DNA of 64,000 bases from Escherichia coli (lineage in GTDB: Bacteria > Pseudomonadota > Gammaproteobacteria > Enterobacterales > Enterobacteriaceae). The first letter of the stretch is position 1; the number at the start of each line of letters is the position of its first letter. Where the stretch lies: NCBI RefSeq assembly GCF_030013595.1, contig NZ_CP122768.1, one strand, 5' to 3'. The notes under the pieces were generated by a model. The model searched no databases. It was not told the origin of the DNA and worked only from the letters and a program-made list of their open reading frames with translations. The position numbers and the translations under genes are program-made. Shown in pieces: positions 1-64,000 of this stretch.

Positions 1-114
1 GTCAAACGGGCGATATTACGAACCTGCGCCCGGGCGAAATTATGGTGTCGGCATGAATATTGCGTGGCGATTTGAGTAATTACCTTGATGCCCGGTATTT
101 GCCGGGCATTTACT

Positions 115-780
115 TTAACGATTGTATTGCTGGTATAAAATAGCAATATTTTGTTGCATAATTTCAGCAAGACAATGTCTGCATCCCTCTTTGTCTTTTG
201 CTTTTAACGCGGCGAGTAATAGACGATAGTTTTCTATACGCTCCCGTAATTCCGCTGGATTAATCGCTTCATAGAGATAATGTAAACCAGGTCCCATCCT
301 GACCCACAGTTGCTCAATCATCTCACACAGGATGGGCATATTTGAACGATGATAAATTGCTAAGCGAAATAGCCTGTTCGCATTAATGATTTGTTCCATG
401 TCGCCCTTTTCTTGCGCCTGCTGTAATTTCTCGAGCAATTCCTCGAGTTCCGCCAGGTCTTGCGGGGTGAGGTTTTCAACAGCCAGAGTAACTGCCATTA
501 ATTCCAGCTCGTAGCGGATCCGATTGATTTCGTCTAATTGACGTTTCCCCACTTCCGGAACTGTAAATGCTTGCGCTGGTGCGACAGAAAGCGCATTCAC
601 CGAAACCAGACGTAATAATGCTTCACGCACAGGTGTAATACTCATACCTAATTGCTCCGCCAGATTTTTAGTAATCAGGCGTGCGCCAGGTTTTAGTGCG
701 CCAATACTAAGCTGATGTTTCAGGTCATTCTCAACCTGCAGAGTCAAACTGACATGTTTCATTATTTCCGTTCCAGGCAT
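115..780 (-). CDS. mcbR: GntR/FadR-family transcriptional regulator McbR (YncC)
   Basis: ORF 115..837 matches recalled E. coli McbR over its full length; start trimmed to MPGT...; HTH N-terminus plus FCD-like C-terminus. Confidence 0.85.
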   Translation of the reverse strand: MPGTEIMKHVSLTLQVENDLKHQLSIGALKPGARLITKNLAEQLGMSITPVREALLRLVSVNALSVAPAQAFTVPEVGKRQLDEINRIRYELELMAVTLAVENLTPQDLAELEELLEKLQQAQEKGDMEQIINANRLFRLAIYHRSNMPILCEMIEQLWVRMGPGLHYLYEAINPAELRERIENYRLLLAALKAKDKEGCRHCLAEIMQQNIAILYQQYNR

Positions 781-977
781 TTTAATTCCTTCGCGTGTTT
801 TCTGTCCAACCCTGCCTGCATGGCAGAAGGAGTTCACCTGGGGTATTAAAGTGAATAATCATAAACCACTCACCTTTGTTGTTATTAGCAGCAGAACAAT
901 GACGTGGTTAGTTAATTAAAGCTGAAAATAAGCTTTTTGCCTGGATTTTTATGGCGGCTTACGCCGCCGTCGTATCT

Positions 978-2015
978 TTAATCATCACCCGCCACGCGGA
1001 TCACCACTTTGCCGAAGTTTTTACCCTTCAGCAGGCCGATAAATGTCTGTGGCGCATTCTCTAAACCGTCAGTAATTTCTTCGCGGTAGTGGATTTTATC
1101 CTCTTTCACCCATTGCCCCATCTCCTTCTGAAACTCATGGATGCGGTGACCATAATCCTGAGCGATAATAAATCCTTGCAAGCGAATACGTTTTTTCAGC
1201 ACCGTAGCCATCAGCAGAGGTAAACGATCCGGACCGGGTGGTAGCTCTGTAGCGTTATAGCTGCTCACTAAGCCGCAGACGGGAATGCGCGCAGATGTAT
1301 TAAGTAAAGGTAGCACTGCATCAAATACCTTACCGCCCACGTTTTCATAATAGATATCAACGCCTTTTGGGCACGCTTTCGCCAGTTGTTCGGCAAAATC
1401 ATCCGCATGGTGATCAAGGCATACATCGAAGCCTAAAACCTCGGTAGCATGGCGGCATTTTTCCGCGCCACCGGCTATCCCCACCACCCTGCAACCTTTA
1501 AGTTTGCCGATTTGACCCACCGTCGCCCCCACTGGTCCTGTCGCCGCAGCTACCACCAGCGTTTCGCCCTCTTTGGGCTGACCGATATCCAGCAGCCCCA
1601 TATAAGGGGTAAAGCCTGGCATCCCCAGCACACCCAGCGACCACGATGGATTTTGCGGATGATCGCCAAGTTTCACCAAATCATCACCACTGGATATGTC
1701 ATAGTCCTGCCATCCACTGTAGCCCAGCACCCAGTCGCCAGGCTGGTAATCAGGATGATTCGACTCCACGACACGGCTCACCGTACCGCCGACCATCACG
1801 CCGCCAATATCAACCGGCGGTGAATAAGATGGCTCATCGCTCATACGTCCACGCATATACGGGTCCAGGGACAAATAAACTGTGCGCAGTAACACCTGTC
1901 CTTCACTCGGTGTGGCGACATCATCTTCTTCAAGACGAAAGTTCTCCGGAACCGGCGCGCCATGCGGACGCGAGGCCAGAACCCAACGTCGATTACGCTG
2001 CTTTTGTTGCCCCAT
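978..2015 (-). CDS. curA: NADPH-dependent curcumin reductase (medium-chain dehydrogenase/reductase)
   Basis: ORF 978..2108; matches recalled CurA/YncB starting MGQQKQRNRRW; Rossmann GxGxxG-like motif AAATGPVG. Confidence 0.85.
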   Translation of the reverse strand: MGQQKQRNRRWVLASRPHGAPVPENFRLEEDDVATPSEGQVLLRTVYLSLDPYMRGRMSDEPSYSPPVDIGGVMVGGTVSRVVESNHPDYQPGDWVLGYSGWQDYDISSGDDLVKLGDHPQNPSWSLGVLGMPGFTPYMGLLDIGQPKEGETLVVAAATGPVGATVGQIGKLKGCRVVGIAGGAEKCRHATEVLGFDVCLDHHADDFAEQLAKACPKGVDIYYENVGGKVFDAVLPLLNTSARIPVCGLVSSYNATELPPGPDRLPLLMATVLKKRIRLQGFIIAQDYGHRIHEFQKEMGQWVKEDKIHYREEITDGLENAPQTFIGLLKGKNFGKVVIRVAGDD

Positions 2016-2195
2016 AATGCTCTCCTGTGCTTTTGGCATGAATCCATCAATAGTAGCAGGCTCGCAGGAATGGTTTTGTTTGCAGCCGTCACATCCCCTC
2101 TGCAACACGCAATAATTTCATCGAGGAATCCGTTGCTTCGGGCTGTTTTCGATAGTATTGATAACGTCATCATCATTATTTAATCGAGGCCAAAC

Positions 2196-2711
2196 ATGTC
2201 CATCCGTTTTGCCCGCAAAGCCGACTGTGCTGCCATTGCGGAAATTTATAACCACGCCGTGTTGTATACGGCGGCTATCTGGAATGACCAAACGGTGGAT
2301 GCAGATAACCGCATTGCCTGGTTCGAAGCGCGGACTTTAGCTGGTTATCCGGTGCTGGTGAGTGAACAAGATGGCGTAGTGACGGGATATGCCTCGTTTG
2401 GCGACTGGCGTAGTTTCGATGGTTTTCGCCATACCGTGGAACATTCGGTTTATGTCCATCCCGATCATCAGGGCAAAGGTCTGGGGCGTAAATTGTTAAG
2501 CCGATTGATTGATGAAGCGCGGGATTGCGGGAAGCATGTCATGGTCGCCGGGATCGAATCGCAAAACCAGGCTTCGCTGCATCTCCACCAGTCGCTGGGA
2601 TTTGTCGTCACCGCGCAAATGCCGCAGGTAGGCACTAAATTTGGGCGCTGGCTGGATCTGACATTTATGCAGTTGCAACTCGACGAACGCAGTGAACCGG
2701 ACGCAATCTGA
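2196..2711 (+). CDS. mnaT: GNAT L-amino acid N-acyltransferase MnaT (YncA)
   Basis: 171 aa ORF, GNAT acetyl-CoA binding motif QGKGLGRKLL; conserved position next to curA. Confidence 0.85.
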   Translation: MSIRFARKADCAAIAEIYNHAVLYTAAIWNDQTVDADNRIAWFEARTLAGYPVLVSEQDGVVTGYASFGDWRSFDGFRHTVEHSVYVHPDHQGKGLGRKLLSRLIDEARDCGKHVMVAGIESQNQASLHLHQSLGFVVTAQMPQVGTKFGRWLDLTFMQLQLDERSEPDAI

Positions 2712-3160
2712 TGAATCAGTCGCTTACCCTTGCCTTTTTGATTGCCGCCGGGATTGGTCTGGTAGTCCAAAACACGCTGATGGTGCGCATCACTCAGATC
2801 TCCTCAACCATTCTCATCGCCATGTTGCTGAACTCTTTGGTAGGAATTGTGCTGTTCGTTTCTATTTTATGGTTTAAACAAGGCATGGCGGGGTTTGGCG
2901 AACTGGTGTCCAGCGTGCGCTGGTGGACACTTATACCTGGCTTGCTGGGATCGTTTTTTGTCTTCGCCAGTATCAGCGGATATCAGAATGTGGGAGCGGC
3001 GACAACTATTGCGGTACTGGTCGCCAGCCAGCTGATTGGCGGTCTGGTGCTGGATATCTTCCGCAGCCATGGCGTACCACTACGGGCGTTGATCGGCCCA
3101 ATTTGTGGCGCAATTTTACTTGTGGTTGGTGCCTGGCTGGTGGCCAGGCGCACATTTTAA
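2711..3160 (+). CDS. ydcZ: inner membrane protein YdcZ (DMT-like, multi-TM)
   Basis: 149 aa hydrophobic ORF, start overlaps mnaT stop (ATGA). Confidence 0.8.
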   Translation: MNQSLTLAFLIAAGIGLVVQNTLMVRITQISSTILIAMLLNSLVGIVLFVSILWFKQGMAGFGELVSSVRWWTLIPGLLGSFFVFASISGYQNVGAATTIAVLVASQLIGGLVLDIFRSHGVPLRALIGPICGAILLVVGAWLVARRTF

Positions 3161-3394
3161 TCAGAGGATGGTGCCACCTTTGGTTAACTGTTCGTGGCGC
3201 GCTTCCATATCTTCTTTATGCTTGCGACCGTGATGGGCGATCGCTGTGCGCAGACGCTGCTGCTGGGTGTAGCGATCTTCCCGACTTAACTCCGCGTCAT
3301 CGCTCAGGGCGATTAATAATTCGTTCATATGGGCAATGACGCTCTCTTCAATCGCGGCATCCACGCGCGCGATGACTTCATCCAGATGCGACAT
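3161..3394 (-). CDS. ydcY: small protein YdcY
   Basis: 77 aa ORF in conserved K-12 gene order. Confidence 0.7.
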   Translation of the reverse strand: MSHLDEVIARVDAAIEESVIAHMNELLIALSDDAELSREDRYTQQQRLRTAIAHHGRKHKEDMEARHEQLTKGGTIL

Positions 3395-3479
3395 ACTTTC
3401 TCCTTAGCCACTTGTGAAATTTATCGATTCATCCAAATGATATAAGTCTGCGTGGTGCCGTCAAGCCAGTGAGTAAGAT

Positions 3480-3653
3480 TTAAAACAGTGAAAACAACAG
3501 CGCCACCGGGAAACTCATCGGCCATGTTGCCCCCACCAGAAAGGCGCTTAAGAAACGGATGCGTTTCTTATCGTGAGAAAGAAACCAGGTGATAAGAAAT
3601 GCGATTGCTGCCATAACCGCATAAAAAACAAGCATGTGTTGATAGAGAGACAT
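3480..3653 (-). CDS. ortT: small membrane orphan toxin OrtT (YdcX)
   Basis: ORF 3480..3728; trimmed to MSLYQHMLVFYAV... (57 aa, two TM segments) as in recalled OrtT. Confidence 0.7.
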   Translation of the reverse strand: MSLYQHMLVFYAVMAAIAFLITWFLSHDKKRIRFLSAFLVGATWPMSFPVALLFSLF

Positions 3654-4343
3654 GTACGGGCGTCCAGCCAGATGAATAAAACGCGCGCAAATATGCGTCA
3701 TTTTTTGATGTGCATCAAGTTTTTTCACCAGTTTGAGAAAAAATCATCAACAGCAACTTGCCCTTATCCATCTTCAGAATAAGTATTATTGCGGATTTTC
3801 TTAACCCGTACTATACACATAGGGGCAATGATAAAAGGTGGCAAAAATGAATGTTTCCAGTAGAACCGTAGTACTGATAAATGTCTTTGCTGCTGTTGGT
3901 TTGTTTACTCTTATCTCTATGAGATTTGGCTGGTTTATTTGATGTAGTGATTTTGCACGCAGCACGTACTGTCAGAGAAATCAGTGCTCTGACAGTACGC
4001 AAGATCATCTCATACTCTCCAGGTTTACAACATTATCCTTAATATTTACTTCTTTTTCCTGACATCTACATTGAAATAAGTAGAAAACATCCCCCTCCTG
4101 TCGTCTATACAGACAGCTTACTGATTCAAAGGGAACCTTGTTTTCACATTTTTCTATCATCAATACTTTAGACGCGCGGGAGTCTATAAATGCTTTATAC
4201 TTTCAGGGAATAAAGTAAATATAAAAAGATGGCGTAAAGTATATGCATGGCAGGATGATTGCAACCTCCTTGATGACGCTGTCCCATTGAAATTGCAAAC
4301 CCCGCACTGGTTATCTTGCCCATTTATCATGCAGAACAGATAA

Positions 4344-5153
4344 TTATAGGTCTCTAAATATCTCAGAAAGATTGAATTTTTTATAGTCCATCTCTTGAAT
4401 ATTTCCATTTGATATCAATCGATTCATCTCTTCAACAAAATAATTTATATCATCACATTTGTTATTATCCGGAAGATCTGAGTAATTATAATTCCACCAC
4501 TTTATTCTCAACAATTCATCAATAACATTTGAATCAAATCTAAATCTGATTATTTTTGCTGGAACTCCTGCAACTATGGCATATGGGGGCACATCTTTGG
4601 TAACAACGGAATTGGCAGCAATAACAGCACCATCACCTATTGCGATGCCACCTTTCAGTACAACATCATTTCCTATCCAGACATCATTTCCTATAATCGG
4701 ATTTTCAGGTTTGGTAATGAATGGTTTCAATGTCCAGCTACGTTCAAACTCACTCTTAGCAAACTTATCAAATTCACCGTTATAAGTCATCATGTGAGTA
4801 GTAAAACGATTCAAAGGATGATTTCCACCCATTATTTTTACATTTGATGCAATACTACAAAATCGACCTATATGTATATTCCCTGTAAAATGACAGGTCG
4901 GGAATGAAAAAGCGCCGACACTGGAGAAATTTTTTACAGGCATTGTTGAATATTCTTCAGCAATAACATTATCTTCAATTGTTATCTTGTCACCTTTTGA
5001 GAAAAGAAATAAATTTCTTTCTTTATACGACTTCTTCCCCTTATGATTTAAAAAGATTTTATTATCCATACAAAACTCAAAGTGTTTTTTCGCCCACCTG
5101 AAGGTAAGGGTTTTATTTTTATCTTCCGTGAATTTATACAATTGAACTTTCAT
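4344..5153 (-). CDS. hexapeptide-repeat xenobiotic acetyltransferase, Vat/XAT-like (streptogramin A / chloramphenicol acetyltransferase family)
   Basis: 269 aa; C-terminal left-handed beta-helix repeats IGNDVWIGNDVVLKGGIAIGDGAVIAANSVVTKDVPPYAIVAGVPAKIIRFRF followed by LLRIKWWNYN, closely resembling the Vat family signature; very AT-rich codon usage unlike flanking core genes. Confidence 0.7.
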   Translation of the reverse strand: MKVQLYKFTEDKNKTLTFRWAKKHFEFCMDNKIFLNHKGKKSYKERNLFLFSKGDKITIEDNVIAEEYSTMPVKNFSSVGAFSFPTCHFTGNIHIGRFCSIASNVKIMGGNHPLNRFTTHMMTYNGEFDKFAKSEFERSWTLKPFITKPENPIIGNDVWIGNDVVLKGGIAIGDGAVIAANSVVTKDVPPYAIVAGVPAKIIRFRFDSNVIDELLRIKWWNYNYSDLPDNNKCDDINYFVEEMNRLISNGNIQEMDYKKFNLSEIFRDL

Positions 5154-5375
5154 TGTTAATACTTCTACTTATAAATTATTAGGTTAATAACGATACTCTA
5201 AAGCCTTATGCGAATCAACTATGACAGGATGAAAAATCACCAACATACATTTAGATCATAATAACTGCCTAATTTTTCCGCTAGTTATTAATGTAATCAT
5301 TCTGATACTTAATCACCATTACACTCAGAACCTAAAACGATAGTGGCCGCCCTATAACAGCCACTAACATTTAAC

Positions 5376-6800
5376 TTAATGTTTAACCATGACGTGGCGG
5401 ACGACGGTGTAATCCTCCAGCCCATAAAGTGACATATCCTTGCCGTAACCAGAAAGTTTCTGCCCACCGTGCGGCATTTCACTTACCAGCATGAAATGGG
5501 TATTGACCCAGGTACAACCATATTGTAGCCGTGCGCTGACGCGATGCGCCCTGCCCACATCTTTCGTCCATACCGAAGATGCAAGTCCGTACTGGCTGTC
5601 ATTCGCCCAGTTCACCATCTGTTCTTCGTTGTCGAAGAGCGTAACACTCACTACTGGACCAAATACCTCTTTTTGCACGATGGCATCATCCTGTAATGCG
5701 CCAGCCAGCAGCGTCGGCGCATAGTAATAGCCATTACCCTTGCGCTTTTCACCGCCAGTGATCACTTTGATGTGCCCTGTCGCTTTCGCCTCTTCTACCG
5801 CCTTGCTGACGCGTTCGAGATGCGCCAGCGAACTTAAAGGTCCAAGCTCCGTAGAGTCGTCATCCGGCGCACCCGATTTTAACGTTGCCACTGCAGCACC
5901 AAGTTTTTCCACCAGCGTATCGTAAATGCCTTTTTGCGCATAGATCCGACAAGCCGCTGTACAATCCTGTCCGGCATTGTAATAGCCAAAAGTACGTACA
6001 CCTTCGACCACCGCTTCAATATCCGCATCATCAAAAACTATCACTGGCGCTTTGCCACCAAGTTCCATATGAGTACGCTTTATGGACGGCGCGGTATGGC
6101 TGATGATGTGTTCCCCAGTGGCGATAGAGCCCGTCAGCGACACCATCCGCACTTTGGGATGACCGGTCAGCGGATCGCCCACCGTTTTGCCTCTGCCAAA
6201 CAGTACATTAATCACGCCAGCCGGGAAGATATCTTTCGCCAGCTCTGCCAACTTCAACGCTGTCAGCGGGGTAATTTCTGATGGTTTAAGCACTACGCAG
6301 TTCCCTGCCGCCAGCGCCGGAGCCAGTTTCCACGCAGCCATCATCAGCGGATAATTCCACGGTGCGATAGAAGCCACGACCCCCAACGGATCGCGACGGA
6401 TCATCGAAGTATGACCTTCAAGATATTCACCTGCCGCCAGACCATTCAGGCAGCGAGCTGCTCCGGCGAAAAAGCGAAAGACATCGACAATCGCCGGGAT
6501 TTCATCATTGAACGCACTATGCAGCGGTTTGCCACAGTTACGGGACTCCAGTTCGGCTAAAACCTGACCATTTTCTTCGATAACATCAGCCAGTTTCAGC
6601 AGGCATTCCGCACGCGCTTTCGGCGTGGTTTGCCCCCATTCGGCAAATGCTGCATCTGCCGCGCGAACAGCAGCATCCACCTGTTCTGCGGATGCCTCGG
6701 CAATCTCTAGTAAAACGTCCCCCGTTGCCGGATTATAGACAGGCTGTTTTTCCCCTTCGCCGCTAACCAGTTCTCCGTTAATCAGTAACTTATGTTGCAT
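5376..6800 (-). CDS. patD: gamma-aminobutyraldehyde dehydrogenase PatD (YdcW)
   Basis: 474 aa aldehyde dehydrogenase; N-terminus [27 protein letters not shown] matches recalled PatD. Confidence 0.9.
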
Positions 6801-6821
6801 AGCATATTCCTGTATCAGTGG

Positions 6822-7616
6822 TTATTGACCATTGTCGCCTTCGCGGGTTAGCCACCAGGCCCCCAGGATCGGCAAGGTTGTTACCAACATAACCAGCAGT
6901 GCCACCACGTTAGTTACCGGTACATCACGCGGTCGCCCAAGCTGATTGAGCAACCACAACGGTAACGTTCGTTCATGACCTGCCGTAAAGGTCGTCACGA
7001 TGATTTCATCGAACGACAAGGCAAACGCCAGCATTCCTCCTGCCAGTAACGCCGAACTGAGATTCGGCAACACTACGTAGCGGAAGGTTTGCCAGCCATT
7101 GGCCCCAAGATCCATTGACGCCTCAACCAGACTCCACGAGGTGCGGCGAAAACGGGCGATGACATTGTTAAACACCACAACTACACAAAAAGTCGCATGA
7201 CCGACCACGATGGTGAAAAATCCCGGCTCCAGATTGATGGTTTTAAAGGCGGTTAACAACGCCAGACCAGTGACAATGCCCGGCAGCGCAATGGGCAGCA
7301 GCAGTAACAGCGAAATGGCGTTTTTGCCGAAAAAGTCTCGTCGCCACAGCGCGGCAGCGGCCAGCGTCCCTAACACCAGCGCCATTAATGTCGCCAGCGC
7401 CGCCACTTTAAGTGACAGTGTCACGGCATCAAGAATATCACTACGCTGTGCTGCCACGCTAAACCAGCGCAGCGTCAGGCCCTGCGGTGGAAAACTAAAC
7501 GCCGCACCTTCAGTGTTGAACGCATAGGCGGCGATTATCAGGATGGGAAAATGTAGGAAAACAACGCCGCCCCAGGCCGCCAGTTTGAGGAAAAACGGTG
7601 CGCGTTCAGAGTGCAT
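6822..7616 (-). CDS. ydcV: ABC transporter permease YdcV
   Basis: 264 aa multi-TM permease, conserved operon order ydcSTUV. Confidence 0.85.
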
Positions 7617-8547
7617 CGAACGCTCCCAGACGTTTCACGAACGCCAGGTACAGTGCGATAAGAACAATCGGCACCAGGGTGAATGCCGCCGCCATCGGCA
7701 TATTGCCAATCGCCCCCTGCTGGGAATAAACCATATTGCCGATAAAATATCCTGGCGGGCCAACCAGCTGCGGGACGATAAAATCGCCCAGTGTGAGTGA
7801 GAAGGTAAAGATAGAGCCAGCGGCAATACCAGGGATCGCCAGCGGCAGCACCACATAGCGAAAGGTTTGTCGTGGACGTGCGCCGAGATCAGCTGACGCC
7901 TGCAACAATGACGGCGGCAAACGCTCAAGCGCCGCCTGCACGGGCAGGATCATGAACGGCAGCCAGATATAGAGAAACACCAGAAAGCGCCCCAGCCCGG
8001 AAGTTGACAGCGTATTGCCGCCCACCGCAGGTAATGTAAGGAACGCAGTCAGCAGTGGTTCCAGCCCAAGATGTTGTAAAAACCACTGAGCCACGCCATC
8101 TTTTGCCAGCAATAACGTCCAGGCATAGGCTTTAACAATGTAGCTCGCCCACATCGGCAACATTACCGCAATATAAAAAAACGCTTTCATTTTCCCGCTG
8201 GTATAGCGCGCCATATACCACGCCATTGGAAAAGCCAGAATGGCGCTGGCGATAGTGACTGCCACAGCCATAGTCAGCGTGCGGAGAATGATGTCGTAAT
8301 TCGCCGGATTAAACAGCGCACGGATATTCGCCAGCGTCAGTTCCGGCGTTACCGACATGGTGAAATCGTCAAAGGTATAAAATCCCTGCCATAACAGTGT
8401 CAGCAGCGAGCCGAAATAGACAATGCCAAACCACATTAGCGGGCCAAGCAGCAGTAAAAACAGCCCCAGCCCCGGATTACGCCAGAAGAAACCGGACACC
8501 TTACCCAGACCTGGACGTGAAGGTGATTGCAATACATTCATCGCCAT
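7606..8547 (-). CDS. ydcU: ABC transporter permease YdcU
   Basis: 313 aa multi-TM permease, overlaps ydcV start. Confidence 0.85.
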
Positions 8548-9561
8548 TCACCTCTCCTCAACCAGCGGCACCATCACATCACGCGACCAGGAAACCATCA
8601 CCTGTTGTCCGGGCGTGAGCGTGGCAGGCAGTTCTTCGCCTGTCATATTGGCCTGACTCACAAGCAGTTTTTCACCGCCGTTCAATTTCAGTTCAAAACG
8701 TGTTGCCGCGCCCTGATATTGCACCGCCTGGATCGTGCCATTGGCCTGCAGTTCACCAGGGGTGTTGAGGCGGATATGTTCCGGTCGCAGGGCGAAGCTT
8801 CCCGTCATGCCACAAAGTTTCTCTGCCATCAGTCCATCAAAAACATTCGATGTACCAACGAACCCGGCAACAAACGGCGTGCGCGGGCGCATATAGAGAT
8901 CGCGCGGGGAATCGACCTGCTCAATGCGTCCATTATTGAAAACCGCAACACGATCAGACATCGATAACGCTTCGCCCTGATCGTGGGTAACGAAGATAAA
9001 AGTGATACCGAGAGACTGTTGCAGCTTTTTTAGTTCCAGTTGCATCTGCTCACGCAATTTGAGATCCAGTGCGCCGAGCGGTTCATCCAACAGCAATACG
9101 CGCGGTTCATTCACCAGTGCTCTGGCGATGGCGACTCGCTGGCGCTGACCACCAGAAAGTTGTGACGGTTTGCGTTGCTGAACAAAACCCAGCGCCACTT
9201 TCTCCAGCGCCTCTTGCGCCATCGCATGCCGCTGTTTTTTATTCACGCCTTTGACCATCAGACCATAGGCGACGTTGTCAAGAATCGACATATGCGGAAA
9301 TAGTGCGTAGTCCTGGAAGACAGTATTCACGTCCCGCTCCCACGGTGGCAGATTGCTGGCGGGTTTACCAAAGATAGAGATAGCCCCGCCGGAAAGCTGT
9401 TCGAAGCCAGCAATCAGGCGCAGGCAGGTGGTTTTGCCGGAGCCGGACGGCCCCAGCATAGAGAAGAACTCACCATCTTTTATCGCAATACTGACGCCAT
9501 CTACTGCGCGAACGTCACCGTACAACCGCGAGACGTTGTCAAACTCCACTGCGTACGTCAT
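8548..9561 (-). CDS. ydcT: ABC transporter ATP-binding protein YdcT
   Basis: Walker A GPSGSGKTT, ABC signature LSGGQRQR, Walker B LLLDEP. Confidence 0.9.
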   Translation of the reverse strand: MTYAVEFDNVSRLYGDVRAVDGVSIAIKDGEFFSMLGPSGSGKTTCLRLIAGFEQLSGGAISIFGKPASNLPPWERDVNTVFQDYALFPHMSILDNVAYGLMVKGVNKKQRHAMAQEALEKVALGFVQQRKPSQLSGGQRQRVAIARALVNEPRVLLLDEPLGALDLKLREQMQLELKKLQQSLGITFIFVTHDQGEALSMSDRVAVFNNGRIEQVDSPRDLYMRPRTPFVAGFVGTSNVFDGLMAEKLCGMTGSFALRPEHIRLNTPGELQANGTIQAVQYQGAATRFELKLNGGEKLLVSQANMTGEELPATLTPGQQVMVSWSRDVMVPLVEER

Positions 9562-9578
9562 AAAACACCCCAGCGAAG

Positions 9579-10724
9579 TTAGCGACCGCCCATAATGGCA
9601 ATGTAATCCTGCGTCCAGCGACTGTAGGGAACAAACTTGCCCCCTTCTGCTATAGGCGTTTTCCAGAAGGCGATTTTATCGAAATAGTTAAAACCGTTGG
9701 TTTCACAACCTTTTTCGCCTAATAACGGACTGGCTTTACACCCTTCCGGCACTACCGGTAACGAGCCAAACCAGGCCGCCACATCGCCCTGCACTTTTGG
9801 CGTTAATGACCAGTTCATCCATTTGTAGGCGCAAACCGGATGTTTCGCTTCACTATGTAGCATGGTGGTGTCAGCCCAACCGGTAACGCCCTCTTTCGGG
9901 AATACGGTCGCGACAGGCTGGCCTTCGGCTTTCAGGGCGTTGGCCTGATAGGGCCATGCACTGGAAGCAACCACACCCTCGTTTTTGAAATCGCTCATTT
10001 GCACGGTAGTGTCATGCCAGTAGCGATGGATCAAACTATGTTGATCGCGCAGCACTTTCAGCACCGCCTGGTACTGTTCTTCGGTGAGTTGATACGGATC
10101 GCTGATGCCCAACTGCGGCTGAGTGGCTTTAACGAACAACGCAGCGTCCGCAATGTAGATAGGGCCATCATAAGCCTGGACGCGGCCTTTATTGCTCTTG
10201 CCGTCCGGCAGATTCTGCTCAACAAAAACCACTTGCCAGCTATCCGGCGGCGTCGGGAAGGTTTTAGTGTTGTACATCAGCAGGTTCGGCCCCCATTGGT
10301 AAGGTGTGCCGTAAACTTTGCCGCCAACGTTAAACCAGTCGCCTTTAACCACGCGCGGATCGAGCGCTTTCCAGTTGGGAATCAAGGCAGTATTAATCGG
10401 CTGCACGCGTTTGCCCATAATCAAACGCAGCGAGGCATCGCCAGATGCCGTAACCAGATCGTAACCCCCTTTGGTCATCAGACTGACCATTTCATCGGAA
10501 GTCGCGGCGGTTTTCACATTCACCGCGCAGCCTGTCTCTTTTTCGAATTGCGTTACCCAGTCGTATTGTTTATCAGTTTGTCCGCGTTCGATGTATCCCG
10601 GCCAGGCGATAATATCCAGTCGCCCTTCCGGTTTATCTAAATTGGTAGGCGGTTCGGCGGCGTGAGCGGTCATTATTGTCATGGTGAGCGCACACAGGCT
10701 GCTGCGGGCAAATGTCTTGCTCAT
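9579..10724 (-). CDS. ydcS: periplasmic substrate-binding protein YdcS (polyamine-type SBP)
   Basis: 381 aa with N-terminal signal peptide; operon position. Confidence 0.85.
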   Translation of the reverse strand: MSKTFARSSLCALTMTIMTAHAAEPPTNLDKPEGRLDIIAWPGYIERGQTDKQYDWVTQFEKETGCAVNVKTAATSDEMVSLMTKGGYDLVTASGDASLRLIMGKRVQPINTALIPNWKALDPRVVKGDWFNVGGKVYGTPYQWGPNLLMYNTKTFPTPPDSWQVVFVEQNLPDGKSNKGRVQAYDGPIYIADAALFVKATQPQLGISDPYQLTEEQYQAVLKVLRDQHSLIHRYWHDTTVQMSDFKNEGVVASSAWPYQANALKAEGQPVATVFPKEGVTGWADTTMLHSEAKHPVCAYKWMNWSLTPKVQGDVAAWFGSLPVVPEGCKASPLLGEKGCETNGFNYFDKIAFWKTPIAEGGKFVPYSRWTQDYIAIMGGR

Positions 10725-10968
10725 AAGGTCTTACTCCTGTCGTAATTAATTGTTCAGCCGCCGTGCCGTAAAAATATCTCCTTGTTTAACCATAGACGGC
10801 GGCTTGCAGGCACACCTTCGCCCCTGAGAAAATTTAATCAGGTTGTGAGCTACCGTGCATTATGCCGTCTGTAAGGTTATCTTCTGGAGTATAGACAAGG
10901 AGTTAGGAAATATGACTGCTATTCGAAATTCATATTACTTAACCTGAGAGGAATTAAATTAAACGCTA

Positions 10969-12375
10969 TTACAGCCGTTCTTGAATAAGTTTGCCTAATT
11001 GTTTAACCGCCTGTTCTTCACGTTCTCCCCACTGCCACGCGGTATTAAAACGGAAAAAACGTGACCAGTTTTCACCGGTAGAAAACATTTTACCCGGCGC
11101 AATACTGATATGATGCGCCAGTGCCGCCAGGCTTAATTCGCCCGCATCTAACGGTTCGGGAAGCTCCAGCCAGAGAAAATAACCGCTGTCATTATGATGA
11201 ATTTTCACTTCCGCAGGCAGATAACGCAGCAGTGCTTGCCAGGCACGTTGTTTACGTTCCGCAAGCTGGCGACGCAGGCGACGAAGATGGGCGTCGTATC
11301 GGCGCGTGGAAAGGTAATCCACCAGAGCAAGCTGCATCGGTGAGCTGGTGGAAAGCGTACTCATCAACTGCAAGCGTTGAATTTTACGTGCATGTTTTCC
11401 GGCGGCGACCCAACCAATACGAAAACCAGGCACCAGACATTTCGAAAACGAAGAGCAATGCAAAACACCATCGTGGTGATCCCACGCTTTCGCAGGCAGC
11501 GGTTTTTCCCGTCCAAAATAAAGTTCGCTGTAAACGTCATCTTCAATCAGCGTTACGTTGTACTGATTGAGCAACGCTACCAGCCGCGCTTTTTTCTGCG
11601 GCGTTAAGGTAAATCCGAGTGGATTCTGGCTATTAGTCATCAGCCAGCACGCTTTCACTGGATACTCCTGCAACGCCAGTTCCAGCGCCTTGAGATCAAT
11701 CCCTTCTTTAACGTCCGTCGCCACCGATAACGCCTTCAGCCGTAACCGCTCCAGCGCCTGCAACGCGCCGTAGAAACAAGGATTCTCTACTATCACCCAA
11801 TCGCCCGGTTCAGTGACCGCTTGTAAACTGAGGTTTAATGCCTCTAACGCCCCGGCGGTAATGACAATTTCATCAGGAGAAATAGTGATGCCCTGTAAGG
11901 CATAGCGACGAGCAATAGCCTGACGCAGTTCTGCGTTTCCTGGCGGTAAGTTTTCAATCACGCTCATCGCCGTGGCGGTTTTGCTTACCTGCGCCAGCGA
12001 GCGGTTTAGTTGTTGGAGGGGGAAAAGTCGCGGGTCGGGAAAGGCCGAGGCAAACGGAACTACCGACGGATCGCGACTGGCCTGCAACATATCAAAAATA
12101 TAGGTGTTGATATCGACTGCTTCATCTCGAGTGACAGGAATGACTGGCGCTTTCGGCATTTTTATTGCCTGTGGCGCAACGTAATAACCCGACTGCGGTC
12201 GAGCGATAATATGTCCCTGACTTTCGAGCAACTGATAGGCATGGCTGACAGTCATAAAGCTCATGCCAGAAAGCGCCACCTGGTCACGCAACGAAGGCAA
12301 ACGATCGCCAGGTTGCCAGATACCCGACGCAATCTGCTCGCGTAATTGTTCTGCAAGCTGCTGGTATTTTTTCAT
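10969..12375 (-). CDS. ydcR: MocR/GntR-family regulator with fused aminotransferase domain YdcR
   Basis: 468 aa; N-terminal wHTH plus PLP-aminotransferase-like domain. Confidence 0.85.
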   Translation of the reverse strand: MKKYQQLAEQLREQIASGIWQPGDRLPSLRDQVALSGMSFMTVSHAYQLLESQGHIIARPQSGYYVAPQAIKMPKAPVIPVTRDEAVDINTYIFDMLQASRDPSVVPFASAFPDPRLFPLQQLNRSLAQVSKTATAMSVIENLPPGNAELRQAIARRYALQGITISPDEIVITAGALEALNLSLQAVTEPGDWVIVENPCFYGALQALERLRLKALSVATDVKEGIDLKALELALQEYPVKACWLMTNSQNPLGFTLTPQKKARLVALLNQYNVTLIEDDVYSELYFGREKPLPAKAWDHHDGVLHCSSFSKCLVPGFRIGWVAAGKHARKIQRLQLMSTLSTSSPMQLALVDYLSTRRYDAHLRRLRRQLAERKQRAWQALLRYLPAEVKIHHNDSGYFLWLELPEPLDAGELSLAALAHHISIAPGKMFSTGENWSRFFRFNTAWQWGEREEQAVKQLGKLIQERL

Positions 12376-12453
12376 TATCGAATCGTAATTATGTGCAGAT
12401 GATTCGGCAGTCTATATCAGTTGTTAAAAATGACAACTTTTCGTTAACTGTAA

Positions 12454-12567
<114 letters not shown>

Positions 12568-12609
12568 CCCTAATATAATGCCCCCACAATAACACGAGGG
12601 GGTACAACA

Positions 12610-12996
12610 ATGTTCAATATCATGATTCGTAAATTTGGCGAGATGACTTTCGAGAAAGCTGGTGTTGCTCGTACCGAAGAAGAAGCAATGGCCTTAGTTC
12701 TGGTAGCACTGAGATCATCACCTGAGATTATCGACGCTGAATATGTAGCTGCTGAGGGTGAGATTAAAGAGATTAAAGCGGTGGCTAAGGAATTAGGTGT
12801 TAAAGGTTTCCGTAAGCTGAGATTGAATCGTGAGACTTATGTAATTGGACAGCAAGGACAATACCTAGATGAGAATACCGTGATTGTTCTACTGAATAAG
12901 ATTACCCGCTACGGTTGGAAGATTGAGCAATATAAAACGTGTTTCGAATTATACGAAAAAGGTTTGCTGGATACTCTGACCATCGTTCGCGCTTAA
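12610..12996 (+). CDS. hypothetical protein (prophage attL-proximal)
   Basis: 128 aa ORF with RBS GAGGGGG upstream; no recognisable family. Confidence 0.5.
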   Translation: MFNIMIRKFGEMTFEKAGVARTEEEAMALVLVALRSSPEIIDAEYVAAEGEIKEIKAVAKELGVKGFRKLRLNRETYVIGQQGQYLDENTVIVLLNKITRYGWKIEQYKTCFELYEKGLLDTLTIVRA

Positions 12997-13304
12997 TTAA
13001 TTTCTAATTTGGTGGGTGTAATTCCCACCGCTTTTTAAACTGGAGAATCAAACATGTTAGCTTTTATCTCATTCGTGGGAGGTAGTCTCACAACTATGAT
13101 TAGTCTTTCTTATCTTGTCGTTAGTATGGGGTGAGCAATGAAACAATTTCATGATGGCATTTCATCTAAGACATTCAAGAAAGAATATAGCGGATTGTGT
13201 ATTAACTGGATTGATTTGATTGGTGCGGTTGTGTTTGGTCTGGTAATTAGCATCAATTTTTAACGATATAAATATATCGTAATTCATTCAAAGAGGATTC
13301 AATT

Positions 13305-13646
13305 ATGAAAAAGACTATCTACGCAATTATTGTTTCTGTGTGTGTTGGTGGCATCGGTGGATTTGTTTGTGGGTATGACTATTCCGATACTCAACATCAA
13401 GAGACTATCCGGTCAAATAAGGCCGAGATTAAGGATCTGAATCAGGAGATTAGCCAGTTAGAAAATGCTCTCTCACTCAAAGACAGTGAATATAGCGAGG
13501 TTTATGCAGATAAACAAAAATATTGGAAAGAGAAAGATAATCTCGTTGTTTACGGGATGAAATTGTGTAAGAGCATGAAGGACGAGCGCAGTTGTTTAAT
13601 GGAACTTGCCCTTAAAGGTAACGTGACCATCGACTTCAAAGACTAA
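13305..13646 (+). CDS. membrane-anchored coiled-coil protein (moron-like)
   Basis: 113 aa; N-terminal hydrophobic anchor IYAIIVSVCVGGIGGFVCG then coiled-coil; RBS AAGAGGATTC. Confidence 0.5.
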   Translation: MKKTIYAIIVSVCVGGIGGFVCGYDYSDTQHQETIRSNKAEIKDLNQEISQLENALSLKDSEYSEVYADKQKYWKEKDNLVVYGMKLCKSMKDERSCLMELALKGNVTIDFKD

Positions 13647-13675
13647 TTAATTCAAATAACAAAGAGGATTCTATT

Positions 13676-13921
13676 ATGAAAAAGATTATCGCTGGTATCG
13701 TTCTTGCTCTGGGTTTGGTTGGTGCTGCAAATGCCGAACAATATGTACAGGGTGATAGTGTCAAGCGTGCTGCCGTTGCACCTTCTTTAAATCAACTGTG
13801 TACTGAATTAGCACAGGTTGCCGGAGTTGGTGACGATGACGACTTTATTACTGCGTGTGTGTGGAGTCATATCGAGGATATTAATAAACGTGATGCAAAA
13901 CTAACTGGAAAGAAATATTAA
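13676..13921 (+). CDS. small secreted protein (moron-like)
   Basis: 81 aa; Sec signal peptide MKKIIAGIVLALGLVGAANA with AxA cleavage site; two Cys in mature part; RBS nearly identical to that of the preceding gene. Confidence 0.55.
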   Translation: MKKIIAGIVLALGLVGAANAEQYVQGDSVKRAAVAPSLNQLCTELAQVAGVGDDDDFITACVWSHIEDINKRDAKLTGKKY

Positions 13922-13971
13922 TGACTTACTAACCAATGCCCCTATCGTTATAATACACGGTAGGGGCGTTT

Positions 13972-15666
13972 TTGTTTGGAAATGGTATGAAAACTAAACT
14001 ATATTCGTATATTCGCTTCTCGTCTATGCGTCAGAATGATGGTTCGAGTTATGAACGGCAAATCAGGATGGCGAGAGAGGTTGCGGCAAAGTATGACCTT
14101 GAACTGGTAAATGATTATCAGGATCTGGGTGTATCTGCGTTTAAGGGTGCTAACTCTAAAACAGGGGCGCTATCTCGTTTCCTTGATGCAATTGGTAGAT
14201 CCGTTCCTGTTGGTAGCTGGCTATTCATTGAAAACTTGGACCGCTTATCCCGTGCCGATATTGTCAGTGCGCAGGAGTTATTCCTTTCAATCATCCGTAG
14301 GGGAATAACCATTGTTACTGGCATGGATAACAAGATCTACTCGCTGGATACTGTTACCGCTAATCCGATGGACCTGATGTTCTCCATCCTTCTATTCATC
14401 CGTGGTAATGAGGAAAGTCAGACTAAGCGCAATCGTACTAACTCAAGCGCATTGATTAAGATTAAAGCTCATCAAGAAAATCCCCAGAATCCGGCAGTGG
14501 CAATCGAGGAAGTTGGAAAGAATATGTGGTGGACTGATACCACATCTGGTTATGTGCTTCCTCATCCGGTCTTCTTCCCTATTGTTCAGGAAGTTGTGGA
14601 ATTACGCAGGAATGGACGGTCAACCGCCGAGATACTGGATCACCTTAACGCGACATACACACCACCACCAGCCGCAAGTCACAAGAGGCATTCAAACTGG
14701 TCACGGGCAATGATTGAAAGGTTGTTCCATACCCGCGCTTTGATTGGTATCAAGGAAATCTCTGTAGATGGCGTTAAGTATGAGTTAAAGGATTATTATC
14801 CTCGTGTGCTAGATGACGCTGAGTTTTATCACCTTAAGAAAAGCATTGGTGTTAGAGCATGTAACTATGGAGACAAGGAAGAAGTTAAACCGATCCCCCT
14901 GCTTAGTGGTGTTAATCTGCTGAAATGTGATCATTGCGGTTCCGCTATGGTTAAGGTGAAAGGAACAAACAGACGGCCTAACCAATATCGTTATTCATGC
15001 GATGCAATGCGCTCTAGTCGTATTGAATGTGTGCATACAAACTGGAGTTTTCGCGGCGACCAATTAGAGAAAGCTGTATTGCAATTGCTGGCTGATAAAA
15101 TCTGGATTGCTGAAGATAAGGCTAATCCGGTTCCGGCTTTGAAAGTACAGATTGATGAAATATCACGCAAGATTGATAACCTGATTGCCCTTTCTGCTAT
15201 GACAGGAGCAACGAAGGAGCTAGCCGATCAGATTACTACCCTCAATAGCGAGCGTGAAACACTCTACAATCAGATCAAGATGGCAGAAGAGGAAATGTAT
15301 TCTGTGGACTCTCAAGGCTGGGAGAAGCTCGCAGAATTTGATTTAGAAGATGTTTACAACGAGGATCGCATTAAGGTCCGGTTTAAGATTAAGCAAGCTC
15401 TAAAACGGATCGGGTGTAGCAGGATTGACAAGTACAAAAACTTGTTTGTACTGGAATACATCGATGGCAAGACCCAGAGAGTTGTAATAGAAAATTCAAG
15501 AGGACCGAGGAAAGGCCGGATCTTCGTTGATTTGAAGACTATCAATGATAGGCAGATTCTGGAGAGTAACGGGCTTGTTCTGCATCCATGTTTAGACATG
15601 CTGACAGATAAGAACTGGAAACCAGAAGAGGAAATACCAGGTCCATTACAGGAATTTGGAATTTAA
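13972..15666 (+). CDS. large serine recombinase (putative prophage integrase)
   Basis: 564 aa; resolvase-type catalytic motif YIRFSSMRQ at N-terminus, Cys-rich zinc-ribbon segment CDHCGS...YRYSCDAMRSSRIEC and coiled-coil, typical of large serine integrases. Confidence 0.8.
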   Translation: MFGNGMKTKLYSYIRFSSMRQNDGSSYERQIRMAREVAAKYDLELVNDYQDLGVSAFKGANSKTGALSRFLDAIGRSVPVGSWLFIENLDRLSRADIVSAQELFLSIIRRGITIVTGMDNKIYSLDTVTANPMDLMFSILLFIRGNEESQTKRNRTNSSALIKIKAHQENPQNPAVAIEEVGKNMWWTDTTSGYVLPHPVFFPIVQEVVELRRNGRSTAEILDHLNATYTPPPAASHKRHSNWSRAMIERLFHTRALIGIKEISVDGVKYELKDYYPRVLDDAEFYHLKKSIGVRACNYGDKEEVKPIPLLSGVNLLKCDHCGSAMVKVKGTNRRPNQYRYSCDAMRSSRIECVHTNWSFRGDQLEKAVLQLLADKIWIAEDKANPVPALKVQIDEISRKIDNLIALSAMTGATKELADQITTLNSERETLYNQIKMAEEEMYSVDSQGWEKLAEFDLEDVYNEDRIKVRFKIKQALKRIGCSRIDKYKNLFVLEYIDGKTQRVVIENSRGPRKGRIFVDLKTINDRQILESNGLVLHPCLDMLTDKNWKPEEEIPGPLQEFGI

Positions 15667-15942
15667 GCGGCCTAAATCGACGTATAACGAGCTAAAACAG
15701 TTAAGGGGTACAGATGTACCCCTTTTTAATTTAATTGCGTTAGGCAGCGTAAGCAAGTTTCATAGTAGTTTCCTCTAAAATAATAAGTTCACTACTATTT
15801 ATCAGAGAAAATTGTCTTACTATTGCATTCTCTATCTGGATGTGGGTATAGGCGGGATTGAATACGGCAAAACTGAAACATTCCACTACTGCAATAAATC
15901 ACTAAACAATATAAAGAATATTGCAAGTGTGGAGTGGAACTA

Positions 15943-16254
15943 ATGCAAGATATTAAAATTCATTTTCAAGATTACAGTTTCGTTAAGGTTGATTGCTCTC
16001 CTTCTATCGGAATGGAATTAAGAGATTATTTCTCGTTTGAGGTTGAAGGGGCTAGGTTTAGCCCCCGTTACAAGTATTCTGGCTGGGATGGACGAATAAG
16101 ACTGTTTACGCATGAAAACACCCTACCAATTGGACTATTAAAAACGTTGGGTGTCTTCGTTAAAAATATGGGCTATTCAGTCTGGATTGACCCCAGATTG
16201 CTTGAGAAGGAAGATGTAACCAAAGACGCGATTAATGAATGGATTGATTCCTTA
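15943..16254 (+). pseudogene. UvsW-like SF2 helicase, N-terminal fragment (interrupted by IS1)
   Basis: MQDIKIHFQDYSFVKVDC... runs in frame into the IS1 left end; the frame continues on the other side of IS1. Confidence 0.7.
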
Positions 16255-16309
16255 GGTGATGCTGCCAACTTACTGATTTAGTGTATGATGGTGTTTTTGA
16301 GGTGCTCCA

Positions 16310-16585
16310 GTGGCTTCTGTTTCTATCAGCTGTCCCTCCTGTTCAGCTACTGACGGGGTGGTGCGTAACGGCAAAAGCACCGCCGGACATCAGCGCTATC
16401 TCTGCTCTCACTGCCGTAAAACATGGCAACTACAGTTCACTTACGCCGCCTCTCAGCCCGGTACGCACCAGAAAATCATTGATATGGCCATGAATGGCGT
16501 CGGATGTCGCGCCAGTGCACGCATTATTGGCGTTGGCCTCAACACGATTTTCCGCCACTTAAAAAACTCAGGCCGCAGTCGGTAA
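16310..16585 (+). CDS. insA: IS1 InsA
   Basis: 91 aa [43 protein letters not shown]..., zinc finger plus HTH. Confidence 0.9.
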
Positions 16586-17007
16586 CCTCGCGCATACAAC
16601 CGGGCAGTGATGTGATTGTCTGCGCTGAAATGGACGAACAGTGGGGCTACGTCGGTGCTAAATCACGTCAGCGCTGGCTGTTTTACGCGTATGACAGGAT
16701 GCGGAGGACGGTTGTGGCGCACGTCTTCGGTGAACGCACTCTGGCCACACTGGAGCGTCTTCTGAGCCTGCTGTCGGCCTTTGAGGTCGTGGTATGGATG
16801 ACGGATGGCTGGCCGCTGTATGAATCACGCCTGAAGGGAAAGCTGCACGTTATCAGCAAGCGTTATACTCAGCGCATTGAGCGGCATAACCTGAATCTGA
16901 GACAACATCTGGCAAGGCTGGGACGGAAGTCACTGTCGTTCTCAAAATCGGTGGAGCTGCATGACAAGGTCATCGGGCATTATCTGAACATAAAACACTA
17001 TCAGTAA
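16504..17007 (+). CDS. insB: IS1 InsB reading frame (expressed as InsAB' by -1 frameshift)
   Basis: 167 aa frame overlapping insA 3' end; DDE transposase core. Confidence 0.85.
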
Positions 17008-17022
17008 GTTGGAGTCATTACC

Positions 17023-18210
17023 GATTCCTTAGAAGTGTATTCCGGTAGCAATAAAATCAATCCTTATTGGTATCAAAGGGAGGCAGTCTTTCAGGGTATC
17101 CACAATCGCCGTAGAATGCTGGTTCTTCCTACCAGTGCCGGAAAGTCATTGATTGCTTGTATGCTGTCTCGTTGGTACTTAGAGAACTACACCGGAAAAG
17201 TGTTAATCATTGTTCCGACTACATCGCTAGTGGTTCAAATGAGGGATGATTTCATCGATTATAGGCTATTCCCTTATGAAGCAATTCATACAATGATGAG
17301 TGGTAGCGGGAAACATCCGGGAGACAGGTTAATCACGGTTAGTACCTGGCAATCAGCTTGCAAGATGCCTCCTGAATGGTTCCGACAATATGGAATGTTG
17401 ATAGTTGATGAATCGCATAAGGCTAGTGCCAAAAATATTACCAATATCATCAATGGAATGAATCATTGCCAATTTAAGATCGGCATGACTGGTTCCCCGA
17501 AAGAATCAAAGTGCCATTTAATGCAGTATGTCGGGCTTTTCGGTGATATTTCTAAGATCGTGAGTATTGACCGCCTGATGGAAGAAGGGCAGGTGACAAA
17601 ACTGAAAATTAACTGTCTTTTCCTTCGTTATACAGATGAGGAATGTAGCGCGGTTAAGGGGCGAGAATATGCGGAAGAGATCAAGTATATTACGTCTAAC
17701 CCACGACGAAATAAGTTTGCTTGTAATTTGGCGCTAAAACTAGCTAAGAAGGGCGAAAACGTATTCCTGATGTTCCGCAATACTAAGCACGGAAAACTTA
17801 TGTATGATGCGTTACAGAAGGTACACGACAAGGTTTATTATATTGACGGTGGAGTTAAGACAGAAGAACGTGATGAATTTAAGAAAATGGCGGAGGGTGA
17901 CACCGGGATCATTTGCGTTGCATCCTATGGTGTGTTCTCTACTGGTGTTTCAATTAAGAATTTGCATCATGTTATTTTCGGTCATCCAGTGAAGGAATCA
18001 ACTATCGTTCGTCAGAGTATCGGTCGTGCATTGCGTAAACATGGTTCTAAGGATATTGCAACGGTCTGGGATCTTATAGATCATCTGTGTATATTCGGTC
18101 GTAACGGAAAAGTCAAGCATAAAAATTATGCGGTAAAACATGCACTTGAGAGAATCCGCTATTATCTAACCGACAAGTTCAGCTATGCAACTAAAACAAT
18201 TGCTATATAA
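17023..18210 (+). pseudogene. UvsW-like SF2 helicase, C-terminal fragment
   Basis: Walker A LVLPTSAGKSL, DExH box IVDESHKA, helicase C-terminal motifs VASYGVFSTGVSIKNLHHVIFG and GRALRKHGSKDIATVWDL; in frame with the N-fragment across the IS1 target duplication. Confidence 0.7.
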
Positions 18211-18211
18211 C

Positions 18212-18240
18212 AAAAAAGCGCCCACTAGAGGCGCTTTAAT
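18212..18240. terminator. bidirectional rho-independent terminator between convergent helicase and lysis/structural operons
   Basis: stem AGCGCC/GGCGCT with 7-nt loop, A-run upstream and T-rich tract downstream. Confidence 0.45.
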
Positions 18241-18241
18241 T

Positions 18242-18595
18242 TTATCCATTCCATCGTGATTTTTTCGATCTGGAATCGATATGCGTAAAGGTTTTATATT
18301 TGCCTAAGCCGTATTGAGTAGGATATTTCCCATCAAGATAAGCATGGACAATATCAGGGGAGACACCCTTGATCACAATGTCAGCCGCACGGCCTCGAAC
18401 GTGATAGCTGTTGGTTGCACCGCCTACATTCTTGTTATGAGTCGGGCAACGGTTGCCACTGTTAATAATCACTGGTTTACCGAAGTGCTCTCGTACATCC
18501 TCAAGAATTACCAGTAATTCAGCGTCGATTGTATCATAATCACATTTTCCGCATTTACATTTAAATTCCTTGCGAGAAAAATGCTTACTTAACAT
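18242..18595 (-). CDS. endolysin, peptidase M15 family (L-alanyl-D-glutamate peptidase type)
   Basis: 117 aa; zinc-binding signature SYHVRGRAADI ... FTHID typical of VanY/M15 phage endolysins. Confidence 0.75.
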   Translation of the reverse strand: MLSKHFSRKEFKCKCGKCDYDTIDAELLVILEDVREHFGKPVIINSGNRCPTHNKNVGGATNSYHVRGRAADIVIKGVSPDIVHAYLDGKYPTQYGLGKYKTFTHIDSRSKKSRWNG

Positions 18596-18604
18596 ATTAC
18601 CCCC

Positions 18605-18952
18605 TTAGATCATTTCGAAGATATAACCAATAAAGCGCATACCCTTGATATAATAAGGAGCAGTGCCTACACACACCGCGCGTGCATCGCCCAGACAGTT
18701 AAAGCTATAAGGATTAACTACATCGACTTCTTGCCCTACACGAAAACGATATTTAGGACGTTTAGCCAATGTAGCGACACAAAACACGGTCCCTTTTTCA
18801 TGATCGCGGATACATTCTTTATATTGTTTATGTTTAACTCTCTTCGCCTCAAAATCATGTGTCATGGATTCTGGGCTAATGCCATTGATAAAAATACCGG
18901 AAAGCTGGTCGACCGGATAAGTAGGAAATTCAGTAAAAATATTTTTAGCCAT
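18605..18952 (-). CDS. hypothetical protein (lysis cassette)
   Basis: 115 aa ORF tightly packed between endolysin and next gene. Confidence 0.45.
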   Translation of the reverse strand: MAKNIFTEFPTYPVDQLSGIFINGISPESMTHDFEAKRVKHKQYKECIRDHEKGTVFCVATLAKRPKYRFRVGQEVDVVNPYSFNCLGDARAVCVGTAPYYIKGMRFIGYIFEMI

Positions 18953-18990
18953 GTTATACCCCCATAAGATTCTATGAGGGTATTTATTGA

Positions 18991-19674
18991 TTAAACGTAT
19001 TTCATGCGCGATTTAATGTGCTTATTGATGTTTTCAAGCATCATTGCTTCGTTGCTTTCCCACGATCCTAGCGTCGAATAACGAGTAGAAATTTTATCCG
19101 ACTTAACGGCAACAATTCGCTTACTCTGTTTCTGTATGCGTTTCTCTAAGCGACGTTTTGCCACCGCCGATCCATTCTTAGCGCGTTTGGTTCGGGATTT
19201 CTTAGGCTTGTACTTCTTCATGATAAAAGTCCCTTCCTGGTTCTCTACCTTGATGAAGTTGCCATTTTCGATGTTACGCATCATCTTACCGCCTTTGATG
19301 GCCTTAATGTTCCCGTGGGCGTCTAAGACCTTACCGTTGGCAATTGGCACTAGCTTATTGATTTTGCCACCATCGAAATAGTGTTTCAGATAGTCATCCT
19401 GACTGCCGATCTTCTTGTCCTTATCCCTTGCGCCCTTGATGAAGATTTGGTGTCTCGTCCCTGAACGGTTCTTGTAGTTGGTATTACCTACAGCTTGTTG
19501 AGTCCAGCGAGTAGGTCTATCAACATTCTTGTTAATCTTCTTCTGGAGTGCTCTGGAAGCAAAGATCGCCCCTTCCCCTATCGCCTTTTCGAATGTATCG
19601 GTTGCTTTATCAGACCATTGGCGTAACGCTTTCTTAGTCCTTAGAGCGTTTCGTTTATTGGTACTGGTTGCCAT
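18991..19674 (-). CDS. hypothetical highly basic protein
   Basis: 227 aa, Lys/Arg-rich throughout. Confidence 0.45.
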   Translation of the reverse strand: MATSTNKRNALRTKKALRQWSDKATDTFEKAIGEGAIFASRALQKKINKNVDRPTRWTQQAVGNTNYKNRSGTRHQIFIKGARDKDKKIGSQDDYLKHYFDGGKINKLVPIANGKVLDAHGNIKAIKGGKMMRNIENGNFIKVENQEGTFIMKKYKPKKSRTKRAKNGSAVAKRRLEKRIQKQSKRIVAVKSDKISTRYSTLGSWESNEAMMLENINKHIKSRMKYV

Positions 19675-19675
19675 G

Positions 19676-19846
19676 TTAGCCCCCTAATAACGAAAAGACC
19701 CCCGCCAGTGTCCTTAGCAATTGTTCATCCACGGTCATAGCCGGGAGTTCAAGCCCAAAGGACGTTAGCAGAGGTCTAATTGCTACGTTATAAGTGAGGG
19801 CGACAATCAAGAGATAACCAAAATATTTCTTAAGTTTATTCTTCAT
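19676..19846 (-). CDS. small transmembrane protein (holin/spanin-like candidate)
   Basis: ORF 19676..19918 trimmed to MKNKLKK...; hydrophobic segment YFGYLLIVALTYNVAI; start codon choice uncertain. Confidence 0.35.
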   Translation of the reverse strand: MKNKLKKYFGYLLIVALTYNVAIRPLLTSFGLELPAMTVDEQLLRTLAGVFSLLGG

Positions 19847-19865
19847 ATATTCACCCCTTTTATTA

Positions 19866-20144
19866 TTATTTTTGTCTGAGTAAATCGATAACTTGGTCAA
19901 ATTTAGCGTCCATCGCAACCACTTTCTTTTCTATACCGTGAAGGGTTTGTTCCATGCGATAAACTCTCTCGGCGATCTGGTCGTGGTTATTCTGCATTGT
20001 TTCAAACTTCTGATTAAACAATGCATCATTGGACTCTAATTTCGACAATCTATTTTCTGTGGCTAATTGATTTCGGTGAAGTCTCCATAATCCACCACAA
20101 ATTAAGGCGATAACACCGATACCGCCATATATAATTTCAGTCAT
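19866..20144 (-). CDS. membrane-anchored coiled-coil protein (holin or i-spanin candidate)
   Basis: 92 aa; N-terminal TM IIYGGIGVIALICGGLW followed by coiled-coil. Confidence 0.4.
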   Translation of the reverse strand: MTEIIYGGIGVIALICGGLWRLHRNQLATENRLSKLESNDALFNQKFETMQNNHDQIAERVYRMEQTLHGIEKKVVAMDAKFDQVIDLLRQK

Positions 20145-20249
20145 TACGCCCCCGATATTTTTATATAGTTTAATGGCAAAATTATTTAGATAAAAATAAT
20201 CCCGCCTAACTCAAAAGAATTAAGCGGGATTTATTATTAAAATTAAATT

Positions 20250-23200
20250 TTAAGAAACAGTAATACCGGTAGTTGCTTTTTTAGTTACCATTACCGTTAA
20301 ATCACTGATCCATGTGCTAGGCGTCCAGTTGTTGATTGCGCTTGATTGCACTTCAAAGGTCAAGGTCACAGCACCCTTACCCGCTGGCATATCAATAACA
20401 CCTGAGTAAAGACCAGTATTACCGCCATACGCCCTATTATACAACTCTGACCCATTCTTACGAACAATCAGGCGACAGGTGTCGTAATAGGTATTATTGT
20501 TCGACCCTTCACGCGCTCGCAATCCACCAAAACTAACAGCCGGAATAACGATTTGACGATCGAACTTGTGATCATCTTCAACGCGAACAGTGACCGTACC
20601 TTGTGGATAGCCAGCATAACCATTATCAACGTTAACATCACGATGCGGGAACTTACGTCCAATCACCTTAACGAAATCACCCTTAACCTGAGTAGCTTCA
20701 AGCATACCCTTAATAACACAGCTAGAGTTAATCGTGACGTTGTTCAGAGTACCAGAATCGGCAGTGATATTACCTTTAACGGTTGCATTCATGAACGTAG
20801 CGGACCCGTTCTTGTTGATATGCCATCCGGTAGATCCGTTCCAGTCGGAAGACTGGATATAGTTACCAATTTTAGCGTTATCAATTGCGCCATTTACAAT
20901 CTTGGCGTTGGTGATCGCGCCGTCTTGGATTTTCGCTGAATTGATCGCAGCATTGCCAATTTTAGCCGTGGTGATACTAGCATCAGTAATCTGTGCTGAT
21001 CCGATTGAGGCATTACGAATCATGGCACTGTCGAGATAAACCTTGTTACCTTCGATACCAAACGGGCATACTTCCGATCCGTTCTGTGGAGCTACCGCGA
21101 TTTTATCAGCATTAAAGATGATTCTCGTCGGTTGCGCCGGATCGTTGGTTGCGCTCATGTGAATACCAGCCACGCGACCATCTGCATTAACTGCCAGATT
21201 ATATTTGCTGTTAATGGTTCCTTTCAAAGCATCGATTTTTACATCTGCTTCCTGATTCACGCCAGCAATCTTGCCATCCATTTCTACCCGAACTTGATCA
21301 ATCTTGCTTGCGCTTGCTGCCTCACTGGTAGCAATTGCTTGTTTCAGGGTAGTAGCAGATGCGCTGACTTCGGATTTAATATCGCCTTTCAGTTCAGCTT
21401 TAACCTGATCAATCTTAGTGGAGCTAGCTTGCTCGCTGGTAGCAATCAGACTCTTTAAGGTATTGGCTGAGGCTTGGACCGTCTGCCCTGTTTCGGTAGT
21501 GATTTGCTTATGCATTGCATCAATTTTAGCATCGGCATTAGCGCCAGCTTGAGCAATAGCATCCGCGATAGTTTCATCTAAGCGGTCTTGTAAACCAATC
21601 AGGTCTTCCAGTGCTTCTTTGTCCTGATCGTCCCAGCTAATTGTAGATCTCATTTGCATGAAATAAGGTTCAGACCAAACAGCATCATCCATACCGAAAA
21701 TATCGTAGTGAGCACCACGGATATAATAATCACCGTCAGCAATATCAAAGGAAGTATGGCTAACACTATTCGTGCTTACTGCCCTTGCATCGGAGAAAGT
21801 GTTATCGGTTGCATACTGGATGATTGACCCTGCATAATCATGTTCTACGTCATCTGCCCAGCTAACAAACACACTATTAAAGCCACCACGCGCACTAAAA
21901 CCTTTCATTGGCTTATGTTGTGGGTTGATAGCCACTAAACGCGCTGGGGCGCTCTCTGAGTTGTTATAGCCCTTAGCCGATACTTCTACCGTCAGTTGAC
22001 GCGAAAGGCCGTTAAACTGGTTCATATCAAGCGTATAAGTCCATGATTCAGGATCGCGGGTACGGTACTGAATAGACTTACCAGCCTTGTTAGTCACCTT
22101 GATAATGTATGCTTCAAACAGGTCACTAAACTTGTTAGTTTCACCGTTGATCTCAACATCTAATTGTTGCTGATTTTCCCATTCGATAATCAGATCATTA
22201 CCTTCGAAAGTTCCTGGCGTGCTACCCTGATTTTTGATTCGAATAACCGGAGTCGGCAATTCATAGGTAACAGTCGGATTCTGGTTAATCAGTTCTACCC
22301 ACTCGGAACGAGCAATAATACCGAAAGCACAAACTCGGTAATCATAAGAGCGATCTTTCGCCAGTGCATTGACACTGAAAATTTGCTGTGAAGTCTGTCC
22401 CAGCTTAATCCAGTTAGGCGATCCGCTTACACGGTAATCAATCTGGAAACCATAACGGTTAAAATCTTCCGGTGCATCCCATGTCAAAGTAACGTTTTTA
22501 CCGTAAATCGTCTCACCAGTTGCCTTAATCCTGAAATTAGTAGGCTTCTGTACTGTCATTGAATCCGGTAAACCACTTGGTCTATTGTCTGGAGTTGCCG
22601 CATAGTTCAGGTCAGTATAAACCTGAGAATTATATTCTGTGGCGGTGATAGTCATCATCCCAGCAATACCAGAATCAATCGAGCGATCAATTGCAGTAAT
22701 ACGCCATAAGGAATTATTCAGCTTCAATTCATCATAGGTTACGCTGATAACGTCCCAAACTTCGGCAGTGAATGCGTCAGTAGTCATAAAGCTGATAACC
22801 TGAGTGATACGAGATTTATTTCGCTCAATGCTCGCGAGTTTATCAATCTGATCTTTAGACTTAACAAAACGATATTCAATATCTTTAGCGATAATTCGAC
22901 CATCTTGACGAATAGTAGCATCGTTTTCAGCATCAGCCGGATAACGTAGCATTTGCTCTGAATAGTCAATTGATGGTTCTTGATACATCGCGTTAATGGT
23001 ATTGAAATAACCGTTAGTGCCACCTGTTTTCAGTGATACCTTACCCATCATGATATTGTCTTCATTGAAGGTATGCTTAACAATATCAGGAGCATCCAGT
23101 TTCAGCGTAATACGTCCAAAGGATTCGAACATCACCCCGCCGAAAGTCTGCATAAGATTAGTCAAGTTCTCTTTAAAGCTGGCGTTCGGATCACATGCAC

Positions 23201-24026
23201 CGTTTGAATGTAGATCCATCTGGCGTACTTGTTTACGTACTTTCAGGAATGAATCAACGTTAATGTTTTCAATTGGTACAGATAAGCCATATTTTTCATT
23301 TGTTAGGTAGTGGAAAATCTGGTCCACGCCGTTAGTGCTAGCCTCAATAGCATTAGTTTCAAGGTTACGAATCTTTAAGCCCATAACATCGACTGCTACC
23401 TGGCTATTTGGCTGGAGAATATCAACACCAGCAGCAAGAGATTTGTCATCACGACGTAACACAATACACATGGTTGCAATACCATTGCCTTTGTAGTTGT
23501 CGTTCCAGTCTGATCCTAAATGACGTTTTGCCAGTGACAAAGCGGTGTTAGGATTCTTACCCGTGCGAAACTCAACTTCTAAAACTTTCCGGTATTCTTC
23601 TTTAATGTTGCCTTTGTCCAGTACACCATCACGGATCGTCATGTTCTTACCAACAAGAACATTTTTGTTATCGATAAACAGTGCTTTGTAATGGTCGATT
23701 TCACCCTCGGCAATTGCGAAGATTTGCACTAACTTATTGTTTTCTTGCTTAGAAATTGCTTTGTAAACGCAGATTGCACCCGTGCGGGTAGTACCAAAAA
23801 GAACGGGTAATACTGTCTTCGGATCGTTTGATGTTCCTAGTGTCACCGCATTATCTGGGCTTTGTACTTTCGGTGTTTTTGGTGCGCCTACAGTGGAAGC
23901 GATCAAGGTCATTGCACCAGCAGCCATACCGATAGCGACTGCGGTCATAACCGAAAATGTTGCGGCTGCCGCCATCCCCGCCGAAGCACCAGCAATAACC
24001 GCGCCTACCAATACTTCAAATCCCAT
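20250..24026 (-). CDS. central tail fiber / host-specificity (J-like) protein
   Basis: 1258 aa; hydrophobic N-terminus, large beta-rich body and C-terminal Ser/Thr-rich fiber region; positioned after the distal tail genes. Confidence 0.65.
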   Translation of the reverse strand: MGFEVLVGAVIAGASAGMAAAATFSVMTAVAIGMAAGAMTLIASTVGAPKTPKVQSPDNAVTLGTSNDPKTVLPVLFGTTRTGAICVYKAISKQENNKLVQIFAIAEGEIDHYKALFIDNKNVLVGKNMTIRDGVLDKGNIKEEYRKVLEVEFRTGKNPNTALSLAKRHLGSDWNDNYKGNGIATMCIVLRRDDKSLAAGVDILQPNSQVAVDVMGLKIRNLETNAIEASTNGVDQIFHYLTNEKYGLSVPIENINVDSFLKVRKQVRQMDLHSNGACDPNASFKENLTNLMQTFGGVMFESFGRITLKLDAPDIVKHTFNEDNIMMGKVSLKTGGTNGYFNTINAMYQEPSIDYSEQMLRYPADAENDATIRQDGRIIAKDIEYRFVKSKDQIDKLASIERNKSRITQVISFMTTDAFTAEVWDVISVTYDELKLNNSLWRITAIDRSIDSGIAGMMTITATEYNSQVYTDLNYAATPDNRPSGLPDSMTVQKPTNFRIKATGETIYGKNVTLTWDAPEDFNRYGFQIDYRVSGSPNWIKLGQTSQQIFSVNALAKDRSYDYRVCAFGIIARSEWVELINQNPTVTYELPTPVIRIKNQGSTPGTFEGNDLIIEWENQQQLDVEINGETNKFSDLFEAYIIKVTNKAGKSIQYRTRDPESWTYTLDMNQFNGLSRQLTVEVSAKGYNNSESAPARLVAINPQHKPMKGFSARGGFNSVFVSWADDVEHDYAGSIIQYATDNTFSDARAVSTNSVSHTSFDIADGDYYIRGAHYDIFGMDDAVWSEPYFMQMRSTISWDDQDKEALEDLIGLQDRLDETIADAIAQAGANADAKIDAMHKQITTETGQTVQASANTLKSLIATSEQASSTKIDQVKAELKGDIKSEVSASATTLKQAIATSEAASASKIDQVRVEMDGKIAGVNQEADVKIDALKGTINSKYNLAVNADGRVAGIHMSATNDPAQPTRIIFNADKIAVAPQNGSEVCPFGIEGNKVYLDSAMIRNASIGSAQITDASITTAKIGNAAINSAKIQDGAITNAKIVNGAIDNAKIGNYIQSSDWNGSTGWHINKNGSATFMNATVKGNITADSGTLNNVTINSSCVIKGMLEATQVKGDFVKVIGRKFPHRDVNVDNGYAGYPQGTVTVRVEDDHKFDRQIVIPAVSFGGLRAREGSNNNTYYDTCRLIVRKNGSELYNRAYGGNTGLYSGVIDMPAGKGAVTLTFEVQSSAINNWTPSTWISDLTVMVTKKATTGITVS

Positions 24027-24445
24027 TATTCACCCCCGAATCTATAAACTTGTTCATAGTCAATGTCTGAAACAGGAATGGTCATCCAGATACCATCTTC
24101 TTCAACGAGGCCATAACCGGAATAATGAGGAACTACGGAATAATAATTACGGTTTCCTAATTTGTGGGCTGTGACCAGTAAGTCGCCGTCCTGTAAATCA
24201 TCAGTGACTAATTTGAAATGTTTCTTAATTGGTTGAAGGATATTTGAATACCCGCTTAATTCTTTGCAGATTTTCAAACCTTCTTCTTTAGTTGAATATT
24301 TTTTATAAAGAGAATTATATAGGTCAGTACCAGCGAGAATATCGATGATCTTACATGCAATTAGATTGCAATCATTCTCACCCTGAACGAACTCCTGACC
24401 TATTAAAGAATTGATGTAATCGGTGATAAGCCTAGTTTTTAGCAT
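24026..24445 (-). CDS. tail assembly protein (I/K-like candidate)
   Basis: ORF 24026..24601 trimmed to the internal ATG with GGAGG RBS (MLKTRL...) to remove overlap with the upstream gene. Confidence 0.4.
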   Translation of the reverse strand: MLKTRLITDYINSLIGQEFVQGENDCNLIACKIIDILAGTDLYNSLYKKYSTKEEGLKICKELSGYSNILQPIKKHFKLVTDDLQDGDLLVTAHKLGNRNYYSVVPHYSGYGLVEEDGIWMTIPVSDIDYEQVYRFGGE

Positions 24446-24491
24446 GTTGAATACCTCCATGCTGTTATTTACTAGGCTTAGGGAGAAGGGA

Positions 24492-25145
24492 TTATTTCTT
24501 CGATGAATGCCACTTGCTTTCGCTATTCCACTTCCCGGCTCGGGAGAAGAATAGATCGTTCTCGTTTCCGGCATAGGAACGGTGGATACCATCGGAGGCA
24601 TGACTACGAGCGTTTTTATCTAGAACTTCCCAGATACTATTAAGCTGAAATTCTGATTCGTTTTTACACTCATCATCTTCATGTTCGATGTTAATCCCGA
24701 TGGAATCGACTACCCCACGGAAAACAGGGTAAGTAGTTTCAACCTTGCCCGTGTTGGGGTTAAGGAAAACCATCTCGATTTTCACATCAGATTTATCGAA
24801 TTGCTTGTTTCGAATTAGGGTAATGTATTCTTCGCGAACGTTAGAAACGGTTACGTTAATCCCGTTGTTGTTGATCTCCTTCTCTTCGGTATTCGATGAG
24901 ATTTGAAGAAAATCACCCGTTGCGAGATACGTAAATCCGTTATAGTCCAAATCGAAATACCCATCTGTAAGCCGTAGAACGTCCCCTGACGCTGTTATCA
25001 CTTCGATAATGTGAAACATCGATCCAGTGGAAAAAAGCTGCGGTAGCGTCAATCTAGACACGTTCTGACCTGTCTGGTCGTTGTAGACCTCGATGAAGTC
25101 CAGATTAGTGCATAGTTTGCTGAATGATTCTTGAATAGTTGCCAT
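24492..25145 (-). CDS. minor tail protein
   Basis: 217 aa, start abuts stop of the upstream gene, tail module context. Confidence 0.45.
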   Translation of the reverse strand: MATIQESFSKLCTNLDFIEVYNDQTGQNVSRLTLPQLFSTGSMFHIIEVITASGDVLRLTDGYFDLDYNGFTYLATGDFLQISSNTEEKEINNNGINVTVSNVREEYITLIRNKQFDKSDVKIEMVFLNPNTGKVETTYPVFRGVVDSIGINIEHEDDECKNESEFQLNSIWEVLDKNARSHASDGIHRSYAGNENDLFFSRAGKWNSESKWHSSKK

Positions 25146-25720
25146 TATACATTCTCCACTAATTCAAATTTCATCTTGCCAATCTGGGCGATCTTCCAAT
25201 CGATATTTTCAGTTTTGAGAACAAATTCACCTTCTACGTTTTGATACTTGATCACCTCACCCGCCAGGACGTTTTGACGCAAGTTAGGGAAGAGTTTCAT
25301 TTCACCACCTGATTTCACGTCTTCGGTGATCGTGTAGATTTTCTTGTGGTTCTCAAACTGGATGATAGTTCCTGCTTTCAGTGTTCCGGTGAAGTTGGAG
25401 AGTCTCACCTTACGCCCACCGCGAGCAGTACCAGCAGCAGCCGTTACCATCTGGCGTACATCACCTGTATATTTTGAAAAGTAAGACAGTGGCACATTGA
25501 AAGGACGACCAAAAAGGTGACGTGCTACAAATTCTTTTACTTCGTTAATATCCTGAGCCATGTAATTCGCGGTAAATTCTGCTTCGTAAAAATGGATGCC
25601 AGTAAAGCGACGCTGGAACTTACCAGAAATAGATTGCGCCTTAAAGAAAGGCTGTTTTGATTTAAGAGTAAAATCTGTGATTTTAATATTCTTGGATTTG
25701 AACATAGAAAAGCCCCCCAT
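25145..25720 (-). CDS. distal tail protein candidate
   Basis: 191 aa immediately downstream of the tape measure gene. Confidence 0.45.
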   Translation of the reverse strand: MGGFSMFKSKNIKITDFTLKSKQPFFKAQSISGKFQRRFTGIHFYEAEFTANYMAQDINEVKEFVARHLFGRPFNVPLSYFSKYTGDVRQMVTAAAGTARGGRKVRLSNFTGTLKAGTIIQFENHKKIYTITEDVKSGGEMKLFPNLRQNVLAGEVIKYQNVEGEFVLKTENIDWKIAQIGKMKFELVENV

Positions 25721-25756
25721 AGTTTTATGATTATTTATGACTATGGGGGCTTTTAA

Positions 25757-28111
25757 TTACATCTTACGGCGTTGTGCGTCTTCTACCGCCTGAGCAACTA
25801 ACTTAGCGTGACGTTTGATAGCATCCATGACCATCTTGTCTGAGCTATTAACGTTGCCGTTAATGTTCAAAGGCGCATTAACTTCAATCGGTTGAGAGTT
25901 GCCACCGCCTGATTTTTGAGCAGCAAGGAAGTCTTTCAAATCACCGTTAGTACGCTGATCAACTACTCGTTCACCCTTATCAAGCAACCATGTACCCTCA
26001 CGAGGGATGTTATCAATACCATCATGAGCCATACCGCTAACGTTAGTAGACTTGATGTTGGCGATGCTCCCCATGTTCTGAGAAACAGCCAATGCAGCAG
26101 CCGCGATTTTTTGACCTGTGGTTACGTTGGTCGGATCGTTCCATGCATCGGTAGCAGCCGTCCACATGTTCACCGTCGCTTGTCCAATAGAGAATGCTTT
26201 ATGAGCAGTGAAAGCCATCTGCATAGCTTTAGTGTTTTCCTGCCCGAAGAGAGTCATTGCAGCAGCAAAACCGCCATACATATCATCAGCTATTGACTGA
26301 CGAGCATCAGCATATTTCTTCTCAATTGCAGCCATTCGTTTTTGATGGTTTTCATTGAGTTTTTCTAATTCTTCCATCCGTTTAGCCGGATCGGTGATCC
26401 CATCAATCTTGATTTTACCGGTCTTATAATCTTGTTCCGCTTCCGATTTCTCTTTATCGATTGCATTAAATTTAGCAAACGGATCATTTGGATCTTGATA
26501 GTCTAAGCTATTGGTCAACTGATTGGTTTTAAAACCATCCATTCCATGCAAAGAATCTTCAATCTGTGAATAACTTTGCTCGGTATCATTCACACGACGC
26601 ATATATTCTTCGTAGGAGATAGCTTTACCATCAAGTAACCGTTTATGGCTTTCTAACTCGTTGTCCCTGATTTGTTGCAAAACTGTTAAGGCATTCAAAG
26701 CATCAACCGGATCAGCACCCAGCATCATTTTATAGATGTTTTCTGCGTTCTGGTCTAACAGTTGCTGACGTTTAGCGGCTGCGTCTTGCTGTGAGATTAA
26801 GCCCAGATCTAAAGCAGTGTCCAAATCTTTCAAGCTGGCTTCTAACTGCTTGTTTTGAGAAGCAATAGACGCGGCTGTCTGTCCTTGCAATTTAACATCA
26901 AGAGCATTCAGTCGCTTGATTGCATCCTCGCGTGCTTTCTGTGCTTTTTCTGCGGCTTCCTTAGCCTTTTTAGCTGCCTCTTCCGCTTTCTTCTTGGCTT
27001 CTTCTTGTTCTTTTTTTGTTGGACCAGTGACGCCTCCACCTTGACCCGTTGGGGTAAATCCAGTATCCGATTTATTTCCAGTGATAGTAATTACCGGATC
27101 GCCGTTTTTATCACGGGTAACTCCTTCACTATCCACCCAACGATCAGGATAATTTGGTTTATTGTTGAAGCTGGCTTGTCCACCTGCTAGACCAGTAGAA
27201 CTATAACCATGCTTGTTAATAAAACCACCGTTAGCCATAGCCATATTCTGGCGAGCTTTTTCAAACCTTTCATTAAACGTCTTTAATGCGTTGAATAAAG
27301 CGGTCTTTTCCCAATCTTTATCAAACCAGTTGTATAACTTGTTCATCCCTTCAACAACTGGATTTAGCGCATTTGCTGCCATACCCTTTAAGTTATCGGT
27401 AAGGGTATCCATATTTTTAGAGAATTTATTATATTCTTCGGCTGTATCATTGGTGATTTTAACAGTTTGCTGATTAATGGCGTTTACAGCTTCCTGATAA
27501 GATCCGTATTTCTGCAATTCATCAGCCATATGACTTGAATCACTGGCTAACGATTCCATCATAAACTTAACATCAGCGATAGACGCACCAGCCTTGCGCA
27601 TATCATAGAAGACCTTGATTGCCGCTTTCATCCCGCCTTGTGGATCGTTCATAAACTCGGCATAATCTTTAATCTTCAAACCTACACTTTCTAGGTCGTC
27701 TTCAATACCGCCACCGTTACGCCATGCATCAGCCAGTTTATCTAAGGTGTCTTTGTTAATATCACCAAATTTCTCAACGGTTAAGCCAGTGCCAGAGAAT
27801 TGCTTCTCTAATTTCTGGAGTGTTTCGACGGTTAAACCAGTTGCTTTTGAAACTTCGCTGTATTCCTTTACATAATCACCGATGGCATTTGCAGCAGAGA
27901 CAGCACCAGCAGCCAGACCAACAAAACCACCAGCAGCCAAAGCAAGCGATCCACCAGTTCCGCGAAGGGTTCCACTTAAACTAGATAAACCACCAGACAA
28001 ATCAAGATTCATTGCCCTTTCTGAAAGGTTATCAAGCATGTCAATCGCTTGGTTGGTACTTCTCCTTAGACCGTCGTTATTCCCTTCTATTGTTACTATA
28101 TGTCTTGTCAT
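25757..28111 (-). CDS. tail tape measure protein
   Basis: 784 aa, long alpha-helical/coiled-coil regions, Gly-rich segments, lysine/glutamate-rich stretch; canonical position after the chaperone pair. Confidence 0.75.
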   Translation of the reverse strand: MTRHIVTIEGNNDGLRRSTNQAIDMLDNLSERAMNLDLSGGLSSLSGTLRGTGGSLALAAGGFVGLAAGAVSAANAIGDYVKEYSEVSKATGLTVETLQKLEKQFSGTGLTVEKFGDINKDTLDKLADAWRNGGGIEDDLESVGLKIKDYAEFMNDPQGGMKAAIKVFYDMRKAGASIADVKFMMESLASDSSHMADELQKYGSYQEAVNAINQQTVKITNDTAEEYNKFSKNMDTLTDNLKGMAANALNPVVEGMNKLYNWFDKDWEKTALFNALKTFNERFEKARQNMAMANGGFINKHGYSSTGLAGGQASFNNKPNYPDRWVDSEGVTRDKNGDPVITITGNKSDTGFTPTGQGGGVTGPTKKEQEEAKKKAEEAAKKAKEAAEKAQKAREDAIKRLNALDVKLQGQTAASIASQNKQLEASLKDLDTALDLGLISQQDAAAKRQQLLDQNAENIYKMMLGADPVDALNALTVLQQIRDNELESHKRLLDGKAISYEEYMRRVNDTEQSYSQIEDSLHGMDGFKTNQLTNSLDYQDPNDPFAKFNAIDKEKSEAEQDYKTGKIKIDGITDPAKRMEELEKLNENHQKRMAAIEKKYADARQSIADDMYGGFAAAMTLFGQENTKAMQMAFTAHKAFSIGQATVNMWTAATDAWNDPTNVTTGQKIAAAALAVSQNMGSIANIKSTNVSGMAHDGIDNIPREGTWLLDKGERVVDQRTNGDLKDFLAAQKSGGGNSQPIEVNAPLNINGNVNSSDKMVMDAIKRHAKLVAQAVEDAQRRKM

Positions 28112-28114
28112 AAA

Positions 28115-28465
28115 TTACCCCGTTTGTGCGCTTCTGAGTTTCTCAAGCAAAGATGGATCGAACATGTTCAGCATTGCCGCTTTACGTTCTTCTTCTTTCT
28201 TGCGTGCAATTTCTTCCAGTTCTTCTTTAGTTTTAAAGAGTTTTTCTTCTCTAATTAATTGGAATTGGCTAGGCTTGAGTTTGCGTGCAGTTTCGCGAGT
28301 CATTCCTTGTGACGTCATATACATGGAATATTGCAACATCGCATTCTGCATATCATGAAACGCGGGGCTTTGTGGTTCTAAGTAGGTGTCGAAAATGTAT
28401 AATTTCCAAAACAGAGTGATTGGCATATTATCCATTTCATCTTTACTAAGCCCCGATCGCATCAT
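28115..28465 (-). CDS. tail assembly chaperone, T-like ORF (probably expressed as frameshift fusion)
   Basis: 116 aa frame immediately upstream of the tape measure gene; its frame is open back to the stop of the preceding ORF. Confidence 0.5.
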   Translation of the reverse strand: MMRSGLSKDEMDNMPITLFWKLYIFDTYLEPQSPAFHDMQNAMLQYSMYMTSQGMTRETARKLKPSQFQLIREEKLFKTKEELEEIARKKEEERKAAMLNMFDPSLLEKLRSAQTG

Positions 28466-28494
28466 TTGCCGGAAATAGAAATTCAGAAGCGGGT

Positions 28495-28803
28495 TTACTT
28501 TACCTCGTTTTCAATTACTGCCGGATCTTGCATCAATGACGCTTGAGCAACCAAACCGATTAATTCACTACGGACGTTAGTATACAGTGCCTTAACTTGT
28601 TCCATAGATTCAAATACTGGTTTACCGTCTTCATCTTCAATACAACGAAGAATAGAACGTTCATCACGGTCTTCTTTATCAGTATTGAAAACATGTTCGT
28701 TAAATTCTTTTACTGACATAGGGCGAGCATAGAACGTGAATCCGCCGATGGTCAGAGATTCACGTTTCGGAGAAAGAGCTTTCAGCATTTCATTAATATT
28801 CAT
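28495..28803 (-). CDS. tail assembly chaperone, G-like ORF
   Basis: 102 aa; ends ...EVK with codons GTA AAG TAA where the -1 frame is open. Confidence 0.5.
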   Translation of the reverse strand: MNINEMLKALSPKRESLTIGGFTFYARPMSVKEFNEHVFNTDKEDRDERSILRCIEDEDGKPVFESMEQVKALYTNVRSELIGLVAQASLMQDPAVIENEVK

Positions 28804-28845
28804 TCTTGTTTCCTCTTAAGTTAATTCGATATGTTTATTTAGAAT

Positions 28846-29352
28846 TTAAGAGATTTTCAAAGTCTGCTTAGTGCCAGTCTTCTTAATGTTGGTAAGGAAA
28901 GCAGCCGGAGGATTGCTTAACCAGTAATAATGAAAACCACTTTGCATACTGTTATAAGGAACAGTGACAGCAGCACCACCCAAATTAACGGTTATATTCC
29001 CCGCTCTACCGTTCTGGAGATATACAGCCATAGTAGGAGTACCACCATTGAATTGACCAACGATAACGCCAATCAGACGCCCTACGCCCACGTTTTCGGG
29101 GTTCTCCATAGATCCTTTACCGCGCATGTCAGTTACTGGATAGTTTGAAGCAGTTACACCCCAGTTATTACCCAATGAAGTAGACCACGCAGCAGTAGCT
29201 ACAACCGTATCCATACCACGACCACACATCGCGCTCATATTACCAGGTACACCAACTTTTAACGCTTGCATAGCCTCACGCATCCATCTCTTGCCAGTTA
29301 CAGAAACAGCCGATGATCCGACCCAGCCGGGCTTATTAACGACATTTGCCAT
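28846..29352 (-). CDS. hypothetical tail protein
   Basis: 168 aa, RBS GGAG before the ATG, tail module context. Confidence 0.45.
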   Translation of the reverse strand: MANVVNKPGWVGSSAVSVTGKRWMREAMQALKVGVPGNMSAMCGRGMDTVVATAAWSTSLGNNWGVTASNYPVTDMRGKGSMENPENVGVGRLIGVIVGQFNGGTPTMAVYLQNGRAGNITVNLGGAAVTVPYNSMQSGFHYYWLSNPPAAFLTNIKKTGTKQTLKIS

Positions 29353-29365
29353 TTTTATTACTCCA

Positions 29366-29397
29366 ATAAAAAAGCCCCACCATTAAGGCAGGGCTTA
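29366..29397 (-). terminator. rho-independent terminator (copy 1 of a triplicated element)
   Basis: minus strand AAGCCCTGCC-TTAAT-GGTGGGGCTT followed by TTTTTT. Confidence 0.5.
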
Positions 29398-29403
29398 TAA
29401 TTA

Positions 29404-29526
29404 ATCTTTAGCCTTGCGGCTTCGTTTAGCTGTGGCTTTCGCCGTAACAACCTCTAATTCTGGAATCACCACCGCTTCATGTTCCGGCTGTGGTTCCGGT
29501 TCTATTAAAGGAAGTTCTTCGTTAGT
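29404..29526 (-). other. in-frame post-TGA extension ORF (41 codons) downstream of putative major tail gene
   Basis: translation continues in frame after the TGA stop: TNEELPLIEPEPQPEHEAVVIPELEVVTAKATAKRSRKAKD, ending TAA just before the terminator. Confidence 0.3.
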
Positions 29527-30003
29527 TCATCCGGCAGTATTGAAGATTTCCTGTTTCAGCGGTTTGCCGTCCACTGCAAAGGTAAACTCTTTAGTTACCA
29601 CTTCTTCATCGCCACCGTTCATAGCAACTTTAGAAATAAAGCCGTTGAAAGCGGTGCGAATACCAGTCTGTTTTCCGGCGTCAACATAATACTCTATTTT
29701 GATTTGTACTCTTGTGCCGTCTTCGGCAGCTTTGATCAATTTTTCGTGGACACTATCCCCGGGGATGTAATTCACCGTAAGAGTCAGATCAGGAACATTC
29801 AGTTTACCTACTAGTTTACGGTTATACTGAGAAGAGAAGGATTTAACTTCTACAGTACCGCGCTCGATACCAGTTTCAGGAAAACCAGCACACTCTTTAA
29901 TTTCTTCATAGCCCTCATGGTTGAGAGTGGTGTTAGTGGTATCGGCGTGATAGAACAGACTTACCAGACCACCAGTAAAAATATCTTTAAATTGCTGAGA
30001 CAT
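29527..30003 (-). CDS. putative major tail (tube) protein
   Basis: 158 aa, followed by a strong terminator as expected for an abundant structural protein; assignment by size and context only. Confidence 0.45.
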   Translation of the reverse strand: MSQQFKDIFTGGLVSLFYHADTTNTTLNHEGYEEIKECAGFPETGIERGTVEVKSFSSQYNRKLVGKLNVPDLTLTVNYIPGDSVHEKLIKAAEDGTRVQIKIEYYVDAGKQTGIRTAFNGFISKVAMNGGDEEVVTKEFTFAVDGKPLKQEIFNTAG

Positions 30004-30058
30004 AGAATTACCCCTTAATTAAATTGTTATTACGGGGGAACTAGTCCCCCGACTTTTA

Positions 30059-33000
30059 TTATTTAGTTGCTTTGAGTTCGGCAATTTCTTTCTGTAATGC
30101 TTCGATCTGGGCTTTATATTTGGCGTCCATTTCCTGAATAGCTTTAATAATCAAGGCATTAACAGCGGAGTTAGAAATAGTCTTAATTGCTTCTGGATTT
30201 TCTGGATCTTCGGTGGATTGAATACCTACTGCTTCCGGCAACACTTCTTCCAGATCCTGAGCAATAATACCTACTTCGCGTTTAATCACTGTGTCATCAG
30301 AAAGAGATTTAACTTTATCGTAGGTGTAGACTTTCAGGGAGTTTACTTTCTCTAATGCGCCGTCCTGTAATTCTTCCTTGTTGATTTTAAGGCGAGCATC
30401 AGAACGAATGTACACATCGTTAAAGCTACCGTTTCTGGATGCGCTTAAATCACCAGCCGCGTTAAAGTCAAACGTTGCATCGTGTACGTGCATACGCACC
30501 ATAGCATTTCCGATAGTACCGCTAGGAACATGTACACCCATTGCTGCGATATGATATTTACCTTGATGGGTTGCTTTCCATACGTTATGAGCGGAATCGG
30601 TTGATTGTTGACAGTCGACCTGAATACCAGAAGCACGATCACGCCAGCTAGTCCAACTACCACCAGCAACGCTACCACGAATAAGACCATTACCGCCACC
30701 GGATACAGTGCCCGTTTCAAGGTGAATCATCTTACCGCCGAATTTCCAGACTTCGGTTTGTTTCTCACCACGGAAGCGAATAACACCAGCGTCATCGCAA
30801 TACATCAAGCCCAACTCTAAACCGTTTGGATCTCTAAACCAGATGTGCTTATTGCCAGCGCGTTTAAACGTAATATCAGCACCAGTTGTTGTGATATTGC
30901 TAGCAACGTTTAGACTACCCGCCATAGAGAACAGAATAGGTCCAGTGCCACCCTGAGTACGTTCAGTATACCAGTGATAACTTGTAGCATCCTTACATTC
31001 AAAAACCTGTTTGCGTTGCTCGTTACCCCATGTATGGAGACTAAATTGCGAAGAAGAACCACGGTTAGCATCAAATGCAATTTCACCAGATTCTACACGT
31101 ACAAAGCCTCTAAAACGTGTTGTTATGTTACCAGTACCCATAGCACGTTCAGTGATAAAATGTGCGCCCTGACTGTCTTCAATCTGTAGGATGTTATCGC
31201 GACCGTTATTGCTATCGCCCCAATGGTTAAACCGGAAGTAATCGCGGGAATTTAATCGCCCAGCGTCGAAAGTCAAATGCCCTTTCTTAATGTAAACGTC
31301 ATTACTAAAGCGAGCGGCTTTGCTTGCACGTTCTAAGACTAATGCACCTTCGTTACCATCACCACCCAAAGTAACATTACCGCTACCAAGATGGTAAATG
31401 AACGGACGATAGCCGTTCCAACTACCAAGTTTATCATTTTCGGCAGTAGACAGAAGATATACGTTTTGACCATCATTACGCCAGAATGCACCATAATTAC
31501 CGTAGATCATGCGGTAAGCGTCGCTATTCATTGAGATGAATTGAGCGTTAGTATAAACTCGTTTTGTGTTACCGGTTGCAAGTTCGATCTGTCCGTCTAT
31601 GTGGTGACGAATAGAAGTACCACCTACATCACTATACCATTCAAAAACGTTAGTATCAGCATTACCATAACCGATCCACCCTTGACGGGTAATAGATCCA
31701 GTCCGATTATCTTGAAACGTAATATGGTTGGATTGACCAGCAGGACGCCGCAAGGTAATAACATTACTACCGCCACCCAACATCATTCGACCAGAAAGAA
31801 TATTACCTTTATGAGTCCCAGCAATAGAGCTACTAGATTCAACGGTTAGAATCTCCTGAGCATCTGTACTACCCGTGGCGAGTCGATAAGTAGAACCCTG
31901 AACCGTCTCATGCCAGATCATTTCATTATAGTTACTGCGGAATTTACGAATATATTTCCGACCAGTACCCCTATCATTACTCAAGTGAACAATATCATAA
32001 CTATTTTGTGTGTTATCGTCAAAACTCAACACACCTCGTTTGTTTTCGGTGTTGAAAAGAGTAATGATGCGCCCATCAATAACACCAACAGAAGGTTTAA
32101 TTAACGTGGCTTCCGGTGTATCGTGAACAGTCAGATTAACATAAACACTTTTACCAAATTCAACAATAACGTTATCAGTGTAACGCTGATATTTCACATA
32201 AATGTCATAGTTATCACCGGATGTATTGACGGCAAATACATCAAAATCTTTGACGGTATTTCGACGATATGCAACTACGTTAAGTCCTTTAGGTCTATCG
32301 TTACCACTACGGAGAAGAATTTCTACTACATCAACTTGGTCATATGCCGTAACGTTGTAACCATTACCACCATGAATACGGAAAAACACACTACGCCCGT
32401 TTTGTGGAATTGTTGCGGTTGCCAATTTGAAATATGCAGATACGTTTTCGCTAGAATTGGGAACAGACATAACGACGTTTTTAACAAACATCTTATCAAC
32501 TTCGGCTTTGGTGTATGCACCAATCTCGCCAGGAGTCGGCTTATCACCTTCGTGATACATCTTATAGCTAAAGTTCTTCTGTCCTTCTCTATCAAAACCA
32601 TAGGTTTCAACACGAGATCCACCAGACGCATAACGGAAAGTAAATCCGCGACCGTGAGCTTTACCGGCAGAGTGAGGAACGTTAAGAGTTAGATCCATGA
32701 GTCCATCTTGACCATTGGTACGGAAAGCACCAAAGTAGTTAAGATCTCTCGCTGTCTGGTCTTCCAAATAGTTAGCTGTTTTGGTTAACAGATACCCGCC
32801 ATGCTTAGTGTTGGTATTCTTCTTGATGTAAAGAGCATCGTTACTACCTTCAATACCATCAATTCGACGGTTAGCGGCTGCGATCGCTGAATCAGTATCA
32901 GTTTTGTTTTTGTCAACCTTTGCGTTAATAGCGGTATGGTTGCTATTCACCGTCCCTGTAAGGTTACTGATTTTAGTATCAACATCTTTCTTGTTGTCGG

Positions 33001-33520
33001 AAACGACCTTTTCAATCGCTGTTTTGTTAGCTGCAACCGTGCTAGTTAAGCTAGAAATTTTGTTATCTGCATCGGTTTTATTTGCAGTAACAGTTTTAGT
33101 CAAGTTGCTAACGTTGGTGTTAGTGGTATTAACTTTGTTGTTAATCGCGGTGTTATTGTCATTAACCGTCGTGGTTAAAGCTGCGATTTTATTGTCCGCA
33201 TCTCGTTTATTATTTGCTACAGTAGTTTCTATAGCTGATTTGTTAGATGCAACTGTCCCCGTAAGGTTATTGATCTTAGTATCAGCATCGGTTTTATTTG
33301 CCGCGATAGTCGCATCAGTAGTTTTCTTGTTATTGTCTACTTTTGTGTTTAAAGCATTATGACTTTCAGGAGAAACACTTACTTGAACTACTGCGTTATT
33401 TTTATCTTTGGTATAAATTACATGGTCTGCCATCTGAATAGCGATTTCACCGACCTGTAATTGTTCCGGCGTTGGCTTTTTACCAGCCGTCTGTGTGCGT
33501 TTAAATTGGATCGACTGCAT
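30059..33520 (-). CDS. side tail fiber with tandem repeats and C-terminal intramolecular chaperone (S74-like) domain
   Basis: 1153 aa; conserved fiber N-terminus (KPTPEQLQVGEIAI...YTKD), about five 28-29 aa repeats (ANKTDADTKINNLTGTV...), C-terminal DVYIRSDARLK ... GIIAQDLEEVLPEAV chaperone signature. Confidence 0.75.
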   Translation of the reverse strand: MQSIQFKRTQTAGKKPTPEQLQVGEIAIQMADHVIYTKDKNNAVVQVSVSPESHNALNTKVDNNKKTTDATIAANKTDADTKINNLTGTVASNKSAIETTVANNKRDADNKIAALTTTVNDNNTAINNKVNTTNTNVSNLTKTVTANKTDADNKISSLTSTVAANKTAIEKVVSDNKKDVDTKISNLTGTVNSNHTAINAKVDKNKTDTDSAIAAANRRIDGIEGSNDALYIKKNTNTKHGGYLLTKTANYLEDQTARDLNYFGAFRTNGQDGLMDLTLNVPHSAGKAHGRGFTFRYASGGSRVETYGFDREGQKNFSYKMYHEGDKPTPGEIGAYTKAEVDKMFVKNVVMSVPNSSENVSAYFKLATATIPQNGRSVFFRIHGGNGYNVTAYDQVDVVEILLRSGNDRPKGLNVVAYRRNTVKDFDVFAVNTSGDNYDIYVKYQRYTDNVIVEFGKSVYVNLTVHDTPEATLIKPSVGVIDGRIITLFNTENKRGVLSFDDNTQNSYDIVHLSNDRGTGRKYIRKFRSNYNEMIWHETVQGSTYRLATGSTDAQEILTVESSSSIAGTHKGNILSGRMMLGGGSNVITLRRPAGQSNHITFQDNRTGSITRQGWIGYGNADTNVFEWYSDVGGTSIRHHIDGQIELATGNTKRVYTNAQFISMNSDAYRMIYGNYGAFWRNDGQNVYLLSTAENDKLGSWNGYRPFIYHLGSGNVTLGGDGNEGALVLERASKAARFSNDVYIKKGHLTFDAGRLNSRDYFRFNHWGDSNNGRDNILQIEDSQGAHFITERAMGTGNITTRFRGFVRVESGEIAFDANRGSSSQFSLHTWGNEQRKQVFECKDATSYHWYTERTQGGTGPILFSMAGSLNVASNITTTGADITFKRAGNKHIWFRDPNGLELGLMYCDDAGVIRFRGEKQTEVWKFGGKMIHLETGTVSGGGNGLIRGSVAGGSWTSWRDRASGIQVDCQQSTDSAHNVWKATHQGKYHIAAMGVHVPSGTIGNAMVRMHVHDATFDFNAAGDLSASRNGSFNDVYIRSDARLKINKEELQDGALEKVNSLKVYTYDKVKSLSDDTVIKREVGIIAQDLEEVLPEAVGIQSTEDPENPEAIKTISNSAVNALIIKAIQEMDAKYKAQIEALQKEIAELKATK

Positions 33521-33597
33521 CGAATCACCTCACTATAAAACAGGAATAAGGGAGGCGTTAACCTCCCAACGTTCATGTTTTATTTAGGTACGCAATC

Positions 33598-34431
33598 TTA
33601 ATACTCACCGAAATCGATCCGGTCCGTCTTAGCCACTGCGCCAATTTCGGCTGGCGTAGGCTTCTCGTTTGTTGTATAGACTTTAATCCATTCCGATTTT
33701 CCGTTGTCCTGAATATTTCGTACCCGCAAACGTGGAGCACCGGAAGTATTACACGTTAATTGCCATGCGCCATGCTCATTAGCTTGAAGATGAATTAACG
33801 ATGTATCAGCACCATAAGGGTTAGTGCTAGCCGTTCCTTTGTAGGTTACAAAGCGGTTTCCTGTCAGAGATTCACTATCAATAGGTCCGGTGAATGGGCT
33901 AACGCCTGAGCCTACGCCAAAATCCCCTTGTCGGATGAGTTTTCCCTCGGTCGCTATACCCCTTGCTAGAATCCCGCCATCTGGTTCAAGTTTAAATTCC
34001 AGTGTTACAGCTTTGTTATCACTACCACGGGTTTTATGTGATGTGACGTAAGCATCGAATATACAAAAGTACCCTGTGTTAGCAGCACTATAGCCAGAGT
34101 TCACAACATAGAACATACGGAAGCGTAAAGGTGTTTTATCCTCTACCGCTTTCATCAACATTGCTTGATGTTCGTCATCCAGAACACGGTTTAACGTGAG
34201 TGTCGTCGGTTCCAGTCTACGATAACCAGCAAGTTTCCCCGTAGCGTCCTGATCGTACTCTTCCAGAGTTTCAATCTCTGTGGATTCTGTTAGCGTAGGG
34301 AATGCTGCGACGTTCTCAATAGAACTAAAGCTAGGATCGAAAAAGTCGACCTGATTGTCTAGCTGGTTAGAGATCGACACTTCAACATGCGATCCCGTAA
34401 AAATATCTAAGTTATCTTGTGTAATATTCAT
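33598..34431 (-). CDS. hypothetical structural protein
   Basis: 277 aa; C-terminal EKPTPAEIGAV motif echoes the fiber N-terminus. Confidence 0.4.
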   Translation of the reverse strand: MNITQDNLDIFTGSHVEVSISNQLDNQVDFFDPSFSSIENVAAFPTLTESTEIETLEEYDQDATGKLAGYRRLEPTTLTLNRVLDDEHQAMLMKAVEDKTPLRFRMFYVVNSGYSAANTGYFCIFDAYVTSHKTRGSDNKAVTLEFKLEPDGGILARGIATEGKLIRQGDFGVGSGVSPFTGPIDSESLTGNRFVTYKGTASTNPYGADTSLIHLQANEHGAWQLTCNTSGAPRLRVRNIQDNGKSEWIKVYTTNEKPTPAEIGAVAKTDRIDFGEY

Positions 34432-34440
34432 TATTACCCC

Positions 34441-34911
34441 TTAAAAACGCGCTAGATAAGAAAATTTAAGGCTAAGTGTCCCAACGATACCCCCATCACT
34501 AGAATCATCGTCATAATCGGTATTAGAAGCTACTGGAGTGATATCTGAAATTGAGAAGCCCAAATCTTTAAAACGTGGGTTATCCGGCTGAATCTGGATT
34601 ATCTGGCAAATACCCTCATGAATTTTGGTTTCATGAATCTGAGAATACAATTGCATTTCGATAACGCATTCAGCTTGCATTGCATTACCGCCACGGACCC
34701 TATTGTAAGTCTCATTCATTCCGGTGATCCAACAAACCACGTCATCACTAAAGCCTTGCTGAGTTTGTTCTACGTTTAAAGCCAGACCTAAATCTTGTTC
34801 GATAATATCCTGCAAGGCGCGTTTGATTTTCAGTCTAGGCATATTATTAACGGTAGCGAGCATGTGTACCCCCTGCCAGAGTGATAAAGCAATCAGTTGT
34901 ATTGTCACCAT
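34441..34911 (-). CDS. head-tail joining protein candidate
   Basis: 156 aa ORF in head-to-tail junction region; true start may be the internal Met. Confidence 0.35.
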   Translation of the reverse strand: MVTIQLIALSLWQGVHMLATVNNMPRLKIKRALQDIIEQDLGLALNVEQTQQGFSDDVVCWITGMNETYNRVRGGNAMQAECVIEMQLYSQIHETKIHEGICQIIQIQPDNPRFKDLGFSISDITPVASNTDYDDDSSDGGIVGTLSLKFSYLARF

Positions 34912-35137
34912 TGCGCTTAACGTATTGAACTTTGAAACGCTGATTTTCTACAGTGACAATATCACCCTGCTTTAAGTCTCCCTCACGACAAAATAGAAAT
35001 TCTGTCTCTGTCATTACCCCTGATTCGTCGGTAGTAGTAATTTCATGATAAGCACGAATTGATTTACCACCTTCCACCGAAAATACAGGAGCACTTCGGA
35101 ACATTCTTGATAATTGTGATTCTGATAATTTGAACAT
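34847..35137 (-). CDS. head-tail connector/completion protein candidate
   Basis: 96 aa with RBS GGGGG before the ATG, directly downstream of the capsid terminator. Confidence 0.4.
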   Translation of the reverse strand: MFKLSESQLSRMFRSAPVFSVEGGKSIRAYHEITTTDESGVMTETEFLFCREGDLKQGDIVTVENQRFKVQYVKRNGDNTTDCFITLAGGTHARYR

Positions 35138-35167
35138 AGTTACCCCCTTTATGGAGTATTTACATAC

Positions 35168-35196
35168 AAAAAAGCCCCACCGTTAGGCAGGGCTAA
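35168..35196 (-). terminator. rho-independent terminator (copy 2)
   Basis: minus strand AGCCCTGCC-TAAC-GGTGGGGCT followed by TTTTTT. Confidence 0.5.
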
Positions 35197-35202
35197 TTAT
35201 TA

Positions 35203-35286
35203 TTTTGCTTTCGGTGGACGTCCCACCTTTTTAGCTGTGGCTTTCGCCGTAACTACCGGAATTTCTTCCGGCAATTCTTCGTTATT
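35203..35286 (-). other. in-frame post-TGA extension ORF (28 codons) downstream of capsid gene
   Basis: NNEELPEEIPVVTAKATAKKVGRPPKAK after the TGA; shares NEELP and VVTAKATAK with the extension at 29404..29526. Confidence 0.3.
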
Positions 35287-37293
35287 TCACTCTTCGCCAA
35301 TTTTCAGAACTTTCAGAGCTTCCGGCTGTGCTACAACGTAGTCCAAATCTACAAAGATACGAGGCACTACCGCACCACGGTCACGGTATGTAGTTAGATC
35401 CATATCCAGTTCCAGACCGCCCCACTCACCGATGGTAATACCGGAGAAGTCACCCAGAACGATGTGGTCTGCCGGAATAACGCCAGAAGTAACTACTTCG
35501 TAACCAGCCAGTTTGCCGTTTTCGATGATATAACCGGAAACGCCGTTATCTTTCAGGGTAGATTCCAGTTCGGCAGCAGTTGCACCGCTCATTGCAAACT
35601 TGATCGCCTGAGCAGGAACGCCAGCGTCGGTCAGTGCTGCAATTTCTTTCAGGAAGTCTTTATAAGAGAAAGCAGCTTTCTTGGTAACGCGGCTAGCGTC
35701 TACCAGTTGCTTAACCAGACCAGCCGGACCACGAGCATTTTCTTTATCAGACAGAATCAGTTGTTCCAGTTTGATACGAACAGCTTTGTTAATGTGATCA
35801 GTGATCAGGGTAGCGATGCCCGGAACGGTTTTCAGCGACTGACGGCTGATCGGGTTGCCACCAGCAAAAGTTTTCGGAGACAGTTTCACGTTCGCAAATT
35901 CAGCTTTGCTTTCCGGTGCAGCACCGTTTTCATCAACGAAGCCGAAAGCGTCAACGCTGGAAGCGGTCATTTTTGGAATAGCGGTCGGGGAGTTCAAGCC
36001 ACTGTAAACAGTCACACCCAGACGACCCAGACACGAAGCAGGAAGCAGCATTTCGATGTAGGATTCAGTCATCAGTTTTTCGTCAGTGATAGCGGTCAGG
36101 TCGGCTTTGGTGTTACCAGCAGAAGCAGCACGCAGAGCAGCAGCCGGAACGAATACAGAGCCACCACGAGCAGCACGACCACGCTGCATAGTTGCAGTAG
36201 CAGCCATTGCGGAATATTCAGCTTCGTTAGCGCCGAGCACGTCGCCATCTACCAGGGAGCGGATTACGTTATTAAGATCGAAAGTTTTTTCCATGATTTG
36301 TTCCTTATTAATTTGTTCGTTATTACGTTGAGCATTGGTAATGTTATTTAGTGCCTTAGTGCGGAATGCTTCCGGCGTCATGTCTTTAATTGCCAATGCG
36401 CGTGCTAATTCAGAGTCATCAATATTTAGTTCGCGTGCAATTTCGCGAATTTCTAATTCGTCTTCTTCGGAACGTTCAGCCACTTCCTCGGTTTTTTCTT
36501 CTTCAACCGGAGCGGCTTCACGTTCTTCTTTTACTTCTTCTGTTTCCCGAACAGTTGAACTATCATCATCAACACTTTCAGGATGTTCAGCGTCTTTTCC
36601 GTCTTCGAGATTTTCATCTTCTTTATTCTCTTCAACTTGGCGCTCTTGAGTTTCTTCAACTTCCGGTTCTTTATTTTCTTCTACCGGAGTTTCTTCAACC
36701 TGAGCGGCTTCTTGTTCTTCTTTGATTTCTTCGATTTGTTCTTTAGTCATATCGCGTTTAGCCCCCAAATTAACTGTGATAGTATTTAGAGAGCGATTTA
36801 AACCGACCGTATCGTCTGCGGGCACCGACACCCATGAAATCTCGTGAGGAATCCATTTAGAAACAATGAGTTGCGATTTAGCGTAGTCGATGTGATATTC
36901 TTTAATGTCATAACCGACAGAAATTTTTTCCATCGTACCTTCAATGACTTTATTGCGAATATCATTAGCCAAAGTGCCATGCTTAGAGAATCTAACGGTC
37001 GCACGGCCTACGTTATCCGCATCGATTCGAGCGTTACAAACGACACCAATGTGATTATCGAAATTGTGATTGAACAGCAACGGAGCGTTATTATTCAGAC
37101 GAGACAGATCAACCGCTTCCGGTGTATGTACCAGAATTTCATCTAATACCACCATTTCTTGATTTTGCTCATCCCAAAATTGGCGCTGATAAGGCTGTGT
37201 ACTTGAGAAAGCAATTTCAAATTCGTATTGATCGTTATGCCCTTCATTAATAACTCCACCGTAACCGTTAAGATCGCGGCGAAATTTAAGCAT
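35287..37293 (-). CDS. prohead protease - scaffold - major capsid protein fusion
   Basis: 668 aa; N-terminal protease-like domain, central Glu-rich acidic linker (scaffold/delta-like), C-terminal HK97-like capsid region; directly downstream of portal. Confidence 0.65.
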   Translation of the reverse strand: MLKFRRDLNGYGGVINEGHNDQYEFEIAFSSTQPYQRQFWDEQNQEMVVLDEILVHTPEAVDLSRLNNNAPLLFNHNFDNHIGVVCNARIDADNVGRATVRFSKHGTLANDIRNKVIEGTMEKISVGYDIKEYHIDYAKSQLIVSKWIPHEISWVSVPADDTVGLNRSLNTITVNLGAKRDMTKEQIEEIKEEQEAAQVEETPVEENKEPEVEETQERQVEENKEDENLEDGKDAEHPESVDDDSSTVRETEEVKEEREAAPVEEEKTEEVAERSEEDELEIREIARELNIDDSELARALAIKDMTPEAFRTKALNNITNAQRNNEQINKEQIMEKTFDLNNVIRSLVDGDVLGANEAEYSAMAATATMQRGRAARGGSVFVPAAALRAASAGNTKADLTAITDEKLMTESYIEMLLPASCLGRLGVTVYSGLNSPTAIPKMTASSVDAFGFVDENGAAPESKAEFANVKLSPKTFAGGNPISRQSLKTVPGIATLITDHINKAVRIKLEQLILSDKENARGPAGLVKQLVDASRVTKKAAFSYKDFLKEIAALTDAGVPAQAIKFAMSGATAAELESTLKDNGVSGYIIENGKLAGYEVVTSGVIPADHIVLGDFSGITIGEWGGLELDMDLTTYRDRGAVVPRIFVDLDYVVAQPEALKVLKIGEE

Positions 37294-37338
37294 TTAATCA
37301 CCTTTAATTAATTGGGGGCATTGCGCCCCCGTTGGTTA

Positions 37339-38850
37339 TTAGGGATCGGCTGGGGAATTTTTTTCTTCACCCTCGCCATCAACGATAATATTTAGTGCGC
37401 TCTTTTCGGCTTGAATCTCTGAGAATACTTTTTCAGGATCATCACCACGTTCAAGAATAACGGCAGTACGTGATTTAAGTCCTTTATCAATTAAAGCAAT
37501 CTCGGCGCTTACGTCTTTAAATGGATCGACGGATTCAAAACGAGGACGAATAATAGTAGTGTTGTCGATAATATGCGGAATTGCAGTAATACGAATCGGA
37601 ACAATACCACGCGCGGAATAATGGCGTAGATATGCTTCGAAAATTGGCAATACCACTGTTTCAATCAATTTGTTTTGCAGTGCTTTAACTCGTGTGCGCT
37701 GGGTTAATTCACCGAAACGTGCGGCTGAGTAGTTGATCTGGCTAGTATCACCAGTCAAGCCCTGTTTAAACACGCCTAAGCCCATTGATACGCTAGTAAA
37801 CATCGCATCATTGAAGCTGTTAAAGTCATCACCGCTTTGCGTCGCCTGGATGCTCTTGATCGTTGCCCCTTCCGGCAATTCCTGAATAGTACCCGGTGCA
37901 AAATCCTGTACTACTTCCGGCGCTTGATATTGTTCATCCTCTTCACCAGTATCAAAATCGTCACCAGAATCTTTCGGACGTTCGATAAAGCCCATAGAAC
38001 TAGCCGCAATACGTTTCTGGACGATCGCAGTTTCGCGGAATGCGTCTTGATGTGCGATATCCTTAATCACTGGCAGGAAATCAGTCACACCACGCAGGGA
38101 TTCAGACGCAAGTGGTTGATAATAATGGAATACTTGCGAAGCATCGACGCGATAGTTATCACCTGTGTAAGTCTGAGTCAGTAGGTTGATTTTACGAAAC
38201 CAATATGCAACAGGGCGCATTGTTTCTACGTCATACTCGATCCCCTGATAGATAGCACGTTCTTTGCTTATTTCACGGTTTAGCGACCAGTCGCACTTAT
38301 CAGCAGACAGGATGGAAACATTTAACTCATTGTTTTCTTTGGTTAAAACGATGAAGCACTCACCACCCATAACGCGCTCACGTTCAGCCATTACCAGCAG
38401 TTCACGGAAGTTAAAGCGACCGTTACGAGAGAAGCGTTTAGCGTTCTGCGCCCACTTCCAGAAAGCATTCTCGATCTGCTTATTCAGTGCGCTATCAAGT
38501 TTGCCATTTGATTTAACGATTGACGGCTTCGGATCTAGGCCAGTACCTACCACCATATCGGTGATGTATTGCGTGTAGCGACTGCCAACGGAAGTGTTTA
38601 AGGCCAGAGTACGACCCTGATCATAAAGGCGCTCACCGTTCGATTTGAGAGCCTTATTGAAGGTTCCTGTAATGGTGTCTTGTTGAAGTGATCCATCAAT
38701 ACGATCACCAACCAGTCCTAAACTACGAGTCGCCAGAGATTTCTGGTATCTTTCTATAGATTTGTCGATGAAAATTTTTGGTTGTTGCTGGCGGTGATTA
38801 GTTTTAACTGGAGTTTCTACCGCCTTTTTGCGTCGAAAAAGATTAAACAT
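37339..38850 (-). CDS. portal protein
   Basis: 503 aa, size and position between terminase and capsid. Confidence 0.65.
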   Translation of the reverse strand: MFNLFRRKKAVETPVKTNHRQQQPKIFIDKSIERYQKSLATRSLGLVGDRIDGSLQQDTITGTFNKALKSNGERLYDQGRTLALNTSVGSRYTQYITDMVVGTGLDPKPSIVKSNGKLDSALNKQIENAFWKWAQNAKRFSRNGRFNFRELLVMAERERVMGGECFIVLTKENNELNVSILSADKCDWSLNREISKERAIYQGIEYDVETMRPVAYWFRKINLLTQTYTGDNYRVDASQVFHYYQPLASESLRGVTDFLPVIKDIAHQDAFRETAIVQKRIAASSMGFIERPKDSGDDFDTGEEDEQYQAPEVVQDFAPGTIQELPEGATIKSIQATQSGDDFNSFNDAMFTSVSMGLGVFKQGLTGDTSQINYSAARFGELTQRTRVKALQNKLIETVVLPIFEAYLRHYSARGIVPIRITAIPHIIDNTTIIRPRFESVDPFKDVSAEIALIDKGLKSRTAVILERGDDPEKVFSEIQAEKSALNIIVDGEGEEKNSPADP

Positions 38851-38860
38851 GATTTACCCC

Positions 38861-39355
38861 TTATCGCGTAAGACGTAATTTGATATTTTTAATCGGACTA
38901 ATTCCCTGTTTACGTCGTTCGGCTTGAATTAATTTAGATAACTGACGTTCATAATCAGTCTTCAATTGCTGGAGAACACCCAATGACTCATAGGCGAAAG
39001 TATTCCCTTTCACGGTCATTTGAGATAATGCGGCTTCGTCCCCAGATAGCCTGGCGAAAATAACTTGCTCGATTACAGAAATCGTTTCGCGCAGATGTTC
39101 TTTTTTGGATTGTTTGGCGAATACTGGCAAAACAGTTAATTCCTGCATTGATACCAGTTCTTCATCAAGAGTAATAACAATGGTCATCTTCCCTTCTGGA
39201 AAGTCTAACGTTTTAATCTCGTGATTTTCCGGTGCATCATCGACCTGATAGACAATGCCTTTGCTATTACCTACCTGAATTGTTACACCCTCTTCATTCG
39301 CAAGCGTGACTTTTTCGCCTTTACGAATTACTAAGGGAATTAGTTCTAAACTCAT
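38861..39355 (-). CDS. hypothetical protein between terminase and portal
   Basis: 164 aa ORF. Confidence 0.45.
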   Translation of the reverse strand: MSLELIPLVIRKGEKVTLANEEGVTIQVGNSKGIVYQVDDAPENHEIKTLDFPEGKMTIVITLDEELVSMQELTVLPVFAKQSKKEHLRETISVIEQVIFARLSGDEAALSQMTVKGNTFAYESLGVLQQLKTDYERQLSKLIQAERRKQGISPIKNIKLRLTR

Positions 39356-39427
39356 AATTACCCCTTATTTAATTGTTATTGGATTAACAATATTTAGGAG
39401 TAAGCCGCCCCGAAGGACGGCGAGTTA

Positions 39428-41332
39428 TTAGAACGATGTTACCCAGCTACGGCCTCTATTTGGGCGTCTGACGATGTTTTGACGTTGTGGTCGTGTGATT
39501 GGCTTAGTTTCTTCGATTTGCTCGTCAGATTGCGATTTAGGAGCTTCTACAGGTTCTTCTGGTTCACGGTTCAAACTATCTTTGATGGCTTCGAGTTTTT
39601 CCCATGACATTTTATTGAGTACATGACGAGAAGCAGCATAGGAATAAGCCAGGCAGTCCAACGCTTCGTTTCGTGTTTGTCCAACTTTTACCCAACGTGT
39701 GGTATTACCCTGCCGTTTCAACTGTTCAGAAAGCAATTGCTCGCAATAGTCATCAGGAACGTCACCAATCTGGAAGACAGTGTGAGGATCGCCATCTCTC
39801 AAGTTCCGGTTAATCATTTCACGGATCATCGTTTTAAGGTTGTTTACGCCCAGAATTTTAAGGGTAAAACCACCCGTTCTTGTGTCTTTTACCGGAAGGA
39901 TTGGTGCATCAACATTGCTTGCGCCTTTAATGGCGGTTAGATTTTGCCACCGACTACAGAATCGATAGATCACGTTTGTAGCTCGTCCGTTCGATGAGTC
40001 CACGAAAGCAGATAACATCGGGATTCGTTCACCGGATCGGGTATAGAATTTAGCTTTCAGGAAGTTGTAAAGCTGGTTATATGCTGGTGATTCGTGGCGT
40101 TCGCAGTTCACATCATAGAATGATCGGTGATCAACTACGCATAGCCCTTTACGAGAAATACCCAGCAAGGTAGATTCCAGACGGTCTTTTTGCTGGTCAA
40201 CTCCACCTACCAGAGCCAGTACATCATCAGGAATATTGTCTAGGCTAATATCAGTTTTCAGCGTTTCTAATTCGTCGGCTGTGCGGTCTTCGTTAAGATC
40301 ATCGAAGGTTTCACCGAGGACTGTATTGTAGAACGTTGCCAGGGACATATTCGCGTAGCTATCAGCAAAGTCCACCACACACGCACGGATAGAACTAAAC
40401 GGAGACATAAGGCGGTTAGCATGAAAACCGATTACTTCCGCGTTTGGTTCGGTGGCGACCCATTCTCCCTGTCCAACAGCACGTAGGCGATCACCCTCGG
40501 TCCAATCGGTTTCACATTCAGGGCAACGGTAAACGGCTGTATCTGGGTTGGGTAATGATTTACCGTTAATCGTATGCCAATCGAAATGTACGTTACTCCA
40601 TTCCATTACGTGCTTGTGTCCGCAATGCTGGCAAACGACATGATATTTTCTCTTATCCGAGAGTTCCCATTGTTGGTTAATCGCCCCATCACGAGCGGTT
40701 GGAGTGGAAGCAATTACGATCCTTGCATCTTCCCCGAAAGTGGTTGCGCGTTGTTCCGCTAGTTGGATCGGGTTCCCTTCGTCTGACTCATCAGCCGCAT
40801 CAACTTCATCAAGAATAATCAAAGGGAGTGTTTTACCGCGAAGATGTGACGGACTATTCAACGACATGAAATACATAAACGATCCGTTACGAAGCTGAAT
40901 AATCGATGAGTTGTTAACGGCATTGCGATCTGATTTGTCGGTGATCATCGCCTTTAATTCTGGTGTTGCCTCTAATACTGGCTTCACCTTACCAGCGATC
41001 CAAGAATTTAGTTCTCTAACGTTACTTTGCAACACCCCAATATTAGTAGGGTTACTCGCGATCCGATGGAAGATAATTCCGTTAAGAATCATGGTCTTAC
41101 CCAACTGTGCCGAACATTTAAACACAATTTTTCTACGGTCTTCGGTGATCGCGTCCATCATTCCACGTTGGAAGGGATGCAATTTAATTAGCGATCCGGC
41201 TTTAACACCATCGGTTGCAACTACATTAGCCTCTACCCATTCGCTAGGTTTCATCGTTTTAGGTGGGCGAATTGCCGCAGAGATATTTTTAAGAATCTTT
41301 TTTAATTTTGCCTTGTTCGAAATCAGTTTCAT
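39428..41332 (-). CDS. terminase large subunit (GpA-like)
   Basis: 634 aa; Walker A-like FKCSAQLGKTMILNG, acidic DE-rich nuclease region at C-terminus. Confidence 0.8.
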   Translation of the reverse strand: MKLISNKAKLKKILKNISAAIRPPKTMKPSEWVEANVVATDGVKAGSLIKLHPFQRGMMDAITEDRRKIVFKCSAQLGKTMILNGIIFHRIASNPTNIGVLQSNVRELNSWIAGKVKPVLEATPELKAMITDKSDRNAVNNSSIIQLRNGSFMYFMSLNSPSHLRGKTLPLIILDEVDAADESDEGNPIQLAEQRATTFGEDARIVIASTPTARDGAINQQWELSDKRKYHVVCQHCGHKHVMEWSNVHFDWHTINGKSLPNPDTAVYRCPECETDWTEGDRLRAVGQGEWVATEPNAEVIGFHANRLMSPFSSIRACVVDFADSYANMSLATFYNTVLGETFDDLNEDRTADELETLKTDISLDNIPDDVLALVGGVDQQKDRLESTLLGISRKGLCVVDHRSFYDVNCERHESPAYNQLYNFLKAKFYTRSGERIPMLSAFVDSSNGRATNVIYRFCSRWQNLTAIKGASNVDAPILPVKDTRTGGFTLKILGVNNLKTMIREMINRNLRDGDPHTVFQIGDVPDDYCEQLLSEQLKRQGNTTRWVKVGQTRNEALDCLAYSYAASRHVLNKMSWEKLEAIKDSLNREPEEPVEAPKSQSDEQIEETKPITRPQRQNIVRRPNRGRSWVTSF

Positions 41333-41498
41333 GTAATTACCCTCATTACGAAATATGAAGGTATTTATTAAATTGTTGATATTTTGATAAATATGGGTAT
41401 TAAGGCAGAGTTCTTTATGTCGGTTGACGATGGAGAACTTTTTCCGATAAAATGTAAGTCCTCTAAATAAAGGTGAACATTCACTTTAATTTGGAGAA

Positions 41499-41732
41499 AT
41501 GACTATGACTACTAAAGCTACTCGCGGTCGCCCTGCCCGTTATACTCGTGAACAGATGGCTGATATTGCCTACGCTTACTATACAGCGGATCGCGGGAAG
41601 GAAGCGAAAGAACAGATTCTTAGTGAACATGGGATTTCAGTAGCCCAATTCTATAAGAATATGAAGAAGTTAGACATTAAATTCTATGTTCAGATCGATG
41701 ACGGTCAGATCGTAGAAGCAACAGGTTTTTGA
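41499..41732 (+). CDS. small DNA-binding protein (paralog of 45446..45628)
   Basis: 77 aa; RGRPARYTRE ... pattern shared with MARPVKFTRE... of the paralog; own terminator downstream. Confidence 0.5.
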   Translation: MTMTTKATRGRPARYTREQMADIAYAYYTADRGKEAKEQILSEHGISVAQFYKNMKKLDIKFYVQIDDGQIVEATGF

Positions 41733-41740
41733 TTCTCTTT

Positions 41741-41765
41741 GCCACTCTTCGGAGTGGCTTTTTTG
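41741..41765 (+). terminator. rho-independent terminator
   Basis: GCCACTC-TTCG-GAGTGGC followed by TTTTTTG. Confidence 0.6.
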
Positions 41766-41844
41766 TATCTAAGTTATTGATTTTCTCGAACTTCACAATT
41801 TGTGGGAGTCGGGAAACATCCACAATTTGTGGGAGTTGGATAGT

Positions 41845-41872
41845 AAAAAGCCCCACCATTACGGCAGGGCTT
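41845..41872 (-). terminator. rho-independent terminator (copy 3)
   Basis: same AGCCCTGCC...GGTGGGGCT-TTTT element as at 29366 and 35168. Confidence 0.45.
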
Positions 41873-41876
41873 CTAA

Positions 41877-42428
41877 TCAGATTCCGAAGATGTCACATAG
41901 GTCGGCTGTGTGGCGTTCTTGTTTTGAATAGTAAATCCGTTCAGCTTCATATAACGTGATAGAATCATCATTAACGACGGTTTCAAACTCCCCTTCTATT
42001 ACCCTTTCTGTGTGCGCTTTACTGCGTAATTCGGCCTCTTCCATGCGATATAAGCCAATACAGATACTACCATATACACCATATTTTTTCTCGTCGAGAT
42101 GGCGACGACCTTTGCGTTGTTCGAACGGAAGATCGTAAGCGGTTATCTTTTTGCGGCGAACTCGATCATATCCACTCTCTTTGGCATCAATCATCATACT
42201 AATCAACATCCCACATTTAACAAGGGATTCAAGGCACTGACGAATAGAATTAGTTCTTGATTGTTTTAATTCTGGGTTAGGATCGTAATATGGATTATCT
42301 ATCCATGATTCATGAATAAGGAAATGTACGTCATCAGCCGTTAAAGGCCAACCACCAACACTTTCAACATCGGTCTTAGTACAATCAAACAGATCCAGAA
42401 TGAATTTCTTTTTGTGCGTCATTTTCAT
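41877..42428 (-). CDS. hypothetical protein
   Basis: 183 aa ORF. Confidence 0.45.
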   Translation of the reverse strand: MKMTHKKKFILDLFDCTKTDVESVGGWPLTADDVHFLIHESWIDNPYYDPNPELKQSRTNSIRQCLESLVKCGMLISMMIDAKESGYDRVRRKKITAYDLPFEQRKGRRHLDEKKYGVYGSICIGLYRMEEAELRSKAHTERVIEGEFETVVNDDSITLYEAERIYYSKQERHTADLCDIFGI

Positions 42429-42523
42429 AATGTTCTATCCTCAAAATACTTAAAAAGTACCATGCCGATTTTCGCGGCATGGTCAAAAAATCACCATACA
42501 CCCAATGGGCGTTTGGTTAAAAA

Positions 42524-43363
42524 TTAGATACCAAAGACAGCAAGTGATCCGGCGTTCTTACGAATCAATGCGGCGGTATTATTAACGATTGCACGAGCAT
42601 TGTTAGGCTGCGGTAATTTCAAAGTTGCTATCGTCTCTTCCTCAATCAAGCCCAATTCAACCAGCACTGGTAAACAGTCAGTTGTGAACTCAAGCTGACC
42701 ATGTGCTGATTGTCGGGCATACATGTAAGCAGGAGGAAGAACATCATAGCCACAAGGCTTACCAGAAGCATCCAGACGGCGCTCAATGTGTTTAGCCTCA
42801 CACAATCCCTTAAGAATACGTTGTACCTTCGTAGAGCCTCGTTTTTCGCCCAATAAGCGGGTTAAGCTGTGCCCGTCAATGGCACGGCGAACATGAAGAT
42901 CAATTAATTGTTCTTTTTCTTCCGCTAAAGTCAGAGCCTTACGAATCCAATCAACTTCGGTCATCTTGCTTGCGTCTGGGAAAGCGTTATTCTTTAATTC
43001 TTCATTTTCTTTCTTCAAACGCTGCCATTCATCAACCAGCATTGCGGTATAAACCGGATCGGTCTGTGCGATAACAATGTAGCTATCACGTTCAGTCAGA
43101 AGATAAACTTCAATTGGTTTGCCTTTACGGCCTAAACGGTCAGTTTTTGACCAAAACGCCACTGGCGGTTTGGTTACAATTTGAGCTTCAACCAGACGAT
43201 CAACCGTTCTCATAATATCGGTGTGACGGTTTTCACGCCCCATTAGTTCAGCAATACGCCAGGTAGAAATTGATAATTCTTTCTCTACAGAGTCATTTGC
43301 AGCAGTCAGGTCAACAGAAGAAGCAGTTTTAACAGCAGTATTCATAGTAGTAACAGTATTCAT
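42524..43363 (-). CDS. Rha-family phage regulatory protein (antirepressor-like)
   Basis: 279 aa; N-terminal segment STWRIAELMGRENRHTDIMRTVDRL fits the Rha domain pattern (recalled signature, unverified). Confidence 0.45.
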   Translation of the reverse strand: MNTVTTMNTAVKTASSVDLTAANDSVEKELSISTWRIAELMGRENRHTDIMRTVDRLVEAQIVTKPPVAFWSKTDRLGRKGKPIEVYLLTERDSYIVIAQTDPVYTAMLVDEWQRLKKENEELKNNAFPDASKMTEVDWIRKALTLAEEKEQLIDLHVRRAIDGHSLTRLLGEKRGSTKVQRILKGLCEAKHIERRLDASGKPCGYDVLPPAYMYARQSAHGQLEFTTDCLPVLVELGLIEEETIATLKLPQPNNARAIVNNTAALIRKNAGSLAVFGI

Positions 43364-43451
43364 AGTAGTAATTCCCCTTTCGGTTTAGTGATATTGATCC
43401 TCCTAGTTCCGGCATCACCACCGGAACATTTTTATTTATGATAGAAATTTA

Positions 43452-43784
43452 TTACCAATCGATTTCTACTTGGTCTTCTTCATAATAAGGAATCGCATAT
43501 TCATAACGCCAATTTTCGATGATTTCACGTTCTTCATTAGTAAGAAGGTGATTGTTAACTGGAGTCGCATTGTGATTACCAGCTTCGAATTGCTCGCGAA
43601 CTTCCAGCATTGCATGAATACCAGTTAAGGACATCAGATCAAACGGAACATGCATACTACGGGAGATTGTTTCACGGGATACGCCCCAATCATTTTCTAC
43701 ATGGCTAGGGGTTACAGAAACGGTTTTGCCGGAGATTTTAACAGTCCAGTCATACAGGGATTTAGTGATGGTAAATTCTTTCAT
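43452..43784 (-). CDS. hypothetical protein
   Basis: 110 aa ORF. Confidence 0.45.
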   Translation of the reverse strand: MKEFTITKSLYDWTVKISGKTVSVTPSHVENDWGVSRETISRSMHVPFDLMSLTGIHAMLEVREQFEAGNHNATPVNNHLLTNEEREIIENWRYEYAIPYYEEDQVEIDW

Positions 43785-43905
43785 GTTACATCCTCTTTAC
43801 AAATCTAGGTCAAATAGGTTCAAAGTTGTCAAGTGCGATAATCATAAAAAAGTTTGAAGATATTGTCAAATACCACTTGACAAGACACCAAAGGGTTGAC
43901 CTAAC

Positions 43906-44094
43906 TTACAGCATATCTAAGCCTTCATCGTAACCGTAGAAGCCATTCTGAGAAGAGAAGCAGATTGGTGCGTAGTCGTCGTCATCTTCGTCTTGTTCAT
44001 CTTGTTCTGGGGCTTCCTGAGCGGTTTCTTTGCCGTAGTTAAACATGGCTTCATCCAGTTCATAGTGGAAATCCTCTAAAAGAAAGTGAATCAA
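43906..44094 (-). CDS. small acidic protein
   Basis: 62 aa with EQDEQDEDDDD tract; first gene after the control region on the minus strand. Confidence 0.35.
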   Translation of the reverse strand: MIHFLLEDFHYELDEAMFNYGKETAQEAPEQDEQDEDDDDYAPICFSSQNGFYGYDEGLDML

Positions 44095-44743
44095 TCTAAT
44101 ATTATTTATAAAGAGAAAATTCTTGTTATTATGAAAGGAGTGATCTGGTAGAGTCCAAAACTGGTCTGTACTTGAAAGGTGATTGGATTCAGTCGGGCAA
44201 AGCCCTCCTTCATGTTTTGATTAAATCATCATCAAAACGAAGAAGTATCTTTAGAATATAAGATCTTTCTTTTGGAGAAATAATAATCAGGAAGCAATTT
44301 GGCAACCGAAGGTTGCAATCCCGAAGGGATAACCAATACCTTTCTAGAAAGTGATTGTTACTCACTTCGTTCGTTTACTAGAATCAGTTATCATCTGGTA
44401 TTAAATCCCTTTCTAAGAAAATCCTTTCAAAAGTGATTCTCGATGCCACGCAGTGGCGTCGCAGACGTTTGGGAGTGAGCGAAGCGAGCGAGCAAACTAG
44501 TTAATTCCTTCTAAGACCATCTAGTATCATCTAGTTTAAATTAGTTGTTACTAGAAGCAATTGGTTGGCGCTTCGCGCAGTCGGGCTAAAGCCCTCCTAA
44601 TTATCTTTTTGGTTATTTGTTGTTTTTAGTTTTACACATGAGCGTAGCGAATGTGTTATATAATATCTATGCACGCCCAATCCCCCGCTTTTTCCCCTCA
44701 CTAAGTTAATGTTTTATAAAGAGTTTTTCTCACCAATCCTTTT

Positions 44744-44931
44744 CGGGGGCAAATTTCAGGGGCAAAAATTAGATTTTCAGGGGCAAAAATAGTGGGTTTC
44801 AGGGGCAAAAATGAGGGGCAAAATCACTGTTTCCCAGAATTTCAGGGGCAAAAATAGTGGGTTTCAGGGGCAAAAATGGGATGTGGAATCTAGGGGATTT
44901 TGGTTCAGGGGCAAAATTCAGGGGCAATTTT
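44744..44931. repeat. iteron-like direct-repeat array, about 9 copies of TTCAGGGGCAAAAAT at mostly 21-22 bp spacing
   Basis: copies at 44757, 44777, 44799, 44842, 44864, 44905, 44918 plus degenerate copies at 44745 and 44813; two 22-bp units AGTGGGTTTCAGGGGCAAAAAT are identical. Confidence 0.65.
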
Positions 44932-44968
44932 CATAGTGTAGGGCTAGTGTAGGTTTGAAAATCCTTTG

Positions 44969-44997
44969 TTGACACTGTGTAGGATCGGTGGTATACT
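44969..44997 (+). promoter_or_regulatory. consensus sigma70 promoter (TTGACA-17 bp-TATACT)
   Basis: perfect -35 hexamer, 17-bp spacer, near-consensus -10; points toward the plus-strand right-arm genes. Confidence 0.5.
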
Positions 44998-45445
44998 TGA
45001 AAATTCGAGATAAATATGTTATAATATTTGTATTGAAAGTGAAAATTTACCGATTTTCCTTCCTATTGTTATCACCGTGTTAAATTGTTATATGTCTGTG
45101 AAGATTTGGATCTGAGAGAAAATCTTGTAACAAATCTTTACAATTCATAGCTCAATTAATGCTCACCGCTTTAGCAAAAAGTGCTATGCCTTTTTCTAAA
45201 TTGATTGAATATACATCAATTTGGTTAAATCGTGTTCTTCGCTTTAGCAATTCGTGCTGTGGTTTAACACATTTAACACGTCTGATAACATCTGAATAAC
45301 ATTTTAACATATCTCTGTTATAAATACATATATAAGAGATAAATGTGAGGGGTTGAAAAATAAAATACAATCCCATATAAATAATAGTGAGCGGTTAACG
45401 CTCTTTTTTAAGAAATCATTAATCCACATTGTAGGAGGATTCGAG

Positions 45446-45628
45446 ATGGCACGACCTGTTAAGTTCACTCGCGAAATCATCTTAGAAATGGCTAAACGCT
45501 ACTTTGAGTTAACGCCGGGTGTGAGAATTGAAGAGTGGTTTAAAAATGAGGGCATCGATAAATCAACCTTTCATAAACTGCTAAAACGATATGACATTAA
45601 AGTGAAGATTGAAGCTACCGTTTGGTAA
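45446..45628 (+). CDS. small DNA-binding protein (paralog of 41499..41732)
   Basis: ORF 45353..45628 trimmed to the ATG with TAGGAGG RBS (MARPVKFTREIIL...); 60 aa. Confidence 0.5.
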   Translation: MARPVKFTREIILEMAKRYFELTPGVRIEEWFKNEGIDKSTFHKLLKRYDIKVKIEATVW

Positions 45629-45742
45629 TCAACTTTGACTGAGAATTATATGATGGCTTTAAAAAAGAAAAAGCCTCCTTTGCTGCAACAAGGGAGGCTT
45701 GAAATGAACAATTAAAACTAACTTTCCATAGGAGTATTTATA

Positions 45743-46684
45743 ATGTTATTTTCCGCTAACTTTTTCACTAACGAAGTAACCAACGCTAAAGCAGTTATCA
45801 AATTTGGCACCGAAGCAAACAAGAAGATTCAGCCGAAAGTTGTTGCTCATGTTTCCTTTGCGCAGCAGAAATCCGCTTTCGCTGGCTTTAAAGCACATCG
45901 TGAAGCACTGATCGCGGCTGGCTTTGGTGTTGACGGTAAACTGCCTAACGGCATTCGTAAAGCAATCGACCGCGTTAAACCAGTTAAAGACGTTGCAGTA
46001 GACCACATCGTTACTTTTACCGTTAAGAACTCTTCTGAACTGTTCCACCTGGTTATTGCTGGTGATACTGCTATCGTTTCCGCTCCTAACATGGATTTTC
46101 AGGATACCGCTGATTGCCAGATCACCTTCGGTCGTCGTAAAGAAGTTACCGGAAAAGCTAAACTGAACTTCACTAAATCCGGCAATCCTTACTTTGCTGT
46201 ATTCTTTAACAGCCACGCTACCGAAAAAGAAGTTGTAGAACTGGTTGCTTATGAAGGTGAAGAGAAAGAACGTATTGAATCTTGCGAAGCATTTCTGGAA
46301 CTGGAAGCACAGGTGAATGCTGTTTCTCCGGTTGTTGAAGATCGCTTTGCTGCACTGGAAGCACAGATCGCAGAACTGAAAGCTGCACTGGAAGAAAAAG
46401 ACCAGATTATCGAAGCACAGAAAGCTGAGATTGAAGAACTGAAAGCTAAAGAAGTTGCTCCGGTGGCAGTAGTTGAAAACGCGGCTGATGAGGCCGCAAA
46501 TGATGAAGTAGAAGTGAAAATCGATGTGATGCGTGATCCGATGGCTGCACTGCAATTACTTCGTTCTTTTAAGGGCAAATCTCATTTTTCTAGTGATGTA
46601 GAAGATGAGGAAGAAGAACAGAAACGCAATGCTGCAATGCTTCATGATGAAATGTACGGTACTAACTTTTCTTACTGCCAATAA
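45743..46684 (+). CDS. hypothetical protein with central coiled-coil and acidic C-terminus (moron-like)
   Basis: 313 aa; AGGAG RBS; codon usage (CTG, CGT, GGT, AAA, GAA, AAC, TTC) resembles highly expressed E. coli genes and differs from the rest of the prophage. Confidence 0.6.
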   Translation: MLFSANFFTNEVTNAKAVIKFGTEANKKIQPKVVAHVSFAQQKSAFAGFKAHREALIAAGFGVDGKLPNGIRKAIDRVKPVKDVAVDHIVTFTVKNSSELFHLVIAGDTAIVSAPNMDFQDTADCQITFGRRKEVTGKAKLNFTKSGNPYFAVFFNSHATEKEVVELVAYEGEEKERIESCEAFLELEAQVNAVSPVVEDRFAALEAQIAELKAALEEKDQIIEAQKAEIEELKAKEVAPVAVVENAADEAANDEVEVKIDVMRDPMAALQLLRSFKGKSHFSSDVEDEEEEQKRNAAMLHDEMYGTNFSYCQ

Positions 46685-46712
46685 AAAAAGGGACTCCGAA
46701 GAGTCCCTAGTA
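46684..46712 (-). terminator. rho-independent terminator (reads as terminator on minus strand)
   Basis: GGGACTC-CGAA-GAGTCCC with A-run on the plus strand (T-run on minus). Confidence 0.5.
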
Positions 46713-46968
46713 AGTTTAGGTTAGGTTTGCACAACAAAGATGAGGTTATAATGAATATAATGCTACATTATTCTTTAAAGCCAGAAAAATAACCGCCCCC
46801 TTCGGGGCGGGAGGATTAATACTCAATCTATACTTGTTATGTTTTTATGTTGTATAGTCACTGACTATGAAAACACTGTACTGAATGTGTTTTATGGCTT
46901 TTAATCGGGAACTCTCTTTCGAAAATTCCCTGTTAAAACCACATAAGGAGAAAAGGCAGATTACAATA

Positions 46969-47253
46969 TTATTTAGTCTGTTTGAAAACGAACGTTAAAA
47001 ATTCGATTAAGCAATATACCCAAAGTACGGTCAGCATCAAATGCATAGCAATAGTTGGATGGAAGTTAAAAAGTGTCATACTAACTAGGCCAACAATATA
47101 AGAAATTCCTTCGACAATTAACGCAAGGCTAGCAAATGCAACAAACGCACCTAAGAATAATTCGCCTCGTTCTTTCGGTTCGGTTCCGAGTTTATAAGCA
47201 GAGATAGCAGCCAGAATAGTAATGATGACAGCATAGGTAATAAAAGTAGCCAT
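46969..47253 (-). CDS. small inner-membrane protein (2-3 TM)
   Basis: 94 aa, almost entirely hydrophobic. Confidence 0.5.
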   Translation of the reverse strand: MATFITYAVIITILAAISAYKLGTEPKERGELFLGAFVAFASLALIVEGISYIVGLVSMTLFNFHPTIAMHLMLTVLWVYCLIEFLTFVFKQTK

Positions 47254-47345
47254 AGTTTTATATCCTCTTAAAAGTTAAGCGGGGGATGTTCTCCCCCGTA
47301 GACGTTGACCATCAACATCTTTCATACATTTATTTATAACGCGTT

Positions 47346-47903
47346 TTAAGACACATCAAATTCATCGTCTTCTTCTGGTTCTTGTTCTTCCGGTTCATCC
47401 ATTAATGGTAATTCTTCTTCCTCGTCTTCTCCCAAATCTGCATTTTCGAACAAGTCCCCTACTTCATTTAAACGACGCTCGATGATCTCCCTTAGCTTAT
47501 TCTTTAATGTTTTCTGGTCATTGGCAGATTCGAGAATTTCTAGGGCATCGATCGTACAAATCTGCAAAATAGTCTGCTTCACTTTCCCGCAATATTCCGC
47601 TAGTTGCTGTTCTACATAACCGACAGGAATCAGGAGGTTCATTTTTTCCTGATTCTCTCGTTCGGCTGCATCTGCCATTGCTCTTTCTCTGCGGAGACGT
47701 TCTTGATCAATCGCTTCTTTGATTGAAGTTTGTTTAAGTGGGTTAATTACGTTCTTTAGCACCCAATCGCAACCTTCCTTTGCCGGAACACGCCTCTTAT
47801 TGGTATTGTAAGGTAGTCCCCTTTCTAACCATCGCTTACCGCCACCATTCAATGTATAGCCATATAAACGGGAAATTTCTGTAAGGGTTAATTCTTCTTT
47901 CAT
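47346..47903 (-). CDS. wHTH DNA-binding protein, Nu1-like (terminase small subunit candidate or regulator)
   Basis: 185 aa; N-terminal LTEISRLYGYTLNGGGKRWLERGLPY resembles the recalled lambda Nu1 LADIFGASIRTIQNWQEQGMP...GGGKG region; acidic C-terminal tail. Confidence 0.4.
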   Translation of the reverse strand: MKEELTLTEISRLYGYTLNGGGKRWLERGLPYNTNKRRVPAKEGCDWVLKNVINPLKQTSIKEAIDQERLRRERAMADAAERENQEKMNLLIPVGYVEQQLAEYCGKVKQTILQICTIDALEILESANDQKTLKNKLREIIERRLNEVGDLFENADLGEDEEEELPLMDEPEEQEPEEDDEFDVS

Positions 47904-48394
47904 TGGTTATCCTCCATTAAATTTGCGTAATTTTATTTATTGGTTTTACGCAAAATCTAAGCGCCTAAATCGCATTCTAACGAAGGGAAAGATCCAGTAA
48001 TGGTAAGGGCTAGGAAGTGGGTTAATAGTCGCGTAGCGACCGCGCTAGGACTGCACTGATCACGTTTTAAAATCTCACACGCACATCAAAAACCGGGGTG
48101 CCGAAAACTCGCTTTATCTGACCCCGATCCAGAACCTAAATCATTTGTCAAGTCTTTCCGATTCAGTAAAGGGGAACATGCATCTAAGCTAGAGAAGCTC
48201 ATAAAGACTAAGTATGAATGCGGTGTTGTTAGTCGGGATGATATGCGAGACGGTTACACTGAAACGCTACCATTTGAAGCATTGCCGGAGATCATCACTA
48301 TCACCAACAAAATGATAAGCGAAAGCATCCTCGTAAGTAATTGATTCCTAAGCCCTGTCCTTGTGATGGGGCTTTTTTATTGGAAAAATTTTAG

Positions 48395-48745
48395 TTATTG
48401 GGGTTTACAACATTTAGGTTTGCCAATTCGTCTGGCTAACTCTTGCTGAGTGATTTCTGACTGTAAAAAAGCATTTAACAGCAATACCTTAGAGGCGACA
48501 CTCAAAGGCACTTCAATAAAGTGATCGTGACTATTTAATGGCGAAGGTAACGGGATAAGCTCGTTATCTTCAAAATAAAAATCAAATGCGGTCAGTAAAG
48601 CATCTTTTGCCGCTTCCATCGCTTCAGCAACTGTTTCGCCCTGGGTCAACGCTTCAGGGATATCCACAAAAGAAACCATATAACCGCCTTCCGGCGCGGG
48701 TGTAAGAGTGACGGGATAACGCATAATTTCGACTGTCTCTCGCAT
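48395..48745 (-). pseudogene. hicB: hicB 5' part (truncated antitoxin, toxin-binding domain retained, DNA-binding domain replaced by 5 phage-derived codons)
   Basis: matches recalled HicB up to ...ARRIGKPK then diverges to CCKPQ* at the attR core. Confidence 0.8.
48413..48421. repeat. attR core (TTTAGGTTT)
   Basis: identical to 12559..12567. Confidence 0.5.
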
Positions 48746-48768
48746 GTCATTAACCTTTTTAATTGGCG

Positions 48769-48945
48769 ATTAACTCAAACCGAGTTGCTTCAGGATTGCT
48801 TTACGCAATGGTTCTTTAATCTCATCGCAGGGGTGACGCGGCATGACACTGCGCCTCCCGTGAAACCTGAGTTTTAAATGGTTGCTGCCATTCGCTACAT
48901 CGACGCCCTGAGATTCGAGCCAACGTCTGAACTCGCTTTGTTTCA
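48769..48945 (-). CDS. hicA: HicA mRNA interferase toxin
   Basis: 58 aa from GTG start: VKQSEFRRWLESQGVDVANGSNHLKLRFHGRRSVMPRHPCDEIKEPLRKAILKQLGLS; below the ORF-track size cut-off. Confidence 0.8.
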
Positions 48946-49167
48946 CATCGCCTCCCTGCCGCTGAGTATATCAACAAAGTAAACATTAGTGTTTACCTCC
49001 GTGTGTAATTTGCTCGAAAATAGCACTAAATCGCCGCAACGGCAGAATGCAATGCAAAATCAGGAAGGAAGATTCCAGAATTTCTTTGCGCTAATTTGCA
49101 AAACTGAATAATAACCTCAAGAAACTATCGGCATCATAGCGGCAAAAGGTGAGAAAAAGGTGGCGGG

Positions 49168-49398
49168 ATGTTTACGAAGGCGTTATCGGTTGTCTTATTA
49201 ACGTGTGCGCTGTTCTCAGGACAACTCATGGCAGGGCACAAAGGACATGAATTTATGTGGGTAAAGAATGTGGATCATCAGCTACGTCATGAAGCGGACA
49301 GCGATGAATTGCGTGCCGTGGCGGAAGAGTCGGCGGAAGGTTTGCGCGAGCATTTTTACTGGCAAAAATCGCGCAAACCAGAAGCGGGACAACGTTGA
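49168..49398 (+). CDS. yncJ: small secreted protein YncJ
   Basis: 76 aa with signal peptide; matches recalled YncJ. Confidence 0.8.
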   Translation: MFTKALSVVLLTCALFSGQLMAGHKGHEFMWVKNVDHQLRHEADSDELRAVAEESAEGLREHFYWQKSRKPEAGQR

Positions 49399-49489
49399 GT
49401 CATTTATTGCCGGATGCGGCGTGACGCCTTACCCGGCCAACAATATCATGCAGATTCAATAAGTTGTGAGTAACCAGAAAACTGGCGTT

Positions 49490-51493
49490 TTACCCTTTTC
49501 GCTTCGGCAATGTTTTCAGCAGCTCATCCGGACTTACGGAGGCGACAACACTTCCCGGTAACGGCATTTTCAGAATGTGATTTTTAATTTTGCCGATGAC
49601 GTGCATCTCGCATGGGCGGCAATCAAACTTTAGCGTTAATACTTCATCGCCGTTAACCAGTTGCATTGGCGTCGCCTTCCAGCTTTTGATATTGCCTTTC
49701 GCCTGTTTCGGGCACAGATTGAAGGCAAAGCGCAGACAATGCTTAGTGATCATCACCGGGACTTCGCCCTTCTCTTCATGTGCCTCATACGCCGCGTCAA
49801 TCAGCTGCACACCGTAGCGATGATAAAATTCACGCGCTTTCTGGTTGTATACGTTCGCGAGGAAACTCAGATGCGTTTGCGGATAAACCGGCGCAGGATC
49901 AGCAACCGGTTTACGGCTGCCCCGCTGGTAACCGGCAAGACGTGCAGCATCCAGCATGTCGGCGGCTTCACGGCGGAACTGGTTTAACAGACTGTTTGGT
50001 ACAAACAGCGCACCCGGCAAATTAATTTGCACATCGCGGGCGTAATAGATGGTTTGCCCCAGTTTTGCCAGACCATCCTTTAGATTGTTCATTGCTTTTT
50101 CGGCGTTATTGGCTTCGTCGAACTGCCCGTCCAGCGTATGCATGATGCTGACACCCTCTTCACTGGTGAGGGTCAGAATCAGTTGTTCCTGCCAGCCGCC
50201 CAGTTCAATGTCTACCGCCACCCGACGTTCGCTGGATGTTTTGGTCAGTGCCTGCTGCCAGTTATGATCAAGATTACGGTTTAGTGGGTGATGCGGGCGA
50301 ATTTTGTGCAACTCTGCTGGCATTTCATTGGGCCAGACGCGGTACTGATTTTCTCCGGTTTTCTCGACCGTATTGGCACGAAAGCCGACGACTTCACGTT
50401 TAATCATCACGTTCAGGCCATCGCCATTTGCCAGTGGTTCGGAAACGGCAACATCGAGATGATCTTTCGCCACTTTCAATACTTCACCCACCGGCAGGCC
50501 GATAAATTTCGGCGAATCGAACGCGCCAATATCGCCTTTACGGGCATTCACAAAATAATCTGTGCTACCACGGTGGAAAGTCTTTTCCGTCGATGGAACA
50601 AAGAAATGTTCAGTACGACCTGATGAAGCACGCGTCAGATCGACACGTTCTTCAATAATGGCATCCAGCATCTGGCGATAATGGGCGGTGATATTCTTCA
50701 CGTAGCTCATATCTTTGTAACGCCCTTCAATCTTGAAGGAGCGTACGCCAGCATCAATCAGCGCGCCGAGGTTGGCAGTCTGATCGTTATCTTTCATCGA
50801 CAGCAGATGTTTTTCATAGGAAACCACCCGCCCCTGATCGTCTTTCAATGTGTATGGCAAACGGCACGCCTGCGAGCAATCGCCACGGTTGGCGCTACGC
50901 CCTGTTTGCGCATGAGAAATGTAGCACTGACCCGAATAGGCCACGCACAGTGCGCCATGAATAAAGAATTCAATGGTCGCGTCCGTGGCCTGGTGAATCG
51001 CGCGGATCTGCTCAAGATTCAGTTCTCGCGCCAGCACAATCTGCGTGAAGCCAACATCAGAGAGGAACTTCGCTTTTTCTACTGTACGAATGTCGCACTG
51101 CGTACTGGCGTGCAGTTCAATCGGCGGAATATCAAGTTCCAGAATCCCCATATCCTGAACAATCAGCGCATCGACGCCGGTCTGGTAGAGGTCAGTAATC
51201 AGCCGTTGCGCGGGTTCCAGCTCATCATCATGCAAAATTGTGTTAAGCGTGACGAAAATTTTTGCACCATAACGATGGGCAAACGGCACCAGCTCGGCAA
51301 TATCTTTCAGGCTATTACTGGCATTATGACGGGCACCAAAACCAGGGCCGCCGATATAAACAGCATCGGCACCGTGCAAAATAGCTTCGCGGGCAATGGC
51401 GGCATCGCGTGCCGGACTTAACAGTTCAAGACGATGAGAAGATACAGTCACTTTCTTATCCAGTAGCTGAAAAATGGCGGCTATTTTAGCCAC
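49490..51493 (-). CDS. rlhA: U32-family peptidase-like protein YdcP / RlhA (23S rRNA hydroxycytidine synthesis)
   Basis: 667 aa ORF; U32 family features with Cys-rich C-terminal region; conserved neighbourhood; start codon uncertain. Confidence 0.75.
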   Translation of the reverse strand: MAKIAAIFQLLDKKVTVSSHRLELLSPARDAAIAREAILHGADAVYIGGPGFGARHNASNSLKDIAELVPFAHRYGAKIFVTLNTILHDDELEPAQRLITDLYQTGVDALIVQDMGILELDIPPIELHASTQCDIRTVEKAKFLSDVGFTQIVLARELNLEQIRAIHQATDATIEFFIHGALCVAYSGQCYISHAQTGRSANRGDCSQACRLPYTLKDDQGRVVSYEKHLLSMKDNDQTANLGALIDAGVRSFKIEGRYKDMSYVKNITAHYRQMLDAIIEERVDLTRASSGRTEHFFVPSTEKTFHRGSTDYFVNARKGDIGAFDSPKFIGLPVGEVLKVAKDHLDVAVSEPLANGDGLNVMIKREVVGFRANTVEKTGENQYRVWPNEMPAELHKIRPHHPLNRNLDHNWQQALTKTSSERRVAVDIELGGWQEQLILTLTSEEGVSIMHTLDGQFDEANNAEKAMNNLKDGLAKLGQTIYYARDVQINLPGALFVPNSLLNQFRREAADMLDAARLAGYQRGSRKPVADPAPVYPQTHLSFLANVYNQKAREFYHRYGVQLIDAAYEAHEEKGEVPVMITKHCLRFAFNLCPKQAKGNIKSWKATPMQLVNGDEVLTLKFDCRPCEMHVIGKIKNHILKMPLPGSVVASVSPDELLKTLPKRKG

Positions 51494-51523
51494 AAGCGCG
51501 ACGTTGCGAAATAGTTTTCCCGC

Positions 51524-52060
51524 TTAACTGCGCGGGTAATGGATGAGGGAATGAAAATGTACGGTTTGCTCCCCTCCATTACGATAGACATGCGTGACGT
51601 CTGCAGCAAATCGAGCGCCTTCCCCACAATTAAGGCTCTGCCATTCACCATCAACGCACAGATCAAGTTGTCCATCAATGACGACGACATGTTCGATTAC
51701 CCCCTTCTCATGGGGCGTCGATTCGCTTATTGCACCGGGTGCCATCTGAATCGAGAAGTGTTCAAAGCAGAGTTGTGGATCATAAGGAAACAGCGAAGTG
51801 ATCACCATCGCCTGCCGTTGTGGATCATAAACTGAAGGCGTAGCGGACTGCGGCGGAGAAATAAATGTTGAAAATGGCACGTTCAACCCGGTGGCAATTT
51901 TCCATAATGTCGCGACCGTCGGGCTGGATTCATTACGCTCAATCTGCCCTAACATCGCTTTAGAAACGCCCGTCGCTTCTGCCAGTCGCGAAAGACTCCA
52001 GCCGCGCTGCTGACGTAGTTGTTTAAGTGTGGTGGATAAAAAGCGAGCGAGATTTTCCAT
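51524..52060 (-). CDS. sutR: XRE-HTH plus cupin regulator SutR (YdcN)
   Basis: 178 aa; N-terminal HTH LRQQRGWSLSRLAEATGVSKAMLGQIERNES then cupin domain. Confidence 0.8.
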   Translation of the reverse strand: MENLARFLSTTLKQLRQQRGWSLSRLAEATGVSKAMLGQIERNESSPTVATLWKIATGLNVPFSTFISPPQSATPSVYDPQRQAMVITSLFPYDPQLCFEHFSIQMAPGAISESTPHEKGVIEHVVVIDGQLDLCVDGEWQSLNCGEGARFAADVTHVYRNGGEQTVHFHSLIHYPRS

Positions 52061-52151
52061 GCGACTCCTCCGGCAAAACGGAAGTTTATCACTTGTGCGT
52101 TATAACGGACAAATGCTACGGTACCTGTACGTTATAACGCACGAGGTGACT

Positions 52152-53324
52152 ATGCGTCTGTTTTCTATTCCTCCACCCACGCTACTGGCGGGGTTTCTGG
52201 CGGTATTAATTGGCTACGCCAGTTCAGCGGCAATAATCTGGCAAGCAGCGATTGTCGCCGGAGCCACCACTGCACAAATCTCTGGCTGGATGACGGCGCT
52301 GGGGCTGGCAATGGGCGTCAGTACGCTGACTCTGACATTATGGTATCGCGTACCTGTTCTCACCGCATGGTCAACGCCTGGCGCGGCTTTGTTGGTCACC
52401 GGATTACAGGGACTAACACTTAACGAAGCCATCGGCGTTTTTATTGTCACCAACGCGTTAATAGTCCTCTGCGGCATAACGGGACTCTTTGCTCGTCTGA
52501 TGCGCATTATTCCGCACTCGCTTGCGGCGGCAATGCTTGCCGGGATTTTATTACGCTTTGGTTTACAGGCGTTTGCCAGTCTGGATGGTCAATCTACGTT
52601 GTGTGGAAGTATGTTGCTGGTATGGCTGGCAACCAAGGCCGTTGCGCCGCGCTATGCGGTAATTGCCGCGATGATTATTGGGGTCGTGATCGTTATCGCG
52701 CAAGGTGACGTTGTCACAACTGATGTTGTCTTTAAACCCGTTCTCCCCACTTATATTAGCCCTGATTTTTCGTTTGCTCACAGCCTGAGCGTTGCACTCC
52801 CCCTTTTTCTGGTGACGATGGCATCGCAAAACGCACCGGGTATCGCAGCAATGAAAGCCGCCGGATATTCAGCTCCTGTTTCGCCATTAATTGTATTTAC
52901 TGGATTGCTGGCACTGGTTTTTTCCCCTTTCGGCGTTTATTCCGTCGGTATTGCGGCAATCACCGCGGCTATTTGCCAAAGCCCGGAAGCGCATCCGGAT
53001 AAAGATCAACGTTGGCTGGCAGCTGCCGTTGCCGGCATTTTCTATTTGCTCGCAGGTTTGTTTGGTAGTGCCATTACCGGGATGATGGCTGCCCTGCCCG
53101 TAAGTTGGATCCAGATGCTGGCAGGTCTGGCGCTGTTAAGTACCATTGGCGGCAGTTTGTATCAGGCGCTGCATAATGAGCGTGAGCGAGACGCGGCGGT
53201 GGTGGCATTTCTGGTAACGGCAAGTGGATTGACGCTGGTCGGGATTGGTTCTGCGTTCTGGGGATTAATTGCCGGAGGCGTTTGTTACGTGGTGTTGAAT
53301 TTAATCGCTCACAGAAACCGATAA
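52152..53324 (+). CDS. ydcO: BenE-family benzoate transporter-like membrane protein YdcO
   Basis: ORF 52029..53324 trimmed to MRLFSIPPPTLLAG...; multi-TM. Confidence 0.8.
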   Translation: MRLFSIPPPTLLAGFLAVLIGYASSAAIIWQAAIVAGATTAQISGWMTALGLAMGVSTLTLTLWYRVPVLTAWSTPGAALLVTGLQGLTLNEAIGVFIVTNALIVLCGITGLFARLMRIIPHSLAAAMLAGILLRFGLQAFASLDGQSTLCGSMLLVWLATKAVAPRYAVIAAMIIGVVIVIAQGDVVTTDVVFKPVLPTYISPDFSFAHSLSVALPLFLVTMASQNAPGIAAMKAAGYSAPVSPLIVFTGLLALVFSPFGVYSVGIAAITAAICQSPEAHPDKDQRWLAAAVAGIFYLLAGLFGSAITGMMAALPVSWIQMLAGLALLSTIGGSLYQALHNERERDAAVVAFLVTASGLTLVGIGSAFWGLIAGGVCYVVLNLIAHRNR

Positions 53325-53358
53325 TAAAAAGCGCCATCTTACGATGGCGCGGCTGGAA

Positions 53359-54027
53359 TTACTTTTTGTTAACGTCAAACATAGTGGCATCGGTCGCCAT
53401 GTCATCAATAACTTGTTTAATATTTTCGAAAGCCATTGGCGTACTTTCGTTATTCAGGTCTTTACCTTCGCCCTGACGAACGACTTTGATAACCGGTTTA
53501 TTAGTCGCTGCATCAATCAGCTCACCTTCAAAATAGAGGCGAGTATCCATGGTACGGTGGCCCGTCGCCATTTGCGTCCCCGCGACCACTAATGCGACAG
53601 GAACCACTTCATAGAATTGCAGCCCTTCTTTGCTGGTATCAACACCGGTAATGGCCCCACGGAAAATCAGACTACGCGGCCCAGCGGTGGTAACCAGTGG
53701 TTTACGCTGCGCTATCGCTTCTTTCATTTCGGTGTTGGTATAGTTCAAAATTTTATCCAGAACTTTCTGCCCTACCTGGGTTGAAGGTTTCGGTACCGGA
53801 TAATAAGTGATTGGGTTCCAGACGATGCTGTCATATTTGCTTTGATCAAAACTCGGGTCTACCCAACGTAAAACAGGTTTACCTGTTGCTGAGGTTGTTT
53901 CTTTTAAATCAGAGTAATTGTTTAAAAAACCAGAATATTTATCTGGCTGGGTGATTTTAGAGGCACAACCAGACAGAGCCAACAAGCCGCATAAAGCTGC
54001 AACTTTCGCAAATGATGTGGTACGCAT
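53359..54027 (-). CDS. ydcL: lipoprotein YdcL
   Basis: 222 aa with lipobox LALSGC. Confidence 0.8.
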   Translation of the reverse strand: MRTTSFAKVAALCGLLALSGCASKITQPDKYSGFLNNYSDLKETTSATGKPVLRWVDPSFDQSKYDSIVWNPITYYPVPKPSTQVGQKVLDKILNYTNTEMKEAIAQRKPLVTTAGPRSLIFRGAITGVDTSKEGLQFYEVVPVALVVAGTQMATGHRTMDTRLYFEGELIDAATNKPVIKVVRQGEGKDLNNESTPMAFENIKQVIDDMATDATMFDVNKK

Positions 54028-54329
54028 GAATAGTTTCCTGAGATGATTATATTACTTTCTAAGTTATAGCAAAAAGCGCCGCTTCGTGTTGTGGCAAAAA
54101 AAGTGTTGGTGAAAATAAATTTTTTAGCCCCTTTTCAGACGACATAGTCAATGCCGAAAAAGGGGCTAAGTCAATCATCAGTAGTTAAATTTCAGTAAGT
54201 TAAGCGGCTAAAAAACTTCGACTACTGTGATTAATTTCACATCCCTTCGATAAAAAATATGCTTACCGAAAAGAAGAACAGTAAACCATCTCAGCGTGGG
54301 GAATTTTCACGCGCTTTGTTCTTACCGGA

Positions 54330-54923
54330 TCATTTTTTACGTGCCAGCATCGTGGCGAAACGCAGTTTAATACGATTACCGTTGGCGTCGGTACGGTGCA
54401 GCTCGCCGACGTCTTCATTGTATTTCACCCTCTCCCAGCCTTCGTAATATCGACGTAATTCTCCCTCTTTGAATGCAAACGGGAAGCCGACGGTACATGG
54501 ATAATCAGCGGTATCCATCGCCGCCACAATCAGGTTGTAACCGCCAGGTTTAGTGCAACGTTGCATATTGGCAATCAGCCCTGGGATGGTTTTAGCCTCA
54601 AGGAACATCAGCACCACAGTCGAAATAATAAAATCGTACTGTCCATCAAATGTGAGGTTATTCAGATCAACGACCCGGGTGTGTAAATTATCCAGATTTT
54701 CAATGGACTTAATGCGCTCGACGTTGGCGATACTCATGGCATTTTTATCCCATGCGTCAACATCATAACCATTGGCTGCCAGGTAAAGACTGTTACGACC
54801 ATTGCCACAGCCCAGATCCAGCGTTTTGCCCGGTTTAACCACTTTCACCGCTTCCAGCACTTCAGAGTGTGTGCGGGTTAATTCATATTTATCAGTAAAA
54901 TAGTTTTCATCACGAATGATCAT
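54330..54923 (-). CDS. tehB: tellurite methyltransferase TehB (SAM-dependent)
   Basis: 197 aa; SAM-binding motif [15 protein letters not shown]. Confidence 0.85.
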
Positions 54924-55912
54924 TCTTTGTCCTCTGCTTTCATTAAAACGGCGCGCTCGGTTCTGACTAACAATTTTCCCTGCATCAGAAGCGCAAAAGT
55001 ACGGATGAGCAGTATTGCAATAATAAAATTGGTAAAGATAAACAGCGGCACCGCCAGCGTATGAAAAAATCCATTATCGCTGCCACTCCCCATATGCAAA
55101 CCGGTGGTTGCCAGTGCAGATACGCCGAACGAGAAACTCCAGAATGAAGCATTAAATGGCTGGGAGAGATACCATGGCATCAGACGTAGCATAAACAGCA
55201 GTTGCAGCAGCCCATAACCGAAAAGCATTTTCGCCAGCGTGTCACCCTCGCCGCCGTTGACGCTTAGCCAGGCACTACAGGCCACCAGCGCAGGAGCGAG
55301 CTGAATGCCGAGTGATGTCCGCAGTGCCGTGGGTAATTCTCCCGAACTGCGCAGACGCTGCAAGATCACCGGTTCAAGGCTTAGCCATGAGAAAACGCCT
55401 GCGCCTAAAAACACCAGACCGGCGTCGGTGTAGCCCAACGCACCACAGGCCATTGCGCTGATAAAGTTGTTGGCAACTGTCGGCAGATACAGTCCAGGCG
55501 TGGTAGCTTCTTCAGGGTGAGATCCGCGCCATAATCCCGCAGTTTGCCATGCGGCATAAGCCAGTTGCACCACGACACCAAAACTGAACAGGCACACCGC
55601 CAGTGGGCGAAACCACGGAACAAAACCAATCGCCACCAGCATCGTCGTTGCCGGAAACAAACTCACAAAACTGCTCAGCACTGGATGGCGCACTTCCGCC
55701 AGCACGCTATGCGGAAAGCGTATGAGTCGGGTAATAAATGCGCTAGTTAATAATCCCCAGATGATCATCGCCAGAATCACCAGCCCATCCCCTAACCAGT
55801 GGCTGACCTGCCAAACCTGGCTGGCATAGCGCCAGGCAAATCCCATCCCTATCGTCCCCAACACAATACCAAAGTAGCCTGCCGGCAAATTGAGCACTTT
55901 ATCGCTCTGCAT
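54920..55912 (-). CDS. tehA: tellurite resistance / dicarboxylate-type transporter TehA
   Basis: ORF 54920..56020 trimmed to [15 protein letters not shown]... (330 aa, 10 TM); overlaps tehB start. Confidence 0.85.
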
Positions 55913-56035
55913 CTTCTTACTCATTTTGTTTAATTTATAAAGTATATTTGAAATGCATTTTATGGAATTTTCTCGAGCATAGCCAGAGCCGCAGAATTTG
56001 CTACGGTTATAGTAAGTCACCTGTGGGAAAACGCT

Positions 56036-57016
56036 ATGCGCAAATATCGTCTAAGTGAAGAACAGCGAGCCTTTAGTTATCAGGAAGATGGCACTAAAAA
56101 AAGTGTGTTATTACGGCAGATTATCGCCATTAGCGATTTTAACGATGTGATAGCAGGAACCGCTGGCGGCTGGATCGATCGCGAAACGGTGTTAGCACAG
56201 GAAGGAAATTGCTGGATTTACGACCAGAATGCTATTGCGTTCGGCGGAGCGGTGATTTCCGGTAATACGCGTATCACCGGCACCAGCGTGCTGTGGGGAG
56301 AGGTTTACGCAACGGATAACGTCTGGATCGATAATAGTGAAATCAGCCAGGGTGCATATATAAGTGACAGCGTCACCATTCATGACTCATTAGTTTACGG
56401 GCAATGTAGAATATTTGGTCACGCCTTAATTGATCAACATTCTATGATCGTCGCCGCACAAGGCTTAACGCCCGACCATCAACTCCTGCTCCAAATTTAT
56501 GATCGCGCAAGGGTTAGCGCCTCGCGTATTGTCCACCAGGCACAAATTTATGGCGATGCCGTCGTCCGGTATGCTTTTATTGAACATCGCGCCGAAGTTT
56601 TTGATTTTGCCAGCGTTGAAGGTAATGAAGAGAACAACGTCTGGCTATGCGATTGCGCTAAAGTCTACGGTCACGCGCAGGTGAAAGCTGGCATAGAAGA
56701 AGATGCCATTCCGACGATTCATTACAGTTCGCAGGTGGCGGAATATGCCATTGTGGAAGGTAATTGTGTGTTAAAACATCATGTCTTGATTGGCGGAAAT
56801 GCCGTGGTATGTGGCGGACCGATTCTGCTCGACGAGCACGTTGTCATACAAGGTGAGAGCCGTATTACAGGTGCGGTGATAATTGAAAACCATGTGGAGT
56901 TAACCGACCACGCCGTCGTTGAAGCCTTTGATGGCGACACGGTTCATGTCCGTGGTCCAAAAGTCATTAACGGCGAGGAACGCATTACTCGAACGCCACT
57001 GGCAGGGTTATTGTGA
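56036..57016 (+). CDS. ydcK: hexapeptide-repeat protein YdcK
   Basis: 326 aa with repeated beta-helix turns. Confidence 0.8.
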
Positions 57017-57547
57017 ATCGATAATAAGCGCGTATAAGTTCACATCATCATAGGCATCATTCAGGAACTCAGCCTGTTTCAGGCAACCTTCAAGGATAAA
57101 ACCATTGCGCAAAGCGACCTGGTTGCTTTGCGCATTGTCCACCCGACATTTGATCACGAAGCGTCTAAGTTCACCAGACTGAGCGTAATGATGAATCAAT
57201 GCCTGCAGCGCCTGAGAAATGATCCCCTGCCCCTGATGAGATTCGTCCAGCCAGTAGCCGATTTCAGCGGTTTTATTCAGTGGTTCAATACGATTAAACG
57301 AGATAACGCCGATAAGTTCATCTTCTTTGAAAATCATGAACATTTTGGCATAGCCGCGTTGATGCAACATCACATTACCCTGCACCGTTTTTCGCGTGTC
57401 CTCTTCACTCTGAACAAACTGCGGCCAGTTTAGCGACTGCTGTAACCAGGTTTTATTTTTACAGATTAACTGATAAAGAGGTATGACATGACTTTCTGCA
57501 ACAGCATGTAATTCAAGTGATTCACTTACTTTTATCGTTTCAGTCAT
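57008..57547 (-). CDS. rimL: ribosomal-protein-serine acetyltransferase RimL
   Basis: ORF 57008..57562 trimmed to [13 protein letters not shown]...; GNAT fold. Confidence 0.85.
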
Positions 57548-57609
57548 CTTATCTCCAGTCAATCCATGCAGTTGTTAAAAAAGCCGCCTGGCTGGCGGCT
57601 TAGGAAAGT

Positions 57610-57834
57610 TTACACCTCTTTGACGCTCTCCTGCTGCAGGATTTTGAGCATCTCATCTTTTAACTGTAACTTTTGTTTTTTCATGCGGACCACTTCCGCA
57701 TTGTACCCTCGACCGTCGGAACCTTCCTTTCTGGCAATTTCATGATCAAGTTTATTGTGTTTATCGAACAAGGACATAAAGCGAGGATTTTCGTTTTTCA
57801 GACGGGATATTAAATCTCGGTATTCTGGAAACAT
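57610..57834 (-). CDS. ydcH: DUF465-type small protein YdcH
   Basis: ORF 57610..57840 trimmed to MFPEYRDLISRLKNENPRF...; 74 aa. Confidence 0.75.
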   Translation of the reverse strand: MFPEYRDLISRLKNENPRFMSLFDKHNKLDHEIARKEGSDGRGYNAEVVRMKKQKLQLKDEMLKILQQESVKEV

Positions 57835-57973
57835 ACGCACTCCCTGTTAGTGGCTGACAAGGTGTATCTGAAATACACACTATCAGATTACTCATTTAAC
57901 TTAGGGAAAAATGCGAGCGGGATCGTGTTTAACCAGACGGCACCTCCCGAAGAAGGTGCCGAAGAAAAAACGA

Positions 57974-59629
57974 TTAACTCATCACGCGGTCGTCAACATA
58001 CTGACGTTTATCCGGCGCTGGCGGGAAATACTGATACAGCCATGTTTCACTGATAGCGTCGCCCTGACAACGCAGATACATCCGCATATCGACCGGATCA
58101 GTGGAGTCCGAAGTCGGATACCAGTCAAACTGAATACGATAACCATCAATGGGTTCAATATAGAGAATTTCGATTTGCTTCGCTTCCCCACTGGAAAGCG
58201 TAATCACCGGCTCAATGCCTTTTGGTGCGGCAGCTTTCAGATCACCACCAACGAAATCGACGGCAAAACGACGCGCCCATTTTTCGGGATAGTGTTCACC
58301 TGGCGCCCAACCTTCCGGGAAACCGCCCATGCCGGTACGCGTCGCCATAACGCGCGCTAATGGGCAATGAACAGGCGGTTGCGCACTCCAGTACAGACGA
58401 TACTGGAATGCAAACTCATCACCCGCTTTTACAGCTTTTTCTGGCTGCCAGAAGCAGACAATGTTATCCAGCGTTTCACCCGTAGTTGGGATTTCCATCA
58501 GGCCGATGGTGCCCTTACCCCACTTGTTACGCGGTTCCACCCACAGACTTGGGCGTTTGTTATACCAGCCCATAATGTCCTGATAATGAGAGAAATCACG
58601 ATCCAGTTGCAATAAACCAAACCCTTTCGGGTTGTTGTCGGTGTAAGCATTGAACTGCAATTTTTGCGGATTGCTCAGCGGACGGCAAATCCACTCGCCG
58701 TTGCCCCGCCACATGGACAGACGATCAGAGTCATGGATTTGCGGATGAATGGTGTCGCACATCCGACGTTCATTAGTACCGCAGCTGAACATGCTGGTCA
58801 TCGGCGCAATGCCCAGCTGTTTAATGTCTTTGCGCGCATACAGGTGATTTTCCACATCCATAATCACCTGACTTTTCTCACAATGGATAGTGAACTTATA
58901 GGCACCAGTAATGCTGGTGCTATCGAGCAACGCATAAACGGTAAAGGTGGTTGCCCCCGGTTTTACCGTATCAAACCAGAAGGCGGTAAAGTCGGGGAAC
59001 TCTTCTTTACTGTCGGTGTAAGTGTCGATCGCCAGGCCGCGAGCCGATAGACCGTATTGATATGTGTCGTCAACGGCGCGGAAATAACTCGCACCGAGGA
59101 ATGATACTACATCACGGCGCGCCAGTTCGGGGGCTTTAAACACGCGAAAACCGGCAAAACCGAGATCGCTTTGCCCTTCTAATTGTTTGGTATCAACACC
59201 CGCATCGTTGTATTTGAACAACTCCGGGCGAAAGTGAATTTCACGCGCCAGATGTGTTGCGGGATCAACAGAAAACATACGAACGCGGCGACGGAAACCC
59301 ATTCCCATATGGAAGAACTGAGCGTCCAGTTGACGGTTCTCAACGTTATGCCAGAGCGATTTTTCGGCGTCGTATTGAATACTGTTATAAGCCTGCGGCG
59401 TCATTGTCGCCAGAGTGTCAGGTAACGGACGCGGCGCACCACGCCACGCGGTTTGCGCTAAGTCGTGCGCCATTGACTGTAGAATGGAGAAGTCAAAACG
59501 CTGGGTTTGCCCGTCGGCAATATCAGAATCTGCCGCGAATGCCGCCTGAGAAAAAAGAGAAGCAATGCCGCTGGTACCGCACACGGCGGCCATAGCCATT
59601 GAACCTTTAATAAATCGTCTACGATCCAT
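57974..59629 (-). CDS. opgD: periplasmic glucan biosynthesis protein OpgD (MdoD)
   Basis: 551 aa with Tat signal [32 protein letters not shown]. Confidence 0.85.
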
Positions 59630-59853
59630 ACCTGAAAGTGAGTCCTTCTGGTGTTGTGAATGGTCCCGCGCTGGTCGTTTTCAGCGGCAAGAAAGTGCTT
59701 ATTTATGACCGCTCACTCTAGACAATATTTATTAATAATCCAATTGTTGAACTCAGAGAATATGCATTAATCGGCAATTTTTTTATGTCGATGGGATGAG
59801 CCTGATTCGTTTGTAAAATCAGGCAAATTTTTGCAAAGGCGGATGGTCAGAAT

Positions 59854-61197
59854 TTAAAGCAAACCACAGCGACGTTTACTGCGATCTTCCGCTTCCTGAT
59901 AAAGCTGGAACTCATCCAAAACCGGGCAGCCCAACGCCTGCTCAAATGTTTCGCGACTGGCATTACCGTGACTGCGTGCCTGCGTTTCATTACCCAGATT
60001 TGACTGGAAGATCCCCGCCGCGCTAACGGGCAAGAAATCTTCATAGGTAATGGGTTGCGCCACTACCCAACCACGTTCAATTAAGGGCTGTGGATCGTCT
60101 CCGGGATGAATCGCCTGACGATGCGCCTCACCCGAAGGCGTCAGACGGTACCGGAACCATGCCAGCCCTTGCTGACGCATTAAAAACTCACTGTCAGGAA
60201 AAGCGCGGAAGGTTTCCTGTAAATGCATTTGGTGAGTGAGATTATCCTGCCCGGTTCCAGCGTTCCGCAGTAGATCATCATACAGTTGTCGTCCTTTCGG
60301 CGTTAATGCCACGCCACGCTGCTCTATTTCACCAAAGCGCGCGGTATGCGTGCCCTGTTTCTGCCCTGCAAACAACACCGTCTCTTCCAGTGCTTTAAAG
60401 CTGGTCTGGCGTAGTAAAATAGGTACCTCGCGGCGCGGCGGCCCTTCGATCAGAATTTTGGGTTCAATCCCGCATTCAGGCATCATCGACTGCACCCGGT
60501 CAATATCCAGCGTGCGTGGCGTCAGGTGGTTGATATGGCATCCAGGAAAACAGACCACATCAGCAATCAGCCGATGTTCGTTATGCAAGGCGCGATAGGT
60601 TACTTCATCCACCGTTGCTGACTGGTGCCAGCGAAACGTTTCCAGGGCTTCCTGCACAAACTCCTGTGCCTGTGTTTCGTTAAAACCGCCCCGCTGCTCA
60701 TATTCCTCTAACAGTTGTCGACAACGTGGGGTGAAGATATCGCGCTGACGCAGAATCTCCGCTGCTTTCTGGCGCAAAAATTCGTTCTCGATAAGCTCAA
60801 GGCGGAGTAATGAGGTAAAAATGCGGAAGGGATTACGCGCCAGAGAAGCATCATCAATGGGCCGAAATGCTGTGGAATGTACCGGCACTCCCGCCTGCGA
60901 GAGATCGTAATAGCTCACCGGGTACATCCCCATAATGGCAAACATCCGCCGAAGAGTAGCAAGCTCTTGTGCAGTCCCAACGCGAATCGCCCCATGACGT
61001 TCAACATTCAGTCGCGCCAGCTCGTCTGCATTTACCATTTTTTCGTGCAGTTGAGGATTGTTTTCCAGCACAGCCAGATTCACATCAGCTACCAGTTCCA
61101 GCAGCGTGCCGTACTGCGGAACTTCTTGCTGGTACATGGCTGACATTGCCTGCGAAAACTGTTCCCGAATCTCATCCGCCGTGATGCTGTTCGCCAT
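59854..61197 (-). CDS. ydcJ: DUF1338-family protein YdcJ
   Basis: 447 aa, conserved neighbourhood. Confidence 0.75.
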   Translation of the reverse strand: MANSITADEIREQFSQAMSAMYQQEVPQYGTLLELVADVNLAVLENNPQLHEKMVNADELARLNVERHGAIRVGTAQELATLRRMFAIMGMYPVSYYDLSQAGVPVHSTAFRPIDDASLARNPFRIFTSLLRLELIENEFLRQKAAEILRQRDIFTPRCRQLLEEYEQRGGFNETQAQEFVQEALETFRWHQSATVDEVTYRALHNEHRLIADVVCFPGCHINHLTPRTLDIDRVQSMMPECGIEPKILIEGPPRREVPILLRQTSFKALEETVLFAGQKQGTHTARFGEIEQRGVALTPKGRQLYDDLLRNAGTGQDNLTHQMHLQETFRAFPDSEFLMRQQGLAWFRYRLTPSGEAHRQAIHPGDDPQPLIERGWVVAQPITYEDFLPVSAAGIFQSNLGNETQARSHGNASRETFEQALGCPVLDEFQLYQEAEDRSKRRCGLL

Positions 61198-61413
61198 AAT
61201 GTCTGCCTCCAGTGGTCAGTAATCTGGAGTGTAGGTAACCGCATTCACTCTGGCGGGAAGAATTTGCAAACTGTGATCTCGCCGCGAAAACATTAATATT
61301 ATCCATTTTGATGTAATACAATTGCTTTAATTGTTAATAATATTTTGCAATCAAGTTATCATAATCAAACAACTTCACTTGTCAGCGACACCGCTTCGTT
61401 TTTAACATCGCTT

Positions 61414-62337
61414 ATGGAAAAAAATAGTCTGTTTAGTCAGCGCATCCGTTTGCGCCACCTTCATACATTCGTAGCTGTCGCACAACAAGGAACTTTGGGG
61501 CGCGCGGCTGAAACCCTTAATTTGAGTCAACCTGCGCTCTCTAAGACATTGAATGAACTGGAGCAACTGACGGGCGCTCGCTTGTTTGAGCGTGGTCGTC
61601 AGGGGGCGCAACTTACCTTACCCGGCGAACAATTTTTAACGCATGCAGTCAGAGTTCTTGACGCCATCAACACTGCCGGACAGTCGCTTCATCGTAAAGA
61701 AGGTCTTAATAATGATGTCGTCAGGGTTGGTGCACTACCTACTGCGGCACTGGGGATATTACCTTCGGTTATAGGTCAGTTTCATCAGCAACAAAAAGAG
61801 ACGACCTTGCAAGTTGCGACAATGAGTAACCCTATGATTCTGGCGGGTTTGAAAACCGGGGAAATCGATATCGGCATTGGTCGGATGTCAGATCCTGAAC
61901 TGATGACCGGGCTTAATTACGAACTGCTGTTTCTTGAATCGCTGAAGCTGGTTGTCCGCCCTAATCATCCGCTACTTCAGGAGAACGTAACGCTAAGCCG
62001 GGTGCTGGAATGGCCGGTCGTTGTATCACCAGAAGGCACTGCGCCACGCCAGCATTCAGATGCATTAGTGCAGAGCCAGGGATGTAAAATTCCTTCGGGT
62101 TGTATCGAAACGCTGTCTGCTTCGCTATCTCGTCAACTTACGGTTGAATACGATTACGTGTGGTTTGTCCCTTCTGGCGCTGTAAAAGACGACCTGCGTC
62201 AAGCCACGCTGGTGGCCCTGCCTGTTCCTGGACATGGTGCAGGCGAACCGATTGGAATACTGACCCGCGTAGATGCAACGTTCTCTTCTGGTTGCCAGTT
62301 GATGATTAACGCTATTCGAAAATCAATGCCGTTCTGA
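61414..62337 (+). CDS. ydcI: LysR-family transcriptional regulator YdcI
   Basis: ORF 61345..62337 trimmed to MEKNSLFSQRIRLRHLHTFVAVAQQG... (307 aa); LysR HTH. Confidence 0.8.
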   Translation: MEKNSLFSQRIRLRHLHTFVAVAQQGTLGRAAETLNLSQPALSKTLNELEQLTGARLFERGRQGAQLTLPGEQFLTHAVRVLDAINTAGQSLHRKEGLNNDVVRVGALPTAALGILPSVIGQFHQQQKETTLQVATMSNPMILAGLKTGEIDIGIGRMSDPELMTGLNYELLFLESLKLVVRPNHPLLQENVTLSRVLEWPVVVSPEGTAPRQHSDALVQSQGCKIPSGCIETLSASLSRQLTVEYDYVWFVPSGAVKDDLRQATLVALPVPGHGAGEPIGILTRVDATFSSGCQLMINAIRKSMPF

Positions 62338-62374
62338 AAGGTGAAGGGATCTGTCGATCCCTCCTTTAACATTT

Positions 62375-64000
62375 TCACACCGTAGCGAAACTAACTGGTT
62401 TACCAACTCCGCGAGGTTCTGCCGACACAGAATGTTTGTTCAGACGGAATACGTCCACCGCCTCAGTTAATCGTGCAGCCTGTTCTTCAAGGGACACCGC
62501 CGCCGCTGAGGCCTCTTCTACCAGAGAAGCATTCTGTTGCGTCACCTTATCCATTTCAGAAATCGCCTGGCTAACCTGAGTTATGCCTCTACTTTGTTCA
62601 TCCGAGGCGGCGGCGATTTCCTGCATGATATGTGTGACACTCGCGACGGCATCAACAATAGTGCTCATGGTTTTCCCTGCCGTTGCCACCTCATCCGACC
62701 CCAGGTCAATTAACCTGACTGATTCACTGATCAAGCCTTCAATCTCTTTCGCCGCCTGAGCGCTGCGGCTTGCGAGTGTCCGTACTTCGCTGGCGACAAC
62801 GGCAAATCCACGCCCTTGCTCACCCGCTCGCGCGGCTTCAACGGCAGCATTCAGTGCCAGAATATTCGTCTGGAAAGCAATACTGTTGATGACGGCGGTG
62901 ATCTCAGAAATTTTCTTCGAACTCGTGGAGATAGCGCCCATCGTTTTTACTACACCGGAAACCGTCTGCCCGCCATCGCTGGCTTTAATAGAAGCCTCTT
63001 GCGCCAGTTTGCTGGCATGATGCGCGTTATCCGCATTCTGTTTCACCGTCGCAGTAAGTTGCTCCATGCTGGCGGCAGTTTGTTCGATAGCCGCCGCTTG
63101 TTCTTCGGTGCGAGATGACAGGTCCGCATTGCCAGCTGAAATTTCGCTGGTGCCACGATAAATCTCTTCCGCACCCTGTCGAACAGTCCCTACTGTCATC
63201 CCCAGTGAATGCTGCATTTGCTGTAAATGACGACTTAAGCGACCGATTTCATTACGACCCGCCGGTTCATCATTCATCGTCAGATCGCCACTGGCGATTT
63301 TTTCAATCCGTTGTGCGGCATGTTGCAGTGGACGAATGACGATCCGACGTAGCACTATAAATGTTATCAGCGTCATGACCAGGGCAAGCACAAACGCGCC
63401 AATCATGAACATCCCACCCAGGCGGGTGCGCTGATGGGCCAGTTCCGCCAGTTGGTTGGCTCTGGCGCTACGTATCTTAACGGCTTTGCTCAAAATATCG
63501 GTATAAGCATTATCCAGCGGTCGGATCTGCTCACTTTCATGATTGATAATCGCTTCAAACATGCCATTTTTGGCATATTTCAACATCGGTTGCATACCCG
63601 TGATATAAGCCTGGAAGCGTTGATTTAATTCAGTGTCGAGGGCTTCATCAGCAGGTGTTTTCACCGACCGATTCTGATAAGCACGATAACCTTGCTGCGA
63701 CTGTTTAATCTCCGATTCGGCTTGCGCAATATTTCGCTTCATTGCTTCCAATTCCGCAATACGACTCGCAGCACCGGCCTGAATCATATTGATCCGGGCT
63801 GAACGCAAAAAATCTGAACTGTTCGCTAACCCGGTCCGAATCTCAATCTCCGCAGTAACATCCCGCTGATCGCGATCGGCCTGCCAAAGGAAATAGCCGG
63901 CCAGGGCTGAACTTAATGCGAATAGAACTAAGATACCGCCAAGAATGCAGGCAAATAACGGAACCAGCCTGATGTGATGCAAAAAACCTAATCGCTGTGA
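62375..64000 (-). CDS. trg: methyl-accepting chemotaxis protein III (ribose/galactose sensor) Trg, 5' end beyond window
   Basis: two TM segments, HAMP and highly conserved MCP signalling domain; frame remains open at the window edge (N-terminal residues missing). Confidence 0.85.

Follow-up and report, generated by a model that had tools for sequence, protein, structure and literature searches.

What is a helicase gene typical of virulent T4-like phages doing beside the integrase of a temperate phage, and what follows from its interruption by an insertion sequence? T4 UvsW is an ATP-driven superfamily 2 (SF2) helicase capable of R-loop unwinding, branch migration and fork regression. Its gene is among the core genes of T4-like viruses (PMC2993671), its product appears late in T4 infection and unwinds origin R-loops (PMC3016281), and its R-loop helicase activity in E. 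coli is autonomous (PMC5909445). Here we analyse a uvsW copy lying in a prophage within a 64,000-nt stretch of Escherichia coli contig NZ_CP122768.1 (hereafter the window, whose numbering we use throughout).

The host prophage is ~35.9 kb long and sits in hicB (approximately 12560..48421), with the short repeat TTTAGGTTT at 12559 and 48413. It belongs to an uncharacterised temperate siphophage group of E. coli and Salmonella whose members have a serine integrase, insert into hicB or ycdX, and occur in about 55 (54–56) of 5,426 complete E. coli genomes. No named relative was found among isolated phages (the best terminase match was 43.7%), and the only DNA match of the prophage to isolated phages was gp37, a tail fibre of Krischvirus type, which suggests that the prophage and Krischvirus share hosts. 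Besides uvsW, no replication or recombination gene was recognisable in the prophage, and Rfam and tRNA scans of the window returned nothing relevant.

The element interrupting the gene is an intact 768-bp IS1 (16255..17022, plus strand), identified by sequence inspection, ORFs and NCBIfam; no other IS1 copy occurs in the window. It carries insA (16310..16585) and insB' (16504..17007), both on the plus strand and both supported by the ORF list and NCBIfam, together with the A6C −1 frameshift site AAAAAAC (16561..16567, plus strand). The NCBIfam model transpos_IS1 scored 148 bits against insB' (cut-off 100) and 86 bits against insA alone, and comparison of the two ends gave imperfect terminal inverted repeats of ~23 bp (GGTGATGCTGCCAACTTACTGAT and GGTAATGACTCCAACTTACTGAT). 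A reading made earlier from the sequence alone had reported a perfect 9-bp target duplication, and this is exactly what flanks the element: GATTCCTTA occurs at 16246..16254, as uvsW codons 102–104 (D-S-L), and again at 17023..17031, with the repeat ending there on either side. The element length, the insA/insB' pair, the A6C site, the 9-bp duplication and the broken target ORF are all those of ordinary IS1 insertional inactivation, and nothing about the window case departs from it. Near-identical IS1 copies (99.5–100%) are present in many E. coli genomes, with porcine sources predominant among the matches listed. Insertion sequences were also seen elsewhere in related prophages, with IS1B within the portal/terminase region in UTME-12, a recombinase interrupted by IS1A in HCP5S3_I4, and a tail fibre gene interrupted by IS3 in L3Cip3.

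The 5' fragment of uvsW (15943..16254, plus strand; sequence, Pfam) comprises codons 1–104 and holds the whole UvsW_N wing domain plus a linker, and the 3' fragment (17032..18210, plus strand; sequence, Pfam, motifs) comprises codons 105–496 and the stop, with the whole SF2 helicase core. Joined across the insertion point between codons 104 and 105, they make 1491 nt in frame with one stop, encoding 496 aa. The earlier proposal that the fragments rejoin once IS1 and one repeat copy are removed is borne out by the public protein collection, where this exact 496-aa sequence occurs on at least 49 contigs, while the split products (112 aa and 391 aa) occur on only two. In complete E. coli genomes, uvsW is an uninterrupted CDS of 1491–1494 nt in 16 of 16 carriers, none of which has IS1 within it. 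A widespread IS1 allele is ruled out by these counts, and so is the idea that the fragments are separate genes, a possibility the earlier reading had left for comparison with IS1-free relatives, every one of which has a single uvsW CDS. As the intact protein of identical sequence occurs on many contigs and the split form on only two, the IS1 hop, which had been called recent, is by this comparison both recent and private to the strain.

The consequences for the protein seem clear. The 5' ORF reads eight codons into IS1 (GDAANLLI) before a stop at 16279–16281, giving the 112-aa product, and the only in-frame start remaining in the 3' fragment is a GTG at 17035, for which no ribosome-binding site was apparent by eye. 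With the DNA-binding wing domain on one side of IS1 and the complete ATPase/helicase core on the other, the split allele is almost certainly null, a firmer position than the probable inactivation first suggested. As an event, the IS1 hit is routine prophage decay; the interest lies in its target.

That target does belong, by every homology measure used, to the UvsW family. In a phmmer search, the reconstructed protein matched the T4 UvsW structure 2oca_A end to end (E=6.8e-184; query 3–494, chain 2–500), with 52.7% identity to T4 UvsW. Pfam UvsW_N (PF21241) matched residues 3–83 over model positions 1–81 of 81 (E=4.1e-34), followed by ResIII, DEAD and Helicase_C matches, and motif I (PTSAGKS, residue 137), motif II (DESH, residue 230) and motif VI (QSIGRALR) are present; the three motifs recur in every E. 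coli prophage UvsW allele examined. The ~500-aa UvsW-type SF2 helicase proposed in the sequence-only reading is thus recovered by the homology search it had called for. The gene carries only a generic 'DEAD/DEAH box helicase' annotation because NCBIfam has no UvsW model. Full-length collinearity, the wing domain and the three motifs align the protein with T4 UvsW (2OCA/1RIF; UvsW_N + ResIII + Helicase_C), and by homology the intact prophage protein would catalyse ATP-dependent unwinding of R-loops and branched DNA; the window allele cannot yield the full-length protein. The setting differs from that in T4: this copy lies in a temperate siphophage-type prophage, where it is optional, and the prophage lacks UvsX, gp32, gp46/47 and a T4 replisome. 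In the window neither UvsX nor gp32 was recognised as a partner, no uvsW.1, uvsY.-2 or uvsY follows 3' of the gene, and the gene itself is interrupted by IS1.

Comparison across the prophage family indicates that uvsW is optional cargo outside the core gene set. The gene was found in 16 of 5,426 complete E. coli genomes (0.3%), and in all 16 it lies in one slot between the integrase and the endolysin. In the window, the left border of this slot is the large serine recombinase that serves as prophage integrase (13972..15666, plus strand; phrog_95 integrase, E=1e-58) and the right border is an endolysin of Peptidase_M15_3/D-Ala-D-Ala carboxypeptidase type (18242..18595, minus strand; profile match). 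A hairpin scan placed a terminator-like hairpin 3' of the integrase gene (15703..15724, plus strand), and a second hairpin (18215..18237), terminator-like on both strands, occupies the gap where uvsW and the endolysin gene converge. Only 31 nt separate the uvsW stop from the endolysin gene, leaving no space for uvsW.1 or uvsY. Roughly 70% of the family lacks uvsW and is otherwise apparently complete; the slot is empty in one relative (L008), holds a 65-aa ORF instead in another (L006), and holds ORFs of 332 and 146 aa in two more (L007 and L009). A variable, terminator-framed slot beside the integrase, set between conserved genes and filled differently from member to member, resembles a moron or defence hotspot. 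It differs from such hotspots in that no slot cargo matches a known defence system in PADLOC and in that the cargo here is made up of genes that normally belong to virulent T4-like phages. A sigma-70 promoter scan upstream of uvsW found nothing at consensus level; 27 nt upstream of the ATG lies TATAAAGA, which resembles a T4 late promoter but is inexact compared with TATAAATA in Phi1 and is not conserved in Salmonella alleles.

With uvsW absent from most of the family, a role as the prophage's replication helicase is ruled out as a core function, and the suggestion that its loss affects prophage replication or recombination finds no support, only 16 of ~55 family genomes having the gene. Because most members lack it, the IS1 hit should spare the prophage life cycle, which we expect to remain working. 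The remark that a UvsW beside a temperate-phage integrase is unusual stands, given the 16 carriers among 5,426 genomes; our literature search found no paper describing UvsW in a prophage, and uvsW in a temperate phage of this kind appears to be undescribed.

Where did the gene come from? The nearest phage relatives of the prophage UvsW are those of Krischvirus (RB49/Phi1/pEJ01), at 81–82% aa identity, and other Krischvirus-type genes survive in related prophages: uvsY is retained in L010 and L021, L015 has a uvsY remnant 100% identical in aa to Phi1, L025 has uvsW.1 and a remnant of uvsY.-2, and L021 has a fragment of gp27'. The downstream gene order in these relatives matches that of Krischvirus. 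The slot cargo is the residue of a collinear T4-type block (uvsW, uvsW.1, uvsY.-2, uvsY, gp27'), and because its gene order is collinear, we infer that the block was acquired en bloc from a Krischvirus-like virulent phage. In the window lineage, decay has proceeded stepwise, by loss of the uvsY side, then deletion of a nuclease cassette, and now the IS1 split of uvsW. The gene and its IS1 split had been recognised from the sequence alone, but the remnant of a captured block, the deleted cassette and the Krischvirus mosaic tract described below had been missed.

Krischvirus is a strictly virulent genus used in phage therapy. Within uvsW, we identified a recombinant tract of Krischvirus origin, 570–630 bp long (17462..18087, plus strand), on the basis of identity comparison, a Fisher test and tree incongruence. 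Gene nucleotides 802–1368 are 98.2% identical to Phi1, while the remainder of the gene is 66.9% identical (Fisher p=2.7e-59 for this contrast), and similarity to phage pEJ01 begins at about gene nucleotide 743. Among phage homologues, the prophage copy is closest to Krischvirus uvsW, with 98% nt identity over the tract, yet differs from it by falling to ~67% outside, where the first 740 nt and the last 120 nt of the gene group with prophage-specific lineages. Compared with FDA1267, window-type prophage alleles show 91% identity in the 5' flank but 71% within the tract, whereas Krischviruses are uniformly 98–99% alike along uvsW. Since the discordance sits in the window-type prophage alleles and Krischviruses are uniform, transfer of the tract from prophage to Krischvirus is ruled out. 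The 98%-identical tract shows that DNA was recently exchanged between a virulent Krischvirus and this prophage, and that uvsW still takes part in such exchange. Such exchange with host DNA is plausible because Krischviruses lack cytosine modification and are transducing (PMC12115623).

Upstream of uvsW, the window retains the scar of a deleted cassette (15740..15942, plus strand), recognised by comparison with the related prophage locus L002. Positions 15740–15844 correspond to the 5' end of the relatives' CapR/T5orf172-like nuclease gene plus part of a divergent intergenic region, positions 15836–15942 correspond to the 3' end of the relatives' 185-aa ORF, which overlaps the uvsW start, and the junctions overlap by ~9 bp each. 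In relatives, uvsW usually comes with such nuclease-like genes: the slot order nuclease, ~190-aa ORF, uvsW recurs in the nine additional loci inspected from E. coli and Salmonella (the loci named for this order are L002, L010, L012, L015, L016 and L020–L025). The relatives' slot nuclease matched phrog_681 endonuclease (E=3e-43), CapR-homology (E=6e-5) and MUG113 (E=1e-4), with a weak match to T5orf172. Its homologues adjoin uvsW in Krischviruses Whisky and JK32 and are scattered elsewhere in Krischvirus genomes, and HEG-type genes lie directly beside uvsW in Krischviruses G5211, Whisky, JK32 and L026, though BLASTP found no homology between the G5211 homing endonuclease and the prophage nuclease family. 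In PADLOC-DB 2.0, no defence model matched the nuclease or the ~185-aa protein, the alternative slot cargos gave no or marginal matches, and UvsW gave only weak generic helicase matches (best PbeA, 5.6e-12). With no specific match in PADLOC, the reading as a known defence system is rejected.

These slot genes invite comparison with the free-standing homing endonucleases of T4-like phages and with CapR, which one study presents as a satellite-encoded domesticated endonuclease acting on a lytic phage (PMC8096241). The relatives' genes share CapR-homology and T5orf172/MUG113 (GIY-YIG superfamily) domains with these systems, and mosaic boundaries surround them, much as another study describes for T5orf172 nuclease genes, which lie at recombination boundaries in other phages, including ICP1 (PMC10448857). 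Two differences stand out: the carrier here is a complete temperate phage, while the PLE that encodes CapR against ICP1 is a satellite, and the window keeps only a 200-bp scar of the putative nuclease cassette.

Selection on uvsW itself bears on its presence here. Across alleles whose dS ranges up to saturation, dN/dS is 0.04–0.18 and the catalytic motifs are conserved. The gene remains full length with intact motifs even between alleles at 67% aa identity, while adjacent genes decay, and the UvsW protein cluster at 90% identity has 735 members. Part of the low dN/dS could be imported by recombination from lytic phages, where the gene is core, in which case not all of it would stem from selection within the prophage.

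On balance, and with modest conviction, we favour the view that the IS1-nulled uvsW was optional Krischvirus-derived cargo with an accessory role, possibly against T4-like phages. Selection would have kept the intact helicase for this accessory function, and UvsW would most likely work with the adjacent CapR/T5orf172 nuclease-like proteins against superinfecting T4-like phages. A possible route is that UvsW present before infection would unwind the origin R-loops that T4-like phages need early. T4 also replicates via recombination-dependent initiation, and therefore origin R-loop loss alone would at best delay an invader. The decay of the cassette in several lineages, that of the window included, argues against a strong or universal benefit, and the negative sigma-70 and PADLOC results also weigh against the favoured view. 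More speculatively, the nuclease-like and ~190-aa CapR-like proteins and UvsW (with or without UvsY) may together form an undescribed inter-phage conflict module, a proposal we hold only tentatively. A temperate phage would have taken replication and recombination genes from Krischvirus-type T4-like phages, and their expression would be mistimed. Origin R-loops of an incoming phage would be unwound by UvsW, its UvsX loading would be upset by UvsY, and the proteins descended from homing endonucleases would act on it at the corresponding locus, by cleavage or repression. The shared homology would in addition provide a lasting route by which genes pass between virulent and temperate phages. In the window lineage, such a module would have been taken apart, its nuclease cassette deleted first and its uvsW then split by IS1.

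An accessory role must be weighed against other uses of the helicase. On induction, UvsW could work for the temperate phage's own genome, migrating branches and regressing forks much as RecG does and so boosting recombination-dependent replication or repair. IS1 would then reduce burst or damage survival, which is in essence the effect first suggested from the sequence. The autonomous action of UvsW in E. coli (PMC5909445; PMC3016281), the strong purifying selection and the want of any other recognisable replication or recombination gene in the prophage fit this idea, but the apparent completeness of the ~70% of the family without uvsW, its moron-like slot between terminators and outside the early region, the UvsY kept in some relatives with no UvsX or gp32 partner, and slot neighbours whose affinities are all with Krischvirus and not with a prophage replication module make it, in our judgement, unlikely. 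Less probable still is a selfish passenger of no use to prophage or host, whose flanking homology would be maintained by homing-endonuclease gene conversion with Krischviruses and for which IS1 would be a neutral step of decay. HEG-type genes do adjoin uvsW in both Krischviruses and the prophage slot, uvsW is mosaic in both, nuclease genes of the T5orf172 type lie at recombination boundaries in the other phages cited above, and the neighbouring T4-type genes are eroding, the window having lost the nuclease cassette and now uvsW; however, the low dN/dS, the 16 of 16 intact complete-genome alleles, the 735-member cluster and the motifs preserved at 67% aa identity while neighbours decay count against it. 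Lysogenic conversion, with the helicase clearing genomic R-loops or rescuing stalled forks to the host's advantage and IS1 abolishing that mild benefit or else a cost, strikes us as very improbable. In E. coli, T4 UvsW expressed ectopically overcomes the lethal effect of rho and nusG deletions and lowers R-loops, with a negligible effect on wild-type antisense transcription (PMC5909445), but RecG and RNase H are already present in this host, uvsW is rare, as noted above, and its consistent association with nuclease-like genes and further T4-type genes would be left unexplained.

Under the accessory-cargo explanation that we favour, purifying selection has preserved a core gene of virulent T4-like phages as optional cargo in a temperate phage that lacks the gene's usual partners. 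The Krischvirus tract provides direct sequence evidence of recent recombination between a strictly virulent phage genus and a resident prophage. The naturally split allele here and the identical intact allele in other strains offer a ready-made comparison, and if the cassette acts against T4-like phages, it would represent a new form of prophage interference, assembled from replication genes of the very phage it targets.

A single IS1 copy is present in the window, and it interrupts the helicase gene of the prophage. It occupies 16255..17022 (exactly 768 bp, with the expected terminal inverted repeats) and contains insA (16310..16585), insB' (16504..17007) and, at 16561..16567, the A6C frameshift site; the NCBIfam model transpos_IS1 is matched by insA and insB' alike. 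The coordinates given for the fragments and the element in the sequence-only reading were all borne out, as was its perfect target duplication: the 9-bp repeat GATTCCTTA lies on either side of IS1 (16246..16254 and 17023..17031) and extends no further. Removing IS1 and one repeat joins 15943..16254 to 17032..18210 in frame, as that reading had proposed for a protein of roughly 500 aa, yielding 1491 nt with one stop, at the end, and 496 aa. Since an identical 496-aa protein is publicly present (on at least 49 contigs, as 'MULTISPECIES ... [Escherichia]'), the reconstruction is exact. In the public protein collection the split-gene products of 112 aa (WP_282870789) and 391 aa (WP_282870790) occur on only two contigs, of which one is a 5.58-Mb chromosome. 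Among 5,426 complete E. coli genomes, uvsW was found in 16, as a single unbroken CDS with no IS1 within it in any of them, which argues that the insertion is recent, as had been supposed, and private to the window's strain. That the two fragments are separate genes is ruled out by the same unbroken CDS. IS1 entered between codons 104 and 105 and cuts the N-terminal wing domain (residues 1-83) off the entire ATPase core, for which the only remaining in-frame start is GTG 17035, with no ribosome-binding site visible by eye; we infer that the window's allele is null. The element and its effect on uvsW are textbook.

The affected gene had been described as an SF2 helicase resembling T4-type UvsW, and the likeness proved to be close. 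Along its whole length the reconstructed protein aligns with the T4 UvsW structure 2oca (E=6.8e-184, residues 3-494 versus 2-500; 52.7% identity to T4 UvsW), matches the family-specific Pfam domain UvsW_N (E=4e-34) along with ResIII/DEAD and Helicase_C as well as 'DNA helicase' families in PHROGs, and retains helicase motifs I (PTSAGKS, 137), II (DESH, 230) and VI (QSIGRALR). Among phage proteins it is nearest to UvsW of Krischvirus, a genus of virulent T4-like phages (RB49, Phi1, G5211 and pEJ01; 80-82% identity), whereas UvsW from other T4-like genera falls below 60%. Every sequence-level defining feature of the family is thus present and the gene encodes a true UvsW, more than a 'UvsW-like' protein, though it stands without the genomic partnership of T4 uvsW. 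NCBIfam has no UvsW model, which accounts for the bland RefSeq name of the gene.

Similarity to Krischvirus is distributed unevenly along the gene. In a sliding-window comparison, identity to Phi1 uvsW is 98.2% across gene nt 802-1368 (557/567) versus 66.9% elsewhere (Fisher p=2.7e-59); high similarity to pEJ01 begins at about nt 743, which sets the recombinant tract at 17462..18087. This tract is matched by 56 of 56 Krischvirus records (best pEJ01, 97.8% identity over 630 nt). Trees of the 5', tract and 3' segments conflict: window-type alleles cluster together and far from Krischviruses in the 5' and 3' segments (in the 5' segment near E. coli FDAARGOS_1267, 91%), but are nested within the Krischvirus cluster in the tract, for which FDAARGOS_1267 and Salmonella alleles carry a 'native' version (71% identity). 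Because the discordance lies within window-type alleles and Krischvirus genes are uniformly 98-99% identical along their length, transfer must have run from Krischvirus to prophage. A different tract version in RMDEC332 (86-87% identity), yet another origin for uvsW 3' ends, and a replaced 5' kilobase in G5211 point to repeated exchange. The first ~1 kb of G5211 uvsW is only 57-81% identical to other Krischviruses and lies beside a SegE-like GIY-YIG gene, which looks like co-conversion and marks uvsW as a recombination hotspot in lytic phages as well. Such a homing endonuclease gene lies directly upstream of uvsW in some Krischviruses (loci L017:1765-4003, G5211, and L026:3304-5542). Krischviruses lack cytosine modification and are transducing (PMC12115623), making exchange with host DNA plausible.

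The prophage carries a second Krischvirus-related segment. Its 1153-aa tail fibre (30059..33520, minus strand) is of T-even gp37 type over the distal ~890 residues (phrog_1699, E=3e-148) and 83% identical in nucleotides to Phi1 gp37 over 2.7 kb, which suggests that the two phages infect the same hosts and may use the same receptors; at 28846..29352 (minus strand) lies a gene for a 168-aa 'tail fiber adhesin' (phrog_1121).

The prophage itself spans about 36 kb (~12560..48421) and is inserted in hicB, beside ydcR, with the short repeat TTTAGGTTT at its junctions (~12559 and ~48413). Besides its large serine recombinase (13972..15666) it encodes terminase, portal, a capsid protein of 668 aa, tape measure, tail tip proteins and the T-even-type long tail fibre, and has no recognisable replication gene. 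The presumed early region (41400..48400) encodes, besides small ORFs of no known family, just an Ant/Rha-like and a TerS-like protein, and nothing in it is recognisable as a replication, repressor or recombination gene; about 1.5 kb at 43785..45350 contains no ORF reaching 90 aa, and a comparable unannotated gap exists in relatives. Given a tail tube protein and no detected tail sheath, the prophage is apparently a siphovirus, and no isolated phage was found to resemble it (best terminase match 43.7% identity; sole DNA match gp37). A 91-nt tRNA-Gln(ttg) called by ARAGORN at 34586..34676 (plus strand), inside and antisense to a 156-aa ORF (34441..34911), had no Rfam match at the gathering threshold and is probably a false positive.

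Of the 5,426 genomes, 54-56 have the integrase and terminase/portal genes of this family. The insertion site is either hicB (beside ydcR; the window, L002, L006, L008) or ycdX (beside the csg operon; L001, L007, L010), with closely related serine recombinases at both sites (91-98% nucleotide identity). IS-mediated decay is recurrent in the family, with IS1B in the portal/terminase region of UTME-12 (NZ_CP157095), IS1A in the recombinase gene of HCP5S3_I4 (NZ_CM149869) and IS3 in a tail-fibre gene (L003:26376-27604). Between integrase and endolysin lies a variable slot, empty in OkiPb01713 and occupied by a 65-aa ORF in DEC5A, by 332-aa and 146-aa ORFs in PigCaeca_2 and PE15, by uvsW alone in CFSAN061761, ES2, UTAK-14 and the window, and, in about a dozen strains, by uvsW together with a nuclease-like gene (391 aa) and a 185-aa gene. 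This variability, the presence of uvsW in only 16 of the 54-56 carriers and the terminator-like hairpins on either side of it (15703-15724 and 18215-18237) make the gene optional cargo. Mainly for this reason, we do not accept the earlier suggestion that its loss may affect prophage replication or recombination, and the IS1 hit is not expected to do the prophage much harm.

The more divergent chromosomal UvsW genes of E. coli and Salmonella (67-84% identity) occupy, in every case, this slot of the same prophage family. Upstream of each divergent uvsW is an oppositely oriented nuclease-like gene of 324-392 aa, then a 186-194-aa gene; in most relatives (L002:6040-7938, L010, L012, L015, L016, L020-L025) uvsW has these two genes before it, and the ~190-aa gene (185-194 aa) abuts or overlaps its start. 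Intact nuclease-like and 185-aa genes are found outside the window, in relatives only. CapR-homology and MUG113/T5orf172 (GIY-YIG superfamily) domains were detected in the 391-aa protein, and a CapR-homology domain in the 185-aa one; both match phrog_681 'endonuclease', and the 332-aa protein of uvsW-free slots is a homologue. The best phage homologues of the slot nuclease (27-30% identity) are dispersed across Krischvirus genomes, with one between uvsW and uvsW.1 in Whisky and JK32. T5orf172 genes are reported to be free-standing homing endonucleases at recombination boundaries (PMC10448857), and one in the Vibrio PLE satellite was domesticated as the anti-phage regulator CapR (PMC8096241), whose homology domain the slot proteins share. 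The two genes are candidates for a homing or interference cassette.

Downstream of uvsW, relatives retain different remnants of the T4-type order seen in Krischvirus (uvsW, uvsW.1, uvsY.-2, uvsY, 25, 26, 51, 27): a full uvsY (L010:9530-9940, 73.5% identity to Phi1 UvsY), a full uvsY followed by a gp27' fragment (L021:6530-7268), a 55-aa uvsY remnant in FDAARGOS_1267 (L015:5651-5818; 100% amino acid and 88% nucleotide identity to Phi1), and uvsW.1 with a uvsY.-2 fragment (L025:5537-5966). This is the pattern expected if one T4-like segment was captured as a single piece and then eroded. The upstream cassette was removed by two deletions, with about 9 bp of overlap at each junction, in the window, CFSAN061761 and ES2, leaving a 200-bp scar at 15740..15942. 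Judging from the remnants, the scar and IS1, the window's lineage was stripped first of the uvsY side, later of the nuclease cassette and most recently of uvsW itself.

T4 UvsW is a late product that unwinds origin R-loops, switching off origin-dependent initiation, and performs branch migration and fork regression (PMC3016281); in E. coli, UvsW expressed by itself is enough to remove R-loops (PMC5909445). Intact prophage alleles would encode an autonomous branch/R-loop helicase, retained as an accessory function. Across all prophage relatives uvsW alone is full length with intact motifs, and dN/dS between its alleles is 0.04-0.18 (Nei-Gojobori; dS from 0.02 to saturation), though some of this low signal could have come in from lytic phages through recombination. 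The reading we prefer is competition with superinfecting T4-like phages, since all slot components show affinity to Krischvirus, UvsY lacks a partner among the prophage genes, uvsW lies where cargo typically does, and UvsW already present at infection would act on the origins of the invader out of schedule. As rival readings, the intact gene may serve the prophage's own recombination, travel as a selfish passenger of homing endonucleases, or benefit the host. The case for competition is a weak one, as no consensus promoter was found for uvsW, PADLOC matched the cassette to no defence system, and the cassette has decayed in several lineages.

Of 31 papers mentioning both UvsW and prophage, the 20 listed contain no description of UvsW maintained in a temperate phage, nor did we find its linkage with CapR/T5orf172 genes or its ongoing recombination with Krischviruses described. 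Should intact prophage alleles indeed interfere with superinfecting T4-like phages, the finding would be of greater interest.

Follow-up and report, generated by a model that had tools for sequence, protein, structure and literature searches.

The five-gene unit and its conservation

In the 64,000-nucleotide window analyzed here, which comes from E. coli contig NZ_CP122768.1, a temperate and uncharacterised siphovirus prophage is integrated in ycdX. Five closely packed genes lie on the minus strand between its tail-tip gene and a terminator: orf92, orf56, orf227, orf115 and an M15_3 endolysin gene (Table 1). A Shine-Dalgarno sequence, GGGG(G), is found 5–8 nt upstream of every gene in the unit. 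The original prediction described four ORFs between the structural genes and the M15 endolysin, and all four are present on the minus strand where they had been placed. Each of the two proposed small membrane proteins has one clear hydrophobic segment, but the second is 56 aa long and not 80 aa. The 80-aa form, which uses a TTG start, was dropped in favor of the 56-aa ATG form based on the PGAP call of a 56-aa protein in a 98%-identical genome and on homologues of 54–57 aa.

Table 1. Features of the five-gene unit and its borders (window coordinates)
Feature	Coordinates	Strand	Remarks
Tail-tip gene, J-like	20250-24026		Upstream neighbour of the unit
Intrinsic terminator hairpin, 15-bp stem and T-run	20198-20231	-	Between tail-tip gene and orf92; upstream unit boundary
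orf92, 92-aa membrane protein	19866-20144	-	
orf56, 56-aa membrane protein	19676-19846	-	ATG after AAGGGG
orf227, basic 227-aa protein	18991-19674	-	Probable tail completion protein
orf115, soluble 115-aa protein	18605-18952	-	
Endolysin, Peptidase_M15_3	18242-18595	-	Pfam and PHROG matches
Bidirectional intrinsic terminator	18215-18237		Between endolysin gene and convergent helicase gene; downstream unit boundary

The four ORFs are real genes and not chance ORFs. The five-gene order recurs across E. coli genomes and diverged prophages. It was found in 54 of 5,426 complete E. coli genomes (about 1%) and also in Salmonella, Providencia and metagenomic prophages, in which the identity of the orf227 homologue is only 25–37%; strains 2017.18.04CC and UTAK-14 are examples with an intact copy of the prophage. 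Homologues of orf92, orf56, orf227 and orf115 occur together in 13 loci, and the block is kept while the endolysin is replaced non-orthologously, being M15_3, M15_4 or a GH24 lysozyme. A GC-rich hairpin with a T-run stands at the position of the upstream terminator in relatives L004, L005, L006, L007 and DCP80, with differing stem sequences, and hairpins also follow the endolysin gene in L004–L007. Among 50,697 phage records no near-identical DNA was matched for the locus; tblastn found no match for orf56 in these records, and for orf227, orf92 and orf115 either no match or the DCP80 record only. A literature search on the RefSeq accessions returned no paper.

The endolysin and the two membrane proteins

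The endolysin matches Pfam Peptidase_M15_3 (1.1e-27) and the endolysin family PHROG 894 (1.9e-45). It is of the Zn D-Ala-D-Ala carboxypeptidase / L-Ala-D-Glu peptidase type and carries the H-x6-D motif and the C-terminal His (SYHVRGRAAD, FTHID). Its sequence has no signal or SAR segment and shows it to be cytoplasmic and unable to cross the inner membrane alone. For a soluble endolysin to act, a partner must permeabilise the membrane, and no candidates other than orf92 and orf56 lie nearby. Both fit the holin trait of a small protein with at least one transmembrane domain (TMD) that is encoded near an endolysin. Topology prediction gives one TMD in orf92 (N-out/C-in), one in orf56 (N-in) and none in orf227 and orf115.

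The expectation that none of the four ORFs resembles a classical holin or spanin was borne out, as an HMM search of all four in Pfam (E ≤ 1), PHROGs (0.01) and NCBIfam (1) gave no holin or spanin match. As with classical holins (classes I–III), Rz/Rz1 and u-spanins, the genes adjoin the endolysin, and two of them, orf92 and orf56, encode small membrane proteins; the differences are the lack of any HMM match, of a charged tail in orf56 and of a lipobox ORF. A scan of 12.4–48.6 kb for a lipobox with Cys, using all starts in all frames, returned ORFs that were all antisense or embedded and had no Shine-Dalgarno sequence, and a lenient lipoprotein scan of 18.2–20.3 kb returned no candidate, nested or separate; these scans were simple and rule-based, not LipoP. 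A pair on the plus strand (13305-13646 and 13676-13921) was considered as a spanin pair and rejected, as the second of its proteins carries an SPase-I signal but lacks a lipobox. The prophage lineage is apparently spanin-less, as far as such motif scans can tell.

The N-terminus of orf56 (N-in) is rich in Lys and is followed by one TMD (KD19 1.56), in which Asn20 and Pro25 are conserved, and by a short hydrophobic C-terminal helix that ends in GG. Its net charge is +3, and the absence of Cys excludes a lipoprotein. The only family match is a marginal one to PHROG 2024, of unknown function. The orf56 stop codon is 1 nt ahead of the orf227 start, and in every lineage the orf56 homologue abuts or overlaps the orf227 homologue, the two genes being translationally coupled. 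We regard orf56 as the best holin candidate of the unit, although it lacks the charged C-terminal tail that is typical of holins.

In orf92, an N-terminal TMD (about residues 4–22; KD19 1.77) is followed by a ~70-aa coiled-coil C-terminal domain. The predicted N-out/C-in orientation agrees with a positive-inside pattern in all 15 aligned homologues; all homologues have an acidic or neutral N-terminus and a basic W(R/K)xH(R) junction. All 60 database relatives (60/60) are labelled 'hypothetical', and Pfam yields coiled-coil noise alone, with DUF2730 (PF10805) absent at E ≤ 1. The family HMM scores 12.4 bits against Mu gp25, co-linear over residues 14-84 versus 15-86, a score that was reached by 0 of 2,000 segment shuffles and by 3 of 2,000 shuffles in which the TMD was kept. 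A faint precomputed DUF2730 match exists for the homologue in L024, hhalign gives a probability of 10%, and the similarity to Mu gp25 falls below every family threshold.

The Mu gp25 releasin is a 99 aa protein with an N-out/C-in topology, 73 cytoplasmic residues and a basic junction motif (PMC9239132). Releasin genes are described as lying within about 5 genes of the endolysin (PMC9239132), and orf92 is three genes upstream of it. The two proteins are alike in size (92 versus 99 aa), in their N-out/C-in orientation with few periplasmic residues, in the ~70-residue helical cytoplasmic domain, in the basic motif at the membrane–cytoplasm junction and in a gene position few genes from the endolysin. 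They differ in that orf92 has no Pfam DUF2730 match and its phage is neither Mu-like nor transposable, whereas the original releasin study, among sequenced active phages, found the family in Mu-like phages only (PMC9239132). In addition, the Mu releasin frees a SAR anchor while the endolysin here is soluble, so that the demonstrated activity cannot apply as such. Another protein to which orf92 can be likened, by description and not by sequence, is LambdaSo Lcc6, a 65-aa TMD protein that acts at the holin level and is needed beside holin and endolysin, and which shows that accessory lysis factors exist; Lcc6 differs in being encoded far from the lysis genes, and its partners are a pinholin and a SAR endolysin. 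An i-spanin function was rejected for orf92, as its coiled coil is predicted to be cytoplasmic rather than periplasmic and it has no lipoprotein partner. We consider orf92 a candidate lysis accessory protein or holin partner, one that is built like the Mu releasin and occurs outside Mu-like phages. With five small genes, one of them for a soluble endolysin, and with neither a recognisable holin nor a spanin, the unit offers a tractable E. coli lysis system, and lambda complementation of these genes could widen the known set of membrane-disruption proteins.

The basic protein orf227 and its neighbour orf115

The description of orf227 as a Lys/Arg-rich protein was accurate: 55 of its 227 residues are K or R (24.2%), giving a net charge of +36 and a pI of 10.6. 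It has no hydrophobic membrane segment. The K/R clusters are dense at residues 153–186, and a variable K/R-rich insertion at about residues 83–200 is the least conserved part of the alignment and rich in indels. Lambda gpZ, a tail completion protein, has a composition of 24.0% K+R, a net charge of +37 and a pI of 12.0. Known proteins of this type include lambda gpZ (Minor_tail_Z, PF06763, PHROG 27), HK97 gp10 (PF04883), SPP1 gp16.1 and 80α gp51 (PDB 9mu2 chain P); the curated models that define them are the two Pfam families and PHROG 27 or 5.

By itself, orf227 has no Pfam match, a weak match to PHROG 1924 (1.4e-3) and a score of 1.4 bits with the gpZ HMM. At the family level, nine of 15 members match PHROG 1924 'minor tail protein' (best 2.4e-33), one matches PHROG 27 'tail completion or Neck1' (5.5e-3) and the member P0034 matches Pfam Minor_tail_Z at E 0.11. 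The Rhodobacter phage protein RcCronus gp44, whose 'minor tail protein' label is an annotation and not virion proteomics, matches PHROG 1924 at 2.8e-57 and aligns with the orf227 family in hhalign with a probability of 96% (E 4.5e-9). Lambda gpZ matches PHROG 27 (3.2e-69) and also PHROG 1924 (1.9e-4), co-linear at the N-terminus. The gpZ HMM scores 17.3 bits with RcCronus gp44 and 13.1 bits with P0034, co-linear in both, against a maximum of 10.9 over 1,700 shuffles. Hhalign of the orf227 family against the single sequences of HK97 gp10, lambda gpZ and T5 p143, and against a shallow 8-sequence gpZ alignment, returned nothing; orf227 is under every curated threshold for Minor_tail_Z and HK97-gp10, and the direct profile–profile comparison is negative.

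The orf227 model structure, predicted by AF2 with 15 diverse homologues, is an α/β fold with a long bent N-terminal helix, a short helix, a β-hairpin and a C-terminal helix. This topology agrees with the tail completion protein fold as described for gp51 of 80α, in which the helices and hairpin bind the tape-measure N-termini (PMC11661146). In a Foldseek search of the model against BFVD, the matches include 'HK97-gp10 putative tail-component' (probability 0.87) as well as 'Type I neck protein'; against the PDB the search returned nothing. A PDB sequence-profile search with orf227 gave adenovirus pre-protein VI at E 0.13, a chance match only. In a scan of 10 structural-module ORFs, none was recognisable as another tail completion protein. 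Based on the family matches, the modelled fold and the composition, orf227 is most likely a tail completion protein of the lambda gpZ / HK97 gp10 / 80α gp51 type. Such an assignment would turn a strikingly basic, unnamed prophage protein family into probable gpZ-type tail completion proteins, and it weighs against the role in lysis that was first considered for the basic protein.

The position of the gene is unlike that of known tail completion genes, as it does not lie between the head-closure and the tail-terminator or tube genes; it sits after the tail-tip gene in the endolysin unit, coupled to a 56-aa membrane protein. In RcCronus the orf227 homologue is not accompanied by the other three genes and is located apart from the endolysin, and the 7.4 kb of L010 that were examined showed no endolysin. 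In RcCronus and L020 the homologue is upstream of terS, and in L020 it remains next to an orf56-like gene and a lysozyme gene. Together with the coupling of orf56 and orf227 in every lineage, this adjacency may mean that orf227 functions with the membrane protein, a point against the tail completion assignment. If orf227 is indeed of the gpZ type, neck and tail completion genes can sit amid lysis genes, which makes position alone a poor guide to function.

The orf115 protein is soluble, with no hydrophobic segment and a net charge of +4, and in this prophage lineage its gene is always directly downstream of the orf227 homologue. It falls in 17 database clusters, all 'hypothetical', and has no conserved catalytic-type residues. 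One option, which we consider unlikely, is that orf227 and orf115 form a structural pair similar to lambda Z–U, in which orf115 would be a divergent tail terminator, neck or tail-tip protein beside a tail completion protein and lysis would be served by orf92 and orf56 only. No match for orf115 was found in Pfam, PHROG, NCBIfam or PDB sequences (the PHROG scan included 12 homologues), and its HMM is unlike lambda gpU, HK97 gp11 and T5 p142 (≤1.5 bits, within the null). Moreover, RcCronus, L010 and L020 carry an orf227 homologue with no detectable orf115 homologue. Comparisons of the orf115 HMM with FII, Hc1, Mu gp24 and Mu gp26, and hhalign of orf115 with RcCronus gp20, were also negative.

Models for the late unit

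The idea of a non-canonical lysis cassette survives in part: there is an endolysin-adjacent, terminator-bracketed and conserved unit, but the ties of the orf227 family to tail completion proteins would take one of its genes out of lysis. Rather than a four-gene lysis machine, the cassette is more plausibly a mosaic late unit in which one or more virion genes are set among lysis genes. We propose, with a probability of roughly 0.55, that the five genes form the final transcription unit of the late genes on the minus strand and that this unit serves both lysis and, through one or more of its genes, the virion. According to this proposal, orf56 and orf92 would be the membrane components that release the endolysin, with orf56 the likelier hole-former and orf92 a membrane-tethered cytoplasmic coiled coil of the Mu gp25 / Lcc6 class that may act as partner or timer. 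The orf227 protein, by homology, would be built into the virion at a very low copy number, where the DNA end would be contacted by its positive surface and the tape-measure N-termini would be bound by its helices and hairpin, as in the solved structure of 80α gp51. The orf115 protein would be a soluble partner, either structural or lysis-related, and with no spanin the rupture of the outer membrane may be dispensable, mechanical or due to an unrecognised factor. The location after a conserved terminator may also result in low expression, which would suit lysis proteins and a protein that is needed in few copies per virion (one in 80α). If this plain reading holds, the locus is a regular late region of a phage, some parts of which lack annotation.

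Another hypothesis, to which we give little credence, is lysis with neither a classical holin nor a spanin: a DUF2730-like, membrane-tethered orf92 together with orf56 would release the soluble M15 endolysin, and orf115 or a moonlighting orf227 would breach the outer membrane. If true, cytoplasmic endolysins would have a new release system of the holin/releasin type, and outer-membrane disruptors would gain a third class.

It is also very doubtful that all four ORFs form one lysis module in which the cationic orf227, perhaps with orf115, replaces a spanin by destabilising the LPS-rich outer membrane, acting like an oversized disruptin or CAMP, while orf92 and orf56 permeabilise the inner membrane. 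Several observations are in line with this possibility: no spanin or lipoprotein ORF was found in the prophage, the block is its own terminator-bounded unit, it travels with three endolysin types, and orf56 and the K/R-clustered orf227 are translationally coupled. [quoted passage not shown] Like gp28, orf227 is strongly cationic and is encoded near lysis genes in a phage with no recognisable spanin. However, gp28 is a hydrophilic, all-helical protein of 56 aa with a net charge of +7, while orf227 is four times this size, is predicted to be a folded α/β protein and has tail-annotated homologues. Disruptins are described as shorter than 80 aa, hydrophilic, with a net charge of at least +4, an amphipathic helix and no TMD (10.1101/515445), by which none of the three candidates qualifies: orf227 has 227 aa, orf56 is suitably short but hydrophobic, with a TMD and a charge of +3, and orf115 has the charge of +4 but 115 aa. 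Further points against a lysis role of orf227 are the ties of its family to gpZ and to tail completion proteins, the homologue that lies apart from the lysis genes in RcCronus, the lack of an endolysin in the 7.4 kb of L010 examined, the poor conservation of its K/R-rich stretch, and the example of lambda gpZ, which is equally basic with no role in lysis.

Returning to the mixed late unit that we prefer, its assignment of orf92 and orf56 to lysis also has an alternative. Superinfection exclusion genes are often located after host-specificity genes, as cor in phi80 and N15 and llp in T5. That orf92 and orf56 are membrane morons of this kind, separated from the tail genes by the terminator, with the real holin elsewhere (for example a 94-aa ORF with three TMDs at 46969-47253), is improbable, as that ORF is 27 kb away and has no charged tail or PHROG match, Cor and Llp, unlike orf92 and orf56, are lipoproteins, a search for a sigma-70-like promoter of the orf92/orf56 unit gave none, and the two genes share a terminator-bounded unit with the endolysin gene and in all relatives vary in position together with it.

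Layout and transcription of the late genes

The window is E. coli chromosome with a ~36 kb prophage at roughly 12.4-48 kb, as judged from an annotated, 98%-identical prophage locus (L001), whose annotation places the insertion site in ycdX, beside a large serine recombinase. The late genes are on the minus strand (table below) and, as the original prediction noted, four minus-strand ORFs (orf92, orf56, orf227 and orf115) lie between the tail-tip and endolysin genes; with the latter they are termed the cassette. The second ORF was also recognized correctly, but its length is 56 rather than 80 amino acids (aa), as indicated by the AAGGGG Shine-Dalgarno preceding its ATG, the PGAP call in L001 (56 aa) and the homologue lengths (54-57 aa). 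All five cassette genes have GGGG(G) ribosome-binding sites. Intrinsic terminators flank the unit on both sides and are kept at the same positions in relatives, with differing stem sequences. No sigma-70-like promoter stands out for the unit; presumably, therefore, either upstream transcription reaches it (read-through or antitermination) or its promoter is activator-dependent.

Features of the prophage, in window coordinates
Feature	Coordinates	Strand	Remark
HicB-like antitoxin	48395-48745	-	PHROG 497, 3.7e-28
terS-like	47346-47903		PHROG 57
94-aa ORF	46969-47253	-	~three hydrophobic segments
Terminase	39428-41332	-	late gene
Portal; 668-aa capsid protein; tube; tape measure; distal tail protein		-	late genes
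Major-tail-protein-like, 277 aa	33598-34431	-	PHROG 158; C-terminal fibre/Ig-like part
Tail fibre, 1,153 aa	30059-33520
Major-tail-protein-like, 158 aa	29527-30003	-	PHROG 158
gp38-like adhesin	28846-29352
J-like tail-tip protein, 1,258 aa	20250-24026	-	late gene
Intrinsic terminator	20231-20198	-	15-bp-stem hairpin + T-run, immediately after tail-tip gene
orf92	19866-20144	-
orf56	19676-19846	-
orf227	18991-19674	-
orf115	18605-18952	-
Peptidase_M15_3 endolysin	18242-18595	-	last late gene; Pfam 1.1e-27, PHROG 894 1.9e-45
Bidirectional intrinsic terminator	18237-18215		downstream end of unit
UvsW-like DEAD/DEAH helicase	15934-18210		split by IS1
IS1	16256-17022		insA 16310-16585, insB 16504-17007
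81-aa protein	13676-13921	+	SPase-I signal (ANA/EQ)
113-aa protein	13305-13646	+	N-in TMD + coiled coil

The tail module, in which the fibre gene splits two major-tail-like genes and the adhesin gene comes after them, has an order that is unusual for a siphovirus. The antitoxin gene is located at the prophage's far edge. The IS1 insertion shows a target duplication of ~9-10 bp; as the helicase gene is unbroken in L001 (496 aa), the window copy of the prophage may be partly defective.

The basic protein and its neighbor orf115

One question that is raised by this region is why a strongly basic protein (orf227; K+R 24.2%, net charge +36, pI 10.6) is encoded beside an endolysin. The original prediction placed all four ORFs in a lysis cassette; this is plausible for orf92 and orf56 together with the endolysin, whereas the likeliest reading of orf227 is a gpZ-type tail completion protein that has been displaced, with a charge that is typical of that family. 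We estimate the probability of a tail completion or virion protein at about 0.65-0.7. The prototype of such proteins, lambda gpZ, has essentially the same composition (K+R 24.0%, net +37, pI 12.0) and matches both PHROG 27, 'tail completion or Neck1' (3.2e-69), and, N-terminally and co-linearly, PHROG 1924, 'minor tail protein' (1.9e-4). PHROG 1924 is also the sole, weak PHROG match of orf227 itself (1.4e-3); it is matched by 9 of 15 family members (best 2.4e-33), and PHROG 27 by one (5.5e-3). A full-length member of PHROG 1924 (2.8e-57) is gp44 of Rhodobacter phage RcCronus, whose 'minor tail protein' label is an annotation rather than a proteomics result of the RcCronus paper, and hhalign joins gp44 to the orf227 family at 96% (E 4.5e-9). 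An HMM built from eight gpZ homologues scored gp44 at 17.3 bits and P0034, a family member, at 13.1 bits, both co-linearly, whereas the best of 1,700 composition-preserving shuffles reached 10.9; enterobacterial members scored only at background. P0034 also has a sub-threshold match to Pfam Minor_tail_Z (E 0.11). Alignments by hhalign of the family with single sequences or a shallow gpZ alignment were negative.

The AlphaFold model of orf227, from a 15-sequence alignment (pLDDT 68, pTM 0.58), runs from a long bent N-terminal helix through a short helix and a beta-hairpin to a C-terminal helix, with these elements arranged around a low-confidence insertion of ~100 residues. The same topology is described for the 80α tail completion protein, a monomer within the neck whose positive surface faces the DNA end and which binds tape-measure N-termini, and in lambda gpZ the apex holds an additional, inserted domain (PMC11661146). 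Foldseek was negative against the PDB and returned a weak list from BFVD, including an HK97-gp10 tail component (probability 0.87) and a Type I neck protein. No other tail completion protein was recognized among the other structural ORFs scanned in the prophage. A lysis-linked role for orf227 has a low probability, kept alive by two facts: orf227 and orf56 are tightly coupled in translation, and orf56-like, orf227-like and lysozyme genes stay together in metagenomic locus L020.

The soluble orphan orf115 lacks conserved catalytic-type residues; searches of Pfam, PHROGs, NCBIfam and PDB sequences gave no match, and comparisons with tail terminators and Mu gp24/gp26 showed no similarity. It may act in lysis, or be structural and pair with orf227.

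The membrane proteins and lysis

The endolysin, orf92 and orf56 plausibly form a non-canonical lysis set. It was correctly stated that nothing here resembles a classical holin or spanin. A strong hydrophobic segment occurs once each in orf92 and orf56, and in none of orf115, orf227 and the endolysin. As the endolysin lacks an export signal, on present evidence orf92 or orf56 must supply the holin function, and we favor orf56 as the hole-former with orf92 as its partner. The N-terminus of orf56 is Lys-rich (N-in), its TMD contains an invariant Asn and Pro, and its C-terminal helix is short and hydrophobic and terminates in Gly residues; the protein has no family match, no Cys and no charged C-terminal tail. 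The 94-aa ORF just downstream of the terS-like gene, with neither a PHROG match nor a charged C-terminal tail, is either a membrane moron with no link to lysis or, as a weak alternative to orf92 and orf56, a holin candidate.

In orf92 and all its homologues, 3-6 N-terminal residues, acidic or neutral, precede a TMD, which is followed by a basic W(R/K)xH(R) junction and a ~70-residue coiled-coil tail. From this charge pattern the positive-inside rule predicts a cytoplasmic coiled coil; this rules out an i-spanin. The architecture matches that published for the releasin gp25 of Mu, a DUF2730 protein of 99 aa with N-out/C-in topology, four residues in the periplasm, 73 in the cytoplasm and a basic motif at the junction (PMC9239132). 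The orf92-family HMM aligns gp25 co-linearly at 12.4 bits, a score reached by 0 of 2,000 segment-preserving and 3 of 2,000 TMD-kept-intact shuffles, with two other TMD-plus-coiled-coil proteins at ≤3.4 bits, and the homologue in locus L024 has a precomputed 'faint' DUF2730 match. Yet, as Pfam reports no DUF2730 for orf92 and the hhalign probability is only 10%, we regard orf92 as a protein of releasin-like architecture that may be remotely homologous to gp25, not as a family member. The SAR-release activity demonstrated for gp25 cannot apply directly, because the endolysin is soluble; according to the Mu study, pairs of a DUF2730 protein and a non-SAR endolysin also occur, in which the former has an unknown role (PMC9239132). 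Another recently found lysis accessory with a TMD and a cytoplasmic tail is Lcc6 of LambdaSo.

Scanning every start codon in six frames across the prophage gave no credible lipobox ORF, and neither did a lenient scan inside the cassette, which was run because nested Rz/Rz1 genes are found in LambdaSo. [quoted passage not shown] By the criteria of the same source, the four ORFs include no disruptin. Next to the recombinase gene, the 113-aa protein has an i-spanin-like architecture and is followed by a secreted 81-aa protein; the latter has no lipobox, so the two are not a spanin pair by definition. Neither matches a PHROG, and they are probably lysogeny-expressed morons.

Relatives of the cassette

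Among 5,426 complete E. coli genomes, 54 carry the cassette-region DNA, in every case on the chromosome; it had no high-identity match in any phage record. Profile and word-index protein searches recovered only narrow families: six close clusters and ten further matches for orf227 (eight of them full-length distant relatives), 17 clusters for orf115 and 60 for orf92, all 60 labelled 'hypothetical'. Distant orf227 homologues (25-37% identity) on Salmonella, Providencia and metagenomic contigs keep the gene order of tail tip, ~92-105-aa, ~54-57-aa, ~181-227-aa and ~101-117-aa genes and endolysin, the last varying by lineage (M15_3, M15_4 or GH24 lysozyme). HMMs of the four families confirmed their co-occurrence in 13 loci. 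The orf227 family also occurs alone: upstream of terminase genes in RcCronus (gp44) and L020, and beside an HNH-like ORF in locus L010, where the contig stops before any packaging gene. The RcCronus lysis genes are sited apart from gp44: between the terminase and portal genes (2871-3657), endolysin gp03, with a hydrophobic N-terminal SAR-like segment, and gp04, a 77-aa two-TMD protein, look like a pinholin/SAR-endolysin pair.

The same cassette arrangement is present in the GenBank record 'Escherichia phage DCP80' (PQ671644.1, 1-32000), including unannotated genes for a 153-aa orf92-like (22472-22933) and a 57-aa orf56-like protein (23411-23584). This 141-kb record, classified as T4-like Gaprivervirus, starts with a ~26 kb siphovirus head-tail-lysis module homologous to the window prophage (capsid 43% identical) and then turns T4-like (motA at 30.8 kb), as though two phages had been assembled into one chimeric sequence. 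Homing-type nucleases seem to be gained and lost in the cassette region: in strain 2017.18.04CC (L001, 16621-17796) a GIY-YIG nuclease gene separates the recombinase gene from the helicase gene, the window prophage lacks this nuclease gene (15750-15840), and endonuclease VII genes lie inside or beside the cassette in DCP80 (22959-23426) and L020 (872-1315).

What the first reader, a model, noticed from the sequence alone, without database searches (positions are those of the whole stretch)
28466..28503. Probable -1 programmed frameshift joining the two chaperone ORFs upstream of the tape measure gene
The ORF at 28495..28803 ends ...GTA AAG TAA. The -1 frame is open from this point and runs into the 28115..28465 ORF, whose annotated ATG lies 30 nt downstream. 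Slippage of Lys-tRNA from AAG to AAA at the stop would give a G-GT type fusion, a conserved feature of long-tailed phages. The slip site is not a canonical X-XXY-YYZ heptamer, so the exact mechanism is uncertain.
Basis: partly seen in the sequence, partly recalled or inferred. Interest (0 to 1): 0.4.

Follow-up and report, generated by a model that had tools for sequence, protein, structure and literature searches.

The report
Unannotated tail-chaperone frameshift in E. coli prophage
Two small genes upstream of the tape-measure gene of an E. coli prophage are very probably joined by the well-known -1 ribosomal frameshift that makes the G and GT tail-assembly chaperones. The slip site is a short, non-canonical GTA_AAG next to the stop codon, and databases miss it.

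Summary
On the minus strand, a 102-codon ORF (28803..28495) ends GAG GTA AAG TAA. The -1 frame opens at 28510 and runs 131 codons to a stop at 28115, just before the 784-aa tape-measure gene.

The interpretation (a lambda G/GT-type -1 programmed frameshift on tRNA-Lys, AAG to AAA) is well supported by comparison, but no protein data exist.
- In about 70 related prophage loci, GGTAAAGTAAACCC is invariant within the close clade. One lineage has GTA_AAA.
- The 29-nt "spacer" before the annotated ATG evolves as -1-frame coding sequence: 9 synonymous versus 5 non-synonymous states, against 1/11 and 2/8 in the other frames. One 3-nt insertion keeps the frame.
- Distant relatives (23-56% identity; Klebsiella, Enterobacter, Serratia and others) all keep the -1 layout, with an NNA_AAG site in the short overlap.
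- Four lineages have no start codon before the conserved T-segment motif.
- ATG 28465 has no Shine-Dalgarno sequence.
- None of 80 homologues among 1.84 billion representatives is a single-ORF fusion.
- The modelled fusion (pLDDT 94) matches the HK97 tail assembly chaperone best.

No stimulatory RNA structure was found, so efficiency is unknown. This is a new member of a known kind. RefSeq annotates two separate proteins and often names the first "cytochrome".

The parts
28495..28803 (-). G ORF: tail assembly chaperone, 102 aa, the product of normal translation. It has a strong SD-like AAGAGGA upstream of its ATG.
   Evidence: phrog_344 'tail assembly chaperone' E 2.3e-7. Pfam Phage_TAC_13 E 1.8e-4, below the gathering score. 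Fold match to HK97 TAC 2ob9.
28498..28504 (-). Proposed shift site G_GTA_AAG. tRNA-Lys re-pairs from AAG (28500..28498) to AAA (28501..28499). The functional core is A_AAG, inside the hexanucleotide GTA_AAG.
   Evidence: Invariant in the close clade. GTA_AAA in L037. NNA_AAG in all distant relatives. Enrichment test.
28495..28497 (-). 0-frame TAA stop of G, directly after the slip codon. It may act as a slow-to-decode A-site ('shifty stop').
   Evidence: The stop lies 0-1 codons after the A_AAG in 11 of 13 lineages and 10-11 codons after it in 2.
28511..28513 (-). TGA in the -1 frame. It is the upstream limit of the 16-nt window in which a productive shift can occur.
28466..28494 (-). The 'spacer' between the G stop and the annotated ATG. 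It has no start codon in the -1 frame and can be translated only after a frameshift (encodes NPLLNFYFRQ).
   Evidence: 14 variable columns, 9 of them at -1-frame third positions. Synonymous/non-synonymous states are 9/5 in the -1 frame versus 1/11 and 2/8 in the other frames. A 3-nt insertion in L017/L054 keeps the frame.
28115..28498 (-). T segment: the -1-frame extension of 127 codons plus stop (VNPLL...SAQTG*). With G residues 1-102 it gives a predicted 229-aa GT fusion.
   Evidence: Weak Pfam Phage_tail_T match (E 1.1e-3; 5 of 12 family members). AlphaFold2 model of the fusion has pLDDT 93.9.
28463..28465 (-). ATG used by gene callers as the start of a separate 116-aa ORF. No Shine-Dalgarno-like sequence precedes it (tttctatttccggcaaATG).
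   Evidence: Database entries for this ORF have inconsistent lengths of 75-116 aa. The Met is absent at this position in L074, L075, L080 and DCP80.
25757..28111 (-). Tape measure protein gene (784 aa), immediately downstream of T.
   Evidence: phrog_13674 E 9e-70.
29527..30003 (-). Tail tube (major tail) protein gene, upstream of the chaperone pair.
   Evidence: phrog_158 E 7e-22. Phage_TTP_11/12. RefSeq names it 'phage tail tube protein' in relatives.

Best explanation
This is the tail-assembly-chaperone pair of a siphovirus-like E. coli prophage, expressed like lambda G/GT.

Most ribosomes translate ORF1 and stop at TAA 28497..28495, giving the 102-aa G chaperone. A small fraction slip back one nucleotide on GTA_AAG. 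The single E. coli tRNA-Lys (mnm5s2UUU) leaves AAG and re-pairs with the overlapping AAA. These ribosomes then read GTA AAC CCG ... in the -1 frame to the stop at 28115, giving a 229-aa GT fusion (...NEVK-VNPLLNFYFRQMMRSGL...).

By analogy with lambda (inference), the G parts coat the tape-measure protein, and the rarer T part recruits the tail tube protein.

The slip can occur in two ways that give the same protein. tRNA-Lys may slip from the A site during translocation, the NNA_AAG 'hexanucleotide' mode in which the P-site tRNA-Val does not need to re-pair. Or it may slip from the P site while the UAA stop waits for release factor.

Shown here: the sequence anatomy, family-wide conservation of the layout and site, coding constraint on the spacer, the lack of an independent start signal, and the TAC fold of G. 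Inferred: the slip itself, its efficiency, and the roles of G and T.
For: **Anatomy and position**
- Sequence anatomy.
- Position between the tail tube and tape-measure genes.

**Conservation of the site and layout**
- G_GTA_AAG TAA ACC C is invariant in about 70 close loci even where flanks diverge. One lineage has GTA_AAA, still a Lys slip.
- Thirteen lineages down to 23% identity all keep the -1 layout with a closed +1 frame.
- Their sites are G_GAA_AAG, A_GAA_AAG, A_GTA_AAG, T_TTA_AAG (DCP80) and A_AAA_AAG.
- The more distant Vibrio phage henriette 12B8, identified only through a tape-measure match, has A_AAA_AAC in the same arrangement.
- A_AAR sites are about 12-fold enriched in the overlap windows.

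**The spacer is translated and has no start of its own**
- The spacer evolves as -1-frame coding sequence, and an in-frame 3-nt indel is tolerated.
- The conserved motif F.YR..(L/M)R.GL lies upstream of, or in place of, any start codon in L074, L075, L080 and DCP80.
- There is no SD before ATG 28465, whereas most genes of the module have one.
- Among 80 homologues in 1.84e9 representatives, every hit is G-only or T-only. T-only entries start at variable positions.

**Protein family**
- The AlphaFold2 model of the fusion has pLDDT 93.9 across the junction.
- The best PDB hit is the HK97 tail assembly chaperone. The best viral hit is a 279-aa tail assembly chaperone of Arthrobacter phage Kitkat aligned over the whole model; from its length it is probably a joined G-T product.

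**Literature**
- NNA_AAG and A_AAG -1 frameshifting is established in E. coli, and is used by IS1222 (PMC5009743; PMC4066793).
Against: - There is no protein-level evidence.
- The heptamer is non-canonical: tRNA-Val cannot re-pair well on GGU.
- In reporter assays A_AAG alone was barely above background (about 0.15%) and needed a pseudoknot to reach 5.6% (PMC4066793).
- No conserved downstream structure was found. The window folds less stably than shuffles (z = +1.87). No conserved upstream SD-like element was seen by eye in the aligned junction sequences.
- The window clade has two in-frame ATGs 30 nt after the stop, so some T-only product by termination-reinitiation cannot be excluded.
- Matches to Pfam Phage_TAC_13 and Phage_tail_T are below the gathering scores, and hhalign against lambda GT gives only E = 0.13.
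Confidence: 0.85

Rival explanations
1. There are two independent proteins. ORF2 is translated on its own from ATG 28465 or 28462, either by weak de novo initiation or by termination-reinitiation of ribosomes that have just released G at TAA 28495. No fusion is made or needed.
For: - Two in-frame ATGs lie 30 and 33 nt after the stop.
- RefSeq/PGAP annotates two separate CDSs.
- A_AAG without a stimulator is a weak shifter in reporters (PMC4066793).
Against: - No SD precedes the ATG.
- The 29 nt upstream of the ATG are under -1-frame coding constraint.
- The encoded segment F.YR..(L/M)R.GL is conserved in relatives that have no ATG/GTG/TTG before it (L074, L075, L080, DCP80).
- Gene callers pick inconsistent starts, giving 75-116 aa.
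- The slip site is conserved beyond what the G protein sequence would require.
Confidence: 0.08
2. The fusion is made by a shift elsewhere or by another mechanism: the T_GAA_AAC site three codons upstream (tRNA-Asn AAC to AAA), or transcriptional slippage of RNA polymerase.
For: GAA AAC (28512..28507) lies inside the 16-nt shift window. The distant relative L083 has an A7 run that could in principle support transcriptional slippage.
Against: - The GAA_AAC site is absent from L037, L038, L025 and all distant relatives, while A_AAG (A_AAA in L037) is present in every lineage.
- A_AAC was not among the tetramers above background in E. coli (PMC4066793).
- The window has only three consecutive A residues at the site. 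That is well short of the long homopolymer runs on which transcriptional slippage is described (my own knowledge).
Confidence: 0.04
3. The frame break is a degraded prophage gene or a sequencing error in what was once a single G-T gene.
For: The element is a prophage, and prophages often decay.
Against: - The identical frame arrangement is found in about 70 independent assemblies and in 13 diverged lineages from several genera.
- No single-frame fusion exists among 80 homologues.
- Both halves are under purifying selection.
Confidence: 0.02

Closest known systems
Bacteriophage lambda gpG / gpGT (-1 frameshift at G_GGA_AAG; Levin 1993; Xu, Hendrix & Duda 2004, 2013, 2014, as cited in PMC5009743)
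   Same: - Two ORFs sit between the major tail gene and the tape-measure gene.
- The second ORF is in the -1 frame, with no start signal of its own.
- The slip occurs on tRNA-Lys at A_AAG near the end of G (lambda site read).
- No stimulatory RNA structure was detected here, and by my recollection none is required in lambda.
- The G part has a TAC fold, and the T part has a weak Phage_tail_T match.
   Different: - The P-site codon is GTA rather than GGA, so the heptamer is not X_XXY_YYZ.
- The stop follows the slip codon directly, whereas it lies 5 codons later in lambda.
- Sequence similarity to lambda G and T is marginal (hhalign E 0.13).
- A gp38-like adhesin ORF sits between the tube gene and G.
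NNA_AAG hexanucleotide / Z_ZZN tetranucleotide -1 frameshift sites (IS1222 G_CGA_AAG; Bacillus subtilis cdd A_CGA_AAG; Licznar et al. 2003 and Sharma et al. 2014, via PMC5009743 and PMC4066793)
   Same: Only tRNA-Lys can re-pair (AAG to AAA). The 5' codon ends in A and its tRNA does not re-pair cognately. The host has a single tRNA-Lys. GUA is read by a cmo5U34 tRNA-Val with broad wobble (my own knowledge), the property reported to favour this kind of shift.
   Different: The described cases rely on a downstream pseudoknot or hairpin, or on an upstream SD-like element. None was detected here. The only candidate helper is the abutting UAA stop.
HK97 tail assembly chaperone (PDB 2ob9)
   Same: Best structural match of the G domain: Foldseek probability 1.00, TM 0.63 normalised to the 104-residue target.
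   Different: Sequence identity is only 18-20% and the Foldseek E-value is 6.6e-3. The profile search of PDB sequences found nothing.
Escherichia phage DCP80 (PQ671644) hypothetical proteins XNX25182/XNX25183
   Same: It is the only isolated-phage relative of the T segment among 50,697 records. It has the same G / -1 T / TMP layout, and the aligned junction Lys is the same column.
   Different: It uses a canonical T_TTA_AAG heptamer 10 codons before the G stop. Identity is 33%. The frameshift is not annotated there either.

Membership tests
Phage tail assembly chaperone G/GT programmed frameshift (lambda paradigm) | A pair of small ORFs located between the major tail (tube) gene and the tape-measure gene. 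| tested here: met
   Tube 30003..29527, G 28803..28495, T to 28115, TMP 28111..25757. One extra gp38-like ORF (29352..28846) lies between the tube gene and G.
Phage tail assembly chaperone G/GT programmed frameshift (lambda paradigm) | The second ORF is in the -1 (or +1) frame, overlaps the 3' end of the first, and lacks its own translation start signal. | tested here: met
   The -1 frame is open from 28510, giving a 16-nt overlap. No SD precedes ATG 28465. Four relatives have no start codon before the conserved motif.
Phage tail assembly chaperone G/GT programmed frameshift (lambda paradigm) | A canonical X_XXY_YYZ slippery heptamer in the overlap. | tested here: not met
   G_GTA_AAG. Canonical heptamers occur only in the relatives DCP80 (T_TTA_AAG), L083 (A_AAA_AAG) and Vibrio henriette (A_AAA_AAC).
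Phage tail assembly chaperone G/GT programmed frameshift (lambda paradigm) | The frame arrangement and a shift-prone site are conserved among diverged relatives. | tested here: met
   No single-frame fusion among 80 homologues.
Phage tail assembly chaperone G/GT programmed frameshift (lambda paradigm) | The upstream product belongs to a TAC family by sequence or fold. | tested here: met
   phrog_344 E 2.3e-7. Phage_TAC_13 hits in 10 of 12 family members, best E 1e-5; the window's own score is below the gathering score. Foldseek top hit is HK97 TAC 2ob9. Some relatives are named 'phage tail assembly chaperone family protein, TAC' by NCBI.
Phage tail assembly chaperone G/GT programmed frameshift (lambda paradigm) | The downstream segment is homologous to lambda gpT (Pfam PF06223). 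| tested here: inconclusive
   E 1.1e-3, 19.8 bits against a gathering score of 25.9. Five of 12 members match. hhalign against lambda GT gives E 0.13.
Phage tail assembly chaperone G/GT programmed frameshift (lambda paradigm) | Both G and a minor GT fusion protein are made, and both are needed for tail assembly. | not testable with these tools
   Needs mass spectrometry or western blot, and genetics.
NNA_AAG hexanucleotide / A_AAG tetranucleotide -1 frameshift sites | A 0-frame codon ending in A followed by AAG, so that tRNA-Lys can re-pair on AAA. | tested here: met
   GTA_AAG at 28503..28498. NNA_AAG is present in 12 of 13 lineages and GTA_AAA in one.
NNA_AAG hexanucleotide / A_AAG tetranucleotide -1 frameshift sites | The host decodes AAA and AAG with a single tRNA-Lys (mnm5s2U34). 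| tested here: met
   The host is E. coli, shown by exact protein matches and matches in E. coli genomes. The single tRNA-Lys of E. coli is stated in PMC5009743.
NNA_AAG hexanucleotide / A_AAG tetranucleotide -1 frameshift sites | A flanking stimulator: a downstream hairpin or pseudoknot, or an SD-like element 10-14 nt upstream. | tested here: not met
   RNAalifold finds no consensus structure in 13 lineages and only -2.8 kcal/mol with no covariation in the close clade. The single-sequence fold is weaker than shuffles. The GAGG next to the site is not conserved. The adjacent stop codon is the only candidate, and it is untested.

The most novel reading that the evidence does not exclude
A whole family of Enterobacterales prophage tail chaperones (E. 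coli, Klebsiella, Enterobacter, Serratia, Citrobacter, Raoultella) may set its G:GT ratio with a minimal signal. That signal would be an NNA_AAG hexanucleotide without P-site re-pairing and without any RNA structure, helped by a 0-frame stop placed 0-1 codons after the slip codon. This would be a '-1 shifty stop', a natural, structure-free design not described for tail chaperones. It could explain why heptamer-based finders and PGAP miss these genes.
Probability: 0.25. Interest if true: 0.45.

Novelty: new member of a known kind. Interest (0 to 1): 0.3.

Why it matters
**Biology.** This is the expected solution for a long-tailed phage, so it adds no new principle.

**Annotation.**
- The element occurs in about 1% of complete E. 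coli genomes (52 of 5426), and relatives occur in several other Enterobacterales genera.
- RefSeq lists two unrelated 'hypothetical' CDSs with arbitrary starts for the second.
- RefSeq also frequently names the chaperone 'cytochrome', and that name has propagated to Klebsiella, Enterobacter, Serratia and Raoultella.
- Recognising the joined product would correct hundreds of records.

**Mechanism.** The family is a compact natural series of NNA_AAG sites (GTA, GAA, TTA, AAA; stop adjacent or not). It could be used to measure how much P-site identity and an abutting stop codon contribute to low-level -1 frameshifting without RNA structure.

Tried and rejected
- **Megablast of the region against 50,697 phage records:** no match. 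The element is known only as a prophage, plus one distant record, DCP80.
- **Word-indexed homologue search with the fusion protein:** no hit at E <= 1e-3. I used the exact cluster look-up and the exhaustive representative search instead.
- **Sequence and profile searches of PDB chains:** nothing significant. Only the fold search found the HK97 TAC.
- **Profile comparison with the lambda GT fusion:** E 0.13, too weak to claim homology of T.
- **NCBIfam:** no family for G or GT.
- **Downstream stimulatory RNA structure:** none. RNAalifold found nothing on 13 lineages or on the close clade, and the single-sequence fold has z = +1.87. A possible CCCG/CGGG long-range pairing seen by eye was not supported.
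- **Upstream SD-like stimulator:** GAGG abuts the site in the window but is replaced by TCGG, CTGG or ACAG in relatives. Rejected as a conserved element.
- **Alternative site T_GAA_AAC:** not conserved.
- **+1 frameshift:** the +1 frame closes after 9-21 codons in nearly all relatives checked (54 in L079), and in none does it reach the T sequence.
- **Transcriptional slippage:** the A run is only 3 nt.
- **Licznar et al. 2003 (EMBO J):** could not be read. Its conclusions are cited only through the review PMC5009743.

Full report
**1. What is in the sequence**

The genes of this region lie on the minus strand.
- ORF1 runs 28803..28495 (102 aa) and is preceded by a good Shine-Dalgarno-like AAGAGGA.
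- It ends ...ATT GAA AAC GAG GTA AAG TAA, with AAG at 28500..28498 and TAA at 28497..28495.
- The -1 frame has a TGA at 28513..28511 and is open from 28510 for 131 codons, to a TAA at 28117..28115.
- Four bases further on, the ATG of a 784-aa ORF begins (28111).
- The ORF finder lists the -1 ORF only from ATG 28465. That ATG is 30 positions after the stop.

One refinement: any productive shift must occur within only 16 nt (28510..28495).

**2. Context**

The window is E. coli chromosome carrying a siphovirus-like prophage.
- ORF1, ORF2, the 784-aa protein and the neighbouring 168-aa protein all occur as exact sequences in E. coli records.
- The 1-kb region is found in 52 of 5426 complete E. 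coli genomes, always chromosomal.
- The 784-aa ORF is a tape-measure protein (phrog_13674, E 9e-70).
- ORF 30003..29527 is a lambda-like tail tube protein.
- Terminase, portal, a fused head/protease protein, a distal tail protein and a 1258-aa tip protein complete a standard structural module.
- ORF1 matches the 'tail assembly chaperone' phrog_344 (E 2.3e-7) and, below threshold, Pfam Phage_TAC_13.

The pair thus sits where lambda G and T sit.

**3. Comparative evidence that the -1 frame is entered from ORF1**

*Close relatives.* I collected about 70 loci from IMG/VR and E. coli genomes.
- GGTAAAGTAAACCC is invariant even in the 74-84%-identical lineages whose flanking codons differ (GAA TCG GTA AAG TAA).
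- One lineage (L037) has GTA AAA TAA. This is synonymous in G, still a Lys slip site, and changes Val to Ile in the -1 frame.
- One lineage has a 3-nt insertion just after the site. It adds a Val in the -1 frame and keeps the frame (L017/L054).

*The spacer.* In the stretch between the stop and the ATG:

| Measure | -1 frame | 0 frame | +1 frame |
|---|---|---|---|
| Synonymous / non-synonymous codon states | 9 / 5 | 1 / 11 | 2 / 8 |

Fourteen columns vary, and 9 of them are at -1-frame third positions. No ATG, GTG or TTG occurs in that frame between the TGA and the ATG in the window. Translation of this conserved stretch therefore requires a frameshift.

*Distant relatives.* These are 23-56% identical. 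Their G proteins occur in Klebsiella, Enterobacter, Serratia, Citrobacter and Raoultella. All have the same -1 arrangement, and in none does the +1 frame reach the T sequence. Each short overlap contains an NNA_AAG site.

| Site | Lineages | Codons between site and G stop |
|---|---|---|
| G_GTA_AAG | window, L025, L038, L039 | 0 |
| G_GTA_AAA | L037 | 0 |
| G_GAA_AAG | L074, L075, L079 | 1 |
| G_GAA_AAG | L076 | 0 |
| A_GAA_AAG | L080 | 1 |
| A_GTA_AAG | L078 | 11 |
| T_TTA_AAG | phage DCP80 | 10 |
| A_AAA_AAG | L083 | 0 |

- The more distant Vibrio phage henriette 12B8 has A_AAA_AAC directly before its stop.
- A_AAR sites make up 15 of 93 codons in the overlap windows, against 17 of 1247 elsewhere in the G ORFs.
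- In the protein alignment of the predicted fusions, the slip Lys of DCP80 falls in the same column as that of the window clade. In the GAA_AAG lineages it lies two residues upstream.
- A conserved motif F.YR..(L/M)R.GL follows the junction.
- In L074, L075, L080 and DCP80 there is no start codon of any kind before that motif.

*No natural fusion.* An exhaustive profile search of 1.84 billion representative proteins found 80 homologues. Every one is G-only (about 100 aa) or T-only (about 86-130 aa, with varying N-termini). None is a single-frame fusion.

*No start signal.* Most genes of the structural module have a G-rich SD 5-10 nt before the start. ATG 28465 has none (tttctatttccggcaaATG). 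Database entries for ORF2 have lengths of 75, 78, 100, 108, 112, 113 and 116 aa, which suggests there is no clear start for gene callers to find.

**4. Protein-level plausibility**

- An AlphaFold2 model of the 229-aa fusion was built from a 61-row alignment of G-only, T-only and reconstructed fusion sequences. Mean pLDDT is 93.9, and blocks spanning the junction score 93-95.
- The best PDB match is 'bacteriophage HK97 tail assembly chaperone' (2ob9: probability 1.00, E 6.6e-3, TM 0.63 over the whole target).
- The best match among predicted viral structures is a 279-aa tail assembly chaperone of Arthrobacter phage Kitkat, aligned over the whole model (E 1.2e-4). Many further TAC entries follow.
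- The T part gives a weak match to Pfam Phage_tail_T, the lambda gpT family: E 1.1e-3, below the gathering score, in 5 of 12 family members. hhalign against a reconstructed lambda GT gives E 0.13. I treat homology of T to lambda T as unproven.

**5. Mechanism**

*Which site.* The only conserved shift-prone element is A_AAG. The heptamer G_GTA_AAG is not X_XXY_YYZ, because tRNA-Val reading GUA cannot re-pair cognately with GGU.

*What is known about such sites.* They are an established class.
- The minimal -1 site is a Z_ZZN tetranucleotide.
- A_AAG is the most efficient such tetramer in E. coli.
- NNA_AAG hexanucleotides are used by IS1222 (G_CGA_AAG) and shift incidentally in B. subtilis cdd (A_CGA_AAG).
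- Efficiency is higher when the tRNA reading the 5' codon has a high wobble propensity.
- These four points are from PMC5009743 and PMC4066793.
- E. coli has a single tRNA-Lys for AAA and AAG (PMC5009743).
- GUA is read by the cmo5U34 tRNA-Val (my own knowledge), which would fit the wobble rule.

*What the site lacks.* In reporter constructs A_AAG alone was near background (about 0.15%) and reached 5.6% only with the IS3 pseudoknot (PMC4066793). I found no stimulator here.
- RNAalifold finds no consensus structure in 13 lineages.
- In the close clade it finds only -2.8 kcal/mol and no covariation.
- The window's own fold is weaker than shuffled controls (z = +1.87).
- The GAGG abutting the site is not conserved.

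*The stop codon.* What recurs is a 0-frame stop 0-1 codons after the Lys codon, in 11 of 13 lineages. I therefore propose, as an inference, that slow decoding of UAA lets P-site tRNA-Lys slip ('shifty stop'). This would act in addition to, or instead of, the A-site hexanucleotide route. Both routes give the same protein. The two lineages with the stop 10-11 codons away (one of them with a canonical heptamer) show the stop is not indispensable for the family.

*Efficiency.* A low efficiency would be adequate. In lambda the G:GT ratio is about 30:1 (PMC5009743).

**6. Rivals**

- *Independent initiation or termination-reinitiation at ATG 28465.* This is possible as a side reaction in the window clade. 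It cannot explain the coding constraint upstream of the ATG, nor the relatives without a start codon.
- *The alternative site T_GAA_AAC.* It is not conserved, and A_AAC is not a productive tetramer in E. coli (PMC4066793).
- *Transcriptional slippage.* It is unlikely on three A residues.
- *Pseudogene or sequencing error.* It is excluded by the identical arrangement in many assemblies and genera.

**7. Comparison with what is known, and verdict**

It works like lambda G/GT and passes the positional, frame, conservation and fold tests for that system. It fails only the canonical-heptamer criterion, where it instead fits the NNA_AAG class, but without that class's usual RNA stimulator.

It is a new, unannotated member of a known kind.
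- RefSeq shows two separate CDSs.
- RefSeq often calls the chaperone 'cytochrome'.
- The only isolated-phage relative, DCP80, is also unannotated.

The interest is mainly annotational. A modest mechanistic point is the structure-free NNA_AAG site with an adjacent stop.

My confidence that a GT fusion is made by a -1 shift at this Lys codon is 0.85. The exact route, A-site or P-site/stop-assisted, is open.

Noticed in passing
window 29372..29396 (minus strand): A strong intrinsic-terminator-like hairpin (10-bp stem, 6 GC pairs, T-run) lies between the tail tube gene (stop at 29527) and the next ORF. G, T and the tape-measure gene therefore lie downstream of a possible partial terminator, which would lower their expression relative to the tube protein.
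   Followed up: no
window 28846..29352 (minus strand): A 168-aa ORF with a T4 Gp38-type adhesin N-terminal domain (Pfam Gp38_N E 3.5e-15; phrog_1121 'tail fiber adhesin') is inserted between the tail tube gene and the chaperone pair. This is an unusual place for a receptor-binding accessory gene. Some relatives (L038) lack it.
   Followed up: partly
window 30059..33520 and 33598..34431 (minus strand): A 1153-aa tail fibre gene (Gp34 trimerisation domain plus Peptidase_S74 intramolecular chaperone) lies upstream of the tail tube gene. It is itself preceded by a second, 277-aa major-tail-like protein (phrog_158). The fibre gene thus sits in the middle of the tail shaft genes, between two tube-like paralogues.
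   Followed up: no
ORF1, window 28495..28803; relatives: The tail assembly chaperone is named 'cytochrome' in many NCBI and UniRef records of E. coli, Klebsiella, Enterobacter, Serratia, Citrobacter and Raoultella. It has no cytochrome-like family match, so this is probably a propagated misannotation. Newer records of some relatives say 'phage tail assembly chaperone family protein, TAC'.
   Followed up: partly
L001 (Escherichia phage DCP80, PQ671644, 11215-20374): GenBank classifies this 141-kb record under Straboviridae/Tevenvirinae (T4-like myoviruses). Yet it carries a siphovirus-type tube, G / -1 T and tape-measure module related to this prophage, with a canonical T_TTA_AAG site. Either the taxonomy or the assembly of that record is doubtful.
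   Followed up: no
window 24492..24601 (minus strand): The ORFs 25145..24492 and 24601..24026 overlap by 110 nt in different frames as listed by the ORF finder, and the ATG at 24601 has no SD. The true start of the downstream gene is probably further in. An alternative reading involving recoding was not examined.
   Followed up: no
L002 (Vibrio phage henriette 12B8, NC_021073, locus 2292..3154): The two 'hypothetical proteins' upstream of its tape-measure gene show the same architecture. A canonical A_AAA_AAC sits immediately before the TAA of the first ORF, followed by a 164-codon -1 frame. The frameshift is not annotated there either.
   Followed up: partly

What the first reader, a model, noticed from the sequence alone, without database searches (positions are those of the whole stretch)
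29366..29529. Conserved in-frame extension after the TGA stop of the putative major tail gene: candidate programmed stop-codon readthrough
The 158-aa gene ends with TGA followed by A, and the same frame stays open for 41 more codons (TNEELPLIEPEPQPEHEAVVIPELEVVTAKATAKRSRKAKD), ending TAA immediately before a strong terminator. A homologous extension follows the capsid gene about 6 kb away. The two copies differ by synonymous changes in the Leu and Pro codons (CTT/TTG, CCT/CCG) and by an in-frame 14-codon length difference, which is what a translated element would show rather than a purely structural RNA or DNA element. Low-level UGA readthrough would give a minor C-terminally tagged form of both abundant virion proteins with a shared Pro/Glu-rich linker and basic tail. 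I do not recognise this as a described feature of coliphage structural genes.
Basis: partly seen in the sequence, partly recalled or inferred. Interest (0 to 1): 0.75.

Follow-up and report, generated by a model that had tools for sequence, protein, structure and literature searches.

The report
Leaky-stop tails on phage head and tail proteins
In a rare, uncharacterised E. coli prophage family, the major capsid gene and the tail-tube gene both end in a leaky UGA stop followed by a short shared in-frame coding stretch, so a small share of both proteins probably carries a flexible, positively charged tail; this has not been described for tailed DNA phages.

Summary
On the minus strand the tail-tube gene (29530-30003) and the protease-capsid fusion gene (35290-37293) each end in TGA followed by A. 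Each is followed by an open in-frame stretch (41 and 28 codons), tight TAA stops and a strong intrinsic terminator.

Across about 57 distinct versions from E. coli prophages, IMG/VR and metagenomes, there is no exception:
- The first stop is always TGA-A.
- Frame 0 is never interrupted; the other two frames carry 2-4 stops each.
- All 13 indel blocks are multiples of three.

Relatives without the extension end in TAA, as do the other 16 structural genes in the window. Distant capsid homologues carry short Ala/Lys-rich C-terminal tails with no stop.

The extension is an acidic, proline-rich, predicted-disordered linker with a Lys/Arg tip. In the tube protein it starts where lambda gpV carries its outward-facing Ig domain. 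A helix starting 10 nt after the UGA is kept with covariation across cassette types.

The best reading is UGA readthrough, probably by tRNA-Trp, giving minor extended capsid and tube isoforms. No protein data exist. Amino-acid constraint is weak, and the function of the tail is unknown. This is a new variant of a known kind.

The parts
29530..30003 (-). Major tail-tube gene, 158 aa.
   Evidence: It matches PHROG 158, major tail protein, at 7e-22. The AF2 core matches the lambda gpV tube domain, 7T2E, at E 4.5e-7 and probability 1.0. RefSeq relatives are annotated as phage tail tube protein.
29527..29529 (-). Leaky stop, TGA followed by A (context GGA TGA ACT).
   Evidence: TGA-A is invariant in all 19 distinct tube haplotypes that carry the extension. 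The 21 distinct tube haplotypes without it end in TAA.
29404..29526 (-). 41-codon in-frame extension: an acidic, Pro-rich linker followed by VTAKATAK-RSRKAKD.
   Evidence: The translation is. In relatives the length is 36-41 codons, always in frame and with no stop. AF2 pLDDT is 35-45 with no secondary structure.
29395..29403 (-). The true end of translation: TAA TTA TAA, two in-frame TAA stops.
29366..29396 (-). Intrinsic terminator: AAGCCCTGCC-TTAAT-GGTGGGGCTT plus a T-run.
   Evidence: It has 10 pairs and is the best terminator-like site in the 10-kb region.
29446..29516 (-). Predicted RNA domain. Its closing helix starts 10 nt after the UGA and ends just before ACGGCG.
   Evidence: Folds are. 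The anchored helix is kept with covariation across cassette types. In the window's own variant, two of the helix pairs are U-U mismatches.
29434..29443 (-). GGC-GAAA-GCC mini-hairpin inside the shared 21-nt block.
   Evidence: All cells form a pair in 31 distinct sequences. One pair shows a compensatory C-G to A-U change.
35290..37293 (-). Prohead-protease / scaffold-like / HK97-fold major capsid fusion gene, 668 aa.
   Evidence: Pfam finds Peptidase_S78 at residues 40-162 and Phage_capsid at 440-665. It matches PHROG 617 at 8e-90. The closest solved capsid is 8GTA, roseophage R4C, at 1e-24.
35287..35289 (-). Leaky stop, TGA followed by A (context GAG TGA AAT).
   Evidence: TGA-A is invariant in the 26 distinct capsid haplotypes that carry the extension. 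These include two capsid lineages only about 39% identical.
35203..35286 (-). 28-codon in-frame extension, NNEELPEEIPVVTAKATAKKVGRPPKAK.
   Evidence: The sequence is. In relatives the length is 28, 33 or 42-45 codons, always in frame. Pfam gives only a weak AT_hook match on KKVGRPPKAK, i-Evalue 0.15.
35197..35202 (-). Tandem TAA TAA, the true end of translation.
35167..35194 (-). Intrinsic terminator: AGCCCTGCC-TAAC-GGTGGGGCT plus a T-run.
   Evidence: It has 9 pairs and is homologous to the tube-gene terminator (repeat family D12).
35251..35276 (-). 11-bp hairpin AAUUGCCGGAA-GAAA-UUCCGGUAGUU, starting 10 nt after the UGA.
   Evidence: The fold z-score is -5.1, with 0 of 200 shuffles as stable. 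One relative has a compensatory U-A to C-G change, TCG paired with GTG.
35239..35248 (-). GGC-GAAA-GCC mini-hairpin, the same block as in the tube copy.

Best explanation
The two most abundant virion genes of this roughly 36-kb E. coli prophage each end in a deliberately weak stop, UGA followed by A.

Inferred mechanism:
- Most ribosomes terminate there through RF2.
- A minority decode the UGA with a near-cognate tRNA, which in E. coli is normally tRNA-Trp. They continue in the same frame for 28-45 codons to tight TAA stops placed just before an intrinsic terminator.
- This yields minor C-terminally extended forms of the capsid protein and the tail-tube protein.

The added piece is a predicted-disordered, acidic, proline-rich spacer ending in VTAKATAK plus a Lys/Arg cluster.

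On the tube protein it starts at the position where lambda gpV carries its outward-facing Ig-like domain. It is therefore most likely displayed on the outside of the tail. By analogy it is also on the outside of the head, a few copies per virion, as a flexible cationic tether for anionic surfaces or polymers.

An RNA helix that begins 10 nt after the UGA and encloses the linker may raise readthrough above the basal level.

Shown: the anatomy, the frame, the stop-codon choice, the indel pattern and the helix covariation. Inferred: that readthrough occurs, that Trp is inserted, how efficient it is, that the product enters virions, and what the tail does.
For: 1. Stop-codon choice.
- TGA-A is invariant in every copy with the extension: 19 distinct tube haplotypes and 26 distinct capsid haplotypes, plus 11 new metagenomic haplotypes.
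- The codon before the stop varies: GAG, GAA, GAC, GAT, GGA, GCT, TCT or GGT.
- Relatives without the extension end in TAA: 21 of 21 tube haplotypes, and 11 of 12 capsid haplotypes, the twelfth ending TGA-T.
- In the window, 16 of 18 structural genes end in TAA. The only two TGA genes are these two.

2. Frame.
- Frame 0 has no stop in any version. The +1 and +2 frames average 1.7-2.4 and 3.6-4.0 stops per sequence.
- 175 substitutions on minimum spanning trees created no in-frame stop, P about 4e-4.
- All 13 indel blocks (3 to 48 nt) are multiples of three, P about 6e-7 if they are independent.

3. Independent junctions. The same cassette follows two capsid lineages that are only about 39% identical in the C-terminal 238 residues, and also follows the tube gene. 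It is always in frame.

4. Protein logic.
- Three non-homologous basic ends (KKVGRPPKAK, KKQRKTKE, KR[SG]RK[AP]K[DNE]) all follow an acidic/Pro linker.
- Distant capsid homologues end, with no stop, in short tails of the same design (GTPAEAKAAKQ, GEAEAGETRKAK, PAGVEAKSKA). An Edwardsiella-type tube protein ends VIPEAVAAKEK.

5. Synonymous changes are enriched: 24 of 51 single-nucleotide variant codons, against about 28% expected.

6. No conserved start codon lies in the extension. No suppressor tRNA was found in the window.

7. Fold. The tube core matches the lambda gpV tube domain over all 156 residues of the gpV chain. C-terminal additions of gpV, T5 pb6, YSD1 and SPP1 gp17.1* all project outward (PMC8718954).

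8. RNA. A helix anchored 10 nt after the UGA pairs in 89.5% of cells against 79.4% in shuffles (0 of 500 reach it). 46 cells change on both sides against 16.9 expected. Slid controls pair at 23-47%.

9. Established knowledge. In E. coli, TGA is the leakiest stop, it is read mainly as Trp, and readthrough rates depend on context and conditions (PMC11126739).
Against: - There is no direct evidence of translation: no peptides and no ribosome footprints.
- Amino-acid constraint is weak. First and second codon positions vary about as much as third positions in the extension (0.21-0.39 against 0.38). Third positions vary only half as much as in the gene bodies, 0.38 against 0.71-0.75. The cassette is therefore either young and spread by recombination, or constrained at the nucleotide level.
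- The copies are related by descent, so the P-values overstate independence.
- Within each cassette type RNAalifold finds no covariation. The paired-versus-unpaired variability contrast appears only in the long capsid type, 10/68 against 31/58, and no separate test was run on that type. The pooled test over all positions gives p = 0.015; pooled third positions give p = 0.53.
- A 10-nt spacer is slightly longer than the 7-9 nt of known eukaryotic-virus readthrough helices (PMC3159437).
- The location of the capsid C-terminus, inside or outside, was not determined.
Confidence: 0.75

Rival explanations
1. The stretch is an untranslated, structured 3' UTR and terminator cassette. It would stabilise the two most abundant late mRNAs or tune termination, and it is spread between genes and phages by recombination. 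On this view the open frame is inherited by chance.
For: - The extension, its stop and the terminator are duplicated as one unit.
- Third-position variability is about half that of the gene bodies, and there is little codon periodicity.
- Predicted structure is stable, with z-scores of -3.7 to -5.1 for the capsid types.
- A helix is kept with covariation.
- The two strongest terminators in the region sit here.
Against: This view does not explain several observations:
- All 13 indel blocks are multiples of three, and 175 substitutions produced no frame-0 stop.
- The other two frames are full of stops.
- The upstream gene always ends in TGA-A, whereas every other structural gene and every relative without the extension uses TAA.
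- Three non-homologous ends all encode Lys/Arg clusters.
- Distant homologues carry similar tails constitutively.
Confidence: 0.1
2. Readthrough occurs, but its purpose is regulatory rather than to make a useful protein. A ribosome that passes the UGA melts the downstream RNA domain and stops 4-5 nt before the terminator stem. It thereby blocks the hairpin and lets RNA polymerase continue into the downstream structural genes. Only an open frame would be required, not a particular peptide.
For: - The extension's stop lies 2-5 nt from the terminator stem in both copies.
- Amino-acid constraint is relaxed while the frame is strictly kept.
- Genes downstream of both terminators need far lower dosage than the capsid and tube proteins.
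Against: - A readthrough rate of a few percent could change termination by only a few percent.
- The polymerase would usually have passed a terminator only 85-130 nt away before the ribosome decides at the UGA.
- Relatives without the extension already place their TAA directly against the same kind of terminator, so the adjacency is ancestral.
- The recurrent linker-plus-basic-tip design, and the constitutive tails in homologues, point to a protein role.
Confidence: 0.1
3. The UGA is decoded as selenocysteine, directed by a downstream SECIS-like hairpin.
For: A hairpin starts 10 nt after the UGA in the short capsid type. From my own knowledge, the minimal E. coli SECIS works when placed about 11 nt from the UGA.
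Against: - No Rfam family, SECIS families included, matches at E up to 1.
- The hairpins differ completely between cassette types. They have GAAA or other loops, rather than the SelB-binding loop with a bulged U.
- A selenocysteine at the start of a disordered linker has no obvious use.
Confidence: 0.01
4. The extension is a separate small gene translated from its own start.
For: In-frame TTG or GTG codons occur inside some versions, for example TTG CCG in the short capsid type and GTG GTG in the tube type.
Against: - No candidate start codon is conserved across the types. TTG becomes TCG or TTA, and the long type lacks them at equivalent positions.
- There is no convincing ribosome-binding site.
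- It would not explain the invariant TGA-A, or why the frame always matches the upstream gene across different junctions.
Confidence: 0.02

Closest known systems
Coat-protein readthrough in allolevivirus Q-beta (the A1 protein)
   Same: - A leaky UGA ends the major capsid gene of an E. coli phage.
- Near-cognate tRNA-Trp would give a minor C-terminally extended coat protein that enters the virion.
- From my own memory, not checked here, the Q-beta context is also UGA followed by A and a Thr codon.
   Different: - Q-beta is a small ssRNA phage. Its extension is a folded domain of about 195 aa needed for infection.
- Here the phage is a tailed dsDNA prophage and the extension is 28-45 aa and disordered.
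- The same cassette sits on two different structural genes.
- A helix 10 nt downstream is conserved.
- Production of the extended form is not demonstrated.
Frameshift-derived long forms of both the capsid and the tail protein in Listeria phages PSA, A118 and A500 (PMC5009743)
   Same: - Both the major capsid gene and the major tail gene of one phage yield a second, C-terminally extended product by recoding at the 3' end of the gene.
- In the tail gene (tsh), the shift occurs at CCC_UGA, next to a UGA stop.
   Different: - Those cases use +1 or -1 frameshifting into another frame.
- Here the extension is in frame 0 and both other frames are closed.
- The phage family, the host and the extension sequences are unrelated.
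SPP1 gp17.1*, T3/T7 gene 10B, Lactobacillus phage A2, and the constitutive lambda gpV C-domain: C-terminal decorations on major head and tail proteins (PMC8718954, PMC5009743)
   Same: - An extra C-terminal module is attached where the tube or capsid fold ends.
- On tail tubes it is displayed outward.
- In the recoded cases it is present on only a fraction of subunits.
- It is proposed to make weak contacts with cell-surface polymers.
   Different: - Those modules are folded Ig-like or FN3 domains, or in T7 a roughly 50-aa non-Ig tail. Where recoding is used, it is frameshifting.
- Here the module is a disordered acidic linker with a cationic tip, made by readthrough.
Structure-stimulated UGA readthrough in alphaviruses, coltiviruses, furoviruses and Drosophila kelch (PMC3159437)
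   Same: - A UGA is followed by a short spacer and then a long-range helix enclosing roughly 60-140 nt.
- Synonymous-site variability is reduced downstream of the stop.
   Different: - Those are eukaryotic translation systems with 7-9 nt spacers and usually a UGA-CGG context.
- Here the system is bacterial, the spacer is 10 nt and the context is UGA-A.
- A stimulatory role for the helix is untested.

Membership tests
Functional stop-codon readthrough of a virion protein gene (Q-beta A1 type) | The main ORF ends in a weak stop codon that is conserved as such. | tested here: met
   TGA-A is found in every one of about 57 distinct versions. Relatives without the extension and the other 16 structural genes use TAA.
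Functional stop-codon readthrough of a virion protein gene (Q-beta A1 type) | The downstream region is maintained as an open reading frame in phase with the main ORF. | tested here: met
   There are no frame-0 stops. All 13 indel blocks are multiples of three. 175 substitutions created no stop. The other two frames are closed.
Functional stop-codon readthrough of a virion protein gene (Q-beta A1 type) | The extension evolves under purifying selection as protein. | tested here: inconclusive
   Synonymous changes are modestly enriched, 24 of 51 against about 28% expected. There is little codon-position periodicity, and third-position variability is low.
Functional stop-codon readthrough of a virion protein gene (Q-beta A1 type) | [quoted passage not shown] | not testable with these tools
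   This needs mass spectrometry, western blots or ribosome profiling. No cultured phage of this family is in the phage collection.
Programmed ribosomal frameshift extensions of capsid or tail genes (PSA/A118, SPP1, T7 type) | The extension lies in the +1 or -1 frame and is reached at a slippery site. | tested here: not met
   The extension is in frame 0. The +1 and +2 frames carry 1.7-4 stops per sequence.
Ig-like / FN3 decoration domains on phage structural proteins | The extension is a folded Ig-like domain. | tested here: not met
   The extension is 28-45 aa. AF2 pLDDT is 35-45 with no secondary structure. Pfam finds no Ig family.
Bacterial selenocysteine insertion (SECIS) | A SelB-binding hairpin immediately 3' of the UGA, conserved in sequence and shape. 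| tested here: not met
   There is no Rfam match at E up to 1. The hairpins differ between cassette types and lack the SECIS loop.
Suppressor-tRNA or recoded-stop phages | A phage-encoded suppressor tRNA, or genome-wide in-frame use of the stop codon. | tested here: not met
   The only ARAGORN call is a dubious 91-nt tRNA-Gln(ttg) lying inside a gene. TGA is used only at these two gene ends in the structural module.
AT-hook DNA-binding motif | A GRP core flanked by Lys/Arg that matches Pfam PF02178. | tested here: inconclusive
   KKVGRPPKAK gives i-Evalue 0.15 and 12.5 bits. Only one of the three basic ends contains GRP.
3'-structure-stimulated readthrough signal | A conserved helix a short, fixed distance 3' of the stop, supported by covariation. 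| tested here: met
   The helix is anchored 10 nt after the UGA. 89.5% of cells pair against 79.4% in shuffles (0 of 500). 7 pairs change on both sides. Slid controls pair at 23-47%. Caveat: there are only about five independent cassette types, and no covariation within a type.
3'-structure-stimulated readthrough signal | The helix increases readthrough. | not testable with these tools
   This needs reporters with helix-disrupting and compensatory mutations.
Intrinsic terminator | A GC-rich hairpin followed by a T-run directly after the coding region. | tested here: met
   Stems of 10 and 9 bp with T-runs are the two best sites on this strand in 10 kb.

The most novel reading that the evidence does not exclude
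This would be a bacterial example of signal-dependent stop-codon readthrough. A UGA-A stop, a fixed 10-nt spacer and a long-range RNA helix would together set the dose of a portable 'tail cassette'. The cassette moves by recombination between structural genes and between phages. It would place the same flexible cationic tether on both the head and the tail of a tailed dsDNA phage, as a non-Ig route to surface decoration.
Probability: 0.3. Interest if true: 0.85.

Novelty: new variant of a known kind. Interest (0 to 1): 0.68.

Why it matters
- Recoding at the ends of phage structural genes is known almost entirely as frameshifting. Functional stop-codon readthrough in bacteria is known essentially from the ssRNA phage Q-beta and a few isolated genes.
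- A conserved UGA-readthrough extension on both the capsid and the tube protein of an E. coli prophage would add a new route by which tailed phages make minor virion isoforms.
- It would also supply a natural E. coli context, possibly with an RNA stimulator, for studying the competition between RF2 and tRNA-Trp.
- Because UGA leakiness in E. coli changes with temperature, nutrients and the RF2 allele, the copy number of the tail per virion could depend on host physiology.
- Annotation pipelines miss it: RefSeq leaves both stretches as unannotated intergenic DNA.
- It also suggests a compact, dose-limited display site on both the head and the tail for engineering.

Tried and rejected
- **Cultured phages.** blastn of the tube region against 50,697 phage records found no match. 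tblastn with the capsid gave at best 43% identity, to Escherichia phage DCP80, and otherwise 31% or less. No cultured relative was available for comparison.
- **Species-representative genomes.** The scan gave only two distant loci, from Yersinia and Pantoea. Both lack the extension and were useful only as negatives.
- **A sense codon at the stop.** Protein P0001 (198 aa) appeared to have Trp at the stop position. Its contig actually has TGA there, so the gene caller had used a TGA=Trp code. It is an artefact.
- **Suppressor tRNA.** None was found.
- **Rfam, including SECIS.** There was no match.
- **Pfam on the extension.** The only result was a sub-threshold AT_hook match.
- **PDB sequence search with the tube profile.** It found nothing. 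Fold search was needed instead.
- **dN/dS-type argument.** It is weak. Extension third positions vary less than those of the gene bodies, and periodicity is poor, so I did not rest the case on it.
- **RNA structure within single cassette types.** RNAalifold found no compensatory pairs. A paired-versus-unpaired variability contrast appeared only in the long capsid type; pooled over all positions p = 0.015, and pooled third positions p = 0.53. Only the cross-type anchored helix gave clear covariation.
- **Metagenome pattern scan.** Eight of the 29 matches (in 27 stretches) were chance matches in unrelated sequence and were discarded.
- **Literature.** Four full-text searches aimed at readthrough in tailed-phage structural genes found no described case. 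The library holds open-access papers only.
Full report
**What is there**

The window is E. coli chromosome. Its flanks match the curA/ydcZ/ortT and hglS/trg/ydcI regions at 99.9-100% identity. In the best-matching strain those flanks lie about 20 kb apart, against about 55 kb in the window. The window therefore holds an inserted prophage of roughly 36 kb.

The structural genes run on the minus strand. The 158-aa gene at 29527..30003 is a tail-tube protein:
- It matches PHROG 158 at 7e-22.
- Its AF2 core matches the lambda gpV tube domain, 7T2E, over all 156 residues of that chain, at E 4.5e-7 and probability 1.0.

It ends GGA TGA A. The frame then stays open for 41 codons to TAA. A second in-frame TAA and a 10-bp intrinsic terminator follow.

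The 668-aa gene at 35287..37293 is a fusion of Peptidase_S78, a scaffold-like region and an HK97-type capsid domain. The closest solved capsid is roseophage R4C, 8GTA. It ends GAG TGA A. The frame continues for 28 codons to TAA TAA and a homologous terminator.

The two extensions share an exact 21-nt block encoding TAKATAK.

**Comparative test**

The family is rare: 21 of 5,426 complete E. coli genomes hold a match to the tail-tube region and its extension, and 19 of them hold most of it. No cultured relative exists in the phage collection. I collected copies from four sources:
- 15 E. coli prophages;
- IMG/VR loci found through the DNA block;
- IMG/VR loci found through the tube protein;
- a metagenome scan.

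These gave 45 distinct extension sequences (4 short-capsid, 22 long-capsid and 19 tube), plus 11 further metagenomic variants. There is no exception to the following:
- The first stop is TGA followed by A.
- The frame of the upstream gene stays open to a TAA TAA or TGA TAA (after the capsid gene) or a TAA (after the tube gene) placed just before the terminator.
- The length is 28, 33, 36 or 39-45 codons.

The codon before the stop varies among eight codons. The other two frames average 1.7-4 stops per sequence.

On minimum spanning trees there are 175 substitutions, none of which created a frame-0 stop (P about 4e-4). All 13 indel blocks, of 3 to 48 nt, are multiples of three (P about 6e-7). 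Both values are optimistic, because the lineages are not fully independent.

**Stop-codon logic**

Within the window, 16 of 18 structural genes end in TAA. The only TGA genes are these two.

Tube genes 81% or more identical to the query all have TGA-A plus the extension. Tube genes 71% or less identical all end in TAA, often TAA TAA, directly against the terminator.

Capsid genes show the same split. All 26 distinct haplotypes with the extension end in TGA-A. Of the 12 without it, 11 end in TAA and one in TGA-T.

The capsid extension is more widely distributed than the tube one. It persists in phages whose tube gene lacks it. It also follows two capsid lineages that are only about 39% identical (ALKVL... 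and ALTVVQKK...), always in frame. The cassette has therefore moved by recombination onto different genes, and only in-phase junctions are seen.

**Protein features**

The extension has two parts. The first is an acidic, Pro-rich spacer, such as EPEPQPEHE or EPSEPSPDLGEE. The second is VTAKATAK followed by one of three non-homologous basic ends: KKVGRPPKAK, KKQRKTKE or KR[SG]RK[AP]K[DNE].

AF2 gives pLDDT 35-45 and no secondary structure for this part. Pfam reports only a sub-threshold AT_hook match.

Distant capsid homologues that have no internal stop end in short tails of the same design...GTPAEAKAAKQ...GEAEAGETRKAK and ...PAGVEAKSKA. Some tube homologues end ...VIPEAVAAKEK or ...ARK. A basic tip on a short spacer is thus an ordinary feature of this protein lineage. 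In this clade it has been lengthened and placed behind a leaky stop.

The tube fold ends exactly where lambda gpV continues into its outward-facing Ig-like domain (PMC8718954). An external location on the tail is therefore likely. The capsid side is undetermined.

**Caveats on selection**

Synonymous changes are modestly enriched, 24 of 51 single-nucleotide variant codons against about 28% expected. However, codon periodicity is poor. Third positions vary at 38% of extension codons, against 71-75% in the gene bodies. First and second positions vary at 21-39%.

The cassette, its terminator and the downstream genes form a more conserved block than the capsid and tube bodies. One downstream protein, WP_000881569.1, is identical in most loci. 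This fits recombination breakpoints near the stop. It means the low divergence is not in itself evidence of an RNA function.

**RNA**

In every cassette type the minimum-energy fold starts a helix at nucleotide 14, that is, 10 nt after the UGA. The helix closes just before ACGGCGAAAGCC, which itself forms a GGC-GAAA-GCC hairpin.

Within a single type there is no covariation. A paired-versus-unpaired variability contrast is seen only in the long capsid type.

Across types the anchored helix does hold up:
- 89.5% of cells pair, against 79.4 +/- 1.1% in shuffles (0 of 500 reach it).
- 7 pairs, and 46 cells, change on both sides, against 16.9 cells expected.
- Slid controls pair at only 23-47%.

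Individual compensatory changes also occur:
- U-A to C-G in the short-capsid hairpin;
- U-A to C-G in the GGUGG/CCACC hairpin;
- C-G to A-U in the GNRA hairpin.

The layout resembles the spacer-plus-helix readthrough stimulators of alphaviruses and others (PMC3159437). A stimulatory role here is only a hypothesis. A role in mRNA stability or in termination is equally possible.

**Mechanism proposed**

RF2 terminates most ribosomes at UGA-A. A minority read the codon with tRNA-Trp. In E. coli, TGA is the leakiest stop, it is read mostly as Trp, and rates run from below 1% to tens of percent depending on context and conditions (PMC11126739). Those ribosomes add the tail.

If readthrough were in the low percent range, which has not been measured, this would give a few tailed subunits per head and per tail. 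The closest solved relative, R4C, has 415 capsid copies (PMC10276861). The tube-protein copy number of this phage is not known.

I consider translation of the extension by readthrough about 75% likely. I consider a helix-stimulated ('programmed') mechanism about 30% likely. The function as a surface cationic tether is an inference only.

**Rivals**

- An untranslated structured 3' UTR and terminator cassette (about 10%) fails on the frame, the indels and the stop-codon choice.
- A purely regulatory readthrough that occludes the terminator (about 10%) fits the relaxed peptide constraint. It does not fit the recurrent basic tips or the constitutive tails in homologues.
- Selenocysteine insertion and an independent small ORF are very unlikely.

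**Comparison and novelty**

Q-beta A1 is the closest mechanistic analogue: UGA readthrough of a coat gene in E. coli.

The Listeria phages PSA, A118 and A500 are the closest organisational analogue. In them both the capsid and the tail gene yield long forms, but by frameshifting (PMC5009743). SPP1 gp17.1* and T7 10B are further analogues.

Four full-text searches found no described stop-codon readthrough in structural genes of tailed dsDNA phages. The library is open-access only. I file this as a new variant of a known kind.

Noticed in passing
window 28495-28501 (-), with the downstream ORF 28115..28465 (-): The 102-aa tail-assembly-chaperone-like gene (PHROG 344) ends ...GTA AAG TAA. The -1 frame is open from just before this point and runs into the 116-aa ORF. 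This looks like the usual G/GT-type -1 frameshift, here at A_AAG next to the stop. RefSeq relatives annotate two separate genes.
   Followed up: partly
window 33598-34431 (-): This 277-aa protein has an N-terminal stretch of about 150 aa that matches the same major-tail-protein family as the 158-aa tube gene (PHROG 158, 8e-10). It is a second tube-fold gene lying upstream of the tail-fibre gene. Its role is unknown.
   Followed up: no
window 28846-33520 (-): The tube gene, with its extension and terminator, sits between a T4 gp37-like long-tail-fibre gene (1153 aa, 30059..33520) and a gp38-like adhesin gene (168 aa, 28846..29352). A fibre gene and its adhesin/chaperone gene are usually adjacent, so this split is unusual. 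Some relatives (L014, L015) lack the gp38-like gene.
   Followed up: no
window 37313-37331, 30033-30051 and 33550-33567: GC-rich palindromic hairpins (CGGGGG...CCCCCG, and GGGAGG...CCTCCC) lie in the short gaps immediately upstream of the capsid, tube and fibre genes. Each abundant gene is thus bracketed by a 5' hairpin and a 3' terminator. They may be mRNA processing or stability elements.
   Followed up: no
window 34586-34676 (+): ARAGORN calls a 91-nt tRNA-Gln(ttg) on the strand opposite to, and inside, the 156-aa structural gene. It is probably a false positive and is not a suppressor.
   Followed up: partly
loci L082, L084, L086, L094, L096 (capsid 3' ends); P0025, P0034, P0011, P0023 (tube proteins): Distant homologues with no internal stop end in short Ala/Lys-rich tails. 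Capsid examples are GTPAEAKAAKQ and GEAEAGETRKAK. Tube examples are VIPEAVAAKEK and ...ARK. A basic C-terminal tip seems to be a general feature of this capsid and tube lineage.
   Followed up: partly
window 36499-36745 (-), inside the capsid fusion gene: Imperfect direct repeats rich in GAA/GAAG codons (repeat families D1 and D4) lie in the Glu-rich segment between the protease and capsid domains. This is presumably the scaffold-like delta region.
   Followed up: no
loci L007, L010, L014: Several related prophages carry IS2 or ISKpn26 insertions in the portal, connector or fibre genes. Some copies used in the comparison are therefore probably defective, yet they still keep the open extension.
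   Followed up: no
locus L016 / protein P0001: A public metagenome gene call translates the tube gene straight through the TGA as Trp, because a TGA=Trp code was applied to a short contig. It yields by accident the predicted readthrough product (198 aa). This shows how such database entries can mislead.
   Followed up: yes
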